In this document: positions 1 to 64,000 of the stretch, piece by piece
How the letters are laid out: every line of letters starts with the position of its first letter
How positions within the stretch are numbered: the stretch's first letter is position 1
NCBI GenBank assembly: GCA_947475545.1
Contig: CANJLL010000001.1
Coordinates: 755,734 to 819,733 of the forward strand
DNA: 64,000 nucleotides
Source: Chloroflexota bacterium
Lineage (GTDB): Bacteria; Chloroflexota; Limnocylindria; Limnocylindrales; CSP1-4
Direction: 5' to 3'
Position numbers and translations under genes: made by a program
Notes under the pieces: model-generated
What the model was told of the DNA's origin: nothing
The model's database searches: none
What the model saw: only the letters and a program-made list of their open reading frames with translations

Positions 1-494
1 ACCGCGATGTGATTGCGGTCCAGGCGCATCACGCGGTAGACCGACGCGTTGGCCAGCCCGTCCTCGGGATCGCGGCTGATCTCCAACGCGACGGTCACGT
101 ACGCGCCGCCGTCCTTGCCGGAATAGACCGGCAGCGGCAACGCGAACAGGTCGACGTCCTCGCCGGTCAGGACCACGTCCTGGCACTCCCCCGTCGCCAC
201 TTCGCGCGGCGGGATGGGCGAATGGAGGCCCCGAAGGAACTTCTCGTTCCCTTCGGCCGGCGTGGCGACGTCCAGGGCCAGCAGCGCCTTGGCCCGGTCG
301 GCGAAGAGCGAGCCCACGACGGGCATCGTCGAGCCCACGACGGATTCGAACCAGAGCGCGGGGCCCTTCGTGTCCGACATCTTCCGGATGCCGGCCGCGA
401 TCTCGAACTTGGTCTTGACCGGGCGGCGGACGCGCGCCAGCTGGCCTTCGGCCTCCAGCCGAGCAAGGAACTCGCGCAGGTCGCGGTAGGGCAC
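1..494 (-). CDS. UbiD-family (prFMN-dependent) decarboxylase, 5' portion only; gene continues past the window start
   Basis: The reverse-strand translation from the GTG at 494-492 reads VPYRDLREFLARLEAEGQLARVRRPVKTKFEIAAGIRKM..., a typical UbiD N-terminus. The ORF is not in the track because it runs off the edge. The plus-strand ORF 9..683 is its shadow. Confidence 0.8.
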   Translation of the reverse strand, partial: MPYRDLREFLARLEAEGQLARVRRPVKTKFEIAAGIRKMSDTKGPALWFESVVGSTMPVVGSLFADRAKALLALDVATPAEGNEKFLRGLHSPIPPREVATGECQDVVLTGEDVDLFALPLPVYSGKDGGAYVTVALEISRDPEDGLANASVYRVMRLDRNHIA

Positions 495-552
495 GCGGCG
501 ACTCCTGGGGATCGGCGCGGCCGGGACGCCCCCGGCCGCGTGGACCCCAAAC

Positions 553-960
553 CTACATCCCGGAGAGGCGCTCCGTGGGCAGCCCCATCGCGGTCCGCAT
601 CCCGGTCGCGCTTGCAGGCGCCTCGGCCGGGAAGTGGCGGACGGAGGCCCGGAGGTCTTCGAACGCGTACACCAGGCGCGTGAGGTCGGACGATGCGGTC
701 GTCACGTCGCGCGCGTTGAGCGTCACCTTGAACTTCTCGATGCGGGCGGCCAGCGTGCTTGCCTGCTCGGCCATCTTGCCGGGCCAGTCGTTCTCCGCCA
801 GCACCTGGAGGGCCTCGTCGTAGCACGGCAGGGCCATGTCGATGCCGGCCGCGGGCGTGCCCCAGCGGAGCTTGTACACGCTGGCCTTGTAGAGCTGGAG
901 GTCGATGTTGACCACCGCGGTCCACAGTGTGTTCTTCTTGATCTGCTCAGCGTCGTTCAC
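553..960 (-). CDS. Hypothetical 135-aa protein lying between two UbiD paralogs
   Basis: Clean ORF with a non-biased amino-acid composition (MNDAEQIKKNTLWTAVVNIDLQLYK...), unlike the overlapping frames. Same strand as the UbiD genes, with gaps of 32 bp and 58 bp. No family recognised. Confidence 0.55.
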   Translation of the reverse strand: MNDAEQIKKNTLWTAVVNIDLQLYKASVYKLRWGTPAAGIDMALPCYDEALQVLAENDWPGKMAEQASTLAARIEKFKVTLNARDVTTASSDLTRLVYAFEDLRASVRHFPAEAPASATGMRTAMGLPTERLSGM

Positions 961-991
961 CGGTTGATCCCTCGTCTGCTTCGGTCGGCGC

Positions 992-2386
992 TCAGCGCTT
1001 GGTAGGGACGATGTACTGGGAGAGGTCGATCTTCTCCCAGATCTCGCGCGGCACGTCGGCCCGCTCCTCGAAGGGAGCCTCGATTGGCATGGTCGCGTCG
1101 ATCGCCCACTTGGTGTTCATGGTGTCCTTCTCCCAGCGGCTCCAGATGGAGTAGCTGGCGGGGTCCAGGCGGCTCACGGCGGAGTCCTGGACGAAGAAGG
1201 TCGCCTTGTCGGGCTGGATGCGAGTCGCGATCGCCCAGAGGACGTCCGAGTCGTTGTCGATGTCGATGTCGTCGTCCACGATCACCGCCAGCTTGACGAA
1301 CGGGTCGGCGGCCAGGGCGGCCAGCGCGGCCAGCTTGCCCTCCCCGTCGAACTCCTTCTTGATCTGGACGTAGGCCGTGAAGCGGCAGATGCCCGACATG
1401 GGCATCCGGACCGCCTGGACGGACGGCACGGACTGCTTGACCCGCTTGTAGAGCACGGACTCCCGGCCCAGGCGGCCGGTCAGGTTGTGTTCCGGGTGGG
1501 CGGCGAACAGGTGGTGGTAGATGGCGTCGGCGCGGAAGGTGATCGCGGTCACTTCCATGATCGGCGACGAGCGCTCCAGCCCGTAGTACCAGGTGAACTC
1601 GCCGTACGGGCCCTCGGGGAGGCGGGCGCCGGGGAGGATGCGGCCCTCGATGGCCACCTCCGCGTAGGCCGGGATCAGGATGTCCACGGTCTTGCCCTTG
1701 ACCACGGCCAGGGGCTCCTCCAGGAGGCCGCCCATCACCTCGTACTCGTCCTCGCCGAAGGGGATCTTGGACTGCGAGCCGAGCAGGGTGGCCGGATGGT
1801 GACCCACCCAGACGACGCACTCCAGGGCCTCGCCGCGCGCCTCGGCGTGGCGATGCACGCGCCCGATGTGGGTGTGCTTCTCGTAGCTCATGCCCAGGGT
1901 CTTCTTGTCGTGGACCATCATCCGGTAGATGCCGGAGTTGTGGATCCCGGTCTCCGGATCCCTGACCGTGCTGACGCCGCCGGAGATGAACGCGCCCGAG
2001 TCCTTCTCGCAGTTGGTGACGATCGGCAGGTCGTACAGGTTGATATCGTCGCCGGTGATCGTGATCTCCTGCACCGGCCCCTGGCCCAGGATCTGCACCG
2101 GGTGGCGCTTGTCCTCGCGGTCGATGTAGGTCTGGGTCAGCTTGTCCGGGGTGGTCTCCAGCGCCTCGGCCAGGAGGCGGGTGCTCCCCAGGACGTTGGT
2201 GATGGCGCGAATCCGGCTCCCCTTGACGTGCTCGAAGAGGACGGCGGGGTCGCGGCGGTCCGCCTGAAGCCGGCGGACGACCGCCGGGATCTCGTAGACG
2301 GGGTCCACCTCGCGCTCGACGCGGACGAACTCGTCCGGGGCGTTCTCCTCGAGGCGCTTCAGAAAGCTGCGCAGATCCTTCGGCAT
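992..2386 (-). CDS. UbiD-family decarboxylase (paralog 2)
   Basis: Full-length UbiD-like protein. Preferred start is the ATG giving MPKDLRSFLKRLEE, with GGAG upstream; a GTG at 2395 is the alternative. TGA stop. Confidence 0.9.
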   Translation of the reverse strand: MPKDLRSFLKRLEENAPDEFVRVEREVDPVYEIPAVVRRLQADRRDPAVLFEHVKGSRIRAITNVLGSTRLLAEALETTPDKLTQTYIDREDKRHPVQILGQGPVQEITITGDDINLYDLPIVTNCEKDSGAFISGGVSTVRDPETGIHNSGIYRMMVHDKKTLGMSYEKHTHIGRVHRHAEARGEALECVVWVGHHPATLLGSQSKIPFGEDEYEVMGGLLEEPLAVVKGKTVDILIPAYAEVAIEGRILPGARLPEGPYGEFTWYYGLERSSPIMEVTAITFRADAIYHHLFAAHPEHNLTGRLGRESVLYKRVKQSVPSVQAVRMPMSGICRFTAYVQIKKEFDGEGKLAALAALAADPFVKLAVIVDDDIDIDNDSDVLWAIATRIQPDKATFFVQDSAVSRLDPASYSIWSRWEKDTMNTKWAIDATMPIEAPFEERADVPREIWEKIDLSQYIVPTKR

Positions 2387-2582
2387 CCCAGGCACGCTCC
2401 GCTACGTTCTTCGCTGATCATCCGCGTCTCGCGTTTCAGGCTCGCGTTTCAGGCCCGCGTTTCCGCATGTTGGCAACGGGTTCCCGAATCTGCGGGAACG
2501 ATACCACCCGGGCCGGGTCGCGGGCCCGAGGCTGGCGATGCTGCGCGACGGGTGGCGGCCCCGAGGCAGGCGCCGCCAGGCC

Positions 2583-3215
2583 TTAATCCGTGGCACCCCA
2601 GATCCCGCGCACCCGCGCCGTGCTGGCCACCTCGCCGAAGTTCGACGCGATGTTCGCCAGCGTCGCGTCCTGGGCCGCGGCGCTCGCGGTGCCGCACGCG
2701 TCGCCGACCATGACCAGGTGGAAGTCGCGCATATGCGCGGCTCGCGCCGTGCTCTCGACGCACACGTTGGTCGCCGTCCCACAGATCACGACCGTCCGGA
2801 TCCCGCGGGCCCGGAGCAGGAACTCCAGGTTGGTGCCCAGGAAGGCGTCGTAGCGGAACTTGTTGATCACCTCTTCGCCGGGGAGGGGCTCCACCTCGTA
2901 CCACTCCGCGCCCCACGAGCCGGCAATGGCGGCCCGGTGCTCCTGCGAGCCGCCCATCCGGACCAGGCGATCCACCCACGCGGCGCTGTCCGTCGCGGGA
3001 CGATGCCAATTCCGGGTGTGGATCACGTGGACGCCGGCCTCACGCGCGGTCGCGAGCAGGGCCTGCAGCGTGGGGACCATCTCGATGACGGAGCTGGTGT
3101 CGACGCCCTTGCTGGCCAGGTTTCCCTTGGGGTGGATGTAGTCGTTCTGCATGTCGATCACGAGCAGCACGGTGCTGGCCGGGTCGATCTTCTCGGCCAG
3201 TGTCAGGGCAGGCAT
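2583..3215 (-). CDS. Isochorismatase-family cysteine hydrolase
   Basis: Motifs LLVIDMQNDY and VVICGTATNVCVESTARAA are typical of isochorismatase/CSHase-like hydrolases. Confidence 0.85.
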   Translation of the reverse strand: MPALTLAEKIDPASTVLLVIDMQNDYIHPKGNLASKGVDTSSVIEMVPTLQALLATAREAGVHVIHTRNWHRPATDSAAWVDRLVRMGGSQEHRAAIAGSWGAEWYEVEPLPGEEVINKFRYDAFLGTNLEFLLRARGIRTVVICGTATNVCVESTARAAHMRDFHLVMVGDACGTASAAAQDATLANIASNFGEVASTARVRGIWGATD

Positions 3216-3343
3216 CGGACACCTCTCGCGCTCAGGGGCCGGCGGCCACGCCGCGGTTGGCGGCCATGATAGTCCGCGCGATCATGGCTCCGGGGCTGTG
3301 GCACACTCCGCCGTGCCCAGGCAGACGTCCCCGGGGAGGGTTG

Positions 3344-4219
3344 GTGGACAGTCATCTGACGACAGTCGTGGTCGCGCTGATCGCCGCCGTCCTCCTCGCC
3401 GCGAACCAGGTCTGCGGCCGCATCGGGCTGCAGTACGGCACGGTGCCCCAGTCGTGGCTGGTGGTCTTCTCGACCAGCGCCCTGCTGATCATCATCCAGG
3501 CGATGATCGTGGCACCGCAGCCGTTCCAGCTGACGGCCAGGGCCACCGGTCTCTTTGCCGCCGACGGGATCCTGTACGCCTGCGCGGCCGGGCTGATGCT
3601 GGTCAGCGGCCTCAAGGTGGGGCCGTCAACCGCCTCGGCAGTCAAGAACGCCTCCCCCGTCCCGGCAATCCTCCTCGCGATCCCGTTCCTGGGCGAGTTC
3701 CCCGGTCCAGCCGAGGTCATCGGGACGGCAATGGTCGTGGGCGGCGTGCTGCTGCTCTCCGGCAAGGCCGGCGCCAGGGGCAGGGCGGCGTTCTGGCGGC
3801 CGGCGATGGCCTTCCCGATTGCGGCCATGCTCTTCTTTGCCGTCGACAACGTCGTCCGCAAGCTTGGGGTGCACGAGGTTGCGCACCCCATGATCGGCGG
3901 GGCGGTCGCCGGCGTCGCCATGACGATCTTCGCCATCGTGGCCTTCCTGGTCACGCGCTCCCGGGTCCCCAACCTGCGAGCGTTCCGGTGGTTCCTGCTG
4001 ACCGGGGCCTTCCAGGGCTTTGCCTACTACGCCATCATCACGGCGCTCAACTCGGGCAGCGTCGCCGTCGTGGTCCCCATTTACACGTCGTCGCCGATCT
4101 TCGTCATCCTTGGGTCGCGACTCTTCCTGGGCCACCTCGAGACGCTGACGCGGCGCGTGGTCATCGGGGTCGTGACCGTCTTTGCCGGGATCGTGGTCAT
4201 CAGCATCTTCGGGGGCTGA
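3344..4219 (+). CDS. EamA/DMT-family membrane transporter
   Basis: Multi-TM hydrophobic protein with the two-repeat EamA architecture. Start placed at GTG 3344, 5 nt after GGAGG (3334-3338). The longer track ORF starts at 3200 inside the upstream gene. Confidence 0.7.
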   Translation: MDSHLTTVVVALIAAVLLAANQVCGRIGLQYGTVPQSWLVVFSTSALLIIIQAMIVAPQPFQLTARATGLFAADGILYACAAGLMLVSGLKVGPSTASAVKNASPVPAILLAIPFLGEFPGPAEVIGTAMVVGGVLLLSGKAGARGRAAFWRPAMAFPIAAMLFFAVDNVVRKLGVHEVAHPMIGGAVAGVAMTIFAIVAFLVTRSRVPNLRAFRWFLLTGAFQGFAYYAIITALNSGSVAVVVPIYTSSPIFVILGSRLFLGHLETLTRRVVIGVVTVFAGIVVISIFGG

Positions 4220-4256
4220 CAAGAGCGGGCTCCACTCAGCGCACAGGGAGGGTTCC

Positions 4257-5048
4257 ATGCCGAAGGACGGCTTCCTCACGGTCAACGGGCTGCGGATCCA
4301 CTACATCGACTTCCGTGGCGAGGGCCGCCCGGTCGTGGCGATCCACGGGATCGCGTCGGCCGGGATGGTCTGGCGCGAGCTTCGCGGTGCCCTTGGGCGC
4401 CGGGTGGTGGCCACGGACCTGCGCGGCCACGGCGACAGCCAATGGTCCCCGGACGGGACATATGGCTCGGCAGACGCGGCGGCGGACATCGCGGGGGTGA
4501 TCGCGAAGCTGGACCTTGGCGAGGTCGACGTGATCGGCCACAGCTGGGGCGGGCTGATCGCCATGTCGCTGGCCGACCGGCTGGGCGCGCAGGCGAGGCG
4601 GCTCGTCGTGGTGGACATCCCGCCCTCGTCTGCACAGAAGCCCGAGGAGGTCACGCCGCGGCAGGTCCAGTTCGACACTTGGGAGGCCGCGCTCGAGGCG
4701 GAGCGCAAGCGGAGCCCGCGTGGGTCAGACGCGGCCATCGCCAACCTTGCGGACCGGACCTACCGCCCGGCCGAAGGCGGCGGCTTCGTCAAGAAGCTGG
4801 ACCCGACGTTCCTGCGCCGCTGGGACTTCCGGACCGAGGACCACTGGGGCACGCTGGCCCGGCTGGCCCAGCCCACGCTGATCGTGAAGGGCGCGGGCTC
4901 CCCCACCGTCCCCGATGACGTCGCGCAGCGGATGGCGGATGCGCTGCCGAACGGCCGCTGGGTGACCGTTCCCGACACGGGACACGCAGTTCACGTGGAG
5001 AACCCGTCGGGGTTCATCGCCGAGGTGAAGCCCTTCCTGGAGGGCTAG
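4257..5048 (+). CDS. Alpha/beta-fold hydrolase
   Basis: HGIASAG, GHSWGG nucleophile elbow, and C-terminal DTGHAVHVE. ATG at 4257 is preceded by GGGAGGG with a 5-nt spacer. Confidence 0.85.
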   Translation: MPKDGFLTVNGLRIHYIDFRGEGRPVVAIHGIASAGMVWRELRGALGRRVVATDLRGHGDSQWSPDGTYGSADAAADIAGVIAKLDLGEVDVIGHSWGGLIAMSLADRLGAQARRLVVVDIPPSSAQKPEEVTPRQVQFDTWEAALEAERKRSPRGSDAAIANLADRTYRPAEGGGFVKKLDPTFLRRWDFRTEDHWGTLARLAQPTLIVKGAGSPTVPDDVAQRMADALPNGRWVTVPDTGHAVHVENPSGFIAEVKPFLEG

Positions 5049-5073
5049 CCGCGGTCCGACCTAGACTCCGCGG

Positions 5074-6096
5074 ATGAAGAAGATCGGCTTCCTCTCGTTC
5101 GGGCACTGGTCGGACTCGCCCCACTCCCAGGTGCGCTCCGCGTCCGACGCGCTGATCCAGTCCATCGAACTCGCCGAGGCGGTCGAGGACCTCGGCGGCG
5201 ACGGCGCCTACTACCGAGTCCATCACTTCGCCCAGCAGCTGGCATCCCCGTTCCCGCTCCTCGCCGCGGTGGGCGCGCGGACCAAGCGCATCGAGATCGG
5301 CACCGCCGTGATCGACATGCGCTACGAGAACCCGCTGTACATGGTCGAGGACGCGGGCGCCGCGGACCTGATCGCCGGCGGCCGACTCCAGCTGGGGATC
5401 AGCCGCGGCTCGCCGGAGCAGGTGATCGACGGGTTCCGGTACTTCGGCTATGCGCCGCCGGAGGGCGAGACCGACGCCGACATGGCCCGCCAGCACACCG
5501 ACGTCTTCCTCCAGGCCCTCTCGGGCGAGCGGTTCGCCCGGCCCAATCCCACGCCGATGTTCCCCAACCCGCCGGGCCTCCTCCGCCCCGAGCCGCACTC
5601 GCCCGGCCTGCGCGACCGGATCTGGTGGGGCGCCGGCTCGCGTGCGACGGCCGAATGGACGGCCCAGCAGGGCATGCACCTGATGTCGTCGACGCTGCTC
5701 ACCGAGGACGCGGGCGTCCCGTTCCACGTGCTCCAGGCGGAGCAGATCCAGCGCTTCCGCGACGCGTGGACGGCGGCGGGGCATTCCCGGGAGCCCCGGG
5801 TGTCGGTGAGCCGCAGCATCTTTGCGCTGGTCGACGACCGGGACCGGGCCTACTTCGGGCGCGGGAACCAGGCGAATGACCAGGTGGGGATGATCGACGC
5901 GCAGACCCGGGCGATCTTCGGGCGGTCCTACGCGGCAGAACCCGACGTGCTGGTCCGGGAGCTGGCGAACGACACGGCCATCCAGGCGGCGGACACGCTG
6001 CTCCTCACGGTCCCCAACCAGCTGGGCGTGGAGTACAACGCGCACGCCATCGAGAGCATCCTCAAGTACGTGGCGCCCGCCCTGGGCTGGCGGTAG
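5074..6096 (+). CDS. LLM-class (luciferase-like) flavin-dependent oxidoreductase
   Basis: MKKIGFLSFGHW... TIM-barrel LLM signature and length (~340 aa). Confidence 0.85.
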   Translation: MKKIGFLSFGHWSDSPHSQVRSASDALIQSIELAEAVEDLGGDGAYYRVHHFAQQLASPFPLLAAVGARTKRIEIGTAVIDMRYENPLYMVEDAGAADLIAGGRLQLGISRGSPEQVIDGFRYFGYAPPEGETDADMARQHTDVFLQALSGERFARPNPTPMFPNPPGLLRPEPHSPGLRDRIWWGAGSRATAEWTAQQGMHLMSSTLLTEDAGVPFHVLQAEQIQRFRDAWTAAGHSREPRVSVSRSIFALVDDRDRAYFGRGNQANDQVGMIDAQTRAIFGRSYAAEPDVLVRELANDTAIQAADTLLLTVPNQLGVEYNAHAIESILKYVAPALGWR

Positions 6097-6147
6097 GCCG
6101 ATCCGATCCGGCGCGGGGGCGCCGGGGCGCCGCGCCCGGGGAATCCC

Positions 6148-6963
6148 TCAGGCGTCGATCGTCTGGCCGCCGTCCACCGCCAGCGCGTGGCCAGTGACGA
6201 AGGAGGCCTCGTCGCTCGCCAGGAACAGGATCGCGTAGGCGATCTCCTCCGGCGCCGCCATCCGCCGGAGTGAGCGGGCCAGGTTGTCCATCCGCGCGCG
6301 GGTGGCGGCCGGGTCCGCCGAAGCGGCGATCCGCTCCTCCAGGCGCGGCGTCACCGTGGCGCCTGGGCAGACGCAGTTGACCCGGATCGCCGGGCCGTAG
6401 TCGATGGCCAGCTGGCGGGTCAGGTTGACCACCGCGGCCTTCGACGCGCAGTAGGCCGGGTAGGCGTCCGTCGCGAGGAGGCCGAACGACGAGGCGTTGT
6501 TGACGATGACCCCGCCGCCCTGGCGATCGAACATCGGCAGCACCGCGCGCACGCCGTGGAAGACGGAGTCCAGGTTCGTCCGGAGGACCGCGTGCCAGTC
6601 ATCCTCAGTGAGCTCGTGGAGGCGCGCGCGGATCCCGAACCCGGCGTTGTTGACGAGGATGTCGGCCCGGCCGAATTCGCCTTCGGTCACGTCGATCACG
6701 CGCGACCATTCGGCCGCCACGCCGGCGTCAGCCTCGACGTAGACCGCCCGGCCACTCCCCTGCCCCGCCGCCCCGTCCCGGGCGATCAGCTCGTCGATCC
6801 GCGGCGCGTCCCCGGGGCGTGCCAGCTCGGCGGGCCTGATGTCCGCGCAGACCACCGCGGCTCCCTCGCGCGCGAACAGGCGAGCCGTGGCGCGCCCGAT
6901 CCCCGAATCCGCCCCGGTGACGATCACCACCTTCCCCGTCAGCCGCCCCCGTCCGGGGCCCAT
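6148..6963 (-). CDS. SDR-family short-chain dehydrogenase/reductase
   Basis: GKVVIVTGADSGIG Rossmann motif, NNAG, and the YxxxK region (YCASK). The N-terminal Arg/Pro-rich extension in the track ORF is excluded. Confidence 0.8.
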   Translation of the reverse strand: MGPGRGRLTGKVVIVTGADSGIGRATARLFAREGAAVVCADIRPAELARPGDAPRIDELIARDGAAGQGSGRAVYVEADAGVAAEWSRVIDVTEGEFGRADILVNNAGFGIRARLHELTEDDWHAVLRTNLDSVFHGVRAVLPMFDRQGGGVIVNNASSFGLLATDAYPAYCASKAAVVNLTRQLAIDYGPAIRVNCVCPGATVTPRLEERIAASADPAATRARMDNLARSLRRMAAPEEIAYAILFLASDEASFVTGHALAVDGGQTIDA

Positions 6964-7064
6964 CTGCGGGTGCTCGTCGCTCACCGCCGGCACCTCCGCG
7001 CACGCTCGGCGCGACGTGCCCCGCCGCGCCGGGCCGCCGCCACCCAGGCCGCCACCAGCGCCGC

Positions 7065-7694
7065 CTACGTCCGGGCGATCATCAGGAACATCGGGTACTC
7101 GCGCTCCACCCCGCCGCGGACCTTGTGGACCGTGAGGACGTCGTCGAACTCGACCGACGCGAAGCCCGCCGCCAGCACCTTCTCGCCGAGCGGCTCTCGC
7201 TCGAAGCCGAAGTAGCCCTCGTACGCCTCGCGATGGAACGAGCCATCCTCCAGGTCCATGTCGGCCACCACCAGCACGCCGTCCGGGGCCAGGCAGGCGC
7301 GGAGTGCCCCGAGGATCTGATCCGTATCCATGATGTGGTGGAGGATCAGCTGGAGGCCGATGAGGTCGTAGCGCTCGGCCGGGAGCGGGTCGGTGGTCAG
7401 GTCCAGGCGCCGCCACTCGACGTCCGTCATCTCGCTGGCGGCGATCTTCTTCTGGACCTGGGCCAGCATCCCCTCGCTGATGTCGGCCAGCGTCATGTGG
7501 CCAACGAACGGCTTCAGGGCAAAGCCCAGCAGGCCCGTCCCGGCGCCGTACTCCAGCACCCGGGTGGCGGGCGTGGGTCCGACCAGCTCGTTGATGCGGC
7601 GCGCGACCGTCTGGGAGCGTGCGCGACGATCGGGCTCGTCATCCCAGGTGGCGGCTCGCTCGTCGTAGTCGCCGGTGGTGCCGAAGCCGGGCAT
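7065..7694 (-). CDS. Class I SAM-dependent methyltransferase
   Basis: VLEYGAGTGLLG (motif I) and a methyltransferase fold. Start placed at MPGFGTT. Confidence 0.8.
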   Translation of the reverse strand: MPGFGTTGDYDERAATWDDEPDRRARSQTVARRINELVGPTPATRVLEYGAGTGLLGFALKPFVGHMTLADISEGMLAQVQKKIAASEMTDVEWRRLDLTTDPLPAERYDLIGLQLILHHIMDTDQILGALRACLAPDGVLVVADMDLEDGSFHREAYEGYFGFEREPLGEKVLAAGFASVEFDDVLTVHKVRGGVEREYPMFLMIART

Positions 7695-7744
7695 GGGGAA
7701 GTCCTCCGCTGGCGGCGCCCGCGGCGCCGATGGAATTTGGCGCC

Positions 7745-8516
7745 CTAGAGCGCCTTGGGGAAGACCGCGAGCAGCCCGCCGTCGCACGGCAGGTCCACCC
7801 CGGTGATGAACGCAGCCTGGTCCGAGGCGAGGAAGAGCACGGCGCTGGCCTGGTCCTCGGGGCGGCCCCAGCGGCCCAGCGGGATGCTCCGCGCGGGGCC
7901 GGATCGCTCGAAGACATCCGCCTGGTAGCCGTAGCCCAGCGGCTGGCCGCTCTGCGTGGGCGTCACCGAGTTCACGCGGATCCCGTGCTGGGCAAGCTCC
8001 ACGGCGGCGACCCGGGTGAGGTTGAGCACGCCGCCCTTGGCGACCGGATAGGCGCCCTTGCCGATGTTCCCGCGGTGGCCGCTGGTGGACGCCATGTTGA
8101 CGATGGCGCCGCCGTGGCCCGCGGCGATCATCACCGCCGCGACCTTCCGGATGAGCAGGAACTGCGAGCGGAGCGTGACGCCGATCACGTATTCCCACTC
8201 GTCAAGCGAGGTCTCCAGCAGCGTCTTGTTGATGGTTGCGGCCGCGTTGTTGACCAGAAGGTGGACGCCGCCCAGCTGTCGGACGACTTGGTCCACTCCG
8301 CGGCCGACCTCGTCCTCGTCGCTGACGTCGGCGACGACCGCGATGGCGCGGCCACCGGCCGCCTCGATCTCAGCCGCGACAGCCTCCGCCCGGCCCTGGT
8401 CACGGTCCACCACGGCAACCGCGGCACCTTCCGCAGCGAACCGCAGGGCGATGGCCCGACCGATGTTCTGGCCCGCCCCCGTGACGATCGCAACCTTCCC
8501 GTCCAACTGTCCCACG
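7745..8516 (-). CDS. SDR-family oxidoreductase
   Basis: GKVAIVTGAGQNIG, NNAA, YPVAKGG. Divergent from the Fe-ADH gene. Confidence 0.8.
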
Positions 8517-8529
8517 CACCGCCTCCGGT

Positions 8530-8559
8530 TTGACACCGCCCCAATCCGGCGCCTACGGT
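8530..8559 (+). promoter_or_regulatory. Candidate sigma70-like promoter (TTGACA-18nt-TACGGT) in the divergent intergenic region ahead of the Fe-ADH gene
   Basis: Exact TTGACA at 8530-8535 and TACGGT at 8554-8559, about 100 nt upstream of the ATG at 8659. Confidence 0.3.
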
Positions 8560-8658
8560 ACACCTGCGATCCCGCCGACCGCGCGCCGCTCGCGACCCCC
8601 AGGGCGAGCGCCTCCGGCCCCGTTCCCGCCCCTCGCATCGATCGAAAGGTGACCGCTG

Positions 8659-9843
8659 ATGACTGCCGCCCCGGGCGCCCTCTCCCGCTATGCCGCCCCC
8701 ACCGAGCTCGTCTACGGACCGGGCAGCATCAAGCGACTGGGCGCCGAGGTGAAGCGCCTGGGTGGCACCAAGGTGCTCCTGGTGAGCGACGCGGGTCTGG
8801 CCAAGGTGGGCCTGGTGGCCAGGGCCGAGGCCTCGCTGACGGAGGCGGGCGTCGCCTTCACCACCGACTACAACGTCCCGCTCGACCCCACCTTCGCCGA
8901 CGTCGACCGCCTGGTTGCTGTCATCAAGGCAAACGGCTCGGACACCGTGGTCTCCGTGGGCTCCGGCTCCGTCCTGGCGGCCGGCCGGTCATCCGCGGTC
9001 GCGGCCACCCACGAGGGCCCCAGCAGCCTGATCGCCGGCGTGGACAAGTCGACCAACGACCCGCTGCTCTCCATCTGCGTGCCCACCACGGCGGGCTCCG
9101 GCGGCGAGGTGAGCCGGCAGGCCACCATCACCGACGATCACGGCCACAAGAGCGGCATCCAGGGCTGGGCCGTCGCGGCACGCCTTGCCATCCTGGACGC
9201 AGAGCTGTGCGTCTCGGCGCCCAGGCACCAGGCCGTGGCGTCCGGCGTTGACGCGCTGGTGCACGCGCTGGAGGCGTACGTCTCCAACCGCCACTCGCCC
9301 CTCACCGACGCACTGGCCCTGCCCGCCTTCGAGATCATGTACCACGACCTGCCCAAGGCGATCGCCAACCCCACGGTCGAGGTCTACGACCGCCTGCTCC
9401 TCGCCTCCAGCATGGCCAACCTGGCCTGCGGCAACGCCGGCCTGGGCCTGATCCACGGCATCAACAAGGGCATCACGTACCTGTTCCATACCGGCCGCTA
9501 CGCCACCCTGTCGTACGGCGACCTGCACAGCGTGATCATGCCGTTCGTCAACGCGTTCAACATCCAGGCCACCCCGGAGCGGTTCGCCGTGCTGGCGCGC
9601 CTGATGGGCGTCCCGGCCGACGTGCCGGATGCCGAGGCCGCGGCACGGAGCGTGGACCTGATCAAGGACTGGCTGGCCGGCCTGGGCGCCCCGCGACGCC
9701 TGCCCTGGGACAGCTGCCCGCCCGAGGACGTGGACACCATCGTCAACGACGTCAACGGCCGGATCATGGCCAAGGACAACCCGCGCACCAGCACGGCTGA
9801 GGACCTCCGCCAGATGGTCCTGGACTGCATCAAGGGCTGGTAG
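8659..9843 (+). CDS. Iron-containing (group III) alcohol dehydrogenase
   Basis: Fe-ADH family architecture, with a GGGS-like NAD site and His-rich metal-site region. GAAAGG RBS lies 9 nt upstream. Confidence 0.85.
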   Translation: MTAAPGALSRYAAPTELVYGPGSIKRLGAEVKRLGGTKVLLVSDAGLAKVGLVARAEASLTEAGVAFTTDYNVPLDPTFADVDRLVAVIKANGSDTVVSVGSGSVLAAGRSSAVAATHEGPSSLIAGVDKSTNDPLLSICVPTTAGSGGEVSRQATITDDHGHKSGIQGWAVAARLAILDAELCVSAPRHQAVASGVDALVHALEAYVSNRHSPLTDALALPAFEIMYHDLPKAIANPTVEVYDRLLLASSMANLACGNAGLGLIHGINKGITYLFHTGRYATLSYGDLHSVIMPFVNAFNIQATPERFAVLARLMGVPADVPDAEAAARSVDLIKDWLAGLGAPRRLPWDSCPPEDVDTIVNDVNGRIMAKDNPRTSTAEDLRQMVLDCIKGW

Positions 9844-9895
9844 CCAGGGCGACCGAAGACCGGACCACACGCCCGCCGCGCACCCGAAGCCGACC

Positions 9896-12094
9896 TTGGC
9901 AGGCACGGATTCGGCTTCGGGGCCGGTGAGCGCGTCCGGCCATGCCCCGTCCGGCGCGCCCACGTCCGGTCGGGCCGGCGGCTACGTCGTCGGCATCGAC
10001 ACCGGCGGCACCTTCACGGACTGCGTTGTCATCGACGCCGCGGGCGTTGTCCACATCGACAAGGCGTTCTCCACCCCGCACGACCCATCCGTGGGCGCGC
10101 GCGACGCCCTGCGCAACGTGGCGGCGCGGATCGGTGTCAGCGACCGGGAGATCCTGGCCGCCTGCGTCCGATTCGCGCACGGCACCACCGTGGGTACCAA
10201 TGCGCTGATCCAGCGGACCGGGACCACGGTGGGCCTCGTGACCACCCGCGGGTTCGAGGACACGATGATCATCGCCCGCGGGCCCATGGGTCGGAATACG
10301 GGAATCCCGCTGGCGCAGGCACTGGACTTCGTCCGCAACGAGAAGCCCGCCCCCTACGTGCAACGGCGGCTCACCTTTGGTGTGGGCGAGCGGGTGGACC
10401 TGGACGGCGAGGTGGTGGCGCCGCTCCGCGAGGAGGACGTCCTGGCAGCCGCCGAGGCGCTGAGGGCAGCCGGCGCGGACTCCGTGGCCGTCTCGCTGCT
10501 CTGGTCGTTCCGCAACCCCGCCCACGAGGAGCGCGTCCGCGAGCTGCTCCAGGCGGCCGTCCCCGGGCTGCAGATCAGCCTCTCGTCCGAAGTCTCACCG
10601 GTCTCCGGCGAGTACGAGCGGACCATGACCACCGTCGTCAACGCCTACCTGGCACCGGTCATGACCCGCTACATCACGCAGCTCGCCGAAGGGCTGGCGG
10701 CCGACGGCCTGCGCTACCCGGTCCAGCTGATGACCTGCGCGGGCGGCACCATCTTCCCCGGCGACGTGGCGAGGCGCGCGGTCTCGCTAATCAACGGCGG
10801 GCCGGTGGGCGGCCTGGTGGCGGCGCGCGAGCTGGGCGTCACGCTGGGCTTCGAGAACGTCATCACCACGGACATGGGCGGCACCAGTTTCGACGTGGGG
10901 CTGATCCACCGCGGCGTCATTCGGACCGAGGCGTCCACCTTCGTCTCGCAGGGCGCGCCAGTCCAGCTGGAGGCGGCCAAGGTGGTCGCCATCGGCGCCG
11001 GCGGCGGGTCCATCGCCTGGACGGACGGCGAGCGGCTCCTGGTCGGGCCAAACAGCGCCTCGTCGCGGCCGGGTCCGGCCTGCTACGGCCACGGCGGCAG
11101 CGAGCCCACGGTCACCGACGCGCTCGTGGTGCTGGGGCTCCTGGACCCGGCGGCCTTCTTCGGCGGGCGAACGCAGCTCCGGGTGGACCTGGCGGAGGAC
11201 GCCATCCGTACGCGGCTGGCGGAGCCGCTGGGGCTGGACGTCCGAACCGCCGCCGCGGGCATCTACGAGATCGTCACCGCCCGGATGAGCGACCTGGTCC
11301 GCCAGACCACGGTGTCGGAGGGCCTGGACCCGCGCGAGTTCACGCTGCTGGCGTACGGCGGCGCCGCGCCGCTCCACGCCGCGGCCTATTCGGAGCCGCT
11401 CCGCGTTCGGGACGTGATCGTGCCGCCCACCTCGTCGGTCTTCTCGGCGCTGGGCTGCGCGCTGTCAGACATCCGATACACGTACGCGCGCTCGTCGCCG
11501 CTCCGCCTGGAGGCCGCCGGCGCCGATGCCACCTCCGACGCGATCTTCGCCGACCTGCAGCGCCGGGCCGTCACGGACATGGCGGCCAGCGGCCACGCTG
11601 CGGCGGACGGTGCCGGCCTCACGCTCCGTCGTCGCCTCGACGTCCGGTACGCCGGCCAGATGAGCGAGGTCACGATCGAGCTGAGCGATTCGGACGAGGA
11701 CCTGGCCGGACAGGTCCGGCGCGCCTTCGAGGCCGAGTACGCCATCCGCTTCGGGGCCATGACCATCCCGAAGAAGGGACGTATCGAGCTGATCACGTTC
11801 CGGCTGGAGGCCCTGGTCCCGGCGGCCCGCCCGCCGGCCGCCACGATTGCGACCCGCACCGGTTCTGGGGCGGGCGCCCTGGTCCCGCGGACCACGCGGC
11901 GCATCTTCACCCGCCAGTACGGCGAGGCAGAGGCGGGCATCTTCGACGGCGCCGGGCTGCTGGCCGGGGACCGCGTGGCCGGCCCATCGCTGATCTCCCG
12001 CTCCGACACCACGATCTTCATCCCCAGCGGCCACCGCGCCGAGGTGGACGCGTTCGGGAACGTCCACATCGACGTGCGGAGGTCGATCTCGTGA
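9896..12094 (+). CDS. Hydantoinase/oxoprolinase A-family subunit (HyuA-like; acetone carboxylase beta-like)
   Basis: GIDTGGTFTDCVVID N-terminal ATPase motif and ~730 aa length. The true start is probably downstream of the TTG at 9896, since the G/S-rich leader is unconvincing. Confidence 0.85.
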   Translation: MAGTDSASGPVSASGHAPSGAPTSGRAGGYVVGIDTGGTFTDCVVIDAAGVVHIDKAFSTPHDPSVGARDALRNVAARIGVSDREILAACVRFAHGTTVGTNALIQRTGTTVGLVTTRGFEDTMIIARGPMGRNTGIPLAQALDFVRNEKPAPYVQRRLTFGVGERVDLDGEVVAPLREEDVLAAAEALRAAGADSVAVSLLWSFRNPAHEERVRELLQAAVPGLQISLSSEVSPVSGEYERTMTTVVNAYLAPVMTRYITQLAEGLAADGLRYPVQLMTCAGGTIFPGDVARRAVSLINGGPVGGLVAARELGVTLGFENVITTDMGGTSFDVGLIHRGVIRTEASTFVSQGAPVQLEAAKVVAIGAGGGSIAWTDGERLLVGPNSASSRPGPACYGHGGSEPTVTDALVVLGLLDPAAFFGGRTQLRVDLAEDAIRTRLAEPLGLDVRTAAAGIYEIVTARMSDLVRQTTVSEGLDPREFTLLAYGGAAPLHAAAYSEPLRVRDVIVPPTSSVFSALGCALSDIRYTYARSSPLRLEAAGADATSDAIFADLQRRAVTDMAASGHAAADGAGLTLRRRLDVRYAGQMSEVTIELSDSDEDLAGQVRRAFEAEYAIRFGAMTIPKKGRIELITFRLEALVPAARPPAATIATRTGSGAGALVPRTTRRIFTRQYGEAEAGIFDGAGLLAGDRVAGPSLISRSDTTIFIPSGHRAEVDAFGNVHIDVRRSIS

Positions 12095-14367
12095 GCAGCG
12101 CCCAGGGGGTGGACGCGCCCGACGGGGGCGTTCGTCCGTCGACGGTGGATCCCATCACCTTCGAGGTCATCAAGCACCGCCTGCTCCAGATCAACGACGA
12201 GCAGGGCATCACCATCAAGACGCTCTCGTCCTCGCCCATCGTGGTGGAGGGCAACGACTTCAACGTGGGCCTGTTCACGGCCCGCGGGGACATCGCCGTG
12301 GCCGGGCCGTACGTGCTGACCCACGTCACGACCATGGACTACATCATCAAGACCATCCTGGCCGAGACCGACCCGGCCGACATCACCGACGGCGATGTCT
12401 TCCTGGTCAACGACCCGTACATGGGCGCGCTCCACCAGAACGATGTGGCGTTCCTGTCGCCCATCTACCTCGACGGCCGGCTCGCGATGTGGGCCGGCAA
12501 CGTCCTCCACCACGCGGACCTGGGCGGCATCGACGAAGGCTCGTTCTGCGTCAACGCCACCAACGTCTTCCAGGAGGCGCCGCGCTACTTCCTGAAGATC
12601 GTGTCGGCCGGGCGGCTCAACCACGAGGTGGAGCGGACCTTCACATCCAACTCGCGCCTGGGCGAGATGGTCGCCATCGACCTGCGGGCCCAGCTGGGCG
12701 CCCTCTCCGTGGTCCGCGAGCGGCTGACGGAGTTGGTCGCGGACGTCGGGCTGGCCACCGTCGAGGAGGTCATGACCCGGACCGTGAACCTGTCCGAGCG
12801 GCGGCTGCGGCGGCGGATCGCCGGGCTGCCCGACGGCTCGTGGGTGACCGAGGTCTTCATGGACGGCGACCGGGTGGGCTCCGAGCGGATCATCCGCGTC
12901 CGCCTCCGGCTGACCAAGTCGGGCGATCGGCTCACCTTCGACTACGAGGGGACGGACCGCCAGTCGCAGGGCGCGGTCAACGCGCCGTACTCCGCCTGCT
13001 ACGCGGGCACCATCGTCCCCGTCTATACGCTGCTGTGCGGCGGCGAGATCGACTGGAACGCGGCGGCCAAGCACCTGGTGGACGTGGTAGCGCCGCTGGG
13101 CTCCGTGATGAACGCGGAGTTCCCGGCCGCGGTCAGCATCTGCTCCGTGGGCTTCACGTGGCTGGCCACGGCCGCCGCGATGAAGGTGGTCGCGATGATG
13201 CTCTCTGAATCCGAGGAGTTCCGCGACCGGGTGGTCCCCTCCTGGAACGTCGCGTGCAACGGCAACAACATCTTCGGCCGGGACCGGACGGGCAAGCTGG
13301 TGGGGGCGCTGCTCTCCGACCATCGCGGCGGCGGGGCCGGGGGTCGTTCGTTCGCGGACGGCTTCGACTTCTCCGGCAAGGCCACGTCACACCTGGGCTT
13401 CCTCTCCAACGTGGAGGCGCAGGAGTGGAAGCTGCCGCTGCTGTACGCCTTCCGGCGCGCGCTGCCGGACAGCGGCGGTCCGGGGATGCACCGCGGCGGC
13501 ATGACGGCGATGGCGGCGGTGGTGATCCACAAGGGGTCCGACGCCATCTGGAAGTCCACCAACACGGCGGGCTCGGACCAGTCCAACGCATCGGGGATCC
13601 ACGGCGGCTACCCGGGGGCCGGGTCGCAGTGCTCGGTGGTGCGCGACTCGCGGATCTGGGAGCAGTACGCCGAGGGGTCCGTGGGGCTGTCGCTGGATGA
13701 TCTGGGCGGCGCGGTGGAGCACCTCCCGTCCAAGTCCGAGGGGAAGCTGGGCGCCGCGGACGTGTTCGCGTTCTACCCGCCGGGCGGGGGTGGGTACGGG
13801 GACCCGCTGGATCGCGCGCCGGGGCGGGTGCTGACCGACGTGCTCAACGGGGCGGTCACGGCCGATGGCGCGCGGCGGTTCTACGGGGTGGTGATCGCGG
13901 ACGGGGCGGTGGACGCGGCGGCCACGGACCTGCTGCGCGCGCACCTGCGCGAGGCGCGGCTGGGCGACCGGGCGGTGGGCCTGGCGGCCGAAAGTGTGGT
14001 CGCCGGCGAAGTCGGCGCGGGCGGCGACCCGGGCGGCGGCGAAGCCCTGGTGCACCGGCATCTCATCGGGGAGTACCTGGAGGTCGTCGGTCCCGCCGCG
14101 ACGCCCGAAACGTCTCCCGCCACCCACGCCTCGCCGGGCGTCATCCGCTGCCGCCGCTGCGGCACCGTCCTCTCGGTCGAAGGCCGGGATCCCCGCGGCG
14201 GCGCAATCCGCCGGACCGAGCCCCTCGCCCACGCCGGCCCGTGGATCGCGCAGCGTTTCGGCGGCTACAGCCCCAACTTCGTGCTGGACGAGGCCATCTG
14301 CCCCGGCTGCGGCACGCTCTTCGACGTGGAGGAGCGCCTCGGGGCGGACATCGCGGGCCGCGGCTGA
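12091..14367 (+). CDS. Hydantoinase B/oxoprolinase-family subunit with a fused C-terminal Cys4 zinc-ribbon domain
   Basis: GTGA overlap with the upstream gene. The HyuB core runs to ...GGGYGDPLDRAPGRVLTDVLNG. It then continues ~135 aa in frame with two CxxC pairs (IRCRRCGTV ... ICPGCGTLF). Confidence 0.85.
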   Translation: MSSAQGVDAPDGGVRPSTVDPITFEVIKHRLLQINDEQGITIKTLSSSPIVVEGNDFNVGLFTARGDIAVAGPYVLTHVTTMDYIIKTILAETDPADITDGDVFLVNDPYMGALHQNDVAFLSPIYLDGRLAMWAGNVLHHADLGGIDEGSFCVNATNVFQEAPRYFLKIVSAGRLNHEVERTFTSNSRLGEMVAIDLRAQLGALSVVRERLTELVADVGLATVEEVMTRTVNLSERRLRRRIAGLPDGSWVTEVFMDGDRVGSERIIRVRLRLTKSGDRLTFDYEGTDRQSQGAVNAPYSACYAGTIVPVYTLLCGGEIDWNAAAKHLVDVVAPLGSVMNAEFPAAVSICSVGFTWLATAAAMKVVAMMLSESEEFRDRVVPSWNVACNGNNIFGRDRTGKLVGALLSDHRGGGAGGRSFADGFDFSGKATSHLGFLSNVEAQEWKLPLLYAFRRALPDSGGPGMHRGGMTAMAAVVIHKGSDAIWKSTNTAGSDQSNASGIHGGYPGAGSQCSVVRDSRIWEQYAEGSVGLSLDDLGGAVEHLPSKSEGKLGAADVFAFYPPGGGGYGDPLDRAPGRVLTDVLNGAVTADGARRFYGVVIADGAVDAAATDLLRAHLREARLGDRAVGLAAESVVAGEVGAGGDPGGGEALVHRHLIGEYLEVVGPAATPETSPATHASPGVIRCRRCGTVLSVEGRDPRGGAIRRTEPLAHAGPWIAQRFGGYSPNFVLDEAICPGCGTLFDVEERLGADIAGRG

Positions 14368-14425
14368 GGGTTCGCATCGCCGCCCATCACGCGGTCCAGC
14401 CGTCGACGAGCCCCCTTATCCGCCA

Positions 14426-14514
14426 GATGTCGATGCAGCCGACATCGCGTCCATGCGGCCGACGCCCGCAGGACTTGCGGCTGCCTATGCGCAGGAACGT
14501 CCATGCAGCCGACA
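14426..14514. repeat. Intergenic hairpin plus three copies of an ATGC(A/G)GCCGAC motif between convergent genes
   Basis: GATGTCG-N7-CGACATC inverted repeat at 14426-14446. Near-identical 17-mers CGTCCATGCGGCCGACG (14448-14464) and CGTCCATGCAGCCGACA (14498-14514). Confidence 0.4.
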
Positions 14515-14596
14515 GATGCCCGCCCAACAGGTCCGTATCCGCCGTGACGCCGCTCGGTCCCGTCCGTTCCCTTTGCTTACGCGGCCGCCGGCTCCC

Positions 14597-15835
14597 CTAC
14601 CCCGTCACCCTTGCCGCCGCGGCGCGGCGGGCAGCCAGCCGCTCCGGGCTCATCACCAGCGTGGTGATCAGCAGCAGCACCGAGAAGAACGCCAGGAGCA
14701 GCAGCGACCCCTGGAAGTTGCCCGTGAAGTCGCGGGCCGCGCCAAGCAGGAACGGCGCAGCCGCACTCACCCCGAAGCCGCCCGCCAGCATCATCGACGC
14801 CAGCGCCCCGACGTCCTGCGGCCGCTCCGCCAGGTCCAGCGGCAGCGTCAGCGCGATGGGGAAGAGCGTCCCGAGACAGGCCCCGCAGAAGAACGCCCCC
14901 AGGTAGCCGATGTCGGGCACCACCACCAGCAGCAGGCAGGCCACGATCAGCAGCGAGGTGGCGAGGCCCATGTACAGCCGGCGCGAGCCGCGCACGTCCG
15001 CCACCCGGGTCACCATCCAGGTCGCCGGGATCCCGCCCAGCGTCATCGCCGTGGGGAGCAGCCCCGCCGACGTCGCGTCCCAGCCGCGCTCCTGGTAGAC
15101 CGCCGGCAGCCACGAGAGCAGCGCCTGGAAGATGCCGGCCCGCAGGGCGAACGACGCCACCAGCATCCACGCCACCCGGTCGCGCAGCGGCCAGTGCGGC
15201 CTGGACGCCGCCGTCCGCTTCGCCTCCGTCGGGTTGTTGCCCGTTGAGAGGTGCCAGACCAGCGCCATCACCAGCGACACGACGGAGACCGCGATCAGCG
15301 CCTCACGCCAGCCGCCAAACAGGAGGGCCAGCGGCGCCGCGATCGCCGACGACAGGGCCGCCCCGGCCTGATACCCGTTCGTGTACATCCCGGTCGCGAA
15401 CGCGGGCCGCTTGCTGAACCGCTCCTTGACCGCGATGGGCAGCAGCGCCCCACCGATCCCGATCCCGATCCCGATCGGCACGGTGGCCGCCATCACCAGG
15501 AACGCGTTCGGCGCGATCGCGCGCCCGAAGCCGAAGATCGCGATCACCAGCAGCGACAGGGTCATCCCCCAGCGCGTGCCGAAGAGCTGCGCCGAGGTGG
15601 GCCCCGCCAGCGCGAAGATGCCCATGCAGACCAGCGGGATGGTCGAGAGGAGGCCTGCCACAGCGTGGGAGACGACGAGGTCCGTCTGGATCATGGGGAT
15701 GAGCGGTCCCACCGCCATCATCTGTGGCCGCGTCGCGAGGCCGCCCATGAACAGCGCGAACAGGCCCAGGGTGGTTCCCAGGTCGACCTTGGCGATGGGG
15801 CCGCCCGGGGCGGCCGAACCACCAGCCCTGCTCAC
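14597..15835 (-). CDS. MFS transporter, CynX/NimT-like subfamily
   Basis: 12-TM MFS protein. Its start overlaps the stop of the upstream Mo-hydroxylase gene (15832-15835). Confidence 0.85.
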   Translation of the reverse strand: MSRAGGSAAPGGPIAKVDLGTTLGLFALFMGGLATRPQMMAVGPLIPMIQTDLVVSHAVAGLLSTIPLVCMGIFALAGPTSAQLFGTRWGMTLSLLVIAIFGFGRAIAPNAFLVMAATVPIGIGIGIGGALLPIAVKERFSKRPAFATGMYTNGYQAGAALSSAIAAPLALLFGGWREALIAVSVVSLVMALVWHLSTGNNPTEAKRTAASRPHWPLRDRVAWMLVASFALRAGIFQALLSWLPAVYQERGWDATSAGLLPTAMTLGGIPATWMVTRVADVRGSRRLYMGLATSLLIVACLLLVVVPDIGYLGAFFCGACLGTLFPIALTLPLDLAERPQDVGALASMMLAGGFGVSAAAPFLLGAARDFTGNFQGSLLLLAFFSVLLLITTLVMSPERLAARRAAAARVTG

Positions 15836-18186
15836 GCCTTCGACCCCGAGGGTGCCGCGGCGCCCTTGAACGCCGCCGCGATCGACTCCGGGAGCACCGG
15901 GCAGCGATCCAGCTCCGCCCCGAACGGCGAGAGCGCGTCCTCCACCGCCCCGATGATCGCGGCCGGCACGGCGATCGTCCCGGCCTCGCCTACCCCCTTG
16001 ACCCCGAGCGGGTTCCGCGTGCTGGGCGTCTCCATGTGGTGCATCTCCACGTCGGGCACGTCACTGGCGCGCGGGAGGCCGTAGTCCATCAGTGTCCCGT
16101 TCACCAATTGCCCATCCTCGTCGTAGACCAGGCGCTCGAACAGCGCCCCGCCGAGTCCCTGCGCAATGCCGCCCTGGATCTGCCCCTCCACGATGAGCGG
16201 GTTGATGATCCGGCCGCAATCGTGGACCACCACGTAGCGGAGGATGCTGACCGCGCCGGTCAGCGGATCCAGCTCCACCACCGCCGCGTGGACGCCGCTG
16301 GCGAAGGTGACCGTGTCGGGCGCGAAGGCGGATTCGGCCTGCAGCCCGGTGGAGTCGGCGGAGGCCTGCCGGCCGATCCCTGGGGCCGAGGCGGACGCCA
16401 GCTGGCCGGTGCCGAACCCGCGGTCGGGCGACCCGGCCACGAAGACCCGGCCGTTCTCGAAGATCAGGTCGGCGACCGCGACCTCCAGGCGCTCCGAGGC
16501 CAGGCGGGCGACCTGGTCGCGGACGTCGTGTGCCGCGGCGTGGACCGCGTTGCCCACGACCACGGCGGTCCGGCTGGCGATGGTGCCGCCGCCCCACGGG
16601 TGCGTGAGGGTGTCACCGCTGATGACGCGGACCCGGTCCATGGGGATGCCCAGCGCGTCGCCCACCAGTTGGGCCAGCACTGTCTCGTGGCCCTGCCCCT
16701 GGGACGGGAGCGCCGTGGTGACGATGGCCTCGCCGCCCCCGGTCAGACGGACGCGGGCGGTCTCGAAGGGGCCCACGCCCGTCCCCTCGATGTACGTCCC
16801 GAATCCGATCCCGATGTGCCGCCCCTCTGCGCGCCCGGCAGCCTGCTCAGCCCGCAGCTCGTCGTAGCGGAGGGCGGCGAGGACCCCGTCCAACGCGCCG
16901 TGGAAGTCGCCGCCGTCCAGCACCAGCTGCTTCCCGTCCCGGTAGAGGATGCCGGCGTCGTAGGGCATCTCCTGAGCCGTGACCATGTTCCGGCGGCGCA
17001 GCTCGGCCGGGTCCATGCCCAGCGCCCGGGCGGCGCGGTCCACGATCCGGTCCATCGCGAAGATGGCCTCTGGGCGGCCCGCGCCGCGGTAGGCGGACAG
17101 CGGCGCCTTGTTGGTCAGGACCACCGTGCACTCGATCGCCAGTGCCGGGATCCGGTAGACCGACTGGAGGTGGGATGTGGTGTTGTACGGGACGATCAGG
17201 TTCTCGACGTTGCTGGCGCCAGCATCCACGAGGTAGTCGTCCCTCATGCCCAGGATGTGGCCCTCCGCGTCCAGGGCGAGGGAGATCCGGTGGCGCTGCC
17301 CGCGCGAGTGGATGGCGGACAGGAAGCTCTCGCGGCGCGTGTCCATCCAGCGCACCGGGCGGTTGAGCCGGCGAGCCAGCTCGGCCACCACGAGCTCCTC
17401 GGGGTAGACCATCGACTTGACGCCAAAGCCGCCGCCCACGTCCGGGGCGATGACGCGGAGCCGCGCCTCCGGGATGCCCAGGCATCGGACGATCGCATCG
17501 CGCAGCCAGTGCGGTGCCTGGTTGCTGGACCAGACCGTGAGGCCGCCACGCCGGTCCGGCACGCCCAGCGCGCCGCGCGCCTCCAGCGGCACCCCCGTCT
17601 GGCGCTCCATGGTGAAGGTGCCCTCGACGATGGTGTGTGCGGCCGCAAAGGCAGCGTCGGCGTCGCCCTTGGTGACCGTGAAGTGGAGCGACAGGTTGGT
17701 GCCGTGGTCCGGCTGGACAAGCGGCGTGTCTGCGTCCAGCGCGCGCTCCGGGTCCGTGTTGACCGGCAGCGGGTGCAGGTTCAGCTCCACCAACCGTGTT
17801 GCGTCGTCCGCGACGTAGCGGTTGGAGGCCGCGACCACCGCGACCGGCTCACCGGCAAACCGCACGTCGCCCGCGGCCAGGAGCCGGATGTGCTCGGGGT
17901 GGAGCGTTGGGTTGATCGCCGCGCGCAGGGCGTCGTTGGGCGGGAACCAGGTTGGATGGGGATGCGGCCCGTTCGCAGCACCCAGCGATTCGGCCGTGAA
18001 CACGCCCGCCACCCCGGGGAGCGCCGCGGCGGCCGTCGTGTCCACGCCGACGATCCGCGCGTGCGCGTAGGGGCTGCGGACGAACGCGAGGTGGAGTGCG
18101 CCCGGGGCCGCGATGTCGTCGACGTACTCGCCGAGGCCGCGCAGGAGGCGAGGGTCCTCGACCCGGCGAATCCGCTGCCCGAACAC
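15832..18186 (-). CDS. Xanthine dehydrogenase-family molybdopterin-binding large subunit (CoxL form II-like), orphan
   Basis: ~784 aa with DVGGGFG, the AYRGAGRPEA active-site loop (not the CODH form I AYRCSFR), and GVGE. No M/S subunit genes adjacent. Confidence 0.9.
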   Translation of the reverse strand: MFGQRIRRVEDPRLLRGLGEYVDDIAAPGALHLAFVRSPYAHARIVGVDTTAAAALPGVAGVFTAESLGAANGPHPHPTWFPPNDALRAAINPTLHPEHIRLLAAGDVRFAGEPVAVVAASNRYVADDATRLVELNLHPLPVNTDPERALDADTPLVQPDHGTNLSLHFTVTKGDADAAFAAAHTIVEGTFTMERQTGVPLEARGALGVPDRRGGLTVWSSNQAPHWLRDAIVRCLGIPEARLRVIAPDVGGGFGVKSMVYPEELVVAELARRLNRPVRWMDTRRESFLSAIHSRGQRHRISLALDAEGHILGMRDDYLVDAGASNVENLIVPYNTTSHLQSVYRIPALAIECTVVLTNKAPLSAYRGAGRPEAIFAMDRIVDRAARALGMDPAELRRRNMVTAQEMPYDAGILYRDGKQLVLDGGDFHGALDGVLAALRYDELRAEQAAGRAEGRHIGIGFGTYIEGTGVGPFETARVRLTGGGEAIVTTALPSQGQGHETVLAQLVGDALGIPMDRVRVISGDTLTHPWGGGTIASRTAVVVGNAVHAAAHDVRDQVARLASERLEVAVADLIFENGRVFVAGSPDRGFGTGQLASASAPGIGRQASADSTGLQAESAFAPDTVTFASGVHAAVVELDPLTGAVSILRYVVVHDCGRIINPLIVEGQIQGGIAQGLGGALFERLVYDEDGQLVNGTLMDYGLPRASDVPDVEMHHMETPSTRNPLGVKGVGEAGTIAVPAAIIGAVEDALSPFGAELDRCPVLPESIAAAFKGAAAPSGSKA

Positions 18187-18371
18187 GCGCCTGCCAGTCC
18201 CTCCACCGGCCAGGAGCCGGGCCCATATGCGTCATCGTTGACGGCCCGGGCATCCGCCCGAAGCCGGGTCAGGATACCGTACGTCGGGACGACGATTCCC
18301 CGGTGCGGCGCCACCGAGACCCCGCCGCGGATCGGCGCAGCGCAGGAGGCCAGGTGAACCGAGGCGGCGTC

Positions 18372-19538
18372 ATGGCGCGCATGGCCGTCCTTGCGATCGC
18401 CGCCCTCGCGCTCCGGCCGCAACTGGTCGGGGTGGGCCCGCTGGCACCCCTGATCCGGGCCGACCTGGGCCTGAGCTACGCGGAGGCGGGCCTCCTCACC
18501 ACCATCCCGCTGCTGTGCATGGGCATCTTCGCCCTGACCACGCCGAGCGTCGTGGCGGCGCTGGGCTCCGGACGGACGGTGGCGGGCAGCCTGCTCCTGA
18601 TCGGCCTGGCGGGGTTGCTCCGTGGGCTGGCGCCAAACGGCCCGTGGCTGCTCCTGCTGACGATCCCGGTGGGCCTCGGGATCGGCACGGCCGGGGCTGC
18701 CTTCCCGGTCCTGGTCAAGGAGTGGTTCCCCGGCCGCGGCGCCACGGCGACCGGGGTCTACACCACGGCGATCCAGGTGGGGGCCACCGTCTCGGCGGCC
18801 ATCGCGGTCCCGCTGTCGCTGGCCCTGGGCTCATGGCGCGGGACGCTGACGGCCTACGCCGCCGCGGCCGCGGTCTCCATCGGGGCCTGGCTCCTGTTTG
18901 CCGAGCGAACGCCCCGCCCGCCGCGTCGAACGGGCCGAGGACTCCTGGCGCCCATCGCCGTCCGAAGCCCCGCCGCATGGCTGCTGGCTGCCCTGTTCGC
19001 CCTCACGGCGCTCCCCTACTACGGCCTCAGCGCGTGGCTCCCGTCGGCGTACGTGGAGCGCGGCTGGAGCACCGTTGATGCCGGCGCGCTCTTCGCGGTG
19101 TTCGGGATCGCGGGGCTGCCGGCCAGCCTCATCGCATCGGTGCTGGCGGACCGGTTCGGGACCCGCCGCCACTACCTGGTGGGCGCGTCATTGGTCGTGA
19201 TCGTCTCGCTGACCGGGTTGATCGTGGCGCCCTCCTTCGCCTGGCTCTGGGCCGTGACCGGCGGCACCTTCCTGGCGGTGCTCTTCACGATCGGCCTGAC
19301 GCTCCCGCTGGACACCAGCCACGACCCGGCGAAGGTGGCGCCCGTCGTGGGCCTGATGATGTTCGTGGGCTACCTGGTCATGGCGTTCATGCCAGCGCTG
19401 CTTGGCGCCATCCGCGACATCACCGGCGGCTTCACCACCAGCCTCTGGGTGATCGTGGCCGGTATGGTGCTGATGTTGGGCGCCAGCCTGCTGGCGTCGC
19501 CGGAGCGGCTGGCTCGCGGCGAGCGTCCCGCCGCCTGA
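18372..19538 (+). CDS. MFS transporter, CynX/NimT-like (paralog of 14597..15835), divergent from the Mo-hydroxylase
   Basis: Clear paralogy to the other CynX-like ORF (MARMAVLAIAALALRPQLVGVGPLAPLI vs ...RPQMMAVGPLIPMI). Start chosen at the ATG at 18372; the long upstream extension is Arg-rich junk. Confidence 0.8.
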   Translation: MARMAVLAIAALALRPQLVGVGPLAPLIRADLGLSYAEAGLLTTIPLLCMGIFALTTPSVVAALGSGRTVAGSLLLIGLAGLLRGLAPNGPWLLLLTIPVGLGIGTAGAAFPVLVKEWFPGRGATATGVYTTAIQVGATVSAAIAVPLSLALGSWRGTLTAYAAAAAVSIGAWLLFAERTPRPPRRTGRGLLAPIAVRSPAAWLLAALFALTALPYYGLSAWLPSAYVERGWSTVDAGALFAVFGIAGLPASLIASVLADRFGTRRHYLVGASLVVIVSLTGLIVAPSFAWLWAVTGGTFLAVLFTIGLTLPLDTSHDPAKVAPVVGLMMFVGYLVMAFMPALLGAIRDITGGFTTSLWVIVAGMVLMLGASLLASPERLARGERPAA

Positions 19539-19660
19539 TCGTGCCCGACGTGCGGGCCTCCGGCGTTCGCACTGGCCTGCTGCCGTGCGCGCGGCGGGCC
19601 CAGCCCGGTCCGGTGTCCGCGGGTGTACGGTACGCCGAGGCGGAGATGGAGCCCCGCGGA

Positions 19661-19674
19661 TCGGCAGCTGCCGA
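19661..19674. promoter_or_regulatory. Perfect 14-bp palindrome TCGGCAGCTGCCGA in an intergenic region
   Basis: Read directly from the sequence. It lies ~120 nt after the MFS stop and ~55 nt before the small ORF at 19727. Confidence 0.3.
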
Positions 19675-19726
19675 CCTCGCACGCCCCTCGCCGTAGGCGG
19701 TCGCGCCGCCGCCGGAGGCCTCAAGC

Positions 19727-19954
19727 GTGGATGTCATCGAGTTCAAGCGACTCACGGCCCAGGTGGTCGCGACGCGAAATGCGGAGTCGCGCGGGTTCCT
19801 GGCCGCGTTCGACGTGAACCCCGGCACGCTCGGCGGCTGGTCGAACGACGCCGCAGCCAGGTGGCGCACTTGGGCCGCCGCAAACGGGGCGTTGCGGGCC
19901 GCCGTCGCGCAGCTGGAGGCGTTTCTCCGGGCACCGGATCCCGTCGCTCGCTAG
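19727..19954 (+). CDS. Possible small hypothetical protein (75 aa)
   Basis: GTG start with GGAGG ~10 nt upstream. The composition is less biased than the shadow ORFs. No family recognised. Confidence 0.3.
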   Translation: MDVIEFKRLTAQVVATRNAESRGFLAAFDVNPGTLGGWSNDAAARWRTWAAANGALRAAVAQLEAFLRAPDPVAR

Positions 19955-20024
19955 GCCAATCCACCGCTCCAGGCCAATCCGACGATCGTCGCCAGGCTGG
20001 TCCCGACTCGCCGGCCTCGAACGT

Positions 20025-21368
20025 CTACGGCGTCCGCGTGATCGCTGCCAGCTCCGCGTGCAGTGCGTCCGTCACGTGGTCCAGCCCTCGGTCTACCCAC
20101 CACGCCGGGACCTCGTTGACCACCAGCCTGGCCCCGCCGAGGGCCGCCAGCGCACCGGCAATCTGGCCAACATTCGCGCTGAACACGCCGACCCCTAGCC
20201 CACTGGCCACCTCGCCCACGGCCCGGATGGCCACTGCGAGGTCGTCGTACGGCCAGAGGCAGACCGTGGGCCCAACCGCATCAACGCGGCAGATCGCCAT
20301 GTCGATGCGTGCGTCGACCAGCATCGTGGTCCCCAGGACGTTCTTCTCGCGGCCAGCCGGGAAGAGCGTCGTCGCTCCGGCGGCCACTGCCTCGCGGACC
20401 AGCGCCTCCGCACGATCTGCCGACTCGCGGTCGATCATCGGCCCCAGGTGCGTCTCCTCCTGACCGGGATCGCCCAGCTCCAGGGCCTCCAGCCGGTCCA
20501 TGAGCAGATCGGTGAAGCGGTCCCAGGCCCCGCGCGCCACGTGGACGCGCCGGACGGCGAGACCCGACTGGCCTTCGAACTCGAAGGCGCCCACCACGAC
20601 GCGGTCAGCGGCGAGGTCCAGGTCAGCGTCGTCGTGGACGATGACATCGACCGTCCCGCCGGGCTCCAGGGTGACACGGGCGTTCGGAGCCGCCGGCCCA
20701 ATTCGGTGCCCGACCGCCGCCGAACCGGTGAAGGTGATCGCCCGGACTCGCTCGTCCGACAGGGCGGCCAGGACATCCTCGTCGGTCGCGGTGACGACGG
20801 AGACCGCCTCGGCCGGCCAGCCGGCGTCGCGGATCAGCCAGGCCAGCTGGAGGGCGGGGGTGGGTGCGTCACCGGGGGGCTGCAGGACGATGGCACTCCC
20901 CGCGGCGATGGCGGCGGCCAACTTGACGGCAGCCGTCGCCAGCGGGGCGCCCAGTGCGGCGATAGCCACGACGGGGCCGAGTGGGGTCCGATCGGCGATC
21001 GGCGCCAGAGCCTCCGCCGCCGCGGCGGCGAAGGCGGCCGACGACCAGTCGACTTCGGCCCGCGCCGCGCGAATCGTCTTGCCAGCCTGCAGCGTGATGG
21101 TCCGGGCCATCGTCTCGTGCTCCTGGGCGATTCGGCGGCTCACGGTCTGGAGGACCCGCACCCGATCCTCACCGGATGTCCGTCGCGTCGCGTCGAAGGA
21201 CGACGCGGCTGCGGCGAGCGCATCGCGGATGTCCTGGGGGCCGGCCCCGGCGACCTCGGCGACCACCTTCCCGCTATATGGGCTGCGGATCGTCAGGACG
21301 TCGTCGGTCAGGCGCCAGGACCCGGCGACGGGGATGCCCGCCACGGATCGGTCGTCGGTCTCGGCCAT
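20025..21368 (-). CDS. Aldehyde dehydrogenase-superfamily protein with atypical active-site motifs
   Basis: ALDH-like layout (FTGSAAVGH, TLEPGG, GDP...GPMI). The conserved GQxC cysteine region reads FEFEGQSGLA, and the PWNFP-like motif is degenerate. Start MAETDD shares 1 nt with the IclR stop. Confidence 0.75.
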   Translation of the reverse strand: MAETDDRSVAGIPVAGSWRLTDDVLTIRSPYSGKVVAEVAGAGPQDIRDALAAAASSFDATRRTSGEDRVRVLQTVSRRIAQEHETMARTITLQAGKTIRAARAEVDWSSAAFAAAAAEALAPIADRTPLGPVVAIAALGAPLATAAVKLAAAIAAGSAIVLQPPGDAPTPALQLAWLIRDAGWPAEAVSVVTATDEDVLAALSDERVRAITFTGSAAVGHRIGPAAPNARVTLEPGGTVDVIVHDDADLDLAADRVVVGAFEFEGQSGLAVRRVHVARGAWDRFTDLLMDRLEALELGDPGQEETHLGPMIDRESADRAEALVREAVAAGATTLFPAGREKNVLGTTMLVDARIDMAICRVDAVGPTVCLWPYDDLAVAIRAVGEVASGLGVGVFSANVGQIAGALAALGGARLVVNEVPAWWVDRGLDHVTDALHAELAAITRTP

Positions 21369-22159
21369 CAGTGGGCCGCCACAAGGCCAAGCGCGCGGGC
21401 CACCTCTGCGGCGGCCGCCATGGTCAGCGCCACGAAGCGCCGCTGCGCTTCGGCGGAATGCCGCGAGAGCGGACTCGCGATCCCCAGGGCCGCGATCGCG
21501 CGCGATTCGGGGTCCAGGATGGGCGCGGCAACGCCCCACGCGCCGCTGTCGGTCTCCTCGGCGCTGAACGCGAAGCCCGCCTCGCGGATCCGGGCAAGCT
21601 CGGCCTGGAGGCGGGGCAGGTCCGTGAAGGTGTTGCGCGCCAGCGACGGGAGCCCGGAGCGGCTGGCCAACGCCTCGACCTCGTCCGAGCGGAACCAGGC
21701 CAGGAGCACCTTGGACGATGCCCCAGCGTGGAGCGGCGTCTGCTCCCCCACTTCCAGGTGGAGGCGGAGGTCATGGCGGCTCTCGATCCGCTCGATGCAC
21801 ACCGCGCGGTCACGCGCGTCGTTGACCACCGTGAGGACCACGGTCTCGCCGGTCTCCTCCGCGAGCCGCCGCATGATGGGGTCGGCGACCTGGCGGATGG
21901 GCAGGCTGGAGGCCGCGCGCCGACCAAGATCGATGGCGCCGTAGCCCAGTCGATACTTCTTGGAGCCGGGGTCCTGGGCGAGCAGGCCATGGCGGCGCAG
22001 TACGGTCACGATCCGGTGGAGCGTGGAGACGGGCAGCCCGGCGACTTCGGACAGCTCCTGGAGCCCCCACTCGGGACGGCCGGTCGTGAACAGGTCGAGG
22101 ACCTTGAGCGTCTTCTCCAGGGCTTTCAGGATTCGTGTCCTCCTATTGGCCCGGGCCAA
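21368..22159 (-). CDS. IclR-family transcriptional regulator
   Basis: N-terminal wHTH (LKALEKTLKVLDLF ... LSEVAGLPVSTLHRIV) and a C-terminal IclR effector domain. The start is uncertain. AGGAGG (22139-22144 on the reverse strand) is followed by ATC or CTG rather than a canonical start. An in-frame TTG lies inside the palindrome TTGGCCCGGGCCAA (22146-22159). Confidence 0.75.
   Translation of the reverse strand: MARANRRTRILKALEKTLKVLDLFTTGRPEWGLQELSEVAGLPVSTLHRIVTVLRRHGLLAQDPGSKKYRLGYGAIDLGRRAASSLPIRQVADPIMRRLAEETGETVVLTVVNDARDRAVCIERIESRHDLRLHLEVGEQTPLHAGASSKVLLAWFRSDEVEALASRSGLPSLARNTFTDLPRLQAELARIREAGFAFSAEETDSGAWGVAAPILDPESRAIAALGIASPLSRHSAEAQRRFVALTMAAAAEVARALGLVAAH
22146..22159. promoter_or_regulatory. 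Perfect 14-bp palindrome TTGGCCCGGGCCAA directly upstream of the IclR RBS (candidate operator)
   Basis: Read from the sequence. Its position is consistent with autoregulation. Confidence 0.35.
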
Positions 22160-22457
22160 CAAGTGGGCGAGCGCCGGTCGGGATGATGGCGGGGCGGGCG
22201 GATTTGGAAATCGGCCTCCACGTGTTGGAGTCGGCGCCCAGCGCAGCATACGCCGACGCGCGGCCCCATCAGGCAGACGGGCGGACCATGTGGCGGTTCC
22301 GCGGCAGGACGGGGTGATCGGGCGCCGGCCGGCGACGGTACGACACCGCCCGGCGGCCCGGCGGTGGGGCCAGGGCGCGACGTCCCGTGGCCTGCCAACC
22401 CCCCCCGCAGTCGAGGACCGGCGGCGACCTCCGCGGCCAGCCGCCCGGACCCCAGGC

Positions 22458-23108
22458 TCAGTCCTCGGGGACCAGCCCGGCCTCCGCGGCGACCTCCGCG
22501 GCGGCCTTGTGCTCCAGGACCTTGTCCGCCAGCGACGCCGCCCCGCCCTGCCAGCGCTTGAAGAGGTCGGCGGGCAGCTCCAGGCGCAGCTGGTCGCAGA
22601 TGCGCTGCACCGTCTGGTCGATGATGTCTTCCACCGACTTGGGCCGGTGGTAGAAGGCCGGCATCGGCGGGACGATGATCGCGCCCATCTCCGCCACCTG
22701 GAGCATGGCCCGGAGGTGGCCGATGTGGAGGGGCGTCTCGCGCGGCGCCAGGATCAGCGTCCGGTGCTCCTTGAGGGTCACGTCCGCGGCCCTGGTCAGC
22801 AGGTTGTCGCTGATCGAGTAGGCAATGCCCGTCAGCGTGCGCATGGAGCACGGCAGGACGACCATCGCGTCGACCTTGAACGAGCCCGACGACGGCTTCG
22901 CGGCGATGTCGCCGTAGCGATGCGTCTCGGTGGCCAGGGCCTCCACCTGGGCGGACGTCCAATCCGTCTCCAGCTGGATGGTGGCCCGCCCGGCAGGCGT
23001 GATGACCAGGTGGGTCTCGACCTCGGGAAGGTCGTGCAGGACCTGGAGGAGCCGGATCCCATAGATGGCGCCCGTGGCGCCCGAGATCCCGACGACGATA
23101 CGGCGCAT
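22458..23108 (-). CDS. ubiX: UbiX/Pad1-family flavin prenyltransferase (prFMN synthase)
   Basis: MRRIVVGISGATGAIYGIRLL ... and the full UbiX fold, ~216 aa. GGGAGA RBS upstream. Confidence 0.9.
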   Translation of the reverse strand: MRRIVVGISGATGAIYGIRLLQVLHDLPEVETHLVITPAGRATIQLETDWTSAQVEALATETHRYGDIAAKPSSGSFKVDAMVVLPCSMRTLTGIAYSISDNLLTRAADVTLKEHRTLILAPRETPLHIGHLRAMLQVAEMGAIIVPPMPAFYHRPKSVEDIIDQTVQRICDQLRLELPADLFKRWQGGAASLADKVLEHKAAAEVAAEAGLVPED

Positions 23109-23199
23109 GGTGTCTCCCACTAGCCTGCCGGGCCGGGACGGGGCTCGCCCTGACCACTGGCTCCTCGGCGGCGGACCGAACCGGAGACCCGTCCCTGGG

Positions 23200-23655
23200 T
23201 CAAACCCGGGGCAGGGTGGCCTTGCCGCGGAGGCATTCGAAGAACTGGTTCAGCATCATTGTCGCAACCCCGCCGAGGAGCCGCTGGGCGACCCCGGCGA
23301 TCAAGCCACCAACCTGCCCGTCGCCCACCACGACAACGTCGCATTCGTCGGGCGCGTCGGCCGCCGGCGTGATGGTAACCGCTGCCTCGCCCTTGATGAA
23401 GCCGGGGCCGCCCTTGCCGTGGACGAGCATCCGGAACGCCTCCGGCTCCCGCCGATCCACCAGCTGGACCTGGCCCTTGTAGACGCCCTTCACCGCGCCC
23501 ACGCCCACCTTGACGGTGGCGACGTACTGGTCAGGACCGATCGCCTCCAGCCGTTCGCAGCCCGGGATGCAGCCCGCCAGGACCTCCGGGTCCAGCAGCA
23601 TCGCGAAGACCGTCTCGCGCGGCGCCGGGAAGCGAAACGTGCCTTCGACTCGCAT
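23200..23655 (-). CDS. CoxG-family SRPBCC protein (carbon monoxide dehydrogenase subunit G-like)
   Basis: MRVEGTFRFPAPRETVFAMLLDPEVLAGCIPGCERLE... is the characteristic CoxG N-terminus. It lies downstream of ubiX on the same strand. Confidence 0.75.
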   Translation of the reverse strand: MRVEGTFRFPAPRETVFAMLLDPEVLAGCIPGCERLEAIGPDQYVATVKVGVGAVKGVYKGQVQLVDRREPEAFRMLVHGKGGPGFIKGEAAVTITPAADAPDECDVVVVGDGQVGGLIAGVAQRLLGGVATMMLNQFFECLRGKATLPRV

Positions 23656-23692
23656 GTCGTGTGCTCCTGCGCTTGGGGGGTCAAGTGTGCCT

Positions 23693-23780
23693 GACCGACG
23701 GGAGTTGGACCGGCCCGTCGGCCAGGGTGCTCTCTGGACGACGGCCAACTCGTTCCCGTATTATGGAACCCAGTTTCCAT
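23693..23780. promoter_or_regulatory. Divergent regulatory region: 10-bp imperfect inverted repeat plus AT-rich island with TATTAT and ATGGAA-N6-TTCCAT
   Basis: GACCGACGGG (23693-23702) pairs with CCCGTCGGCC (23714-23723). The AT-rich stretch 23756-23785 is exceptional for a 70% GC sequence. It sits between the ubiX-coxG operon and the catabolic operon. Confidence 0.4.
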
Positions 23781-23922
23781 TTTCGCCGCCGAAGTGGGCC
23801 GCTGGGCGCTCGCTCGAGCCCGCACTCGATCGCATCCATGATCTCGCGCACCGGCCTGGCCCACCCGCCCTCCATGGCCCACACCCACCGCTCAACCAGC
23901 CAACGAAAGGACGAGCCCGACC

Positions 23923-24816
23923 GTGCTCCGACCGCGACCGGACCTGGAGATCCTCAAGGGCGCCATCGACATGCACGCCCACACCCACCCGGCGCTCTTC
24001 AAGCGCCCGCTGGATGACGCGGACCTGGCCCAGCTGGCCCAGGAGTACGGCATGCGTGGATTCGTGATCAAGGATCACGACTCGTCGTCCACGGGGCGAG
24101 CCTACCACGTGGGCAAGGCCTTCCCGGACATGAGCATCAACGGGGCCATCGTCCTCAACCGGTCCGTTGGCGGGATCAACCCGCACGTGGTCCAGGCGGC
24201 GATCCACCATGGCGCCAAGGTCATCTGGATGCCCACCAACCACAGCAAATGGCATTCCGAGTACTTCAAGATGTCCGACTACCCGCAGCTGGGGCGGCCC
24301 AAAAAGCAGCTGCCTGGGGCCGGCGTGACCATCCTGGGCGAGGACGGGAAGATCACCCAGGAGGCCCTGACCATCCTGGACCTGGTGGCCGAGGCCGACG
24401 TCACCATCGCCAGCGCCCACCTGCACCTGGACGAGACGCGGATCCTCCAGGCCGAGGCCAACAAGCGCGGAATCAAGAAGTTCCTGGTGACCCACGTGAA
24501 CTGGGCGCTGACCAAGTACGACCTGACCATCCAGCAGGAGCTGCTGGACAACGGCGCGTACCTGGAATACGTGGCCATCTCGTGCGTCTCGCCGACGTTC
24601 TACGAGCAGGACCCGGTGGAGCTGGCCGGCTGGATCAACGCGAACAACGGCCGGAAGCTGATCCTCACCTCCGACCTGGGCCAGTACTCCGCCGCCCCCC
24701 ACCCCGAGGGCCTGCGGATGATCATCGCCACGCTGCTGGACTACGGGGTCTCGCGCGACATGCTCACGCTGATGACCCAGGTCCATCCCGCCGAGCTGCT
24801 CAACCTGTCCGTCTAG
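23923..24816 (+). CDS. Amidohydrolase-superfamily-like TIM-barrel protein of unknown function
   Basis: N-terminal DMHAHTHP (HxH metal motif) and a later KDHD. ~297 aa. First gene of the operon. Confidence 0.55.
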   Translation: MLRPRPDLEILKGAIDMHAHTHPALFKRPLDDADLAQLAQEYGMRGFVIKDHDSSSTGRAYHVGKAFPDMSINGAIVLNRSVGGINPHVVQAAIHHGAKVIWMPTNHSKWHSEYFKMSDYPQLGRPKKQLPGAGVTILGEDGKITQEALTILDLVAEADVTIASAHLHLDETRILQAEANKRGIKKFLVTHVNWALTKYDLTIQQELLDNGAYLEYVAISCVSPTFYEQDPVELAGWINANNGRKLILTSDLGQYSAAPHPEGLRMIIATLLDYGVSRDMLTLMTQVHPAELLNLSV

Positions 24817-24844
24817 CGCCCCCGGCCACAGGAGGGAACGACCC

Positions 24845-25687
24845 ATGTCACTCGCCATCCGCGCCTCCGACACGGAGCGCCTCAACCTCGACCGCGGCAG
24901 CCGCCGGCTGGAAGGCAAGGTCGTCCTGATCACGGGCGGCGCCAAGGGGATGGGCGGCACCATCGCCGAGCTCTTCGCCCACGAGGGTGCCTCGCTCGCG
25001 CTGGCCGCCCGAAGTGTTGAGGACCTCGACGCCGAGGCGGCCCGGATCCGCGCCGACCTGCCAGGCCTGGCGTCCATCTCGGTCGGGGTCGACGTCACCA
25101 ACGGCGATTCGTGCCAGGCCATGGCCCAGGCCGTCCTGGACCGCTACGGCCGAATCGACGTCCTGGTCAACACCGCCGGGGTCATCGGCCCCATCGAGAC
25201 GGCCGCCCAGAACGTCAGCGAGGAGGAGTGGGAGCACGTCCTGGGCGTCAACGCCAAGGGCACGTTCCTGTCCATCAAGGCCGCCCTCCCGTCGATGATC
25301 GCGGCCAAGTCCGGCAAGATCGTGAACATCGCCGGCACCTCCGGCCTGCGCGGCTACAAGAACCGCGTCTCCTACTCCGCCTCCAAGTGGGCCGTCCGCG
25401 GCATCACCCGGACAGTCGCCCTGGAGGTTGGCGTCCACAACATCAACTGCAACTGCGTGGCGCCGGGGCCCATCTACGGCGACCGGATGGACAAGATCAT
25501 CCGGGGCAAGGCGGCGACCAAGGGCATCAGCTACGAGCAGGTCTTCAACGATTACCTGTCCGAGCAGGCCATCAAACGCTTCACGTCGGCCGTGGACATC
25601 GCCTACGCTTGCCTCTACCTCGCCAGCGACGAATCGCGGCAGGTGACGGGCCAGTGCCTGACGGTGGACGGCGGCTGGGACGTCTAG
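24845..25687 (+). CDS. SDR-family oxidoreductase
   Basis: GKVVLITGGAKGMG, NTAG, YSASK. Confidence 0.85.
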   Translation: MSLAIRASDTERLNLDRGSRRLEGKVVLITGGAKGMGGTIAELFAHEGASLALAARSVEDLDAEAARIRADLPGLASISVGVDVTNGDSCQAMAQAVLDRYGRIDVLVNTAGVIGPIETAAQNVSEEEWEHVLGVNAKGTFLSIKAALPSMIAAKSGKIVNIAGTSGLRGYKNRVSYSASKWAVRGITRTVALEVGVHNINCNCVAPGPIYGDRMDKIIRGKAATKGISYEQVFNDYLSEQAIKRFTSAVDIAYACLYLASDESRQVTGQCLTVDGGWDV

Positions 25688-25811
25688 CGCAACGGAGCCA
25701 ACCTCGAGGTTCGGCGGGCGGACCGGCGGCAAGGCCGGCCCCCACCGCCTGGCCGGCGACCGATCCGCGGGTCGTCGGTGATCATCCGGTGAGGCGGTCG
25801 GGAGGTTCACG

Positions 25812-28268
25812 TTGAAGCAGGTCGGACGCCGCGTCACCGGGCTGACCAACACCCAGCTGGCCGCCGGCAAGGGCACGTTCGTCAACGACGTCGTCCTCCC
25901 GGACATGGCCTTCCTCGCCTTCCTGCGCAGCCCGTACGCCCACGCCCGGATCCGGTCCGTTGACATCTCCGCGGCCATGGCGCGCCCCGGCGTCATCAAG
26001 GTCCTCACGGGTGAGGACGCCTACCGCGACCTGCGCCCCATCCCGGAGGCCTGGAACACCCGTGAGATTGGCGCCAAGGGCGTCCTCTGGTACCCCATCG
26101 TCAAGGACCGCGTCCGCTACGTGGGCGAGGTGGTCGCGGCCGTGGTGGCCGAGGACCGCTGGACCGCCGCCGCGGCCCTGGACGACATCGAGGTGGACTA
26201 CGAGGAGCTGCCGGTCGTCACGGACCCCATCAAGGCGATGGAGCCGGGTGCCGACCTGGTGGAACCGGCCTGGGGCGACAACCTGCTGATCACCCGCGAC
26301 TGGATCGCCGGCGACGTGGACGCCGCCCTGGCCGGCGCGGACCGCGTCGTGACCGGGACCGTCCGCTCCAACCGGATCACCGGTGTCTCCATCGAGGGAC
26401 GTGGCTGCGTCGCCCAGTGGGACGCGTTCGCGCGGAAGCTGACCTTCTGGGAATCCACCCAGAACCCGCACCCGCTGCGCAGCTTCCTGGCCGAGACGCT
26501 CAACATGTCGGAGAACTCGATCCACGTGATCCAGCCGCACGTCGGCGGCGGATTCGGGCTCAAGCAGCCGCCCTTCCAGGAGGAGCCGGTCGTGGCCCAC
26601 GCCGCCATGGTCACCGGTCGGCCGGTGAAGTGGATCGAGGAGCGCGCCGAGAACTTCATGGCCACGGGCCACTCGCGCGATACCCGCTTCGAGTACACCG
26701 TGGGCTTCAACGCCGATGGCCGGGTCCACGGGCTGCGGATCAAGGTCATCGCCGATGTGGGGGCGCCCACGGCGCTCCTGGGCTGGGGCCAGTCGTTTGT
26801 CACCGGCTACAGCCTGCCGGGCGGCTACGACATCCCCGACACCAACGTCCAGCTGTACGTCGTGGTCACCAACAAGTGCCCGTGGAACGCCTACCGCGGG
26901 TTCGGGAAGGACGCCCAGTCGTTCGTCATGGACCGGATCATGGACCACGTGGCGCGCGAGACCGGCCTCGACCGGACGGCGATCCGCTACGCCAACTTCA
27001 TCCGCCCGGACGACTTCCCCCACTCCCAGCCGTCTGGCGCGATCCTGGACTCCGGCAACTACCAGGGCGCGCTCGACAAGCTGCTCAAGAAGATCGACTA
27101 CGCCGGGTTCCGCGCGCTGCAGGCGCAGGCCGCGGCCGAGGGGCGTCGGATCGGACTGGGCCTGGGCCAGGAGCTGACGCCCGAGGGCTGCGCCATGCCT
27201 GGCGCGCTGATGATCTCCGCCTACGACGGTGCCACGGTGCGGGTCGCACCCTCCGGCGAGGTCACCATCCTGACCGGCGTCACCTCGCCCGGCTGCGGGA
27301 ACGAGACCGCCTTTGCCCAGATCGCGGCGGACGTCCTCGGCTGCAAGCTGGAGACCATCCGGGTGATCCAGGGCGACACGGAGCTGTGCCCGTACGGCCT
27401 GGGCAACTACTCGTCGCGCGGCACCATGTACGGCGGCTCCGCCACCCAGCTCGCGGCGCAGGACCTCCGCAACAAGCTGGCAGAGGTGGCCGCATCCATG
27501 CTGGAGGCCGCCCCGGCGGACCTCGAAGCCGCGGACGGCACCTTCTTCGTGCAGGGCAGCCCGGATCGCTCGGTCGCCTTCAACGCGGTCGTCAACCAAG
27601 TCTACCGACACACCTTCGGCAAGCACGCCGAAGGTGTGGAACCGGGCCTGGAGTCCACCCGCTACTTCCGGATGGGCAACATCTACCACCAGCCAGAGAC
27701 CCAGGGCCGCTTCTCCAACTACCCGGCCTGGCCCTTTGGGAGCAGCGCCGTGGTGGTGGAGGTGGATCCCCAGACCGGGATGGTCAAGGTGCTGGAGTAC
27801 ACGCTGGTCGAGGACGCCGGGACCGTGATCAACCCGCTCCTGGTGGACGCCAACCTGCATGGAGCCATCACCCAGGGCATCGGCTCCGCGATGTACGAGA
27901 ACATCTCGTACGACGAGAACGGCCAGCTCCAGACGGCCACGCTGATGGACTACACCATCCCCACGGCCATCGAGATGCCGATGTTCTCCATCGAGCACCA
28001 GGAGACGCCCTCGCCGTTCACGCCGCTGGGCATGAAGGGCGCCGGCGAATCGGGCCTGGGCTCCACGCTCGGCGCGCTGTGCGGCGCGATCGAGGATGCC
28101 TTCCCCGAGCTTGACCTGCGGATCACTGACCTGCCGCTCACCCCCAACCGGGTCTGGCAGTCGCTCCGGACCGCACCCCGAAAGGATGGGTCCGGCTTCG
28201 GCCCGTCACCGTCCGCCACGGGTGCTGCCCGGCCCGCCGTCGCCGGCGCCGTGGAGGCCATCCGATGA
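25812..28268 (+). CDS. Xanthine dehydrogenase-family molybdopterin-binding large subunit
   Basis: TTG start 6 nt after GGAGG (25801-25805). HVGGGFG, NAYRGFGKDAQ loop, GAGESG. ~818 aa. Confidence 0.9.
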   Translation: MKQVGRRVTGLTNTQLAAGKGTFVNDVVLPDMAFLAFLRSPYAHARIRSVDISAAMARPGVIKVLTGEDAYRDLRPIPEAWNTREIGAKGVLWYPIVKDRVRYVGEVVAAVVAEDRWTAAAALDDIEVDYEELPVVTDPIKAMEPGADLVEPAWGDNLLITRDWIAGDVDAALAGADRVVTGTVRSNRITGVSIEGRGCVAQWDAFARKLTFWESTQNPHPLRSFLAETLNMSENSIHVIQPHVGGGFGLKQPPFQEEPVVAHAAMVTGRPVKWIEERAENFMATGHSRDTRFEYTVGFNADGRVHGLRIKVIADVGAPTALLGWGQSFVTGYSLPGGYDIPDTNVQLYVVVTNKCPWNAYRGFGKDAQSFVMDRIMDHVARETGLDRTAIRYANFIRPDDFPHSQPSGAILDSGNYQGALDKLLKKIDYAGFRALQAQAAAEGRRIGLGLGQELTPEGCAMPGALMISAYDGATVRVAPSGEVTILTGVTSPGCGNETAFAQIAADVLGCKLETIRVIQGDTELCPYGLGNYSSRGTMYGGSATQLAAQDLRNKLAEVAASMLEAAPADLEAADGTFFVQGSPDRSVAFNAVVNQVYRHTFGKHAEGVEPGLESTRYFRMGNIYHQPETQGRFSNYPAWPFGSSAVVVEVDPQTGMVKVLEYTLVEDAGTVINPLLVDANLHGAITQGIGSAMYENISYDENGQLQTATLMDYTIPTAIEMPMFSIEHQETPSPFTPLGMKGAGESGLGSTLGALCGAIEDAFPELDLRITDLPLTPNRVWQSLRTAPRKDGSGFGPSPSATGAARPAVAGAVEAIR

Positions 28269-29137
28269 TCACCGCCGAGCTCCAGTTCCACCGGCCCGGG
28301 TCCGTCGCTGAGGCCCTGGAGCTGCTGGCCCGCCACGGCGACGACGCCAAGATCCTGGGTGGTGGCATGAGCCTGGTCCCCACCATGACCCTGGGCCTCG
28401 CCCGCCCCGAGATCGTCATCTCCCTCAACCACATCACCGAGCTCCGCGTCATCGCGGAGGACGCGGCCGCAGGCACGCTCCGGATCGGCGGGACGGCGCG
28501 CCACAACGACGTGATCGCCTCGCCCCTGGTCGCGCGTCATGCCCCGCTCCTCGCCGATGCGGCGCGCCACATCGGCGACATGCAGGTCCGCAACCGCGGC
28601 ACCATCGGCGGCAGCGTGGCCCACGCGGATCCCGCGGCGGACTACCTCCCGGCCCTGGTCGCGCTGGACGCGTCCGTGGTGGTCCGCAGCACGCGCGGCG
28701 AGCGGGTCATCCCAGCCGCGGAGTTCTTCATCGACGTCATGGCCACGGCCCTGGCGCCCGACGAGTTGATCGCCGAAATCCGTGTCCCGTCGCAGGGCAC
28801 CGCGCGGGGTGCCTATCGGCGCCTCACCCGGGTCGAGGGCTCCTTCGCCATCGTCAACGCCGCGGCCCTGGTCCGTCCGGCCGGCTCGGGCGCCTCGGTG
28901 GTAGCCATTGGCGGGGTCGCCGGGGCGCCAGTCGCGGTGGACGCCAGCACGGCCGTCTCGGCCGGCCTCACGGGCTCCGCCCTGGCGGCCTTCGAGGATG
29001 CGGTTCGCGCCGCCTGCCCCGAGCCCTTCGAGGATCTCAACGGCGACGCGGTCTACCGCCGCGAGATGGCCGTCATCCACGCCCGCCGCGCGCTGCTTGC
29101 GGCTGCGGGCCGCGCAGCCGCCGGCGTGACCGTCTGA
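28265..29137 (+). CDS. FAD-binding subunit of molybdenum hydroxylase (CoxM/XdhB-like)
   Basis: ATGA overlap with the L gene. ILGGGMSLVP and RNRGTIGGSVAHADPA motifs. Confidence 0.85.
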   Translation: MITAELQFHRPGSVAEALELLARHGDDAKILGGGMSLVPTMTLGLARPEIVISLNHITELRVIAEDAAAGTLRIGGTARHNDVIASPLVARHAPLLADAARHIGDMQVRNRGTIGGSVAHADPAADYLPALVALDASVVVRSTRGERVIPAAEFFIDVMATALAPDELIAEIRVPSQGTARGAYRRLTRVEGSFAIVNAAALVRPAGSGASVVAIGGVAGAPVAVDASTAVSAGLTGSALAAFEDAVRAACPEPFEDLNGDAVYRREMAVIHARRALLAAAGRAAAGVTV

Positions 29138-29179
29138 CCCGCTGACCCGCGCGACCCCACGAGCGCAGGAGACCCCCTG

Positions 29180-29719
29180 ATGCAGACCACCATCAAGCTC
29201 ACCGTCAACGGCCGGGCGCGGACCGTCGAGGTTGACTCGCGGATGATCCTCGCGGACATGCTCCGCGACCAGCTCCGCCTGACCGGCACGCACATCGGCT
29301 GCGGCACCGGCAACTGTGGCGCGTGCACGGTCATGCTCGACGGCCGGACGGTGAAGTCGTGCTGCGTCCTGGCGGCCGACGCGGACGGCGCCGACGTCCT
29401 CACCGTGGAGGGCCTGTACACCTCCCCGGACGACCTCCACCCCATCCAGCAGGCGTTCATCGCCAACCAGGGGCTCCAGTGCGGCTACTGCACCCCCGGG
29501 ATGATCCTCTCCGCCAAGCAGCTGCTGGACGCCAACCCCGATCCCACGGAGGACGAGATCCGGCACGGCATCTCGGGCAACCTGTGCCGCTGCACCGGCT
29601 ACCACTTCATCGTGGAGAGCATCCAGGATGCCGCCCGGGTCCTGCGCGGCGAGGCGTCGGCCCCGTCGGCCTCCATCACGGGCCTGCCGGCAAGCCCCGC
29701 GACCGACGTGGCCGGCTGA
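29180..29719 (+). CDS. (2Fe-2S)-binding subunit (CoxS/XdhC-like)
   Basis: [11 protein letters not shown] and CGYCTPG...CRCTGY cysteine clusters. Confidence 0.9.
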
Positions 29720-29778
29720 CCAACCGGGCACCAAACCCGCCTCGCCCTCCCCCACCCCGCCACGGAGCCCCCCTTCCC

Positions 29779-31203
29779 ATGGCACATGACCTCCGCAGCG
29801 CCCTCGATCTCCTCGACGCCGCCGGCGACCTGGAGACGGTCGCGCGCCCGGTGGATCGCGCCTGGGAGGTGACCGCTGTCCTGGACCGTCTCGAGCGTGA
29901 CGGGCGGTTCCCCGCGGTCCGGTACGATGCCGTCGAGGGCTTCCCCGGCTGGGCGATCGCGGGCAACCTCTTCGCCACCCGGTCCAAGATCGCCGCGTTC
30001 CTGGGCTGCGCGCCGGACCAGGTGACGGAGACTCTGGCCGCGCGCCTGGAGTCCCCGATTGACCCCATCCTCGTTTCCGGCGGTCCCGCCGCGCCGTCCC
30101 AGGAGGTGGTCCTGCTGGGCGACGACGCCACCCTGGACCGGATCCCGCTGGTCACTCACCACGAGCGGGACGCCGCGCCGTATGTCTCGCTGGGCGTGAC
30201 CATCGCCAAGGATCCCGAGACCGGCCGCCGGAACATGGGCGTCTACCGCTACATGCAGCACGGGCCTCGCTCGTTGATCCCGTCGCTCACGTCCATCGCC
30301 AACATCAGCGACCTGTTCAAGAAGGCCGAGGAGCGAGGCGTGCCCCTCGAGATCGCCATCCTCCCCGGCGTCCATCCGTTGCTCGCCCTGGCCGCCTCGT
30401 ACTCCGCCCCAACCGGCACGGACGAGCTGGCCCTGGCCGGCGGCCTCCTGGGCCGCCCCGTGGAGCTGGTCCGGGCCAGGACGCTCGACCTGGAGGTCCC
30501 GGCCGAGGCCGAGGTGGTCATCGAGGCCCGGATCATGCCCGGCGGGCGCTACCCGGAGGCGCCCTTCGCCGACATGTCGCGCTCGTACAGCCGGGTGAAG
30601 CAGGGGCCCATGACGGAGGTCTCGGCGATCACGCACCGGCGCAACCCCATCCTGCAGCTGGCCTTCTCCGGCCACCCCGACGCGACCAACATGGCCGCGG
30701 TCTGCCACGAGGTCGCCATCCTGCGGGCCACCCGCCAGGCGTCCCGTGGGATCACCGGCGTGCACGTCCCCGCCAGCGGCTACGGCTTCCACTGCTACAT
30801 CGCCATGAAGAAGCGACCCACGGTGGAGGGACGCGAACGCGGCGAGCAGATGAACGTGATGCTGGCGGCGCTGGGAGCCGTCCCGCAGATCAAGCTGATC
30901 ATCGTGGTCGACGACGACGTCGACATCTACCAGGACGAGGCCGTGCTGGGCGCCCTGGCCCGCCGGTTCCAGGTGGTGGACCCCATCACCCGCGATCAGC
31001 GGATCCTGGTCATCCCGGCCGCCAAGGGCGCGTCGTACGACCCGTCCAGCTTCCACCGCGAGTATCCCAACTCCAAGCTGCTCATCGACGCCACCATCCG
31101 GAGCGACCTGACCGACGAGCAGCGCAACAGCTTCACCGAGGCCGCCACCATCGGCGCCGACCGGATCGATCTCGCCCAATACCTGGAGGAGCGCACCCGA
31201 TGA
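29779..31203 (+). CDS. UbiD-family decarboxylase (paralog 3)
   Basis: Start [18 protein letters not shown]. Full-length UbiD fold. Its stop overlaps the next gene's start (ATGA). Confidence 0.9.
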
Positions 31204-32615
31204 GCCAGGCCGATCTCGTCATCAAGGGCGGCAAGGTCGTCAGCGAGCATGGCATCCGCGAGCAGTCGATTGCCGTCAAGGACGGGAAGATCGTCGCCGT
31301 GGGCGAGCAGGAGTCGATGCCGTCCGCCGCCCGGACGATCGATGCCGGGGGCAAGCACGTCTTCCCCGGGATCATCGACCCCCACATCCACCTGCAGACG
31401 TTCTCGAACAAGTTCGACATCAACATCAAGACCGAGTCGAAGTCCGCGGCGATCGGCGGCGTGACCACCATCATCCCCACCCTCCTCAACCGCGAGGACA
31501 ACCAGCTCTCCTTCCTGGAGCACTTCCCGTGGTGCAAGGAGGCGGTCGACAAGTACGCCACCATCGACGTGGCATTCAGCGCCGTGCTGGGCAGCACCGC
31601 CCAGATCCGCGAGATCCCCGAGATGGCCAGGCTGGGGATCAGCTCGTACAAGTTCTACATGGCCTACACCCAGGACGAGGCGAGCGTCTTCGGGATCAGC
31701 GCCATGGACGACGGCCAGGTCCTGGAGGGCCTGCGGGTCATCAAGGAGGTGGGCTACCCCGCCATGATGATGGTCCACGCCGAGAACATGACGATCATCC
31801 ACAAGCTCAAGGGCGAGTACATCGCCGCGGGCCGGGACGACCTCAAGGCGTGGACCGACGCGCGGCCCGACATCGCGGAGGAGGAGGCCACCCGGCGGGC
31901 CATCTGGTACGCCAGGGAGACCGGCAGCCGCCTGTACATCGTCCACATGACGATCGGGCGCGGCGTGCAGTGGGTCCGCGAGGCGCAGGCGCAGGGCGTG
32001 GACGTCATCGCCGAGACCTGCCCGCACTACCTGGTCCTGACCAAGTACGACAACGACAAGGTGGGCCGGCTGGGCAAGGTCAACCCCCCGCTCCGCGACC
32101 TCGAGAGCCAGGAGGCGCTCTGGGAGGGGATCCGCAACGGCGCCATCTCGTGCGTGGGCTCGGACCACTCCACCATCACGCCGCTGGCCGACAAGGTCCA
32201 GAAGGACATCTGGACAGCAGTCCCGGGCTTCCCCGGCTCCGGGATGCTCCTGCCGATCATGCTCAGCGAGGGCTACCACAAGGGCCGCGTCTCGCTGGAG
32301 AAGATCGCCTGGATCCTGTCCACCAACAACGCCCGCGTCTGGGGCCTCTACCCGGAGAAGGGCACCATCCAGGTGGGCTCGGACGCGGACTTCGCCATCG
32401 TCGACATCGATCGCAAGATGACGGTCAGCCCGGAGTACATGCAGTCCTTCGCGGACTGGGGCCTGTACGATGGCTGGGAGGTGACCGGCTGGCCGACGCA
32501 CACCATCGTGCGCGGCGAGGTGGTGATGGAGAACGGGAAGATCGTGGGTCGCGAGGGCTACGGCAAGTACATCCCGCGCTACCCGCGGTCGCGTCCCGAA
32601 GGGCCGCGCGCGTAG
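31200..32615 (+). CDS. Dihydropyrimidinase/D-hydantoinase-like cyclic amidohydrolase
   Basis: [10 protein letters not shown], carbamylated-Lys region ([10 protein letters not shown]), VHAEN, GSDHS. ~471 aa. Confidence 0.85.
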
Positions 32616-32654
32616 CAAGGGCGTGGGCCGCCCGTCGGCCCCAGTGTCAACTGG

Positions 32655-33712
32655 TCAGCCCGTCGGCGCGTCCAGCTCGCGGGCGTAGGCCGGGAAGCGG
32701 AACCGGTGATCGCGGGTGAGAATCCCGCCGTGGCCGATGCCGGACACCAAGCGCGGAGTGGGAGCCTCGCCGGTCAGCAGGCGCGGCAGCACCAGGTCGG
32801 CCGCGGTGGCCTTCGAGAACGCACCGCAGGTGGGCAGGCCCAGGATCGCCGTGCGGCCCACCCGGCCCAGCCAGAGCATTGAGCCCGGGTGCGCCGGCAC
32901 GCCCTGGCGCACCACGCGGCCGCCCAGCGCCGCCACCGCCAGGTAGAACGGGTCGGCCGGGTCCGTGCTGCCGCCGCCGGCCGTCAGGACCACCTCCGCT
33001 CGCCCGGGTCCACGGGTCAGGCGACGCAGCGCCTCGACCACCGACGCCTCGTCGTCCGCGTAGTCGATCCCCACCAGGGTTGAGCCCAGCGTCTCCACCT
33101 TGGCCCGCACGCTGGCTTCGAACCGCTCGCGCGCCAAGGCGTGGAGCGACTCCAGGACCACGGCGCCCACGCGCATTGGCTTGAAGGGCGCCACCCAGAC
33201 CAGCGGGCGCCGCGCCTCACCGGGGCCTGCCGCGATCCGCTCGCCGCGGGCGACCACGGCTTCGGCCACCACGTGGGGCGCCACCTTGGCGCTGGCCACC
33301 AGGTCGCCCGCCTTGACGATCGAACCGTCAAGAACCGTGAAGACCTCCAGCGGGTCGATCCGGTTGAGCCGCTCCAGCTGGGTCGTCCGGACGTGGACCA
33401 CGCCCGGCCAGGCGGCGCGCAGGTCCACCCGGCTCTCGTTGGGGCCATGGGTGGTGAGCCCCTCGCCGGCCACGGCGGCCGCCAGGCGCAGCGCGGCGTC
33501 GTCCTCGTGCAGGTCGCCTGGCTCCATCACCACCAGGGTCAGCAGGCCGCTCGGGAGCCCATCCGGTCCCAGGGTGACGAGCCGGTCCAGGTCCGCGGCG
33601 CTCAGGCGGCGGCCCTTGTCCCAGCGCTCGCCGTCCACGCGCACGTCGCGCGCCAGCACGGCGCCCACAGGACGCTCGAAGGGCTGGCCGGGCTGGAATC
33701 GGACGATCCGCA
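32655..33712 (-). CDS. MoeA-like molybdopterin-binding protein (MoCF-biosynthesis domain)
   Basis: C-terminal VVLTAGGGSTDPADP...GLPTCGAFSKATAADLVLPRLL resembles the MoeA/MogA cofactor-binding domain. The N-terminus is GAVLARDVRV-like. Start chosen at MRIVRF; the upstream track extension is junk. Confidence 0.5.
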
Positions 33713-33763
33713 TCTCGCCCGACAGTCTGCACGATGCCGCACCCGCCCGCAGCCGACGGCGGT

Positions 33764-34106
33764 TCAGCCGCGGCCCAGGACCACGTCGATGCCGGCCAGG
33801 ACCAACTGGAGGTTCGACGCCGACAGGCGTCCGGCTCGCTCCGTCAGCGCCGCGCGATCCAGCGTGACCAGCTGCGAGACGTTGGCCGCCGACGGCGTGG
33901 CCAGCCCGGTCGCCCGGCCCGACAGGAGCACGTTGCCCGGCGCATCGGCCCATCGGCCATTGCTCGTCAGGGCGACGCAGACCACCGTCCGAATGGTGCT
34001 GGCGTTGAAGGCATCGCCGTGGACGACGACGGGCCGACGGAACCCGTGGGCCGAAGCGGCCGGGTCGCCCAGGTCGGCCCACCAGACCTCCCCCTCCGGC
34101 GATCAC
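33764..34106 (-). pseudogene. MazF/PemK-family toxin gene with an apparent +1 frameshift near its 5' end
   Basis: The frame after the antitoxin TGA encodes SPEGEVWWADLGDPAASAHGFRRPVVVHGDAFNAS...QLVTLDRAAL... (MazF-like) but has no start codon. The GTG overlapping the antitoxin stop (GTGA) is in the +1 frame. The GGAGGGGGAGG run has five G where four would restore MIAGGEVWWADLGD.... Confidence 0.55.
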
Positions 34107-34342
34107 CAGTCCACGGCCTCCAGGGTCCGGCGGGCTGCAGCGGAGACAAAGCCGTCGGCAGCGTGCTCATCGATCGCCGCCAGGGCGGCGTCCAGGCCTG
34201 CAGTCACCTCGTCGGGCGCGTGCCGGGCGAGGTACTCGCGGAGGGCGGCGCTGTACACGTCGCTCCGCGAGCGGCGCTCCCGGCTGGCCAGGCGATCCGC
34301 CCGCGCAAAAAGGTCGTCGGGCACGGACACGGCGGTCTTCAT
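34103..34342 (-). CDS. Ribbon-helix-helix (CopG/PemI-like) antitoxin
   Basis: 79 aa, starting MKTAVSVPDDLFARADRLASRERRSRSDVYSAALREYL. It lies directly upstream of the MazF-like ORF. Confidence 0.65.
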   Translation of the reverse strand: MKTAVSVPDDLFARADRLASRERRSRSDVYSAALREYLARHAPDEVTAGLDAALAAIDEHAADGFVSAAARRTLEAVDW

Positions 34343-34413
34343 ACCGGGAGAATGACCGTGGGCCCAGGCTCCATCGCGTTCCGGGTCTCGCGGCTCCTAT
34401 GCGACCTCGTGGT

Positions 34414-37050
34414 CTAGCTCGCCTTGCGCACCTTGACCTTGACGCACGAGTCGATCGCCGCCGAGAGCGCGTCCATCCGGTCCGGCGTGTACTTGAGCAG
34501 CGAGTTCACGTGGACGCCCTTGCCCTGCGATTCCTTGCGGCCCAGCTTCTTGCGGCCCAGGATCGAGGGCACCGCCAGGCACTCGGGGTGGACCCCCTCG
34601 GTCAGGCGGGCCACCCCTTGGGCCGTCCGGCCATGCGTCGTCTCCAGGACGATGGTGTCGCCGTCGCGGATCCCCTTCTTCTCCGCGGTGGCGCGGTTGA
34701 TCCCGATGGTGAACACGCGGCTGTTGCGGTCCGCCATGTCCATCAGGACCGGGTTCTCGGCGCTGTAGGTGCCGGCCAGGAAGGTGAGCTTGTTGTTCAC
34801 CACCCAGAGGTCGTACTCGGCCGGGGCCTCCTCCGGCGTCAGGCACGGCTTCCAGTCCACCATGGGCGTGTAGTCGCCGGTGTCCCACGGGACACCCTGC
34901 ATGTCCGTGTAGGCCTTCACGTCAAGGCCGGCATCGATGTAGTGCTCCAGGTAGAGCGGCACCCGGCCGGCGTTGTGGATCTTTGGGTAGCTGTACTTGG
35001 CCGGCCGGTTCTCGCCCGAGTAGTAGCCGTGCTCGACCATGTACGCCAGGCCGTGCTCCTCGCCCAGCTGCGATCGAAGCCAGCGGTCGGAGATCTCCTC
35101 CCACGTGTACTTCTTGTCGCGCGCCAGCGCGTTGGACCCCTCCAGGACGGCCATCGCGTTGAGCGCGGTGTACATGTCGGGGAGGACACCCACGCGGTCC
35201 GCCGCGTCCAGGAGCACCTCGCCCCAGTGGCGGGCCAGCGGGACGGCCTTGACGATGGGGTGCTGGATGTTCCAGCTATAGGGCCGTCCGGGGAGCGGCG
35301 GGTCCATCAGGCCGTCCGGGTTGGACACGATGGGGACGAGGCGTTCCAGCGAATGGGTGTCCGGCAGCAGCAGGTCCGCAAACTGGGCGGTCTCGTCCGG
35401 GTAGGTGTTCATCGAGCAGATGAACGGGATGGTCCGGAGCGCCTCGGCCATGATCTCCGGGTCCGGGCCGCTGGCCATGATGTTGCCGCGGCACTGGAGC
35501 AGGACCTCGCACTTGTAGGTGAGGCCGTACTCCTCGCCGTGGAGGAGCGAGTGGCCCACCATCGCGCGGCTGTAGACGGCCGTGGGGAAGAGCTCCAGGA
35601 GCTCCAGCGTCTCGGGCGGCTTGATCTCGCGCCGCGGCAGCGCGGACTTCATGTGGCCGCCCCGGGGGTTGCCGGGGGTGATCATCCCGTCCGGGTCCAG
35701 CTTGGGGCCCCAGGTGGGTCCCGACGACGACGAGTTGAGCGTCCCGCCCGGCACGTCCACCGCGCCCAGGAGGATGTTGAGCTGGCCCATGGCCTGTCCG
35801 CTCATCATCCCGTGGCGGTGGGCGGAGATGCCGCGGTAGAAGGTGACGGCGGCCGACCGGAGCGGGTAGGTGACGCCGTCGATCTCGATGGTCCCGCCGA
35901 TCCCGGCGGCCTCCACCAGCTCCCTGGAGATCCGAGTGATGGACCCGGCCGGGATGGTGGTGATCTCCTGGACGCGGGCCGCGGTGTACGGCGCCAGGTG
36001 TTGCTTGAACGGGACGAACGCGGGGCTGACGGCAACGCCGTTGACCACGAACTCGCCCTCCAGAGCGGCCGCGTCCGGGTCCACCTGGTCGAAGCGGCCG
36101 GTGGCGCCGGTCGCCGAGATGCCCACCAGGGGCTTGCCGGACTCCGGGTCGCGGACGTACCGACCGTCCTGGCCCACCAGGTAGGTAGCGTTGGAGTACC
36201 GGCGCAGGAACGGCTTGTCGTACTGATCCAGGACCAGCACCCACTGGTGCATGATCCCCAGCGCGAGCGCGGCGTCGGTGCCGGGACGGATCGGGAGCCA
36301 CTCGTCGGCGTGGGATGCGGCCGCGGTGAGGACCGGGTCCACCACCACCAGCTTCATGCCGCGGGCGCGGGCGTCGGCCATCTCGCGGCTGAGCCCCATG
36401 GAGTTGTGGCCACCCACAAAGCCCAGCGACGCCCCGGCCATCAGCAGGTAGTTGCAGTGCTTGATGTCGGGGTGCATGTCGTTGCTGGCGGTCAGCGTGT
36501 ACGCCACGGGGTGCGAGGCGTTGCCGCAGAACATGCCGGCGGAGCCCGAGGTGACGTTGGGCGTCCCCAGCGCGTACGCGAAGGCGCGCAGGAGCGGGTA
36601 GCTGTAGATGTCGAAGGTGAGACCCAGGATCCCGCGCGGGTCCCTCTCCACGGCGGCCCGCAACTTCGTCGCGAGCAGGACCATGGCCTCGTCCCAGGAG
36701 ACCTCCTTCCAGCCTGGATCGACGCCGATCCCCTTCTGCGAGGTGGTCCGCACCATGGGCGCCTTGACCCGGTTGGGGGAGTAGACGTTCATGAGGGCCG
36801 ACAGGCCCTTGGCGCACGTTCGGCCGTAGTTGGGCGGGGCGTCCGGCACGCCCTCGATCTTCACCGCGACGCCATCGACGCGGTGGACGCGGACGGTGCA
36901 GGCGTTGAAGCACATGTCGCAGCCGGTGGTGAGCCAGACGTCTTCCTTGACGCCCCGGCCCGGACCCGTGGCGGCACCCGAGGCCGCACCGGCGCCCGGA
37001 CCCACCCCCGGGACCCCGCCCGCATTGATCACCGGAAGCTGGACTGCCAC
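34414..37050 (-). CDS. Molybdopterin oxidoreductase of the DMSO-reductase (bis-MGD) family with N-terminal [4Fe-4S] motif
   Basis: CDMCFNACTVRV...C cysteine cluster, followed by an ~830-aa Mo-bisPGD catalytic body. Start placed at the GTG 6 nt after GGAGG (reverse of 37057-37061). The track ORF extends to 37179. Confidence 0.8.
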   Translation of the reverse strand: MAVQLPVINAGGVPGVGPGAGAASGAATGPGRGVKEDVWLTTGCDMCFNACTVRVHRVDGVAVKIEGVPDAPPNYGRTCAKGLSALMNVYSPNRVKAPMVRTTSQKGIGVDPGWKEVSWDEAMVLLATKLRAAVERDPRGILGLTFDIYSYPLLRAFAYALGTPNVTSGSAGMFCGNASHPVAYTLTASNDMHPDIKHCNYLLMAGASLGFVGGHNSMGLSREMADARARGMKLVVVDPVLTAAASHADEWLPIRPGTDAALALGIMHQWVLVLDQYDKPFLRRYSNATYLVGQDGRYVRDPESGKPLVGISATGATGRFDQVDPDAAALEGEFVVNGVAVSPAFVPFKQHLAPYTAARVQEITTIPAGSITRISRELVEAAGIGGTIEIDGVTYPLRSAAVTFYRGISAHRHGMMSGQAMGQLNILLGAVDVPGGTLNSSSSGPTWGPKLDPDGMITPGNPRGGHMKSALPRREIKPPETLELLELFPTAVYSRAMVGHSLLHGEEYGLTYKCEVLLQCRGNIMASGPDPEIMAEALRTIPFICSMNTYPDETAQFADLLLPDTHSLERLVPIVSNPDGLMDPPLPGRPYSWNIQHPIVKAVPLARHWGEVLLDAADRVGVLPDMYTALNAMAVLEGSNALARDKKYTWEEISDRWLRSQLGEEHGLAYMVEHGYYSGENRPAKYSYPKIHNAGRVPLYLEHYIDAGLDVKAYTDMQGVPWDTGDYTPMVDWKPCLTPEEAPAEYDLWVVNNKLTFLAGTYSAENPVLMDMADRNSRVFTIGINRATAEKKGIRDGDTIVLETTHGRTAQGVARLTEGVHPECLAVPSILGRKKLGRKESQGKGVHVNSLLKYTPDRMDALSAAIDSCVKVKVRKAS

Positions 37051-37200
37051 GGGGCGCCTCCATTGCTTGCGTCGATGTTGATCGGCCCGCGCGGGCGGGT
37101 GATTGCGGGGATGCTGGCACCGCGAAGCGTCGGTGGCAATTGGGACCGTGCGTCCGGCGCCTCTCCGCGCCGGACGCACGCGATGCCGTTGGGGTCGCGC

Positions 37201-38061
37201 TCAGCCGACGCGCTCGATCGCGGCCTCGAGCGCTCGGCGGACCTGGACCCGGATAAGCGCCGTCCGGTACTCGCGGTCGGCGTGGATGTCGGAGGCGACC
37301 AGGACGCCGTCCGTGGCGTGGGCGGCGGCGGCGGCCGGATCGCCGGAGCTGAGGAACTCCTGCTCCGCAGCCGAGGCCCGGTAGGGGCACTCACCGACCC
37401 CGGTGATCCCGATGGCCGCCCGGTCGAACCGGCCGCCTCCACCGGTCGAGCGGCCGATGACAACGGCGGCCCCGGCGAGCGCGTACCCCGAAGCCGGCTG
37501 CTCCTGGGCGCGGTAGGCAGACCTGTAGTCACCCGATGCGGCCGGCAGGCGGATCTCCGTAATGAGCTCGTCGGGGAGGAGCACGGAGTTGAACGCACCT
37601 TCAAAGAAGCTGGTAAGGGCGATGGTTCGACCGCCTCGAGCCGACCGGACCACCACCTCGGCGTCGAGCACCAGGAGGCAGGCTGGGAGATCGGCGGCGG
37701 GGTCCACGTGGGCGACCGCTCCTCCGATCGTCCCCCGGTTGCGCACCTGGACATCGCCGATGGTGGGCAGGACGTCCGCCAGCAGGCCGTAGACGGTGAT
37801 GGCCGGGTTTGCCAGGAGCTCGGAGTAGGTTGTCAGGGCGCCGATCGAGAGCCCGCCGTCGCCGAGGCGGTTCACGCCGCGCAGCTCGTTCAGGCGCCCG
37901 ATGTCGATGAGCCGGTCGGGCCGGGCCAGCCTGGTCTTCATGATGGGCAGCAGGCTGTGGCCCCCGGCCAGCACCTTGGTGCCCGGGTCCGCCTCGGCGA
38001 GGAGGGCCAGGGCCTGGTCCACGCTGTCCGCCCGGCGATAGTCGAACGCGAGCGACGTCAT
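37201..38061 (-). CDS. FAD-binding subunit of molybdenum hydroxylase (CoxM-like)
   Basis: LAGGHSLLP and RNRGTIGGAVAHVDPA. ATGA overlap with the upstream L gene. Confidence 0.85.
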   Translation of the reverse strand: MTSLAFDYRRADSVDQALALLAEADPGTKVLAGGHSLLPIMKTRLARPDRLIDIGRLNELRGVNRLGDGGLSIGALTTYSELLANPAITVYGLLADVLPTIGDVQVRNRGTIGGAVAHVDPAADLPACLLVLDAEVVVRSARGGRTIALTSFFEGAFNSVLLPDELITEIRLPAASGDYRSAYRAQEQPASGYALAGAAVVIGRSTGGGGRFDRAAIGITGVGECPYRASAAEQEFLSSGDPAAAAAHATDGVLVASDIHADREYRTALIRVQVRRALEAAIERVG

Positions 38062-40460
38062 GCCTGGCCTCCCTTCGCGGTCTGGATCGCGCGCCAGACG
38101 GTCTGTGGCGTGTACGGCATGTCGAGGTGACGGACCCCGAGCGGGCCCAGCGCGTCCACCACGGCATTGGCCACCGCTGCGGTGCTGGCGATGGCGCCAG
38201 CCTCACCGACGCCCTTGACCCCGATGGGGTTGACCGGCGACGGCGTGACGGTCTCGTCGAGCTCGAACGACGGCAGCCAGGCGGCCCGGGGCAGCGCGTA
38301 GTCCAGCAGCGAGCCGGACAACAGCTGGCCCTGGTCGTCGTAGACGGCGCCCTCCCAAAGCGCCTGGCCGACGCCCTGGGCGATCCCGCCGTGGAGCTGG
38401 CCGTCCACGATCATCGGGTTGATCTTGTTGCCGACGTCGTCCACGGCGACGTAGCGGACCAGGTCGACATGCCCGGTCTCCTCGTCGATCTCGACGATGG
38501 CGATGTGCGTCCCGAACGGCCACGTGCAGTTCGTCGGGTCGTAGTACGCCGTCTCGTCGAGGTACGGCTCCATGCCCACGGGGGTATCGAACGCAAGGTC
38601 AAGCGCGAAAGCGATCTCCTGGAGGGTCTTCACCTTGTCCGGGCTGCCCCGCACGCTGTAGTTGGCGCCGTCGATCTCGATATCCTCGGGCGCCGCCTCG
38701 AGCATGTGCGCGGCGTAGCGCCTCGCCTTCTCCCGGATCTTGCCCGCGGCCTTGATCGCCGCCGTGCTCCCGACCGACGAAGTCCGGCTGCCGTACGACC
38801 CGTAGCCGAACGGCGTCCCCTGGGTGTCCGAGTGCTGGACGATGACGTCGTCCACCGGCACGCCCAGCTCGTGGCTGATGACCTGCGAGTAGGTCGTCTC
38901 GTGACCCTGTCCCTGCGGGGAGGTCCCGATGGTGAGGACGACCTTCCCGGTCAGGTGGACGCGGATGTTGGACGACTCCCACATCGCGGCACCCCAGCCT
39001 TCGCCGACCGCACCGATCCACTTGCTGGGCGCGACGCCGCAGACCTCGAGATAGGTGCTCAGGCCGAGGCCCAGGTACTTGCCGCGCAGGCGGGCATCGG
39101 CCTTCCGGGCGGCCAGGTCCTCGTAGCCGACCATGGCGAGGGCCTTGTCGAGCGCCGGCTCGTAATTGCCGGAGTCGATGTAGATCTTCGCGCCGCCGGA
39201 CGCGGTCCCGAGGCCCGACGGGTTGTCGTAGGGGAAGGCGTTGGGGGCGATGAAGTTGCGGCGCCGGATCTCCGCGCGGTCCATGCCGATCTCGCGGGCG
39301 AACAGGTCCATCGCCCGTTCGATCACGTAGGTCGCCTCGGGTCGGCCGGCGCCCCGGTAGGCGTCCACGAACGTCGTGTTCGTGTAGACGCCGGTCACCT
39401 CGGCCTACACGTTGGGGATCTTGTAGCAGCCGCTCAGGACCCTGGCGTATAGCGTTGTGGGGATGCCCGGGCCGATGGTGGACAGCCGCCCGCCGAGATT
39501 GGCCAGCGTCTTGACCCGCAGCCCGGTGATCTCGCCGTCACGCTTGCCGGCGATCTCGAGGTACGTAATGTGATCGCGCCCGTGGATCGTGGACTGGTAG
39601 TTCTCGCGCCGACCCTCGATCCACTTGACCGGGCGCCCACCGATCCGCTTGGAGGCCAGCAGGACCAGGGCATAGTCGGCGTAGCAGAAGATCTTGGTTC
39701 CAAAGGCGCCGCCGACATCCGGCGCGATGCAGCGGAGCTTGTGCTCCGGGATGCCCATCGTGAAGATGCCGACCAGCAAACGCTGGATGTGCGGCGTCTG
39801 GCTGGACATCCAGAGGGTGTACTCCTCGGTGCCCGGGTTGTACCAGCCGATGTCGCCGCGCGTCTCCATCGGGTTGGGGATCAGGCGCTGGTTCACGAGT
39901 CGCTGGCGGACCACGACCTCGGCCGTATCGATGGCCGCCTCGGTGCCGGCCTTGTCGCCGACGCTCCACTCGAAGACGACGTTGTTCGGGGCGTTCTCGT
40001 GGAGCTGCGGCGCGCCCGCGGCGACGGCCTTCTCCGCGTCCACGACCGCCGGCAACGGCTCGTAATCCACGACGATCTCGGCCAGGGCATCGAACGCCTG
40101 GGCCGGGGTCTCCGCGACGACCGCGGCGACGCCCTCGCCGGTCCACTTGACCCCATCGGTGGCCAGAATCCGCGGCGAGTTCACGTTGTTCCTGAGGCCG
40201 GCCGAGCCGCCCGCCGGCCAGACCATCGGCAAGGGGTTGTACGGGACGTCCGCGCCGACAATCACGTGGATGACGCCCGGCATGGCCCTGGCGGCCGTGA
40301 CGTCAACGGAGCGGATATTGGCGTGGGCATATGGGCTGCGCAGGATGGCCATGTGGGCCATCGACGGCAGCTTGATGTCATCGATGTAGTTGCCCGCACC
40401 GGTGATGAACCGGGGATCCTCGCGGCGCTTGATGGAAGCGCCGAGTGCGTCGATCGCCAT
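38058..40460 (-). pseudogene. Xanthine dehydrogenase-family molybdopterin large subunit interrupted by one in-frame TAG (complement 39405..39407); may instead be a naturally split gene
   Basis: The N-terminal part (351 aa: MAIDALGASIKRREDPRF...GCYKIPNV) and C-terminal part (446 aa: GVYTNTTFVDAYRGAGRPEA...GVGEAG) are contiguous in one frame. A single amber codon separates them. A GTG lies 2 codons after it. Confidence 0.75.
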
Positions 40461-40472
40461 CGAAGCCTCCCC

Positions 40473-40973
40473 CTACCCGACGATGCCGGAGTCGGATGCC
40501 GACCCGGTGTGCATGGTCACGGCGGCCTCACGGATGGCCGCGACGATGTTGTGATAGCCCGTGCAGCGGCACAGGTTGCCGTGAATCGCGTGGCGAATCT
40601 GCTGGTCGCTGGGATCCGGGACGCGGGCCAGCAGGTCTGCGGCGGACATGATCATGCCGGGCGTGCAAAAGCCGCACTGGAGGCCATGCTTCTCCCAGAA
40701 CGCAGCCTGGATCGGATGGAGCTCGCCTCCGGCCGCCAGTCCCTCGATCGTCGTCACGGTGGCGCCGTCCGCCTGCACGGCCAGGACCGTGCACGACTTC
40801 ACCGACTGGCCGTCCATGTGGACCGTGCATGCGCCGCACTGTGAGGTGTCACAGGCGACGTGGGTGCCGGTCAGGCCAAAGTCTTCGCGCAGGACCTCGA
40901 CCAGCAACCGCCGCGGCTCGACGTCGACCTCCCGGCGCTGGCCATTCACCACGAGCGTCACGTGTTCGGCCAC
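40473..40973 (-). CDS. (2Fe-2S)-binding subunit (CoxS-like)
   Basis: [11 protein letters not shown] and CGFCTPG...CRCTGY. Confidence 0.9.
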
Positions 40974-41178
40974 GGGCGGACCCCCCTTCTGTGCGGTCGC
41001 CGGCGAGGCGACCTGCGGACCACCACGAGGGCTCGCCAGGAGGTTGCCGGCTTACCGGCACCGAGCGGGCCAGAAGTGCCGCAGATGCTGGCACCGCGAA
41101 GGGGCGCTGGCAAGTGGGTGATGTCGATCCGGCGCAGCGGCCCGCGGCCGACACGGGAGCGGCGGCGCGGACCCGAGG

Positions 41179-42435
41179 TCAGGCCCGCGCGACCTCCTCG
41201 AGCGCCCTTCCGAAGCCGTCCACGATCGCGTCCAGCTCCGCCTCCGTGATCACGAACGCCGGCGACAGCTGGATGGCGTGGCCGCGGATGCTGCGCGTCG
41301 CCACCCCGTGGCGGATGCACGCCGCCGCCACCTTGTCCGCGAGCGCCGGGTCGGCCGCCAGGAGGTCGGGCCGCAAGGCGACCGCGCCCGTCAGGCCCAC
41401 GGTGCGAATCTCGCTCACCAGCGGTGCACCCTCCAGGCGCCGGAGCGCCCGGTCCAGGATCGGCGTCATGGTTCGGACCCGCCCGATCAGGTCCTCGCGC
41501 TCGACGATGTCCAGGTTCGCCAACGCCGCGACGGCAGATGCCGCGTGTCCGCTATACGTGTAGCCGTGCTTGAAGACGCCGCCCGGCACCGGGTTGTCCC
41601 AGAATGGCGCCCGAACGCGTTTGCCCACGAGCACCCCGCCGATCGGGAGGTACCCGGATGAGACGCCCTTGGCGAAGGTCATCATGTCCGGCTGGATCCC
41701 GTACGCGATGCTGCCGAACCACTCACCCATTCGGCCAAACCCGCAGATGACCTCGTCGGCGATGAGCAGGATGTCGTGCTCGCGGCAGAGGCGGTTCACC
41801 TCCGCCCAGTAATGCGGCTCCGGGGCGATGACCCCGCCGGCCCCGATGACCGGTTCGCCGATGAACGCGGCAATCTCGTGGCCACGCTGCTCGAAGAGCG
41901 CGCCCAGGCCCTCCGTGTCACCGACGCCGACGTGGATCACCTCGTCGATGAAGGCGCCGCCGTAGCCCGCCTTGTTGCCGGGGATGCCCGCCAGCGACGT
42001 GCCCCAGCCGTGCATCCCGTGGTAGCCGTGCTCACGGGAGACGATGACCCGCTTCCCGGGCTTGCCGAGGAGGTCCCAGTAGCGGCGCGCCAGCTTGGCG
42101 GCCGTGTCCACCGCGTCGGAACCGCCGGCGCCGAAGAAGACGACCGTGTCCTCCATCGGCGAGAGGGCCGCCAGGCGGTCGGCAAGCTGGATGGTGGCTT
42201 CGGTGGCGAACGCCCCGAAGTTGGAGTAGGCGTGGAGCTGCGTCAGCTGGGCTGCGACGCGGTCGGCGATCTCCTGGCGCCCGTACCCAACGTTGCAGTA
42301 CCAGAGGGATGCGGTGGCATCCAGGTAGTCGCGGCCGTGCACGTCGGTGATGACGACGCCCTTGCCGGAGCGGATGATCAGCTCGGCGTTCGCCACGCTG
42401 TGCATGTCGGCGAACGGATGCCAGAGCGAGCCCAT
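41179..42435 (-). CDS. Class III (omega) aminotransferase, PLP-dependent
   Basis: Aspartate-aminotransferase-fold class III motifs with the FAKGVSSGYLP lysine region. ATG preceded by AGGAGG with a 5-nt spacer. Confidence 0.85.
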   Translation of the reverse strand: MGSLWHPFADMHSVANAELIIRSGKGVVITDVHGRDYLDATASLWYCNVGYGRQEIADRVAAQLTQLHAYSNFGAFATEATIQLADRLAALSPMEDTVVFFGAGGSDAVDTAAKLARRYWDLLGKPGKRVIVSREHGYHGMHGWGTSLAGIPGNKAGYGGAFIDEVIHVGVGDTEGLGALFEQRGHEIAAFIGEPVIGAGGVIAPEPHYWAEVNRLCREHDILLIADEVICGFGRMGEWFGSIAYGIQPDMMTFAKGVSSGYLPIGGVLVGKRVRAPFWDNPVPGGVFKHGYTYSGHAASAVAALANLDIVEREDLIGRVRTMTPILDRALRRLEGAPLVSEIRTVGLTGAVALRPDLLAADPALADKVAAACIRHGVATRSIRGHAIQLSPAFVITEAELDAIVDGFGRALEEVARA

Positions 42436-42564
42436 CGACACCTCCTGGACGCGACTCACGGGGCGCTCGACCTGTGGGCGGTGGCCGCGTTCTCCAGAGC
42501 GATGGTAGCGAGCCGGACGGGCGCCGTGGCGGGCGGCCGACAGGTCCACCCCCGGGCGGGAGGA

Positions 42565-43878
42565 CTACCCGCCGAGCCGCACCCGTTCTGCCAGCGCCAT
42601 CGGGGCGCTGACCGTCCCGCCGTTCTGGCCGGGATTCGGCGTGCGGACCGGGCTGGCCCAGCGGGCCTGGCCGCCCACCATCCCGGCCACCATCAGGATC
42701 ACCAGGAGCGCGATCCCGATCAGGGGCACGAGCCGGCGCTGGAGCGGGCTCTCCGGCTCGCCGGCGCCCACCCACATGGAGGCCAGGGTTGGGACCTTGC
42801 CGGGCCGAACCACGAAGCCCAGCCATGCCCCCGTGACAAGCCCGCCCAGGTGCGCCAGGTTGTCGATCCCCGGGATCATGAAGCCCAGGACCAGGTTGAT
42901 CAGCACGATGCTGCCCAGTTGCGCCACCACCATGCGCGCCTGCCGGTCCAGGACCGGCCGATGCGTGCGGTTGGCCGCAATCAGCACGCCGAACAACCCG
43001 AAGATGGCCCCGGATGCGCCCACCGCGAGCCGACCGGACCCCAGCATGTAGCTGGCGATCGAACCGCCCAGGGCGCACAGCAGGTAGAGGACCAGGAACC
43101 ACTTCCAGCCGTACTGGCGCTCCACCACCGGGCCCACCAGGTAGAGGGCGTACATATTGAACCCCAGGTGGAGCAAGCCGGCATGGAGCAGCGTGACGCT
43201 CAGGAGCCGCCACCACTCCCCGGCCGCCACCGCGACCTTGTCCAACTGGAGGCCCTGGTCAATGGCGTTGCCCGGGGCGTACATGGCGATCAGCGAGACG
43301 GCGACCGTGATCCCGATGACCGCCCGCGCCGCGGAGACGGCCGGCCCGTCGCCCCGGGACCGGGCGAAATAGCGGCCGGCAGCGCGGCGGTCGCCGGTCT
43401 CCTTGGCCAGCCAGCCCAGGCGTGACGCGATCTCCGCGCGATCCTCGGCTGGGGCCCGGCGGTCCGCCTGACGGTAGGCCTCGATGGCGCCGGTCAGGTC
43501 CTTGTCCCGCACCCGGGCGGATGCCAGCCGCCGCCAGGCCTGGTAGGTGGACGGCGATTCCGCAAGGCGGGGAATGGACTCCCACGTCTGGATGGCGCCG
43601 GCATCCTGGTCGAGGCGGTACAGCGAGTCCCCGAGGCCCAGCAGGGCCTGTGCGGTGATGACGTGATCGTCGAAGCCGACGACACGCTGGTAGTGGGCCG
43701 CCGCGGGGCCGAAATCTCCGTCCGCCAGCAGGGCGTCGGCGCGCGCCAGCAGGGCGAGCGCCGTGGGGCGATCCAGCGGGCCGGTGGGAATGGCCTGGGA
43801 TGCCGGACCCGAGGGCGCGGCCGGAATTGACGGCGGGGTCAAAGCCGCCTGGGCGGCGACGGGGTCGTTGGCGTCCAT
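42565..43878 (-). CDS. Rhomboid-family intramembrane serine protease with N-terminal TPR-like soluble domain
   Basis: Rhomboid GxSG (VGASGAIFGL) and LHLGFNMYAL helices, plus a C-terminal His region. N-terminal ~190 aa are TPR-like. Confidence 0.75.
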   Translation of the reverse strand: MDANDPVAAQAALTPPSIPAAPSGPASQAIPTGPLDRPTALALLARADALLADGDFGPAAAHYQRVVGFDDHVITAQALLGLGDSLYRLDQDAGAIQTWESIPRLAESPSTYQAWRRLASARVRDKDLTGAIEAYRQADRRAPAEDRAEIASRLGWLAKETGDRRAAGRYFARSRGDGPAVSAARAVIGITVAVSLIAMYAPGNAIDQGLQLDKVAVAAGEWWRLLSVTLLHAGLLHLGFNMYALYLVGPVVERQYGWKWFLVLYLLCALGGSIASYMLGSGRLAVGASGAIFGLFGVLIAANRTHRPVLDRQARMVVAQLGSIVLINLVLGFMIPGIDNLAHLGGLVTGAWLGFVVRPGKVPTLASMWVGAGEPESPLQRRLVPLIGIALLVILMVAGMVGGQARWASPVRTPNPGQNGGTVSAPMALAERVRLGG

Positions 43879-43906
43879 TCCGGGCGACGATACTAGACTT
43901 CGGGGC

Positions 43907-44626
43907 ATGTGCGGACGGTTCACCCAGCAACGCCCCGCCTCGGACCTCGCCGAGATCTTCGACGCCGAGGATCGCATCGGCGCGCCCGGTGGCCACTTCA
44001 ACATCGCGCCCACCAACGAGGCGGCCGTGGTCGTGCAGCGCGATGAGCGGCGCGCCATCGCCGCCTACCGCTGGGGGCTGATCCCCCACTGGGCCAAGGA
44101 CGCGAAGATCGGCAACCGGATGTTCAACGCGCGGGCCGAGACGGTGGCCATCAGCCCCGCCTTCCGCGATGCGTTCCGCCGCCGCCGGTGCATCGTGCCG
44201 GTCGATTCGTTCTACGAGTGGCGGCGGGACGGGAAGGTGCGCCAGCCGTTTCGCATCGTCCGGACCGACGGGCGGCCGCTCGCCGTCGCCGGGCTCTGGG
44301 CCGCCTGGAAGGAACCCTCGACCGAGGCGGTCGTTCGAACGTTCACGATCATCACCGGCGAGCCGATCGACGGAGTCCGCGAGATCCACGACCGGATGCC
44401 CATCGTGCTCCACGAGGATGCCTGGCCGCTCTGGCTTGACCCGGCGCTTGGCGACCCAGGGGAGCTGCAGGCCATGCTGACGCCGTTCGAGGGCCTGGAC
44501 CTCGACATCTACCCGGTCGGGTCGAAGGTCAACAACGTCCGCTTCGACGGGCCCGAGCTGATCGAGCCGGTGGTGCTGGCGGCCGGCCCGCCGCCGTCCG
44601 CCGAAGGGCGGCTCCTCCTGGGCTGA
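43907..44626 (+). CDS. SOS-response-associated peptidase (SRAP/YedK/HMCES family)
   Basis: Hallmark N-terminus MCGRF with Cys2 nucleophile. ~240 aa. Confidence 0.85.
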   Translation: MCGRFTQQRPASDLAEIFDAEDRIGAPGGHFNIAPTNEAAVVVQRDERRAIAAYRWGLIPHWAKDAKIGNRMFNARAETVAISPAFRDAFRRRRCIVPVDSFYEWRRDGKVRQPFRIVRTDGRPLAVAGLWAAWKEPSTEAVVRTFTIITGEPIDGVREIHDRMPIVLHEDAWPLWLDPALGDPGELQAMLTPFEGLDLDIYPVGSKVNNVRFDGPELIEPVVLAAGPPPSAEGRLLLG

Positions 44627-44627
44627 C

Positions 44628-45358
44628 TCAGGCCCGCTGGGCACCGATGCGACGGGTGGCGGCGGCCCAGGCCTCGGCCGGTGCCTTGCCGGCGTCCAAT
44701 GCGACCGCGTACTCGGCGACCAGGGTGGTGAAGATGCCGTCCGCATCAGTGGTGGGGGCCGACAGGATGGTGGCATTCTGGGGCGCGCCCTCGGCGAGGA
44801 GCGCCTCCGGGTCGCCGATGATCACCAGCGCGGCCCCGGCAAATGCGGCACCGTCTGCCGCGGCGGCGACGAGGCCCGACGCGGCCGGATCGGCGAGCAC
44901 GACGACCGAAAGGTCCGTCAGGTAGCGGAGCGCCAGCTCCAGGTCGCCGGGCTCCAGCGCCAGGCCAGTCGCATCCAGCTCCAGGTCCGCGCGGGCGGCG
45001 TCGTCGCCATCCTCGGCCTCGGCCTCCGCCTCGATGGCATCGAGCCACTCGTCGTCCGCATCGTCCATGTCGGCGGACCGGGCCGCGACGGGCTCGGGGG
45101 CGATCACGGGCGTGGGCCGCGATGGATCACGGAGGATCGCGGCGTGGCCAACCGAGGCGCGCGTCAGCGCGAAGAGGGTCGCATCGCCGACCGGATCATC
45201 GCCCAGTTTGGCGATCAGCTCCACGCGGGACCCATCGGCGGCCGCGGCGACCGCGATCCGACCGGCCAGGCCACCGACGCCGACCCGGGTGCCCTCCGTC
45301 CCGGTTGCCATCGTTTCCTGGTCCGCTACCGCGAGGAGCCGCCCGATCACAGCAATCA
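44628..45358 (-). CDS. Hypothetical protein with an acidic Asp/Glu-rich insert
   Basis: ORF with plausible composition from MIAVIGRLLAV. No confident family; weak PfkB-like hints only. Confidence 0.4.
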
Positions 45359-45439
45359 TGGGCTGGAGCGTAGCGGTTTCCACGGCCAGCCGCCCCGCGA
45401 CCAAGGGCGGGGCGGGCACCACCCGAGGCCCGCAGTCCG

Positions 45440-46300
45440 CTAGGGCGTGGCCCCAGGGCTCGTCGTCGGGTTCGCGCTCGATCCGCCACCACCCCCGCCG
45501 CCGCTGTTCGGGCTGGTGGCCCTGGGCGTGCCGATCGGCGTCGCCGTCGGTGATGGCTTGGGCACGTGGCTGCCGTCGGGTGACGCCAATGGCGAGGGCG
45601 AAGCCGTCTGACCAGGGCCGAGCCTGGGATCGTCCGACCCGCGCCCGCGGCGGTCGTCCGTCGCGGCCGGGAGTCCGCTGGCATCGGGGGCCGTGGTCTC
45701 GCCCGGTCCCGCGGAGGACGCAGGCTCGACGGACGCGCCGGGTGCGCGGGTCTCGCCCGGGGCCAGTGACCGACCCGGAACCAGGGTGCTCCCGGGGACC
45801 GCCGCCGGCTGCGAGGCCACGGGCGCCGGCGTGGAGGTTCCGTCCGGCGAGAGGAGCGACGCGGTGCCGACCACGGCGACGCTGGCCGCGGAACCCAGCA
45901 CCGCAAGGGCGACGAAGACATAGGCGAGGGCCCCAGCACGCCCGACCAGCGAGCGGCCCGGACCAAAGGCGACACACCATGCGTCGCGGAAGGCGGCGAG
46001 GCCGGCCGAAACGATACCCAGCCCGGCTGTCTTGCCGGCAACCACCGCCGCCGATCGCGGCGCCGGCTCGCGCTCGATCGCGACCATCACGCGCGCCACG
46101 AAGTCGGGATCCGCCGCGCCCGTGCCTCCACCGGCGAGTCCGAACTCCTCGACCGGGCTCCCGTCCCTGGCAACGGCGGAGCTCAGCTCCCGCGCCATCG
46201 CCCAGGCATGACCCAGCTCGGCGTTGGACGGATCGGGTCCGTCTCCGCCGCGGAGCTCGTCAGGATCGAAGCCAGGCCGAAGGCCCCCGGGGCCGCTCAC
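45440..46300 (-). CDS. Anti-sigma factor (single-pass membrane protein with Pro/Ser/Thr/Gly-rich extracytoplasmic tail)
   Basis: Overlaps the sigma gene stop. Central TM segment ALAYVFVALAVLGSAASVAVVG. Low-complexity C-terminus ending in a Gly run. Confidence 0.6.
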   Translation of the reverse strand: MSGPGGLRPGFDPDELRGGDGPDPSNAELGHAWAMARELSSAVARDGSPVEEFGLAGGGTGAADPDFVARVMVAIEREPAPRSAAVVAGKTAGLGIVSAGLAAFRDAWCVAFGPGRSLVGRAGALAYVFVALAVLGSAASVAVVGTASLLSPDGTSTPAPVASQPAAVPGSTLVPGRSLAPGETRAPGASVEPASSAGPGETTAPDASGLPAATDDRRGRGSDDPRLGPGQTASPSPLASPDGSHVPKPSPTATPIGTPRATSPNSGGGGGGGSSANPTTSPGATP

Positions 46301-46932
46301 AGGTGATCTCCTTTTTCGAGGCGCTCACGAAGTCGCAGCAGGCCGCGGCGAAGGTGAGTCTTGACGGTTGCGAGCGGGCGGCCGGTCTCGGCCGCGATCT
46401 CGTTGAGGGAGCGTTCCGCGAAGAAGCGGAGGGCGACGGTCTCGCGATACGGCTCGTCCAGGCGACTGACCGCCAGGCGGATGGCGGCGGTTCGCTCGGT
46501 CTGGATGAGGTTGATGGCCGGATCGGCGGCAGACCGGCTGCCCCCGAAGCCTACGACCGCCTCGGCGCCCGACTGGGTTTCCCCCATCGGCTCGGGCGAG
46601 GTCCACGTGACCTCACGGCGGCGCTTTGCGCGGCGAATGGCGTCGCGGACGGCGATCCGCGAGAGCCAGGCCCCGAAAGGCCCGTCGCCGCGCCACGTCC
46701 CGAGGGACCGGTAGGCGATCACAAAGGCCTCCTGGGCGACGTCCTCGGCCTCGTGCAGGTCCCCGAGGATGCGCTGGCAGGCGCGGATGACCGAGGCCGA
46801 TTCGCGCTCGACCAGCGTGCGGAATGCATCGCGGTCACCCCCCAGGACAGCCCTGACGATCGCGAGATCGTCGGCCTGGGGTCCCGGCGTGCCGGGGGCC
46901 GCTGGCCCGATGGTGGCGGATTGCGTCGCCAC
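46297..46932 (-). CDS. ECF-subfamily RNA polymerase sigma-70 factor
   Basis: Region 2 (FRTLVERESASVIRACQRILGD..EDVAQEAF) and region 4 (ETVALRFFAERSLNEIAAETGRPLATVKTHLRRGL). The start is uncertain. The GTG at 46932 was chosen; the 252-aa track ORF is longer. Confidence 0.8.
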   Translation of the reverse strand: MATQSATIGPAAPGTPGPQADDLAIVRAVLGGDRDAFRTLVERESASVIRACQRILGDLHEAEDVAQEAFVIAYRSLGTWRGDGPFGAWLSRIAVRDAIRRAKRRREVTWTSPEPMGETQSGAEAVVGFGGSRSAADPAINLIQTERTAAIRLAVSRLDEPYRETVALRFFAERSLNEIAAETGRPLATVKTHLRRGLLRLRERLEKGDHL

Positions 46933-47088
46933 CTCGGGCGGCCGGTTCCGTTCGATGGTCGCACTCCCGGTCGACGACGCTGTCCGCCTGGCGGCCGCCA
47001 CGTTCGTGTCGGCTGCCATCATGGGCGAATTCGACGTTGGCCATCGTGCGACCACGGATCCGGATGCGGCTGGGTTGGAGGGGCAGGT

Positions 47089-47611
47089 TCAGGAGGGCGT
47101 CCGCAGGCCGCTTGGCTCAGCGGTGGCCGGAGCCGTCGTTGGAGCCACCACCCGAGCCGCCCGAGCCGGAGTTGGATCCGCTCGAGGTAGATGCGCGGGG
47201 GGATTCGCTGGGCTTCGGGGTCTTGCCGGGCTCAGGTGACCCGCTGGGACGAAGGCCGCCCTTGTCGTCGCCGGCCTCGACGCCCGCGCCGTGATCGTCG
47301 TTCGCCTCGTCCGCGTCGTCCGCGTCCACGCCGTTGTCATCGCCGGCCTCGGCCGCCTCGGACGGTTCCGGCGAGTGGGATGCCTCGGCGCGCTCCGACG
47401 GCTCGGGGCTGTGGTTCGCCTCAATGGCGCCGGCGCCGCCGGGGGCGGCCGAGCCGTCCGGAGCCGCGACCAGCAGCGAGTGCACCAGGCCGGCCGAGGC
47501 CGAGCTGTTCCCGCGGACAATCGCGTCCGCGCCGAGCGCGCCACCGACAATCAGGACGAGGCAGGCTGCGGCGATCCCCAGGCCGCGGATGATCCGAACG
47601 GGACCGATCAT
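47089..47611 (-). CDS. Small acidic low-complexity protein with N-terminal signal-anchor and imperfect tandem repeat
   Basis: N-terminal hydrophobic helix (LGIAAACLVLIVGGALG). Repeated SHSPEPSE(R/A)AEA units. Lies upstream of the ECF sigma on the same strand. Confidence 0.4.
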
Positions 47612-47773
47612 GGCTGTGTGCTCCCTGTGGCAGTGGTCTCGCGGGCCCTGGACTCGGGTGCCCGTCGTGCTGCCTCTGCCAACCTGAGTCAGCTTCCCGC
47701 GAGGAAGTTTCAGGTTCGGCCAGGAATCTCTAACCGGTTTGCAACACCGCTTTGCTCGAACGGTTGTCGGCCG

Positions 47774-49168
47774 TCAGGGCGTGCTGGTCGCGGCGTCATG
47801 GGCGCGAATGCGCGAGGGGTGAAGCACCCGGAGCTCGGGCGACCCGAACCAGGCCCACGCGACGGCCGCCAGGGTGATGACCCCGCCACCCGCCAGGGCC
47901 ACCTGGACGCCCAGCTGTTCCGCGATCAGGCCGGACAGGACGTTCCCCAGCGGTGCGACACCCAGCGCCATCACCATATACAGCGACATCACGCGACCAC
48001 GCATCCTGGGCACCGAGAGCACCTGGAGGAGCGACTGGATCGTCGAGTAGAAACCCACCTGTGCCGCGCCATAGATGACGAGCCCGACAATCGAGACGGG
48101 CAGTGACGTGGACACCGCGAAGATCGTGAGCATGACGGCCACCAGGCCCAGGCCGCCCATCATCAGCCGCGCGCTGCCGCCGCCGGGCAGCACGACCGCG
48201 TAGCTGCCCGCACCCAGGATGGCACCCGCCCCAACCGCGCCCAGGAGGAGCCCGAGGCCGGGCGCCCCGATCTCCAGGATGTCGCGCGCATACACGGGGA
48301 AGAACGTGAAGACGTTCAGGACGAACAGGCCGGGCACCCCTGCCAGGAGCACCAGCAGAGCGATCATCGGCTGCGATCGCACGTAGCCGATGCCGGCGAG
48401 GAGGTTCGACCAGAGGCTGGCCTGGGTCCGGGCGCCAGGGCGTGGAGGAATCGGCAGCCGCCACATGATCGCGGCGACCACCAGGTAGCCCGCGGCGTTG
48501 GCCCAGAAGCCCACCACGAGCCCGCCGGCGGCGATCGCCAGCCCGGCCAGCGCGGGCCCAAGGATCCGTGCGATGTTGTACGAGACCGAGTTGAGCGCGA
48601 TGGCATTGCCGATGGCGCTCCGGTGGACCATCGTCGGCAGGATTGACTGCTGCGACGGATACGAGACGGCCTGCGTGGCGCCGCCGAGGAACGCGAGGAC
48701 GACAATCTCCCAGTAGACGACGGCGTTGGTCATCGTGAGCACTGCCAGCACCACCGCCAGGAGTGCGCCAGCCAGGTAGGTCAGGACCAGCAGCCGGCGC
48801 CGGTCAACCTGGTCGGCGAGCGCCCCCGCCAGGAGCGAGATCAGGAGCATTGGGGCGTTCTGGGCCGCGGTCGTGAGTGCCAGGAGCCCCGGCGAATTGG
48901 TCAGCGTCAGGACCAGCCAACCCTGGGACGTGGAGTACATCAGGCCGCCGATCGTCGCCACCGTGTAGCCGAACAGGAGGTTCCGATAGGCCGGCGACGC
49001 GAGGGCCGGCAGGTGCCTGATGACGCGGCCGCCGAGGCCGCCAGAGACCAGGATCGGACGCGGCGTGTCCACCCCCGGCTGGACGCCGGGCCCATCCGGG
49101 GACGATCCCTCCGCGCTGGGTGGGGTGGTGTCAGGGCCGGTCGGCGAGGTGCCGCCGACCGAAGCCAT
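47774..49168 (-). CDS. MFS transporter (EntS/enterobactin-exporter-like subfamily)
   Basis: 12-TM MFS protein. The Pro/Gly-rich N-terminal leader is retained from MASVGG. Confidence 0.8.
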   Translation of the reverse strand: MASVGGTSPTGPDTTPPSAEGSSPDGPGVQPGVDTPRPILVSGGLGGRVIRHLPALASPAYRNLLFGYTVATIGGLMYSTSQGWLVLTLTNSPGLLALTTAAQNAPMLLISLLAGALADQVDRRRLLVLTYLAGALLAVVLAVLTMTNAVVYWEIVVLAFLGGATQAVSYPSQQSILPTMVHRSAIGNAIALNSVSYNIARILGPALAGLAIAAGGLVVGFWANAAGYLVVAAIMWRLPIPPRPGARTQASLWSNLLAGIGYVRSQPMIALLVLLAGVPGLFVLNVFTFFPVYARDILEIGAPGLGLLLGAVGAGAILGAGSYAVVLPGGGSARLMMGGLGLVAVMLTIFAVSTSLPVSIVGLVIYGAAQVGFYSTIQSLLQVLSVPRMRGRVMSLYMVMALGVAPLGNVLSGLIAEQLGVQVALAGGGVITLAAVAWAWFGSPELRVLHPSRIRAHDAATSTP

Positions 49169-49175
49169 CTCCCCT

Positions 49176-50582
49176 TCAGTCGGCGGCGTCGGCAGCCCCT
49201 GGCTCCTGTGTCCGCCCGGCGTCGTCCCGCTGGATCGTAATGGGTCCAAGGCCGGCCGCCTCGAGGTCCGCCCCGAACGCGTCCGCGTCGCCCACGAGGA
49301 CGATCGCCGAGCGCTCCGGCTGGATGTGGGCCCGCGCGGCGGTCAGCACCTGCTCCGCCGACACGGCCTCGATGGCCGGCCGGTAGAGGTTCAGCTCGTC
49401 GTCGGGAAGGCCCATCGAGACCAGGCCACCCAGCGCACCGACCACCGCGCCCGGTGTCTCGAACCGGAGCGGGAAGATGCCGACCAGGAAGTCGCGGGCG
49501 GCGTTCAGCTCGTCCCGGGAGACCAGGCCGTCGCGGATGCGGTCCAGCTCGGCCAGCATGTCTTGCACGGCCGGGACGGTGACCTCGGTGTTGACGGCTG
49601 CGCGCGTTCCGAACGGGCCGGCGGACCGACGCAGGTCGAACCCGGCGCTGGCGCCATAGGTGTAGCCCTTCTCCTCGCGCAGCTTCATGTTCATCCGCGA
49701 GTTGAACAGGCCGCCCAGGATCGCGCTCATCACCGAGACCGCGTGGAAGTCAGGGATCCGGCGCGCCGCCCCCGGGTGGCCGATCCGGATCTCCGTCTGG
49801 ACCGCGCCCGGGCGATGGACCACGCGGACAAACCTGGATTCCACCGCCGAGTCCGCCGAGATGTCACCGGGCACCACGGCCCTGGGATGGCGGTCCCACG
49901 CGCCGAACAGCGTGCTGGCAATGTGGTGGACATCCAGGCCGGCGAGCGAGCCACCGATGACCAGCGTGGTTCGCGCGGGATCAAACCAGCGGGCCCAGGC
50001 CCCCTCCACCCGGTCGCGGTTGAGCCCGGCAACCGTTTCGCGGGTCCCGCCCATGGGCCGGCCGTACGGCGAGCCGCGGTAGATGGAGAGCGCGAACTCC
50101 TCCTCGGCGCGGCGGCGCGGATCCGCCTTGGCCTGGAGCAGGTCGTTGAGCCGCTCGTCGCGAAGGCGGTCCACCTCGGCCTCCGGGAAGGCGGGTTCCA
50201 GGACCATCTCGGCGAGCAGCTCCAGCGCCGGCAGGAGCCGCGCGGCCGAAACGGCCACGCCGGCGGTCACGGCATCCCAGCCCGCCTCGGCGTGGAGCGA
50301 GGCGCCCCACCGTTCGGCATTCTCGGTGAGCTCGATCGCGTCGCGGAACTTGGTGCCCTCGGACAGGGCCCTTGCCGCCAGCACCGTGGCACCGGCCTGG
50401 TCCGCGGGCTCGTCCGCCGCGCCGGAGCGGAAGACCAGCTGGGCGGAGAGGAGCGGGCGTCCCGGCAGGTCCACGACCAGCACGTTGAGCCCATTGGCCA
50501 GCTGCCGGCGCTCAAACGGCGGGAACTGGTAGGGCCGGGGCGTGCCCGGGGTGGGCCGCTCCTTGACGACGATGTCGGTCAT
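49176..50582 (-). CDS. M16-family peptidase, non-catalytic (beta-like) subunit
   Basis: M16 fold without the HxxEH zinc motif. Paired with the active M16 gene upstream. Confidence 0.8.
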   Translation of the reverse strand: MTDIVVKERPTPGTPRPYQFPPFERRQLANGLNVLVVDLPGRPLLSAQLVFRSGAADEPADQAGATVLAARALSEGTKFRDAIELTENAERWGASLHAEAGWDAVTAGVAVSAARLLPALELLAEMVLEPAFPEAEVDRLRDERLNDLLQAKADPRRRAEEEFALSIYRGSPYGRPMGGTRETVAGLNRDRVEGAWARWFDPARTTLVIGGSLAGLDVHHIASTLFGAWDRHPRAVVPGDISADSAVESRFVRVVHRPGAVQTEIRIGHPGAARRIPDFHAVSVMSAILGGLFNSRMNMKLREEKGYTYGASAGFDLRRSAGPFGTRAAVNTEVTVPAVQDMLAELDRIRDGLVSRDELNAARDFLVGIFPLRFETPGAVVGALGGLVSMGLPDDELNLYRPAIEAVSAEQVLTAARAHIQPERSAIVLVGDADAFGADLEAAGLGPITIQRDDAGRTQEPGAADAAD

Positions 50583-51921
50583 GCCACCACCTGCTTGTCA
50601 TCGGAACCGGCCTCACCGGGCACGTCCTGCGCGTCGCCGTCGGGTGGCGCCACCTTGGGCACGTAGGTCAGCACCACGCGGTTGTCGGGCCGCAGCACGT
50701 CGGCGGCCACCGCCTGGATCTGCTCCGCCGTCACCGACAGGTAGCGGTCCAACATGCGGTTGATCATGTCGGGGTCGTCGAACAGCGTGGCGTACATGGA
50801 CAGCCGATCGGCCCGCTCCTCGGTCCGCTGAAGCGCGCCCAGCTCATCCGACTCGATCAGCGCCTTGGCCCGTTGGAGCTCGTCCGCGGTCACCGGCTCC
50901 CGGGTCAGCAGCTCCAGCTCCTCCCAGTAGGCGGCCTCGACCACAGCAAGATCCACGCCGGGCCGGACCGTGGCCCAGCCGGCCGTGATGGAGGCGCCGC
51001 CCACGAAGCCCATCGAGAAGAACGACACGTCCTGCGCCAGCCGCTCCTTGCGGACCAGCCGGCGATGGAGCCGGCTCCCCTTCCCGCCCGACAGGATCTG
51101 GCCGGCCAGGTCGAGCGCGTCGAGCCGCGGGTCGCCGAACGCCGGCGAGCGGAATCCCCAGTAGATGCGCGGCAGCGGCACGTTGTCCGTGACGGTCTCA
51201 CGGATCTCGCCACCGATGGTGGGCGGCAGGCTGAGGTCACCCAGCTGCGGGAAGCTGGCGTTGGCCGGGATGGCACCGAAGTAGTGGTCCACCCAGCGAC
51301 GGACCTCGGCGGGATCCACGTCGCCCACCACGGAGAGGACCGCATTGTTGGGCGCGTACCAGGTGCGGAAGAACTGGCCGACGTCCTCCAGGGAGGCGGC
51401 GTCGAGGTCTTCCATGCTGCCGATGGTCGTGTGGTGGTACGGGTGCCCCTCCGGGTAGAGGTACTCCTGGATCTTCTCGCTCCACGACCCGTACGGCCGG
51501 TTGTCGTACGACCAGCGCTTCTCGTTCTTGACGACAGCCCGCTGGTTGTCGAGGTTCTCCTGGCTGAGCGCGGCCAGGAGGGTACCCATCCGGTCGGCCT
51601 CCAGCCAGAGCGCCAGCTCCAGCTGGTGGGACGGCATGGTCTCGAAGTAGTTGGTCCGGTCCAGCCACGTGGTCCCGTTCATGGAGCCGCCAGCGGCCTG
51701 GATCAGGGCGATGTGCTCGGCCTTGCCCACGTTGGCGGAGCCCTGGAACATCACGTGCTCGAAGAGATGCGCAAAGCCCGTCTTGCCGGGCTGCTCGTGC
51801 TTGGAGCCGACGTTGTACCAGACGTTGACGGCGGCGACCGGGGCCAGGTGGTCCTCGGCGATAATCAGGCGCAAGCCGTTGGGCAGGCGCTCGTCGGTGA
51901 ACGGGACGTGGACGTCGGACA
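50579..51921 (-). CDS. M16-family zinc metallopeptidase (pitrilysin-like), catalytic subunit
   Basis: HLFEHVMFQG inverted zinc-binding motif. Stop overlaps the start of the downstream gene. Confidence 0.85.
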
Positions 51922-52055
51922 TGGGCGGTGGGGCTCCAAGCGGCCGGTGGGGCACTGTTTGAGCGATTGTAGTTGGCTCCGGCCGAAGGTCTTCGGGGTT
52001 GGCGAGGCTGCGAGCGCCGAGGGACGACACGCAAATGCGCCGAGGCGATGCCGGG

Positions 52056-52874
52056 CTAGAAGTCCCGCGGGTCCGCGAAGCCGGCCCGCTCGGCCTGCAG
52101 GAACGTGACCATCTCGAACGCGGCTCCAGCGTCCAGGGTGCGGTTGAGCTGCTCCACCACGTGGCGGTTGACCACGCGCTTCGTCCAGGCCAGCGCGTAG
52201 GCGGGGCGCTGGAGCAGCCGTCGGACGAAGTCGTCGACCGTGGCGTCCAGCTCCCCGGCCGGGACGGCGCGGTTGATCAGGTGCATGTCGGCCAGCTCCC
52301 GACCGCTGAACGTGCGTCGGAGCATCAGGAACTCCTTGACCACCGGCGGCGAGAAGAAGAGTGGCGCCAGCGCCATGCCGCCGTCCCCGGGCACGATCCC
52401 GAACGGGGCACCAAACGGCTCGCCGTTCAGTTCCAACTCCGCGAGCGCCAGGTGGGTGTCCCCAACGAGCGCGTCCTCGCGGGCGATGATCAGATCACAG
52501 CCGAACATGAATGCCGGCGCAAACCCCATGACGGTTCCGTTGACCCGCGCCACGATGGGCTTCTCGATCTGCGCCATCGCCTCGTGGCAGCGGACCAGGC
52601 CGGTGAACGTGCGCCAGAGGCGACGCGGGTCCGTGAGCGTCCCCGGCGTAGCCATCGAGGCTCGATACTGGGCCGTGGTGGGGCCCAGCGAGAAGATCCC
52701 GTCGTGCTCGCCCGTGATCACGATGACGCGGACGGAATCCTCGCCGCGCAGGGCGCTGAACACCTCCCCGAGGTCCCAGTGGATGTCGCCGCCCGGCCGC
52801 TTTGGGTGACGGATCCGGATGGTGGCCACCTGCCCGGCCACGTCCATGGCGATCGATGGATAGTCGAGCTTCAC
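52056..52874 (-). CDS. Enoyl-CoA hydratase/isomerase (crotonase)-family protein
   Basis: Crotonase fold (ATIRIRHPKRP..., ARVNGTVMGFAPAFMFGCDLIIA). GTG at 52874 or ATG at 52847. The upstream Arg/Gly-rich extension is excluded. Confidence 0.7.
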   Translation of the reverse strand: MKLDYPSIAMDVAGQVATIRIRHPKRPGGDIHWDLGEVFSALRGEDSVRVIVITGEHDGIFSLGPTTAQYRASMATPGTLTDPRRLWRTFTGLVRCHEAMAQIEKPIVARVNGTVMGFAPAFMFGCDLIIAREDALVGDTHLALAELELNGEPFGAPFGIVPGDGGMALAPLFFSPPVVKEFLMLRRTFSGRELADMHLINRAVPAGELDATVDDFVRRLLQRPAYALAWTKRVVNRHVVEQLNRTLDAGAAFEMVTFLQAERAGFADPRDF

Positions 52875-52947
52875 GGGCCCCTCCTGTCCCGCGGATCGTA
52901 CCGCCGACACGTACGGCGACAGCTGGCCGAACCTACAATCCCCGCCA

Positions 52948-53567
52948 TGCACACCCCGTCGTCCCTTCACCGGGCCCTCGCCACCGCCGCCATGGCGATC
53001 CTGGTCCTCCTGGTGGCACCCATGGGGGCCCTGGGGCATGCGGCCCTCAACGCCAGCGACCCCGCGGACAAGGCCACGGTCCCCGGTCCGCACCCGGGGC
53101 CCATCACCCTGGCCTTCTCGGAAGCACTCCGGTCGGGCAGCCACGCGGAGCTGCTGAACGCCGGCGGGACCAAGGTGGCCGACGCGGCCATCAACGCGGC
53201 CAACCCGGCCCTCATGACCTTCACCCTGGCGGCGCCGCTGGCGCCGGGCGCCTATTCGATCCAGTGGACGAGCGTCGCCGCGGACAAGGACGTCGCCCGC
53301 GGGACCCTGTCGCTCACGGTCGCCCAGCCCACGCCGGCGCCCGCCGCGCCGACCATCGCCACCACGGCCACACCCGCCGCGCCGACGGCCCCGTCGGCCG
53401 CCGCGTCCATCGCCCCGTCGACGGCGGCCCCCGCGACCGCCGCCCCGGCCGCCGGCTCGGACGCGGCGTCGTCGGGCGGCATGGACGTGCTCATCCCGAT
53501 CATCGCCGTGGTCGTGCTCGTCGGCGTCGTAACGACCGTGCTCGTCCGCCGCAAGCCCGCAGCCTGA
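52948..53567 (+). CDS. CopC-domain copper-binding protein with C-terminal membrane anchor
   Basis: Signal peptide, then HAALNASDPADKATV (CopC N-terminal His site), a Pro/Ala/Thr linker, and a C-terminal TM. Confidence 0.7.
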
Positions 53568-53578
53568 TCCGCCGCCTA

Positions 53579-54967
53579 ATGCCAACCCGCACCTGGGCGT
53601 CCCGCCTCGTCCGGCTGGGTGGAGCCGCGGGCGCCGCCCTCGTCACCCTGGCCCTGCCGGCCACGGCCGCCGCGCACCAGGCCAGCGCGGTCTACGCGAG
53701 CCGGCTGCCGCTGGCGGTGTACGTCGCCGGCGCAGGCCTGGTGGTGGCGCTGTCGTTCGTCTTCGTGCTGGCCCGCGACCTGCGGGCGGCCGTGCCGGCC
53801 CCGGACAGCGCGCAGCGCGTGATCGTCCCGGGCGCGCTCCGCGGCCTGCTCCGCGTCCTTGGCCTGGTCGCGTGGACGTGGATCATGGCCCAGGGCATCG
53901 TGGGCGGCTCATCGAGCGCCGAGGTGGGCCACCTCTTCCTGTGGATCTACGGCTGGGTGGGGCTGGCGATGGTCAGCGCCTTCGTGGGTCCCGCCTGGGA
54001 GTGGCTGGATCCCTTCGCCACACTCCACGACCTGGGGGCCTGGGCGCTGCGCCAACTTGGCGTCACGGACATCACGCCGGCGGAGCTCCCCACCCGCCTC
54101 GCGATCTGGCCGGCCGTCGCCGGCTTCGCCCTGTTCGTGGGGTTGGAGCTGATCCTGGGCGGCGGTGACGCCTTCACGCTCTTCGCCGTCGTCCTTGCGT
54201 ACACCGTCTTCACGCTGGCGATGATGGCCCAGTTCGGCCGCGACGAGTGGCGCGCCAGCGGCGAGACGTTCACGGTCTGGTTCGGCCTGCTGGGGCGCCT
54301 GGCCCCGCTGACCCTCACCGATGACGATGGTTCGCTCCGGCGCCGCGGGTTTGGGACCGGCCTGCTCGAGGAGGGCTGGCTGGCCGCGGACGTCGTCCTT
54401 GTGGGGCTGGGCACGGGCTCGATCCTGTTCGACGGCCTGTCGCAGACGCAGGCCTGGTTCAACCTCTTCGGCGCCCCGGCAACGCTGGGCCAGGCAGGCC
54501 TCCTGGTCGCCTTCCTCGCGGTCATCGTGGGTGCCGCCTTCCTCGCGGTCCGGGCGGTTGGGGTGCCGGCAACTGGCGCCGCCCTCCTGCCCATCGCGAT
54601 CGGCTACCTGGTCGCCCACTACCTGACCTACCTGCTGGTGGACGGCCAGCGGATCGTGGTGGCGCTTGCGGACCCGCTCCAGCAGGGCTGGGCGCTCCTG
54701 CCGACCGCCTTCTACGAGCCGAGCGGCGCCTGGCTGCCGGCCGGCCTCGTCTGGACGATCCAGCTGGCGGCGGTCGTGGGCGGGCACATGCTGGGCGCTT
54801 GGGGCGGGCACGTGGTTGCAGCGCGGGATACCGGGCGGACGACGAATGACGCACGCCCCGGTCGGGACCGACGCCTCCGCGAGGTTCCCCTGGCCATCGT
54901 GATGGTGGGCCTGACCACGCTGACCCTCTGGTCGCTGGGCCAGTCGCTGGTGGTCCAGGCGCCGTAG
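53579..54967 (+). CDS. Polytopic membrane protein, possibly CopD-like
   Basis: N-terminal signal ending in AAAHQ, followed by multiple TM helices. Family assignment is tentative. Confidence 0.45.
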   Translation: MPTRTWASRLVRLGGAAGAALVTLALPATAAAHQASAVYASRLPLAVYVAGAGLVVALSFVFVLARDLRAAVPAPDSAQRVIVPGALRGLLRVLGLVAWTWIMAQGIVGGSSSAEVGHLFLWIYGWVGLAMVSAFVGPAWEWLDPFATLHDLGAWALRQLGVTDITPAELPTRLAIWPAVAGFALFVGLELILGGGDAFTLFAVVLAYTVFTLAMMAQFGRDEWRASGETFTVWFGLLGRLAPLTLTDDDGSLRRRGFGTGLLEEGWLAADVVLVGLGTGSILFDGLSQTQAWFNLFGAPATLGQAGLLVAFLAVIVGAAFLAVRAVGVPATGAALLPIAIGYLVAHYLTYLLVDGQRIVVALADPLQQGWALLPTAFYEPSGAWLPAGLVWTIQLAAVVGGHMLGAWGGHVVAARDTGRTTNDARPGRDRRLREVPLAIVMVGLTTLTLWSLGQSLVVQAP

Positions 54968-55035
54968 CCCCCAGGCGGCCCAAGGCGGGCGGTCAGCCCG
55001 GCCGCGCCGCGATCAGCGCGGCCGCCGCGCAGTGA

Positions 55036-58000
55036 TCAGCGGCTTCCGCGGACCTCGGGTCGGGGCTGGACCCACTCGTTGAGCGAGCGCACCTCGGAGA
55101 TCCTGGCCGCAATCGCCGGATCGAGCGCCTCGGCCGCCGCCACCGCCGTCTCGATCGCCGTCAGGCAGAGGATCCCCTCCCCCGTCGCCGCCAGTCGGAT
55201 CGCCATTGCGTCGCGCTCCACCCCGGAGCGCGGCGTGGGCGTGTTGATGACCAGCTGAACCTCGCCGCTGGTGATGAGGTCAAGGACCGGTACCTCGTCA
55301 CCCGCCGGCTGCTCGCCCAGCCTGGCGACCCCCGCCGCCTCGATCCCCGCCGCGGCCAGGCCGGCCCGGGTCCCCGGCGTCGCGGCCACGCGGTAGCCGG
55401 CCATCATCAGCGCCCGGCCCAGGCGTGCCAGGTGCTTCTTGTCGCGGTCGGCGATCGAGACCAGGGCGAGCAGCCTGGGCCCGCCCACCGCCGGCCGTGG
55501 CGGGATGAGCGCCGCACCCTGGAGCGCCTTGGCCAGCGCCACGCGCGGGTCCGTGTGGATTCCGATCACCTCGCCGGTGGACTGCATCCCGGGCCCCACG
55601 GAGGGATCCACGCCACGCAGCTTGAACGTGGAGAACGCCGGCGCCTTGACCGAGACGAACGGCGGTGGCGGGAGGAGCCCGCCGCCCCAGCCCAGCTCGG
55701 GCAGCGTGGCGCCCAGCGCGATCTTGACCGCCAGCTCCACCATCGGCACGCCGGTCACCTTGGACATGAACGGCACGGTGCGCGACGCGCGCGGATTCAC
55801 CTCGATCAGGTAGACCCCGTCTTCGCGGACGATGAACTGCGCGTTCACGAGGCCGCGGGCACCCAGCGCGCGGACCACCCGCTCCATCGACGCGACGATC
55901 AGGCCCTGGTCCGCCTCCGAGACCGACTGCGGCGGGAACATCCCCATCGAGTCGCCCGAGTGGACGCCGGCCTGTTCCACGTGCTCCAGGAGCCCCGGGA
56001 TGAGCACGGTGTGGCCGTCGGAGATGGCGTCGATGTCCACCTCGGTGCCCTCGAGGTAACGGTCGATCCGGACGGGCCGGTCGGGGTCCACGACCGTGGC
56101 GACCGCCAGCTGCCGGACCAGGTCCTCGGGCGAGTAGCAGAAGTCGATGGCGAGGCCGCCGATGACGAACGACGGGCGGACGATGACGGGGTAGCCGATC
56201 CGGTCGGCGATGGCGATGGCCTCGTCCACGGAGCGGGCCATCCCGCCCTCGGGTTGCGGGATCCCCAGTCGGTCCAGCAGGGCGGCGAAGCGGACGCGCT
56301 CCTCCGCCTGGTCGATGGCCTCCAGGTCGGAGCCCAGGAGCGGGACCCCGCCGTCGTGGAGTGGCGCCGCGAGGTTCAGCGGCGTCTGGCCCCCGAAGGC
56401 CACCACCGCGGGCAGGAGCCCGTAGCCGACGGGGGCGGCCGGGTCGGCGTTGGGTGCCCCATCCGGCCCGGACCCGCCCGATTCGGCGTCGATGACGCTC
56501 CGGACACTCTCCGCGTCGAGCGCCTCGAAGTAGAGCCGGGTCGAGGCATCGAAGTCCGTGGAGACGGTCTCCGGGTTGGAGTTGATCATCACCGCGCTCC
56601 AGCCCGAGCGGCGGAGCGTGTCGGCCGCCTGGACGGCGCAGTAGTCGAACTCGATCCCCTGCCCGATCCGGACCGGGCCCGAGCCGATGACGAGGGCGGC
56701 CGGCCGCTGGACCGGCGGCGCCTCGGGCGCCGAGCCCGAGGCGGCATAGGTGGAGTAGAAGTACGGGGTCTCCGCCGCGAACTCCGCGGCGCACGTGTCG
56801 ACCATGGCGTAGCCCGGCACGATGCCCAGCGCGAGCCGTGTCGCCCGGAGGTCCGTCTCCGCCACCCCAGCCAGCGTCGCCAGCTCCCGGTCCCCGAAGC
56901 CGGCCCGCTTGACGGTGGCCAGCAGCTCCGCCGCCTCGGCGTCGGTGGCGTCGGCCAGCCGTGGCCCGATGGCCGTCACCGCCAGCTCCAGGTCCACGTT
57001 CCGGCGCAGCTCCGACACGAACCACGCGGAGATCGCCGTGGCCCGCACGATCACGTCCTCCGGCACCCCGCGCCGGAGGAGGCCCAGGATCCGCCAGAGC
57101 CGGTTGTCCGACGGGGTGAGGAACTGCTTCAGGACGATGGGCGCGGCCGAGCGCTGGGCGAACCGCGTGGACTCACAGGCGCTGCCGTCTTCGCCCACCC
57201 AGTGGATCGCCTGGTCGCCGCGGGCATCCTCGCCTTCGGCCGGGAAGACCGCGCCGAGATAGTCCAGCGTGGGGCCCCAGGCCGGGTCCTCGGCCAACGG
57301 GCCAGCGCCCGCCTGCTCCAGGCCGCGGAGGGCCTTGTTGAGCGCAGAGCCAAAGGTGCGATCGATCGCCATGACCTCGCCGGTGGCCTTCATCTGGCTG
57401 CCCAGCGAGCGGTCCGCGCGCGGGAACTTGTCGAACGGGAAGCGCGGCAGCTTGACCACCACGTAGTCCAGCGCGGGCTCAAACGCGGCCACGGTGGTCC
57501 CGGTGACCACGTTGGGGATCTCCGCCAGGCGCCTGCCCATGGCGATCTGCGCCGCCACCCGGGCGATGGGGTAGCCGGTGGCCTTGGACGCCAGCGCCGA
57601 CGACCGGCTCACCCGTGGGTTCACCTCGATGACCGCGTAGTCCGTGGAGTCGGGCGAGAGCGCGAACTGGACGTTGCAGCCGCCCTCCACGCCCAGGGCG
57701 CGGATGATCGCCAGCGCGGCGGAGCGCAACCGCTGGTGGACCGCGTCCGTCAGCGTCTGCACCGGGGCCACCACGATCGAATCGCCGGTGTGAACCCCCA
57801 GCGGGTCCACGTTCTCCATGGAGCAGACGGCGATGCACGTGTCATCGGCGTCGCGCATCACCTCGTATTCGACCTCCTGCCAGCCCACCAGGCAGCGCTC
57901 GACCATGACCTGGCCGATGGGGCTGGCGCGCAGCCCCGCGCGAATCCGCTCGTGGTAGGCCTCCAGCGTCTCGACGATGCCGCCGCCGGTGCCGCCCAGC

Positions 58001-58581
58001 GTGAACGCGGGCCGGACGATGGCCGGCAGGCCGATCTCGCGGAGCGCCTCGTCGCGCGAGGCTTCGCGGGCCTCCGGCGTGGCGCCCTCCACGATGAAGG
58101 ACGGCGCATATGGCTGCCCGATCCGGTCCAGGAGGTCACGGAATGCCTCGCGGTCTTCGGCCATGTGGATGGCCTCGAGGGGCGTGCCCAGGAGCTTGAC
58201 GTTGTACCGGTCCAGGACGCCGGCGTTGGCCAGGTCCATGGCCAGGTTCAAGCCGGTCTGGCCACCCAGGCCGGCGAGCAGGCCGTCCGGCCGCTCGCGG
58301 GCGATCACCGCCTCGACCGCCGGCACGGTCAGCGGCTCGAGGTAGATCACGTCCGCCACCGTGGGGTCCGTCATGATCGTGGCCGGGTTGGAGTTCACCA
58401 GGATGGTCCGGACGCCCTCGGCGCGCAGCGCGCGGCAGGCCTGCGTGCCGGCGTAGTCGAACTCGGCGGCCTGGCCGATTACGACCGGGCCCGAGCCCAG
58501 GATCAGGACGGACCTCGGGCGCGCGTGTCTCGGCGCATCCGACGCCGCCGCCGGCCCCTGCTGACTCGGCGCCGCGCTCAC
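55036..58581 (-). CDS. carB: Carbamoyl-phosphate synthase large subunit
   Basis: Duplicated ATP-grasp halves (ILGSGPVVIGQAAEFDYAGTQ, IGSGPVRIGQGIEFDYC) and a C-terminal MGS-like domain. Confidence 0.95.
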   Translation of the reverse strand: MSAAPSQQGPAAASDAPRHARPRSVLILGSGPVVIGQAAEFDYAGTQACRALRAEGVRTILVNSNPATIMTDPTVADVIYLEPLTVPAVEAVIARERPDGLLAGLGGQTGLNLAMDLANAGVLDRYNVKLLGTPLEAIHMAEDREAFRDLLDRIGQPYAPSFIVEGATPEAREASRDEALREIGLPAIVRPAFTLGGTGGGIVETLEAYHERIRAGLRASPIGQVMVERCLVGWQEVEYEVMRDADDTCIAVCSMENVDPLGVHTGDSIVVAPVQTLTDAVHQRLRSAALAIIRALGVEGGCNVQFALSPDSTDYAVIEVNPRVSRSSALASKATGYPIARVAAQIAMGRRLAEIPNVVTGTTVAAFEPALDYVVVKLPRFPFDKFPRADRSLGSQMKATGEVMAIDRTFGSALNKALRGLEQAGAGPLAEDPAWGPTLDYLGAVFPAEGEDARGDQAIHWVGEDGSACESTRFAQRSAAPIVLKQFLTPSDNRLWRILGLLRRGVPEDVIVRATAISAWFVSELRRNVDLELAVTAIGPRLADATDAEAAELLATVKRAGFGDRELATLAGVAETDLRATRLALGIVPGYAMVDTCAAEFAAETPYFYSTYAASGSAPEAPPVQRPAALVIGSGPVRIGQGIEFDYCAVQAADTLRRSGWSAVMINSNPETVSTDFDASTRLYFEALDAESVRSVIDAESGGSGPDGAPNADPAAPVGYGLLPAVVAFGGQTPLNLAAPLHDGGVPLLGSDLEAIDQAEERVRFAALLDRLGIPQPEGGMARSVDEAIAIADRIGYPVIVRPSFVIGGLAIDFCYSPEDLVRQLAVATVVDPDRPVRIDRYLEGTEVDIDAISDGHTVLIPGLLEHVEQAGVHSGDSMGMFPPQSVSEADQGLIVASMERVVRALGARGLVNAQFIVREDGVYLIEVNPRASRTVPFMSKVTGVPMVELAVKIALGATLPELGWGGGLLPPPPFVSVKAPAFSTFKLRGVDPSVGPGMQSTGEVIGIHTDPRVALAKALQGAALIPPRPAVGGPRLLALVSIADRDKKHLARLGRALMMAGYRVAATPGTRAGLAAAGIEAAGVARLGEQPAGDEVPVLDLITSGEVQLVINTPTPRSGVERDAMAIRLAATGEGILCLTAIETAVAAAEALDPAIAARISEVRSLNEWVQPRPEVRGSR

Positions 58582-59756
58582 CCTGGACCCCCAGCGCGGG
58601 CGGCCGCATGGGCCACGAACCGGTCGAAGACGGCCAGCGCATCCAGCGGGCCCGGCGCGCCCTCCGGGTGGTACTGGACGGTCTCGATGGGCAGCTCGCG
58701 GTGGCGCAGGCCCTCCACCGACCGGTCGTTCAGGTTGATCTGGCTGACCATGAAGCCGCTGGCGGCGGGCAGCGAGTCCCCGACCACCTGGACCTCGTGG
58801 TTCTGCGCCGTGATCTGGACGATGCCCGTCTCCACGTCCTGGACGGGGTGGTTGGCGCCGTGGTGCCCAAAGCGCAGGCGGCGCGTGTCCGCCCCCGCCG
58901 CCCGGCCGATCACCTGGTGGCCCAGGCAGATCCCAAGGAGGGGCCGCTGGTCGGCGATCACCGCGCGGGCGAGCGATACCAGGCCTTCCAGCCGCGCCGG
59001 GTCCCCGGGGCCGGGCGAAAGGACCACGCCGTCGACGTCGGAGGAGAGCAGGTCTGCGGGGCTCGTGGTGTGGGGCAGCACCCGGACGCGGACGTTCCTG
59101 CGCCGGAGGCTGCGCACGATGTTGGCCTTGAGGCCCATGTCCACGATGGCCACCAGCGGGCCCCCTTCGGACGGGCTGCCGTACTCGACGGCCTCCGAGG
59201 GCGAGACCTGGCTGACAAAGTCCTGGTCTTCCCAGCGCCCGACGGCGCGGGCCATGGCGATGGCCTCCACCGGATCCGTGCCACCCGGCGCCATCAGGAT
59301 CCCGCGCAGGCAGCCGGTCTCACGCAGGTGACGGGCGAGGGCCCGGGTGTCGACCCCGGCGAGCGCGGGGATCCCCTGTCCGCGCAGGAGGGTGGCCAGC
59401 TGGCGCGCATCCTCGAGGACCGCCGCCGTGGCGTTGGCCACGATCAGCCCGCGCAGCCATGGCCGAAGGGACTGGTCGTCGGCCGGGAGGCGGCCGTAGT
59501 TGCCGATCAGGGGGTACGTCATGACCACGACCTGGCCGGCGTACGAGGGGTCCGTGCAGACCTCCTGGTAGCCGGTCTGGCTGGTGTTCACCACCAGGTC
59601 CCCGCCGGCGGCGAGCGGTGCCCCGAACGAGATCCCCGGGAAGACCGTCCCGTCCTCCAGCGCGAGCAGCGCCGGGCCGTGGTCCCCGATGCGCGGGTCC
59701 ACGACGGCGCTGGAGCGCGGCGGTGGCGGCAGGATCAAGCGCTGACTCCCGGGCAT
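58578..59756 (-). CDS. carA: Carbamoyl-phosphate synthase small (glutamine amidotransferase) subunit
   Basis: ALLALEDGTVFPG N-terminus and GICLGHQ catalytic Cys. 4-nt overlap with carB. Confidence 0.9.
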   Translation of the reverse strand: MPGSQRLILPPPPRSSAVVDPRIGDHGPALLALEDGTVFPGISFGAPLAAGGDLVVNTSQTGYQEVCTDPSYAGQVVVMTYPLIGNYGRLPADDQSLRPWLRGLIVANATAAVLEDARQLATLLRGQGIPALAGVDTRALARHLRETGCLRGILMAPGGTDPVEAIAMARAVGRWEDQDFVSQVSPSEAVEYGSPSEGGPLVAIVDMGLKANIVRSLRRRNVRVRVLPHTTSPADLLSSDVDGVVLSPGPGDPARLEGLVSLARAVIADQRPLLGICLGHQVIGRAAGADTRRLRFGHHGANHPVQDVETGIVQITAQNHEVQVVGDSLPAASGFMVSQINLNDRSVEGLRHRELPIETVQYHPEGAPGPLDALAVFDRFVAHAAARAGGPG

Positions 59757-59996
59757 GGGGTGCCGGCGACGGGTCCCCGGGAGCGCCGTCCCGGAATCGG
59801 AACGGAAACACCGGCCACGGGCTGCGATGGGCGGCGAGCGGCGCCGCGGATGTACCCGGACACGGTGGACAAGCCTCCTTCCCGGCCTCACGGGACCGGT
59901 ACGCCAGCCTCACGGGACCGGCAGCGAAAGGATGATCAAAGCGTAGCACGCTCGCACCGGGTGCTTCCGGGGCGATGGCGCCGCTAGACTAGCGTC

Positions 59997-60596
59997 ATGT
60001 CGAACGCATGGGACCGCACCGCCCCCACCCCGTCCCCCTATCCCCTGGCAGCGCCGGAGGCCGGGCCCGCCCCGCTCGCCGTGACGCACGTCCTCAAGCG
60101 GACGCGCCAGGTCCGGGACTTCCTCCCGACCGCCGTCCCGGAGTCCATCCTCACCGATATCCTGGACGTCGCCCGCTGGACGGGCAGCGGCGGCAACCGC
60201 CAGCCGTGGACCTTCATCATCGTCACGGAGCCGGCAACCCGGGCGCGCATGGCCGAGATTGCCACCTATACGCCGCACATCGGCATCGCCCCGGTCGTGA
60301 TCTGCATCGCCACGGTGCCGCACGGCAACCCGGACAACGAGAGCTACGACGAGGGTCGCCTCTCGGAGCGGATCATGATCGCGGCCACCGCCCACGGCCT
60401 GGCCAGCGCCATCGGCCGCGTGCGGCGGGAGCACCAGGCGGAGATCGGTGCGCTCCTCGGCGTCCCGGAGGACCAGGTCCTGCGCTCGATGGTCTCGATC
60501 GGGTACCCCACGGAGGCCGGACGGGCACCCAAGGCGGCCCCGGGCACGGCGCGCAAGCCGCTCGAGGAGCTGGTGCGCCGGGAGCGCTACGGGTGA
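59997..60596 (+). CDS. Nitroreductase-family protein
   Basis: RQVRDF and NRQPW motifs. ~199 aa. Confidence 0.8.
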   Translation: MSNAWDRTAPTPSPYPLAAPEAGPAPLAVTHVLKRTRQVRDFLPTAVPESILTDILDVARWTGSGGNRQPWTFIIVTEPATRARMAEIATYTPHIGIAPVVICIATVPHGNPDNESYDEGRLSERIMIAATAHGLASAIGRVRREHQAEIGALLGVPEDQVLRSMVSIGYPTEAGRAPKAAPGTARKPLEELVRRERYG

Positions 60597-61099
60597 GCCC
60601 CGCGTCCCCACTGGCCCCGGGCGTCGTGGCGGCGATCACCGCTGCCGTCGAGCGGATCATCCCGTCCGATGACGGACTCCCTGGCGCCCGCGAGGCGGGC
60701 ACCATCAACTTCGTCCTGGGCGAGCTGGGCGACGCCCCACCGCGCGTGGCGAGCATCATCCAGTTGGCGCTGACCCTGGACGCGGCCGCCGTGACCGCGG
60801 ACCCGCTCCGGCCCGGCTGTTCGTTCGCCGCGCTCAGCGGCGAACAGCAGGACACCATCCTGCTGACCCTGGAGACCGAGGGCAGCCCCGAGCTGAGCTG
60901 GCTGGTGGAGACCACGATGGAGGGCTTCTACGGCGACCCGCGCCATGGCGGCAACGCGAACGGCGTGGGCTGGGAGGCCATCGGCTTCCCCGGCCCCACG
61001 GGTGGCTCCGGCTATGAGCCGCCCTTCGGCTGGTACGACGCCAACGAACCCAATCTGCCGGGCCTGGGCCCGGACGGCACCACAGACCCCACCCGCTGA
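60593..61099 (+). CDS. Gluconate 2-dehydrogenase subunit 3-family protein
   Basis: GTG start overlapping the upstream stop (GTGA). This family usually partners with GMC/FAD dehydrogenases. Confidence 0.6.
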   Translation: MSPASPLAPGVVAAITAAVERIIPSDDGLPGAREAGTINFVLGELGDAPPRVASIIQLALTLDAAAVTADPLRPGCSFAALSGEQQDTILLTLETEGSPELSWLVETTMEGFYGDPRHGGNANGVGWEAIGFPGPTGGSGYEPPFGWYDANEPNLPGLGPDGTTDPTR

Positions 61100-61112
61100 G
61101 CGCCCAACCAAC

Positions 61113-62771
61113 ATGACCGCCGCGCCTCGCAGCCATCCCGGCGTGGACGTCGTCGTGGTGGGCTCTGGAGCAGGGGGGATGCCGGCGGCCGTGCGGCTCG
61201 CCGAGAAGGGCTTCCGCGTCGTGGTCCTGGAGCGCGGGCCGTGGATGAGCCGGCGCGACTTCATCGAGGACGAGATCCTGGCGCGGCGCGGCCTGCTGTG
61301 GCCCACCGTGGAGGAGGAGCCGCGGACCTGGCGGCCCACGGACGCGGTCCCCGCCGTGCGGCTGGCCACCTCCGTCCAGCTCTTCTCCAACGCGATGGTC
61401 GTGGGTGGGTCCACCGTCCACTACTCGGCCCTGGCCTGGCGCTTCCGCGAGTCGGACTTCCGGGTGCTCTCGGAGGAGGGCGCGGTCGCGGGCGCCAGCC
61501 TCGCCGACTGGCCCATCGACTACACCGAGATGGAGCCCTACTACGACCAGGCCGAACGCCTGATCGGCGTCTCGGGTTCGGCGGCCCTGAGTCCGTTCGA
61601 GCCTCCGCGCCAGCACGAGTATCCGCTCCCGCCCGTCCCGCGCAACAGCGCCGGGGCCATCCTGGAGCGCGGCGCCCGAGCCCTGGGGCTCCACCCGCAG
61701 CCGGTCCCGCTGGGGATCCTGTCCCGGGACTACGACGGCCGTTCGCGGTGCATGGCCAAGGGCTTCTGCTCGTCATACGGCTGCCCCAACGGGGCCCGGG
61801 CCAGCACCACCGAGACCTTCCTGCCCAAGGGCCTGGCGACCGGCCGGCTGGAGGTTCGGGCCAACTCGTTCGTCACCCGCGTGGTCCAGGACCCGGCGAC
61901 CGGGCGCGCCCGCGGCGTGGAGTACCTCGACGACAGCGGGGCGCTCCACCTCCAGGAGGGCGACATCGTGATCCTGGCAGCCGGCGGGGTGGAGACGCCC
62001 CGCCTGCTGCTCAACTCGGCGAGCGCCGCCGCGCCTGACGGCCTGGCCAACTCGTCGGGCCTGGTTGGCAGGAATTTCATGCTCCACTCGCCCGGCGCCA
62101 CGGTGTACGCCGTGTTCCCGGAGGCCGTGGATGGCCACAAGGGCACCGAGGCGACTCGCACGGAGATGGACGACTACGCCACAGACACCAGTCGCGGCTT
62201 CATCCGCGGCGGCTTCATCCACCCCCGGGCGCACGGCGGGGAGCCGGTGGAGCTGGCTGGCCGGCCGATGCACCCGGCGAAGTGGGGCCTCGCCCACAAG
62301 CGGTCGATGCGCGAGACGTGGCGGCATTACCTGTTCAGCCACGTCACCGGCGAGAGCCTGCCGGTCGAAGCCAACGGGGTGGACCTGGACCCCCAGGTGA
62401 AGGACCGATTCGGTCTCCCGGTCGCGCGGATCACCTACACGGCGCATGACAACGACGTGCGCCTCGCCACCTGGTTCGCGGGCCGGGCCGTCGAGATCCT
62501 GGAGGCGGCCGGCGCGTCCCGGGTCGTGAACAACGGCCCGGTGATCCGCAAGCTGCACAACCACCAGATGGGCGCCACCCGGATGGGCAACGACGCGTCC
62601 CGCTCGGTGGTGGACCGCTGGTGCCGGGCCCACGACGTCCCCAACCTGTACGTCACGGATTCGTCGGTGTTCGTCACGTCGGCGGGGCTCAACCCGTCGC
62701 TCACCATCCAGGCAAACGCCCTCCGTGTCGCGGACCGCATCGCGGCCACGCGCGGCGACCCGGCGTCCTAG
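61113..62771 (+). CDS. GMC-family (glucose-methanol-choline) FAD oxidoreductase
   Basis: VDVVVVGSGAGG FAD motif at the N-terminus, and a C-terminal region with the active-site His (NHQMGATRMG). Confidence 0.85.
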   Translation: MTAAPRSHPGVDVVVVGSGAGGMPAAVRLAEKGFRVVVLERGPWMSRRDFIEDEILARRGLLWPTVEEEPRTWRPTDAVPAVRLATSVQLFSNAMVVGGSTVHYSALAWRFRESDFRVLSEEGAVAGASLADWPIDYTEMEPYYDQAERLIGVSGSAALSPFEPPRQHEYPLPPVPRNSAGAILERGARALGLHPQPVPLGILSRDYDGRSRCMAKGFCSSYGCPNGARASTTETFLPKGLATGRLEVRANSFVTRVVQDPATGRARGVEYLDDSGALHLQEGDIVILAAGGVETPRLLLNSASAAAPDGLANSSGLVGRNFMLHSPGATVYAVFPEAVDGHKGTEATRTEMDDYATDTSRGFIRGGFIHPRAHGGEPVELAGRPMHPAKWGLAHKRSMRETWRHYLFSHVTGESLPVEANGVDLDPQVKDRFGLPVARITYTAHDNDVRLATWFAGRAVEILEAAGASRVVNNGPVIRKLHNHQMGATRMGNDASRSVVDRWCRAHDVPNLYVTDSSVFVTSAGLNPSLTIQANALRVADRIAATRGDPAS

Positions 62772-62778
62772 CCCGGCG

Positions 62779-63756
62779 TCAACGTCCGGCGGGTGGCTGT
62801 CCGATCGCCGTCCCGAAGAACGTGGACAGGCGCTGCTCATAGTCGCCAGGGTGGTCGAGGATCGACTTGATGTGCTCCGAGCCGTCGACGATCCACGGCT
62901 CGACCTTGCCGCCGCCCGCCCGATAGGCCACGGCCAGGTCGTTGGCGTACTGGGTGCTCAGCCGCGAGTCCGCCGTCCCGTGCACGATGTACAGGGGCCG
63001 ACCATGGAGCTTGGCCATCGCACCAAAGGGGCTGAGAGAAAGAAGGTCGTCACCGCTCTCGACCCGAGCCGCGAGGTACGCGGCGTACTCGAAGAAGGTC
63101 GGATACCCGTTGCGGGTCAGCTCGGCGCGAAGCGCCACGCGGAGGTCGGCGTAGCTGCTGTCCTCCCAGACTGCGGCGACTCTGGGTTCCTCGCCGGCAG
63201 CCATGATGACCGTTGCCGCGCCCAGTGAGAAGCCGAGCAGCCCGATGCGCGCGGGATCGACGCCCTTGGCCGTGACCAGCCAGTCCCAGGCGCCCAGGAC
63301 GTCTCGATACTCGTTGGTGCCGCCCGCGTGACGCCCGTTGACGATCGTCGAGTCGCCGTGATTCCGCAGGTCGATCAGCAGCACGGCGTACCCGAATCGA
63401 TGCGCCATCCCCGCCGCCACCAGCTCTTGCGGCTCTCGTACGCACACGTTGTGGCCATGCACGATCAGGATCGTTCCGGCATTGGGGGTCGCGGTGGCCG
63501 GTATGTACAAGCCGTGCAAGGAGATCGAGGGTTCGCGACTGGCGATCCTCACGGCCTCGTAGATCGGCATCCGGAAGGGTTGGGTGTCCAGGTCCTCGGA
63601 CGTGAAGTCCGAGGGGGTGTTGGCCGGCCAGCGTCCTCCGCAGTTGGCTTCGGTGAGGGAGACCTTGTCGTAGATCAGCGACCCGACAAACAGGTATCCC
63701 CCAACCAGGGTGACGGCCAGGAGCCCGAGGGCAAGACCAACGCGACGTCGTGACAT
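62779..63756 (-). CDS. Membrane-anchored alpha/beta hydrolase (prolyl oligopeptidase/DLH-like)
   Basis: N-terminal TM, then GFSLGAA nucleophile elbow and HGTAD. Confidence 0.75.
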   Translation of the reverse strand: MSRRRVGLALGLLAVTLVGGYLFVGSLIYDKVSLTEANCGGRWPANTPSDFTSEDLDTQPFRMPIYEAVRIASREPSISLHGLYIPATATPNAGTILIVHGHNVCVREPQELVAAGMAHRFGYAVLLIDLRNHGDSTIVNGRHAGGTNEYRDVLGAWDWLVTAKGVDPARIGLLGFSLGAATVIMAAGEEPRVAAVWEDSSYADLRVALRAELTRNGYPTFFEYAAYLAARVESGDDLLSLSPFGAMAKLHGRPLYIVHGTADSRLSTQYANDLAVAYRAGGGKVEPWIVDGSEHIKSILDHPGDYEQRLSTFFGTAIGQPPAGR

Positions 63757-63914
63757 TGAGATCCCCGGCGCCATGAGTGTAGGCACCGATATGACGCGCT
63801 GCCGCCGAGACCGTCACCCCGTCGTCGCTGCGAGCACCCACCCGACCGTCGAGACGCCTGCTGACCCGCTACGATGCGAGACATTGCCGCAGCGAGGGAT
63901 CGTTCGTGACCAAG

Positions 63915-64000
63915 ATGCGTTTCGCCGTGCGAGTACCCCACATCGGCCCGGCCGCCAGCGTCGACCGGCTGGTGGAGGTGACCCAGGAGGCGGAGGCGCT
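63915..64000 (+). CDS. LLM-class F420-dependent oxidoreductase, 5' fragment; continues beyond the window end
   Basis: MRFAVRVPHIGPAASVDRLVEV... is the typical N-terminus of actinobacterial F420-dependent LLM enzymes. Confidence 0.5.
   Translation, partial: MRFAVRVPHIGPAASVDRLVEVTQEAEA

What the first reader, a model, noticed from the sequence alone, without database searches (positions are those of the whole stretch)
38058..40460. Mo-hydroxylase large subunit split by a single amber codon, with a GTG two codons later
One reading frame encodes a complete CoxL-like protein except for a TAG at complement 39405-39407, falling between KIPNV and AEVTGVYTNT. The same position in the paralog at 25812 reads VQL, and a CAG to TAG change would be a single transition. 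Two codons after the stop is a GTG that would begin a 446-aa C-terminal fragment. Three readings are possible. It may be a recent nonsense pseudogene or a sequencing error. It may be a naturally split large subunit, as in Eubacterium barkeri nicotinate dehydrogenase (NdhL/NdhM), where the N-fragment here (~38 kDa) would match the smaller piece. It may be translational read-through. The flanking S and M subunits and the downstream bis-MGD gene are intact.
Basis: seen in the sequence. Interest (0 to 1): 0.6.

Follow-up and report, generated by a model that had tools for sequence, protein, structure and literature searches.

The report
Young nonsense pseudogene of CoxL-like subunit
One freshwater Chloroflexota strain carries a real single-base change that turns a conserved tyrosine codon into a stop in a molybdenum-enzyme gene, so this is most likely an ordinary, recently inactivated gene rather than a naturally split or recoded one.

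Summary
A single in-frame TAG (window 39405-39407, minus strand) interrupts an otherwise complete 800-codon CoxL-like (xanthine dehydrogenase family, AYRGAGR type) large-subunit gene, and a GTG lies two codons later. The TAG is not an assembly error: at least 24 contigs from separately accessioned metagenome assemblies carry it, and seven were read here (two runs traced to the Řimov reservoir), on a near-clonal backbone (99.98-100 % over 13 kb). It is derived and strain-specific. All 83 intact orthologues read are uninterrupted, and the 81 tabulated have Tyr (79) or Phe (2) at this site. These include three relatives at about 96-97 % DNA identity across the gene. The ancestral codon is TAC, so the change is a C>G transversion, not CAG>TAG. 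The split-subunit reading fails on several counts. The break lies inside Pfam MoCoBD_1 and in a predicted β-strand, about 100 residues upstream of the NdhL/NdhM split, and the piece sizes are in the opposite order. The GTG has no Shine-Dalgarno (-2.4 versus about -10 kcal/mol). Restarting there would delete Y352-A353-E354, and E354 is invariant. TAG ends about 16 other genes in the window, so the codon is not reassigned. Lineage-specific changes downstream of the stop are 5 nonsynonymous to 0 synonymous, including D407N at an invariant site. Verdict: a young, fixed nonsense pseudogene of low interest.

The parts
40473..40973 (-). 2Fe-2S small subunit (CoxS-like), 166 aa, intact. Its own stop codon is TAG (40473-40475).
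   Evidence: Pfam Fer2 + Fer2_2. Sequence and ORF list. Called as a gene in public contigs. Strong SD, -10.3 kcal/mol.
39405..40460 (-). N-terminal 351 codons of the CoxL-like large subunit, ending at the premature TAG.
   Evidence: Ald_Xan_dh_C plus MoCoBD_1 positions 1-192 of 244. The exact protein is found on at least 24 public contigs.
39405..39407 (-). Premature amber codon TAG, derived from TAC (Tyr352) by a C>G change at window position 39405.
   Evidence: L007 reads TAC; 79 Tyr and 2 Phe in 81 intact orthologues; the change is polarised to the window branch.
39396..39398 (-). In-frame GTG (Val355 in orthologues), a possible but unsupported restart codon.
   Evidence: Anti-SD duplex is -2.4 kcal/mol, no better than the mean (-3.0) of internal in-frame start-like codons. 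V355 and E354 are invariant in 81/81 orthologues.
38058..39398 (-). C-terminal 446 codons of the large subunit: rest of MoCoBD_1, the AYRGAGR loop, MoCoBD_2 and the GVGEAG catalytic Glu motif.
   Evidence: Pfam and translation. Window-private changes are 5 nonsynonymous to 0 synonymous.
37201..38061 (-). FAD-binding medium subunit (CoxM-like), 286 aa, intact. Its ATG overlaps the large-subunit TGA (ATGA).
   Evidence: FAD_binding_5 + CO_deh_flav_C. Sequence. SD -10.0 kcal/mol.
34414..37050 (-). Downstream bis-MGD molybdopterin oxidoreductase (878 aa as called; the ORF is open up to 37179), intact. It is probably a separate unit, about 150 nt after coxM.
   Evidence: Molybdop_Fe4S4, Molybdopterin and Molydop_binding. 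Gene calls. Coordinates.

Best explanation
This is a genuine, recent loss-of-function mutation. In one near-clonal freshwater lineage of Candidatus Limnocylindria (Chloroflexota), a single C>G transversion changed the conserved Tyr352 codon (TAC) to amber (TAG). The gene is the large subunit of a form-II-like CoxL / xanthine dehydrogenase family molybdenum hydroxylase (AYRGAGR active-site loop; substrate unknown; not a true CO dehydrogenase). Shown: the mutation is real, derived, and present on every contig of this backbone that was recovered. Inferred: translation stops after residue 351, inside the first MoCo-binding domain and just before the active-site loop, so no functional large subunit is made. 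The gene is therefore a young pseudogene whose sequence has barely begun to decay. Also inferred: translational coupling to coxM (overlapping ATGA) is lost, and loss of the enzyme is tolerated, perhaps because the genome carries paralogous enzymes, two of them in this window.
For: The mutation is real.
- The exact 351-aa product ending at this TAG is indexed in 26 blocks and was read on 24 contigs from ENA and Logan assemblies of different samples. The collection records 14 + 2 contigs for the N fragment and 15 for the C fragment.
- Seven such loci have the identical gene, and six of them are 99.98-100 % identical to the window over 4.7-13 kb.
- Runs ERR3761204 and ERR3761222 are Řimov reservoir metagenomes.

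The mutation is derived and lineage-specific.
- Eighty GTDB species-representative orthologues plus L007 are uninterrupted, with Tyr (79) or Phe (2) at position 352.
- L089, read separately, is also uninterrupted with Tyr at 352.
- The closest relatives L008, L007 and L089 (about 96-97 % DNA identity in the gene) read TAC/Tyr.
- The same backbone with Tyr restored is absent from the 15-billion-protein collection.

Constraint looks relaxed.
- Window-private substitutions are 3N:15S upstream of the stop but 5N:0S downstream (Fisher p = 0.0017). The intact lineage L089 shows 4N:43S in the same region (p = 5e-5).
- D407N hits a residue invariant in 81/81 orthologues. A variant within the TAG lineage carries N196T in the NPMETRG motif, where N is found in 80/81.
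- The closest pairwise comparison of the C part gives dN/dS = 1.66, against 0.02-0.3 for neighbouring genes.

There is no rescue signal.
- TAG terminates about 16 of 42 other candidate genes, including coxS 12 nt upstream.
- The GTG lacks an SD.
- There is no tRNA in the window.
- The local RNA fold is unremarkable.
Against: - Apart from the stop, the gene is pristine. There are no frameshifts, all catalytic motifs (AYRGAGR, GVGEAG, GYGSYGSR) are intact, and GC3 is 0.92-0.94, as in real genes. Some residual function cannot be excluded.
- The allele is present in many samples, so it is not strongly deleterious. Persistence over time was not established, because sampling dates were not examined.
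- The N:S contrast rests on few sites. Three of the five changes cluster in nine codons of a variable region. Recombination mosaicism is evident. dN/dS is known to be inflated at very short divergence.
- A GTG six nucleotides after a stop could allow some termination-reinitiation.
- No expression data are available.
Confidence: 0.8

Rival explanations
1. Nascent functional gene fission. Ribosomes terminate at TAG and reinitiate at the GTG six nucleotides downstream. This would give a 38-kDa and a 47.5-kDa polypeptide that co-fold into an active two-piece large subunit, analogous in principle to NdhL/NdhM.
For: - The GTG lies two codons after the stop, in the same frame.
- Gene callers call both pieces.
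- The TAC>TAG change itself creates an AGG five nucleotides upstream of the GTG.
- The rest of the gene is intact.
- The allele is present in many samples.
- A natural split of this subunit exists in E. barkeri (3HRD).
Against: - The break is inside Pfam MoCoBD_1 and inside a predicted β-strand, residues 350-359. That model has low confidence, pLDDT about 55-63.
- A restart would remove Y352-A353-E354 and replace V355 with fMet. E354 and V355 are invariant in 81/81 orthologues and Y352 is Tyr or Phe in all.
- The SD duplex is -2.4 kcal/mol, against about -10 for real starts in the operon, and no better than random internal start-like codons.
- None of the 83 intact orthologues is split.
- The Ndh split point is about 100 residues away, with the piece sizes in the opposite order.
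- Downstream changes are 5N:0S, including an invariant Asp.
Confidence: 0.08
2. Leaky read-through. Near-cognate decoding of UAG (for example by tRNA-Tyr or tRNA-Gln), or an amber suppressor elsewhere in the genome, yields enough full-length 800-aa subunit to retain function.
For: - The gene is otherwise intact and the allele is present in many samples.
- The ancestral residue is Tyr, and the Tyr codon differs from UAG only at the third position.
- Basal UAG read-through is known in bacteria (general knowledge, not tested here).
Against: - TAG ends about 16 of 42 other candidate genes in the window, including the coxS gene immediately upstream. An efficient suppressor would therefore be costly, and the codon is not reassigned.
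- There is no tRNA in the window.
- There is no stimulatory structure (z = -1.1).
- The stop is not conserved in any relative.
- There are signs of relaxed constraint downstream.
- Basal read-through is typically well under 1 %, which falls short of programmed expression.
Confidence: 0.06
3. Sequencing or assembly artefact. The true codon is TAC and the gene is intact.
For: A single-base difference is the kind of change an error could produce. Read pile-ups could not be inspected.
Against: - The identical TAG occurs in at least 24 contigs produced by different assemblers and pipelines from different runs and samples.
- The Tyr version of this exact backbone is not in the collection.
Confidence: 0.02

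Closest known systems
Ordinary strain-specific nonsense pseudogenes in bacterial populations
   Same: A single derived point mutation creates a premature stop in an otherwise intact gene. All relatives are uninterrupted. There are early signs of relaxed constraint. The affected function has paralogues.
   Different: Nothing of principle differs. It is noteworthy only that the allele is found across many metagenome assemblies of a near-clonal uncultivated freshwater lineage.
Eubacterium barkeri nicotinate dehydrogenase NdhL/NdhM (PDB 3HRD), a naturally split Mo-hydroxylase large subunit
   Same: Same enzyme superfamily. Two adjacent ORFs together cover one large subunit. The fragment masses are superficially similar (50 and 37 kDa there; 38 and 47.5 kDa here).
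   Different: - The Ndh split lies between the two MoCo-binding domains (NdhL covers residues 4-402 and NdhM 480-794 of the homologue), whereas this break is at residue 352 inside MoCoBD_1.
- The order of large and small pieces is inverted.
- There is no ribosome-binding site for the second piece here.
- Three conserved residues would be lost.
Form I aerobic CO dehydrogenase CoxL (for example PDB 8UEM, 1N5W)
   Same: Best structural homologues (E = 1.9e-207). Same three-domain architecture and S-L-M gene order. The Tyr equivalent to Y352 is also present in 8UEM.
   Different: The active-site loop is AYRGAGR, not AY(x)CSFR, so the Cu-binding Cys is absent. The summed TIGR02416 score (about 720 bits) is below the 991-bit cut-off. 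It is a form-II-like enzyme of unknown substrate.

Membership tests
Xanthine dehydrogenase / CoxL family Mo-hydroxylase large subunit | Domain architecture Ald_Xan_dh_C + MoCoBD_1 + MoCoBD_2 | tested here: met
   All three domains are found across the two fragments, with MoCoBD_1 split at profile positions 192/197.
Xanthine dehydrogenase / CoxL family Mo-hydroxylase large subunit | Catalytic Glu near the C-terminus (GVGEAG) and partner 2Fe-2S and FAD subunits encoded alongside | tested here: met
   GVGEAG is present in the translation and aligned to GIGESA of 8UEM. Fer2/Fer2_2 and FAD_binding_5 genes flank it.
Form I aerobic CO dehydrogenase (CoxL sensu stricto) | Active-site loop AYxCSFR with the Cu-ligating cysteine | tested here: not met
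   The loop reads AYRGAGR. 8UEM has AYACSFR at the aligned position.
Form I aerobic CO dehydrogenase (CoxL sensu stricto) | Score above the NCBIfam TIGR02416 equivalog cut-off (991 bits) | tested here: not met
   279 + 441 bits for the two fragments. The intact gene was not scored as one sequence.
Naturally split large subunit (NdhL/NdhM type) | Split located between the MoCo-binding domains, with each piece a folding unit | tested here: not met
   The stop lies inside MoCoBD_1 and in predicted strand 350-359 (low-confidence model). The NdhL/NdhM boundary maps to about residues 402-480.
Naturally split large subunit (NdhL/NdhM type) | The second ORF has its own translation-initiation signal, and the split is conserved among relatives | tested here: not met
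   SD duplex is -2.4 against about -10 kcal/mol. None of 83 intact orthologues is split.
Nonsense pseudogene | The stop is a derived state relative to orthologues and is real in the organism | tested here: met
   TAC in L007, L008 and L089. Tyr or Phe in 81/81 tabulated orthologues. TAG in at least 24 contigs from separately accessioned assemblies.
Nonsense pseudogene | Relaxed purifying selection after the stop | tested here: inconclusive
   5N:0S downstream against 3N:15S upstream (p = 0.0017). D407N falls at an invariant site and N196T occurs as a polymorphism. However, the sites are few, recombination is evident and the divergence is very short.
Nonsense pseudogene | No functional product (no full-length or assembled protein) | not testable with these tools
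   This needs metaproteomics, metatranscriptomics or heterologous expression.
Programmed stop-codon recoding (pyrrolysine, suppressor or read-through) | TAG decoded as sense genome-wide, or a conserved in-frame TAG with a recoding signal | tested here: not met
   TAG ends about 16 of 42 other genes. The stop is not conserved. The fold z-score is -1.1. There is no tRNA in the window. The rest of the genome was not available.

The most novel reading that the evidence does not exclude
This could be a gene fission caught at birth. The TAC>TAG change simultaneously creates a stop and a weak AGG upstream of an in-frame GTG. Termination-reinitiation would then produce two polypeptides that still assemble into a working Mo-hydroxylase, explaining why the allele is present in many samples of a natural population with every catalytic motif intact.
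Probability: 0.06. Interest if true: 0.6.

Novelty: already known. Interest (0 to 1): 0.15.

Why it matters
As a biological mechanism it matters little, because it is a routine early-stage pseudogene. It has some practical value.
- It shows that the in-frame stop is a true population variant rather than a MAG error. Annotators should therefore mark the two ORFs as one disrupted gene, not as two 'xanthine dehydrogenase family' proteins.
- It offers a dated-by-sequence example of gene inactivation in a freshwater Limnocylindria lineage. A recent study links that class to genome erosion during freshwater colonisation (PMC13212565). That link is context only and was not tested here.

Tried and rejected
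- **JGI metagenome scan.** I scanned the JGI metagenome contigs for the 33-nt site pattern with N at the variable base, to obtain allele frequencies. It returned 0 hits.
- **Restored allele.** An exact look-up of the restored (Tyr352) allele on the window backbone found nothing in the collection.
- **Structure prediction.** An AlphaFold2 model built from 30 close orthologues was poor (mean pLDDT 55, pTM 0.38). I used only its secondary-structure call around residue 352, flagged it as weak, and ran no fold search.
- **tRNA scan.** The window scan for a suppressor tRNA found none.
- **RNA structure.** A fold of the 121 nt around and after the stop was unremarkable (z = -1.1).
- **Promoter and terminator scan.** The scan of 37000-41300 found none.
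- **Codon reassignment or pyrrolysine.** I considered and rejected this because TAG is a common terminator in the window.
- **Recombination patch.** I considered whether the D447E/D450A/E455D cluster was imported by recombination. No orthologue has E447, so this is unlikely. I nevertheless re-tested with the cluster counted as one event, and by my own hand calculation it remained significant (p about 0.015).
- **Not attempted.** I did not search for other lineages split at this site among distant homologues, because the output limits of the protein searches (best 120-150 hits, all full-length orthologues) made that uninformative.
Full report
**1. Observation**

On the minus strand the window reads ...TAC AAG ATC CCC AAC GTG TAG GCC GAG GTG ACC GGC GTC TAC ACG AAC....
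- The TAG occupies 39407-39405 and the GTG occupies 39398-39396.
- Translating 40460..38058 in one frame gives 351 residues, one stop, then 449 residues up to the normal TGA. There is no other interruption.
- The ORF list shows 39405..40460 (351 aa, ATG) and 38058..39398 (446 aa, GTG). Their masses are 37.9 and 47.5 kDa.

Pfam places Ald_Xan_dh_C and positions 1-192 of MoCoBD_1 in the first piece. Positions 197-244 of MoCoBD_1 plus all of MoCoBD_2 fall in the second piece. The stop therefore cuts through a domain, just before the AYRGAGR loop.

The neighbouring genes are intact:
- the 2Fe-2S subunit (40473-40973);
- the FAD subunit (37201-38061), whose ATG overlaps the large-subunit TGA;
- a bis-MGD oxidoreductase (34414-37050).

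**2. The stop is real**

The exact 351-aa product ending at this stop is indexed in 26 blocks of the public gene collection and was read on 24 contigs. These come from ENA and Logan assemblies of different samples and runs.
- The cluster look-up lists 14 contigs for this N fragment, 2 for a one-residue variant of it, and 15 for the C fragment. The longest contig is 1.33 Mb.
- Six such loci have a gene identical to the window over all 2403 nt. They are 99.98-100 % identical to the window over 4.7-13 kb.
- A seventh locus, L088, also carries the TAG and differs from the window by one base.
- Runs ERR3761204 and ERR3761222 are Řimov reservoir (Czech Republic) metagenomes (PMC10244341).
- The sample labels MEHR18 and KAVA23 probably denote studies of the same reservoir. 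That is my recollection and was not verified.

A one-off sequencing or assembly error is excluded. The allele belongs to a near-clonal natural population.

**3. The stop is derived and lineage-specific**

A scan of one genome per GTDB species returned 80 orthologous loci at 79-98 % protein identity. All are from Chloroflexota MAGs, many named Candidatus Limnocylindrales.
- Every one of these 80 is uninterrupted, as is L007. Residue 352 is Tyr in 79 and Phe in 2 of those 81. L089, read separately, is also uninterrupted with Tyr at 352.
- Tyr is also present at the aligned position in the solved CoxL structure 8UEM.
- Three close relatives have an intact gene with TAC/Tyr:
  - L008, MAG LJ_bin-2554, 95.8 % DNA identity over 11 kb;
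  - L007;
  - L089, from a MEHR18 sample.
- The mutation is therefore TAC>TAG, a third-position C>G transversion. In that paralogue the aligned residue is in fact Asn.
- The window backbone with Tyr restored is not present among 15 billion proteins.
- The window's genome did not appear among the GTDB representatives, although it would have ranked first. It probably belongs to the species represented by L008, which has the intact gene. This last point is an inference.

**4. Tests of the split-subunit reading**

- **Position.** In E. barkeri nicotinate dehydrogenase (3HRD), NdhL (425 aa) aligns to residues 4-402 of the orthologue and NdhM (330 aa) to residues 480-794. The reported masses are 50 and 37 kDa (PMC10331938). 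The natural split lies between the two MoCo-binding domains, and the larger piece comes first. Here the break is about 100 residues upstream, inside MoCoBD_1, and the smaller piece comes first.
- **Initiation signal.** The real starts of coxS, coxL, coxM and the paralogous coxL pair with the anti-SD at -10.0 to -11.2 kcal/mol. The GTG at 39398 reaches only -2.4. The mean of the 39 internal in-frame ATG/GTG/TTG codons of the same gene is -3.0.
- **Residues lost.** A restart at the GTG would omit Y352, A353 and E354 and turn V355 into the initiator. E354 and V355 are invariant in 81/81 orthologues.
- **Structure.** The site sits in a predicted β-strand, residues 350-359, but the model is poor (pLDDT 55) and this point is weak.
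- **Relatives.** No relative is split.

Some termination-reinitiation six nucleotides after a stop is mechanistically possible. Nothing suggests that it yields a functional enzyme.

**5. Tests of recoding or read-through**

- By a GC3-based gene approximation, 25 ORFs in the window end in TGA, 17 in TAG (one being the N fragment) and 1 in TAA. The coxS gene 12 nt upstream of coxL ends in TAG. TAG is therefore a normal terminator here, and an efficient suppressor would be costly.
- No tRNA gene lies in the window.
- The 121 nt around and after the stop fold no better than shuffles (z = -1.1).
- There are no promoter-like or terminator-like sites in 37000-41300.
- Basal near-cognate read-through cannot be excluded, but it would be unprogrammed and low.

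**6. Evidence on selection**

I used L089, L007 and L008 to identify substitutions private to the window lineage.
- Upstream of the stop there are 3 nonsynonymous and 15 synonymous changes.
- Downstream of the stop there are 5 nonsynonymous and 0 synonymous changes: D407N, D447E, D450A, E455D and M511I.
- The contrast gives Fisher p = 0.0017. Against the intact lineage L089 in the same region (4N:43S) it gives p = 5e-5.
- D407 is invariant in 81/81 orthologues, and only 1 of 81 has Ile at position 511.
- The closest pairwise comparison of the C part, window versus L007, gives dN/dS = 1.66. Neighbouring genes and other comparisons give 0.02-0.3.

Within the TAG lineage, the only three polymorphisms seen in 13 kb are all non-silent and all fall in this gene cluster:
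- coxL N196T, in the NPMETRG motif, where N is found in 80/81 orthologues;
- a 3-nt contraction in a poly-Ala tract of coxM;
- bis-MGD T761A.

Several caveats apply.
- The counts are small.
- Three of the five changes cluster in a variable stretch. Counting them as one event still gives p about 0.015 by my own hand calculation.
- The gene is a recombination mosaic. The relative distances to L007, L008 and L089 differ between the N and C parts.
- dN/dS is inflated at very short divergence.
- L007 is a 2.8x-coverage contig with suspicious changes in catalytic motifs.

Overall the data lean towards relaxed constraint, as expected for a recent pseudogene.

**7. What the gene was**

- The best solved homologues are aerobic CO dehydrogenase large subunits: 8UEM at E = 1.9e-207, then 1FFU and 1N5W.
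- The active-site loop is AYRGAGR rather than AYxCSFR, and the NCBIfam CO-dehydrogenase score is below its cut-off.
- It is therefore a form-II-like CoxL / xanthine dehydrogenase family enzyme of unknown substrate.
- The window carries two further complete large-subunit paralogues, at 15835-18186 and 25812-28268. Redundancy may make the loss tolerable; this is an inference.

**8. Verdict**

This is a real nonsense mutation present on every recovered contig of a near-clonal freshwater Limnocylindria population, and most probably a young pseudogene (confidence about 0.8).
- A functional split by reinitiation has a probability of about 0.08.
- Functional read-through has a probability of about 0.06.
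- An artefact has a probability of about 0.02.

The finding is ordinary. Its main use is correct annotation, as one disrupted gene rather than two, and as a small example of ongoing gene loss in this lineage. A recent study discusses genome erosion in freshwater Limnocylindria (PMC13212565), but that link was not tested here.

Noticed in passing
window 38058-40460 versus L007, L008 and L089: The coxL gene is a recombination mosaic among close relatives. In the N part the window is about equally far from all three relatives (44-53 differences). In the C part it is almost identical to L007 (12 differences) but far from L089 (62 differences).
   Followed up: partly
L007:447-2849 (ERZ4222710, coverage 2.8x): The closest intact relative carries radical substitutions in otherwise invariant motifs: GVGEAG>GVGGAG (loss of the catalytic Glu), GYGSYG>GYWSYG and EGWGAAM>EGSGAAM. 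Its private changes in the C part are 5N:1S. This reflects either low-coverage errors or a second decaying copy.
   Followed up: no
L088:6587, L001:about 9138, L002:11691 (window equivalents lie in coxL, coxM and the bis-MGD gene): The only three polymorphisms seen among TAG-lineage contigs over 13 kb are all non-silent and all lie in the coxL-coxM-bisMGD cluster. They are coxL N196T, a GCC-repeat contraction that removes one Ala in coxM, and bis-MGD T761A. The result is anecdotal, about p = 0.1 for location alone.
   Followed up: partly
window 15835-18186 (-), 25812-28268 (+), 28265-29137 (+): There are two further complete XDH/CoxL-family large subunits in the same 64 kb. One has its own FAD subunit immediately downstream. 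This shows heavy paralogy of Mo-hydroxylases in this genome.
   Followed up: partly
window 9896-14367 (+), 29323-32615 (+): A hydantoinase/oxoprolinase A+B pair is present. So is a UbiD-family decarboxylase with a long N-terminal extension (626 aa), followed by an amidohydrolase overlapping by 4 nt and lying next to the paralogous Mo-hydroxylase. Together these suggest a heterocycle or aromatic catabolic island.
   Followed up: no
window 33764-33985 (-) and 34103-34342 (-): A small PemK-family toxin gene and a 79-aa ORF lie just downstream of the bis-MGD gene, possibly a toxin-antitoxin pair. Both are noticeably more diverged from L008 (90-92 % aa) than the surrounding genes.
   Followed up: no
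window 52802-54967 (+) and 44628-45980 (-): Two long high-GC3 ORFs (721 and 450 aa) have no Pfam match at E <= 1e-5.
   Followed up: no
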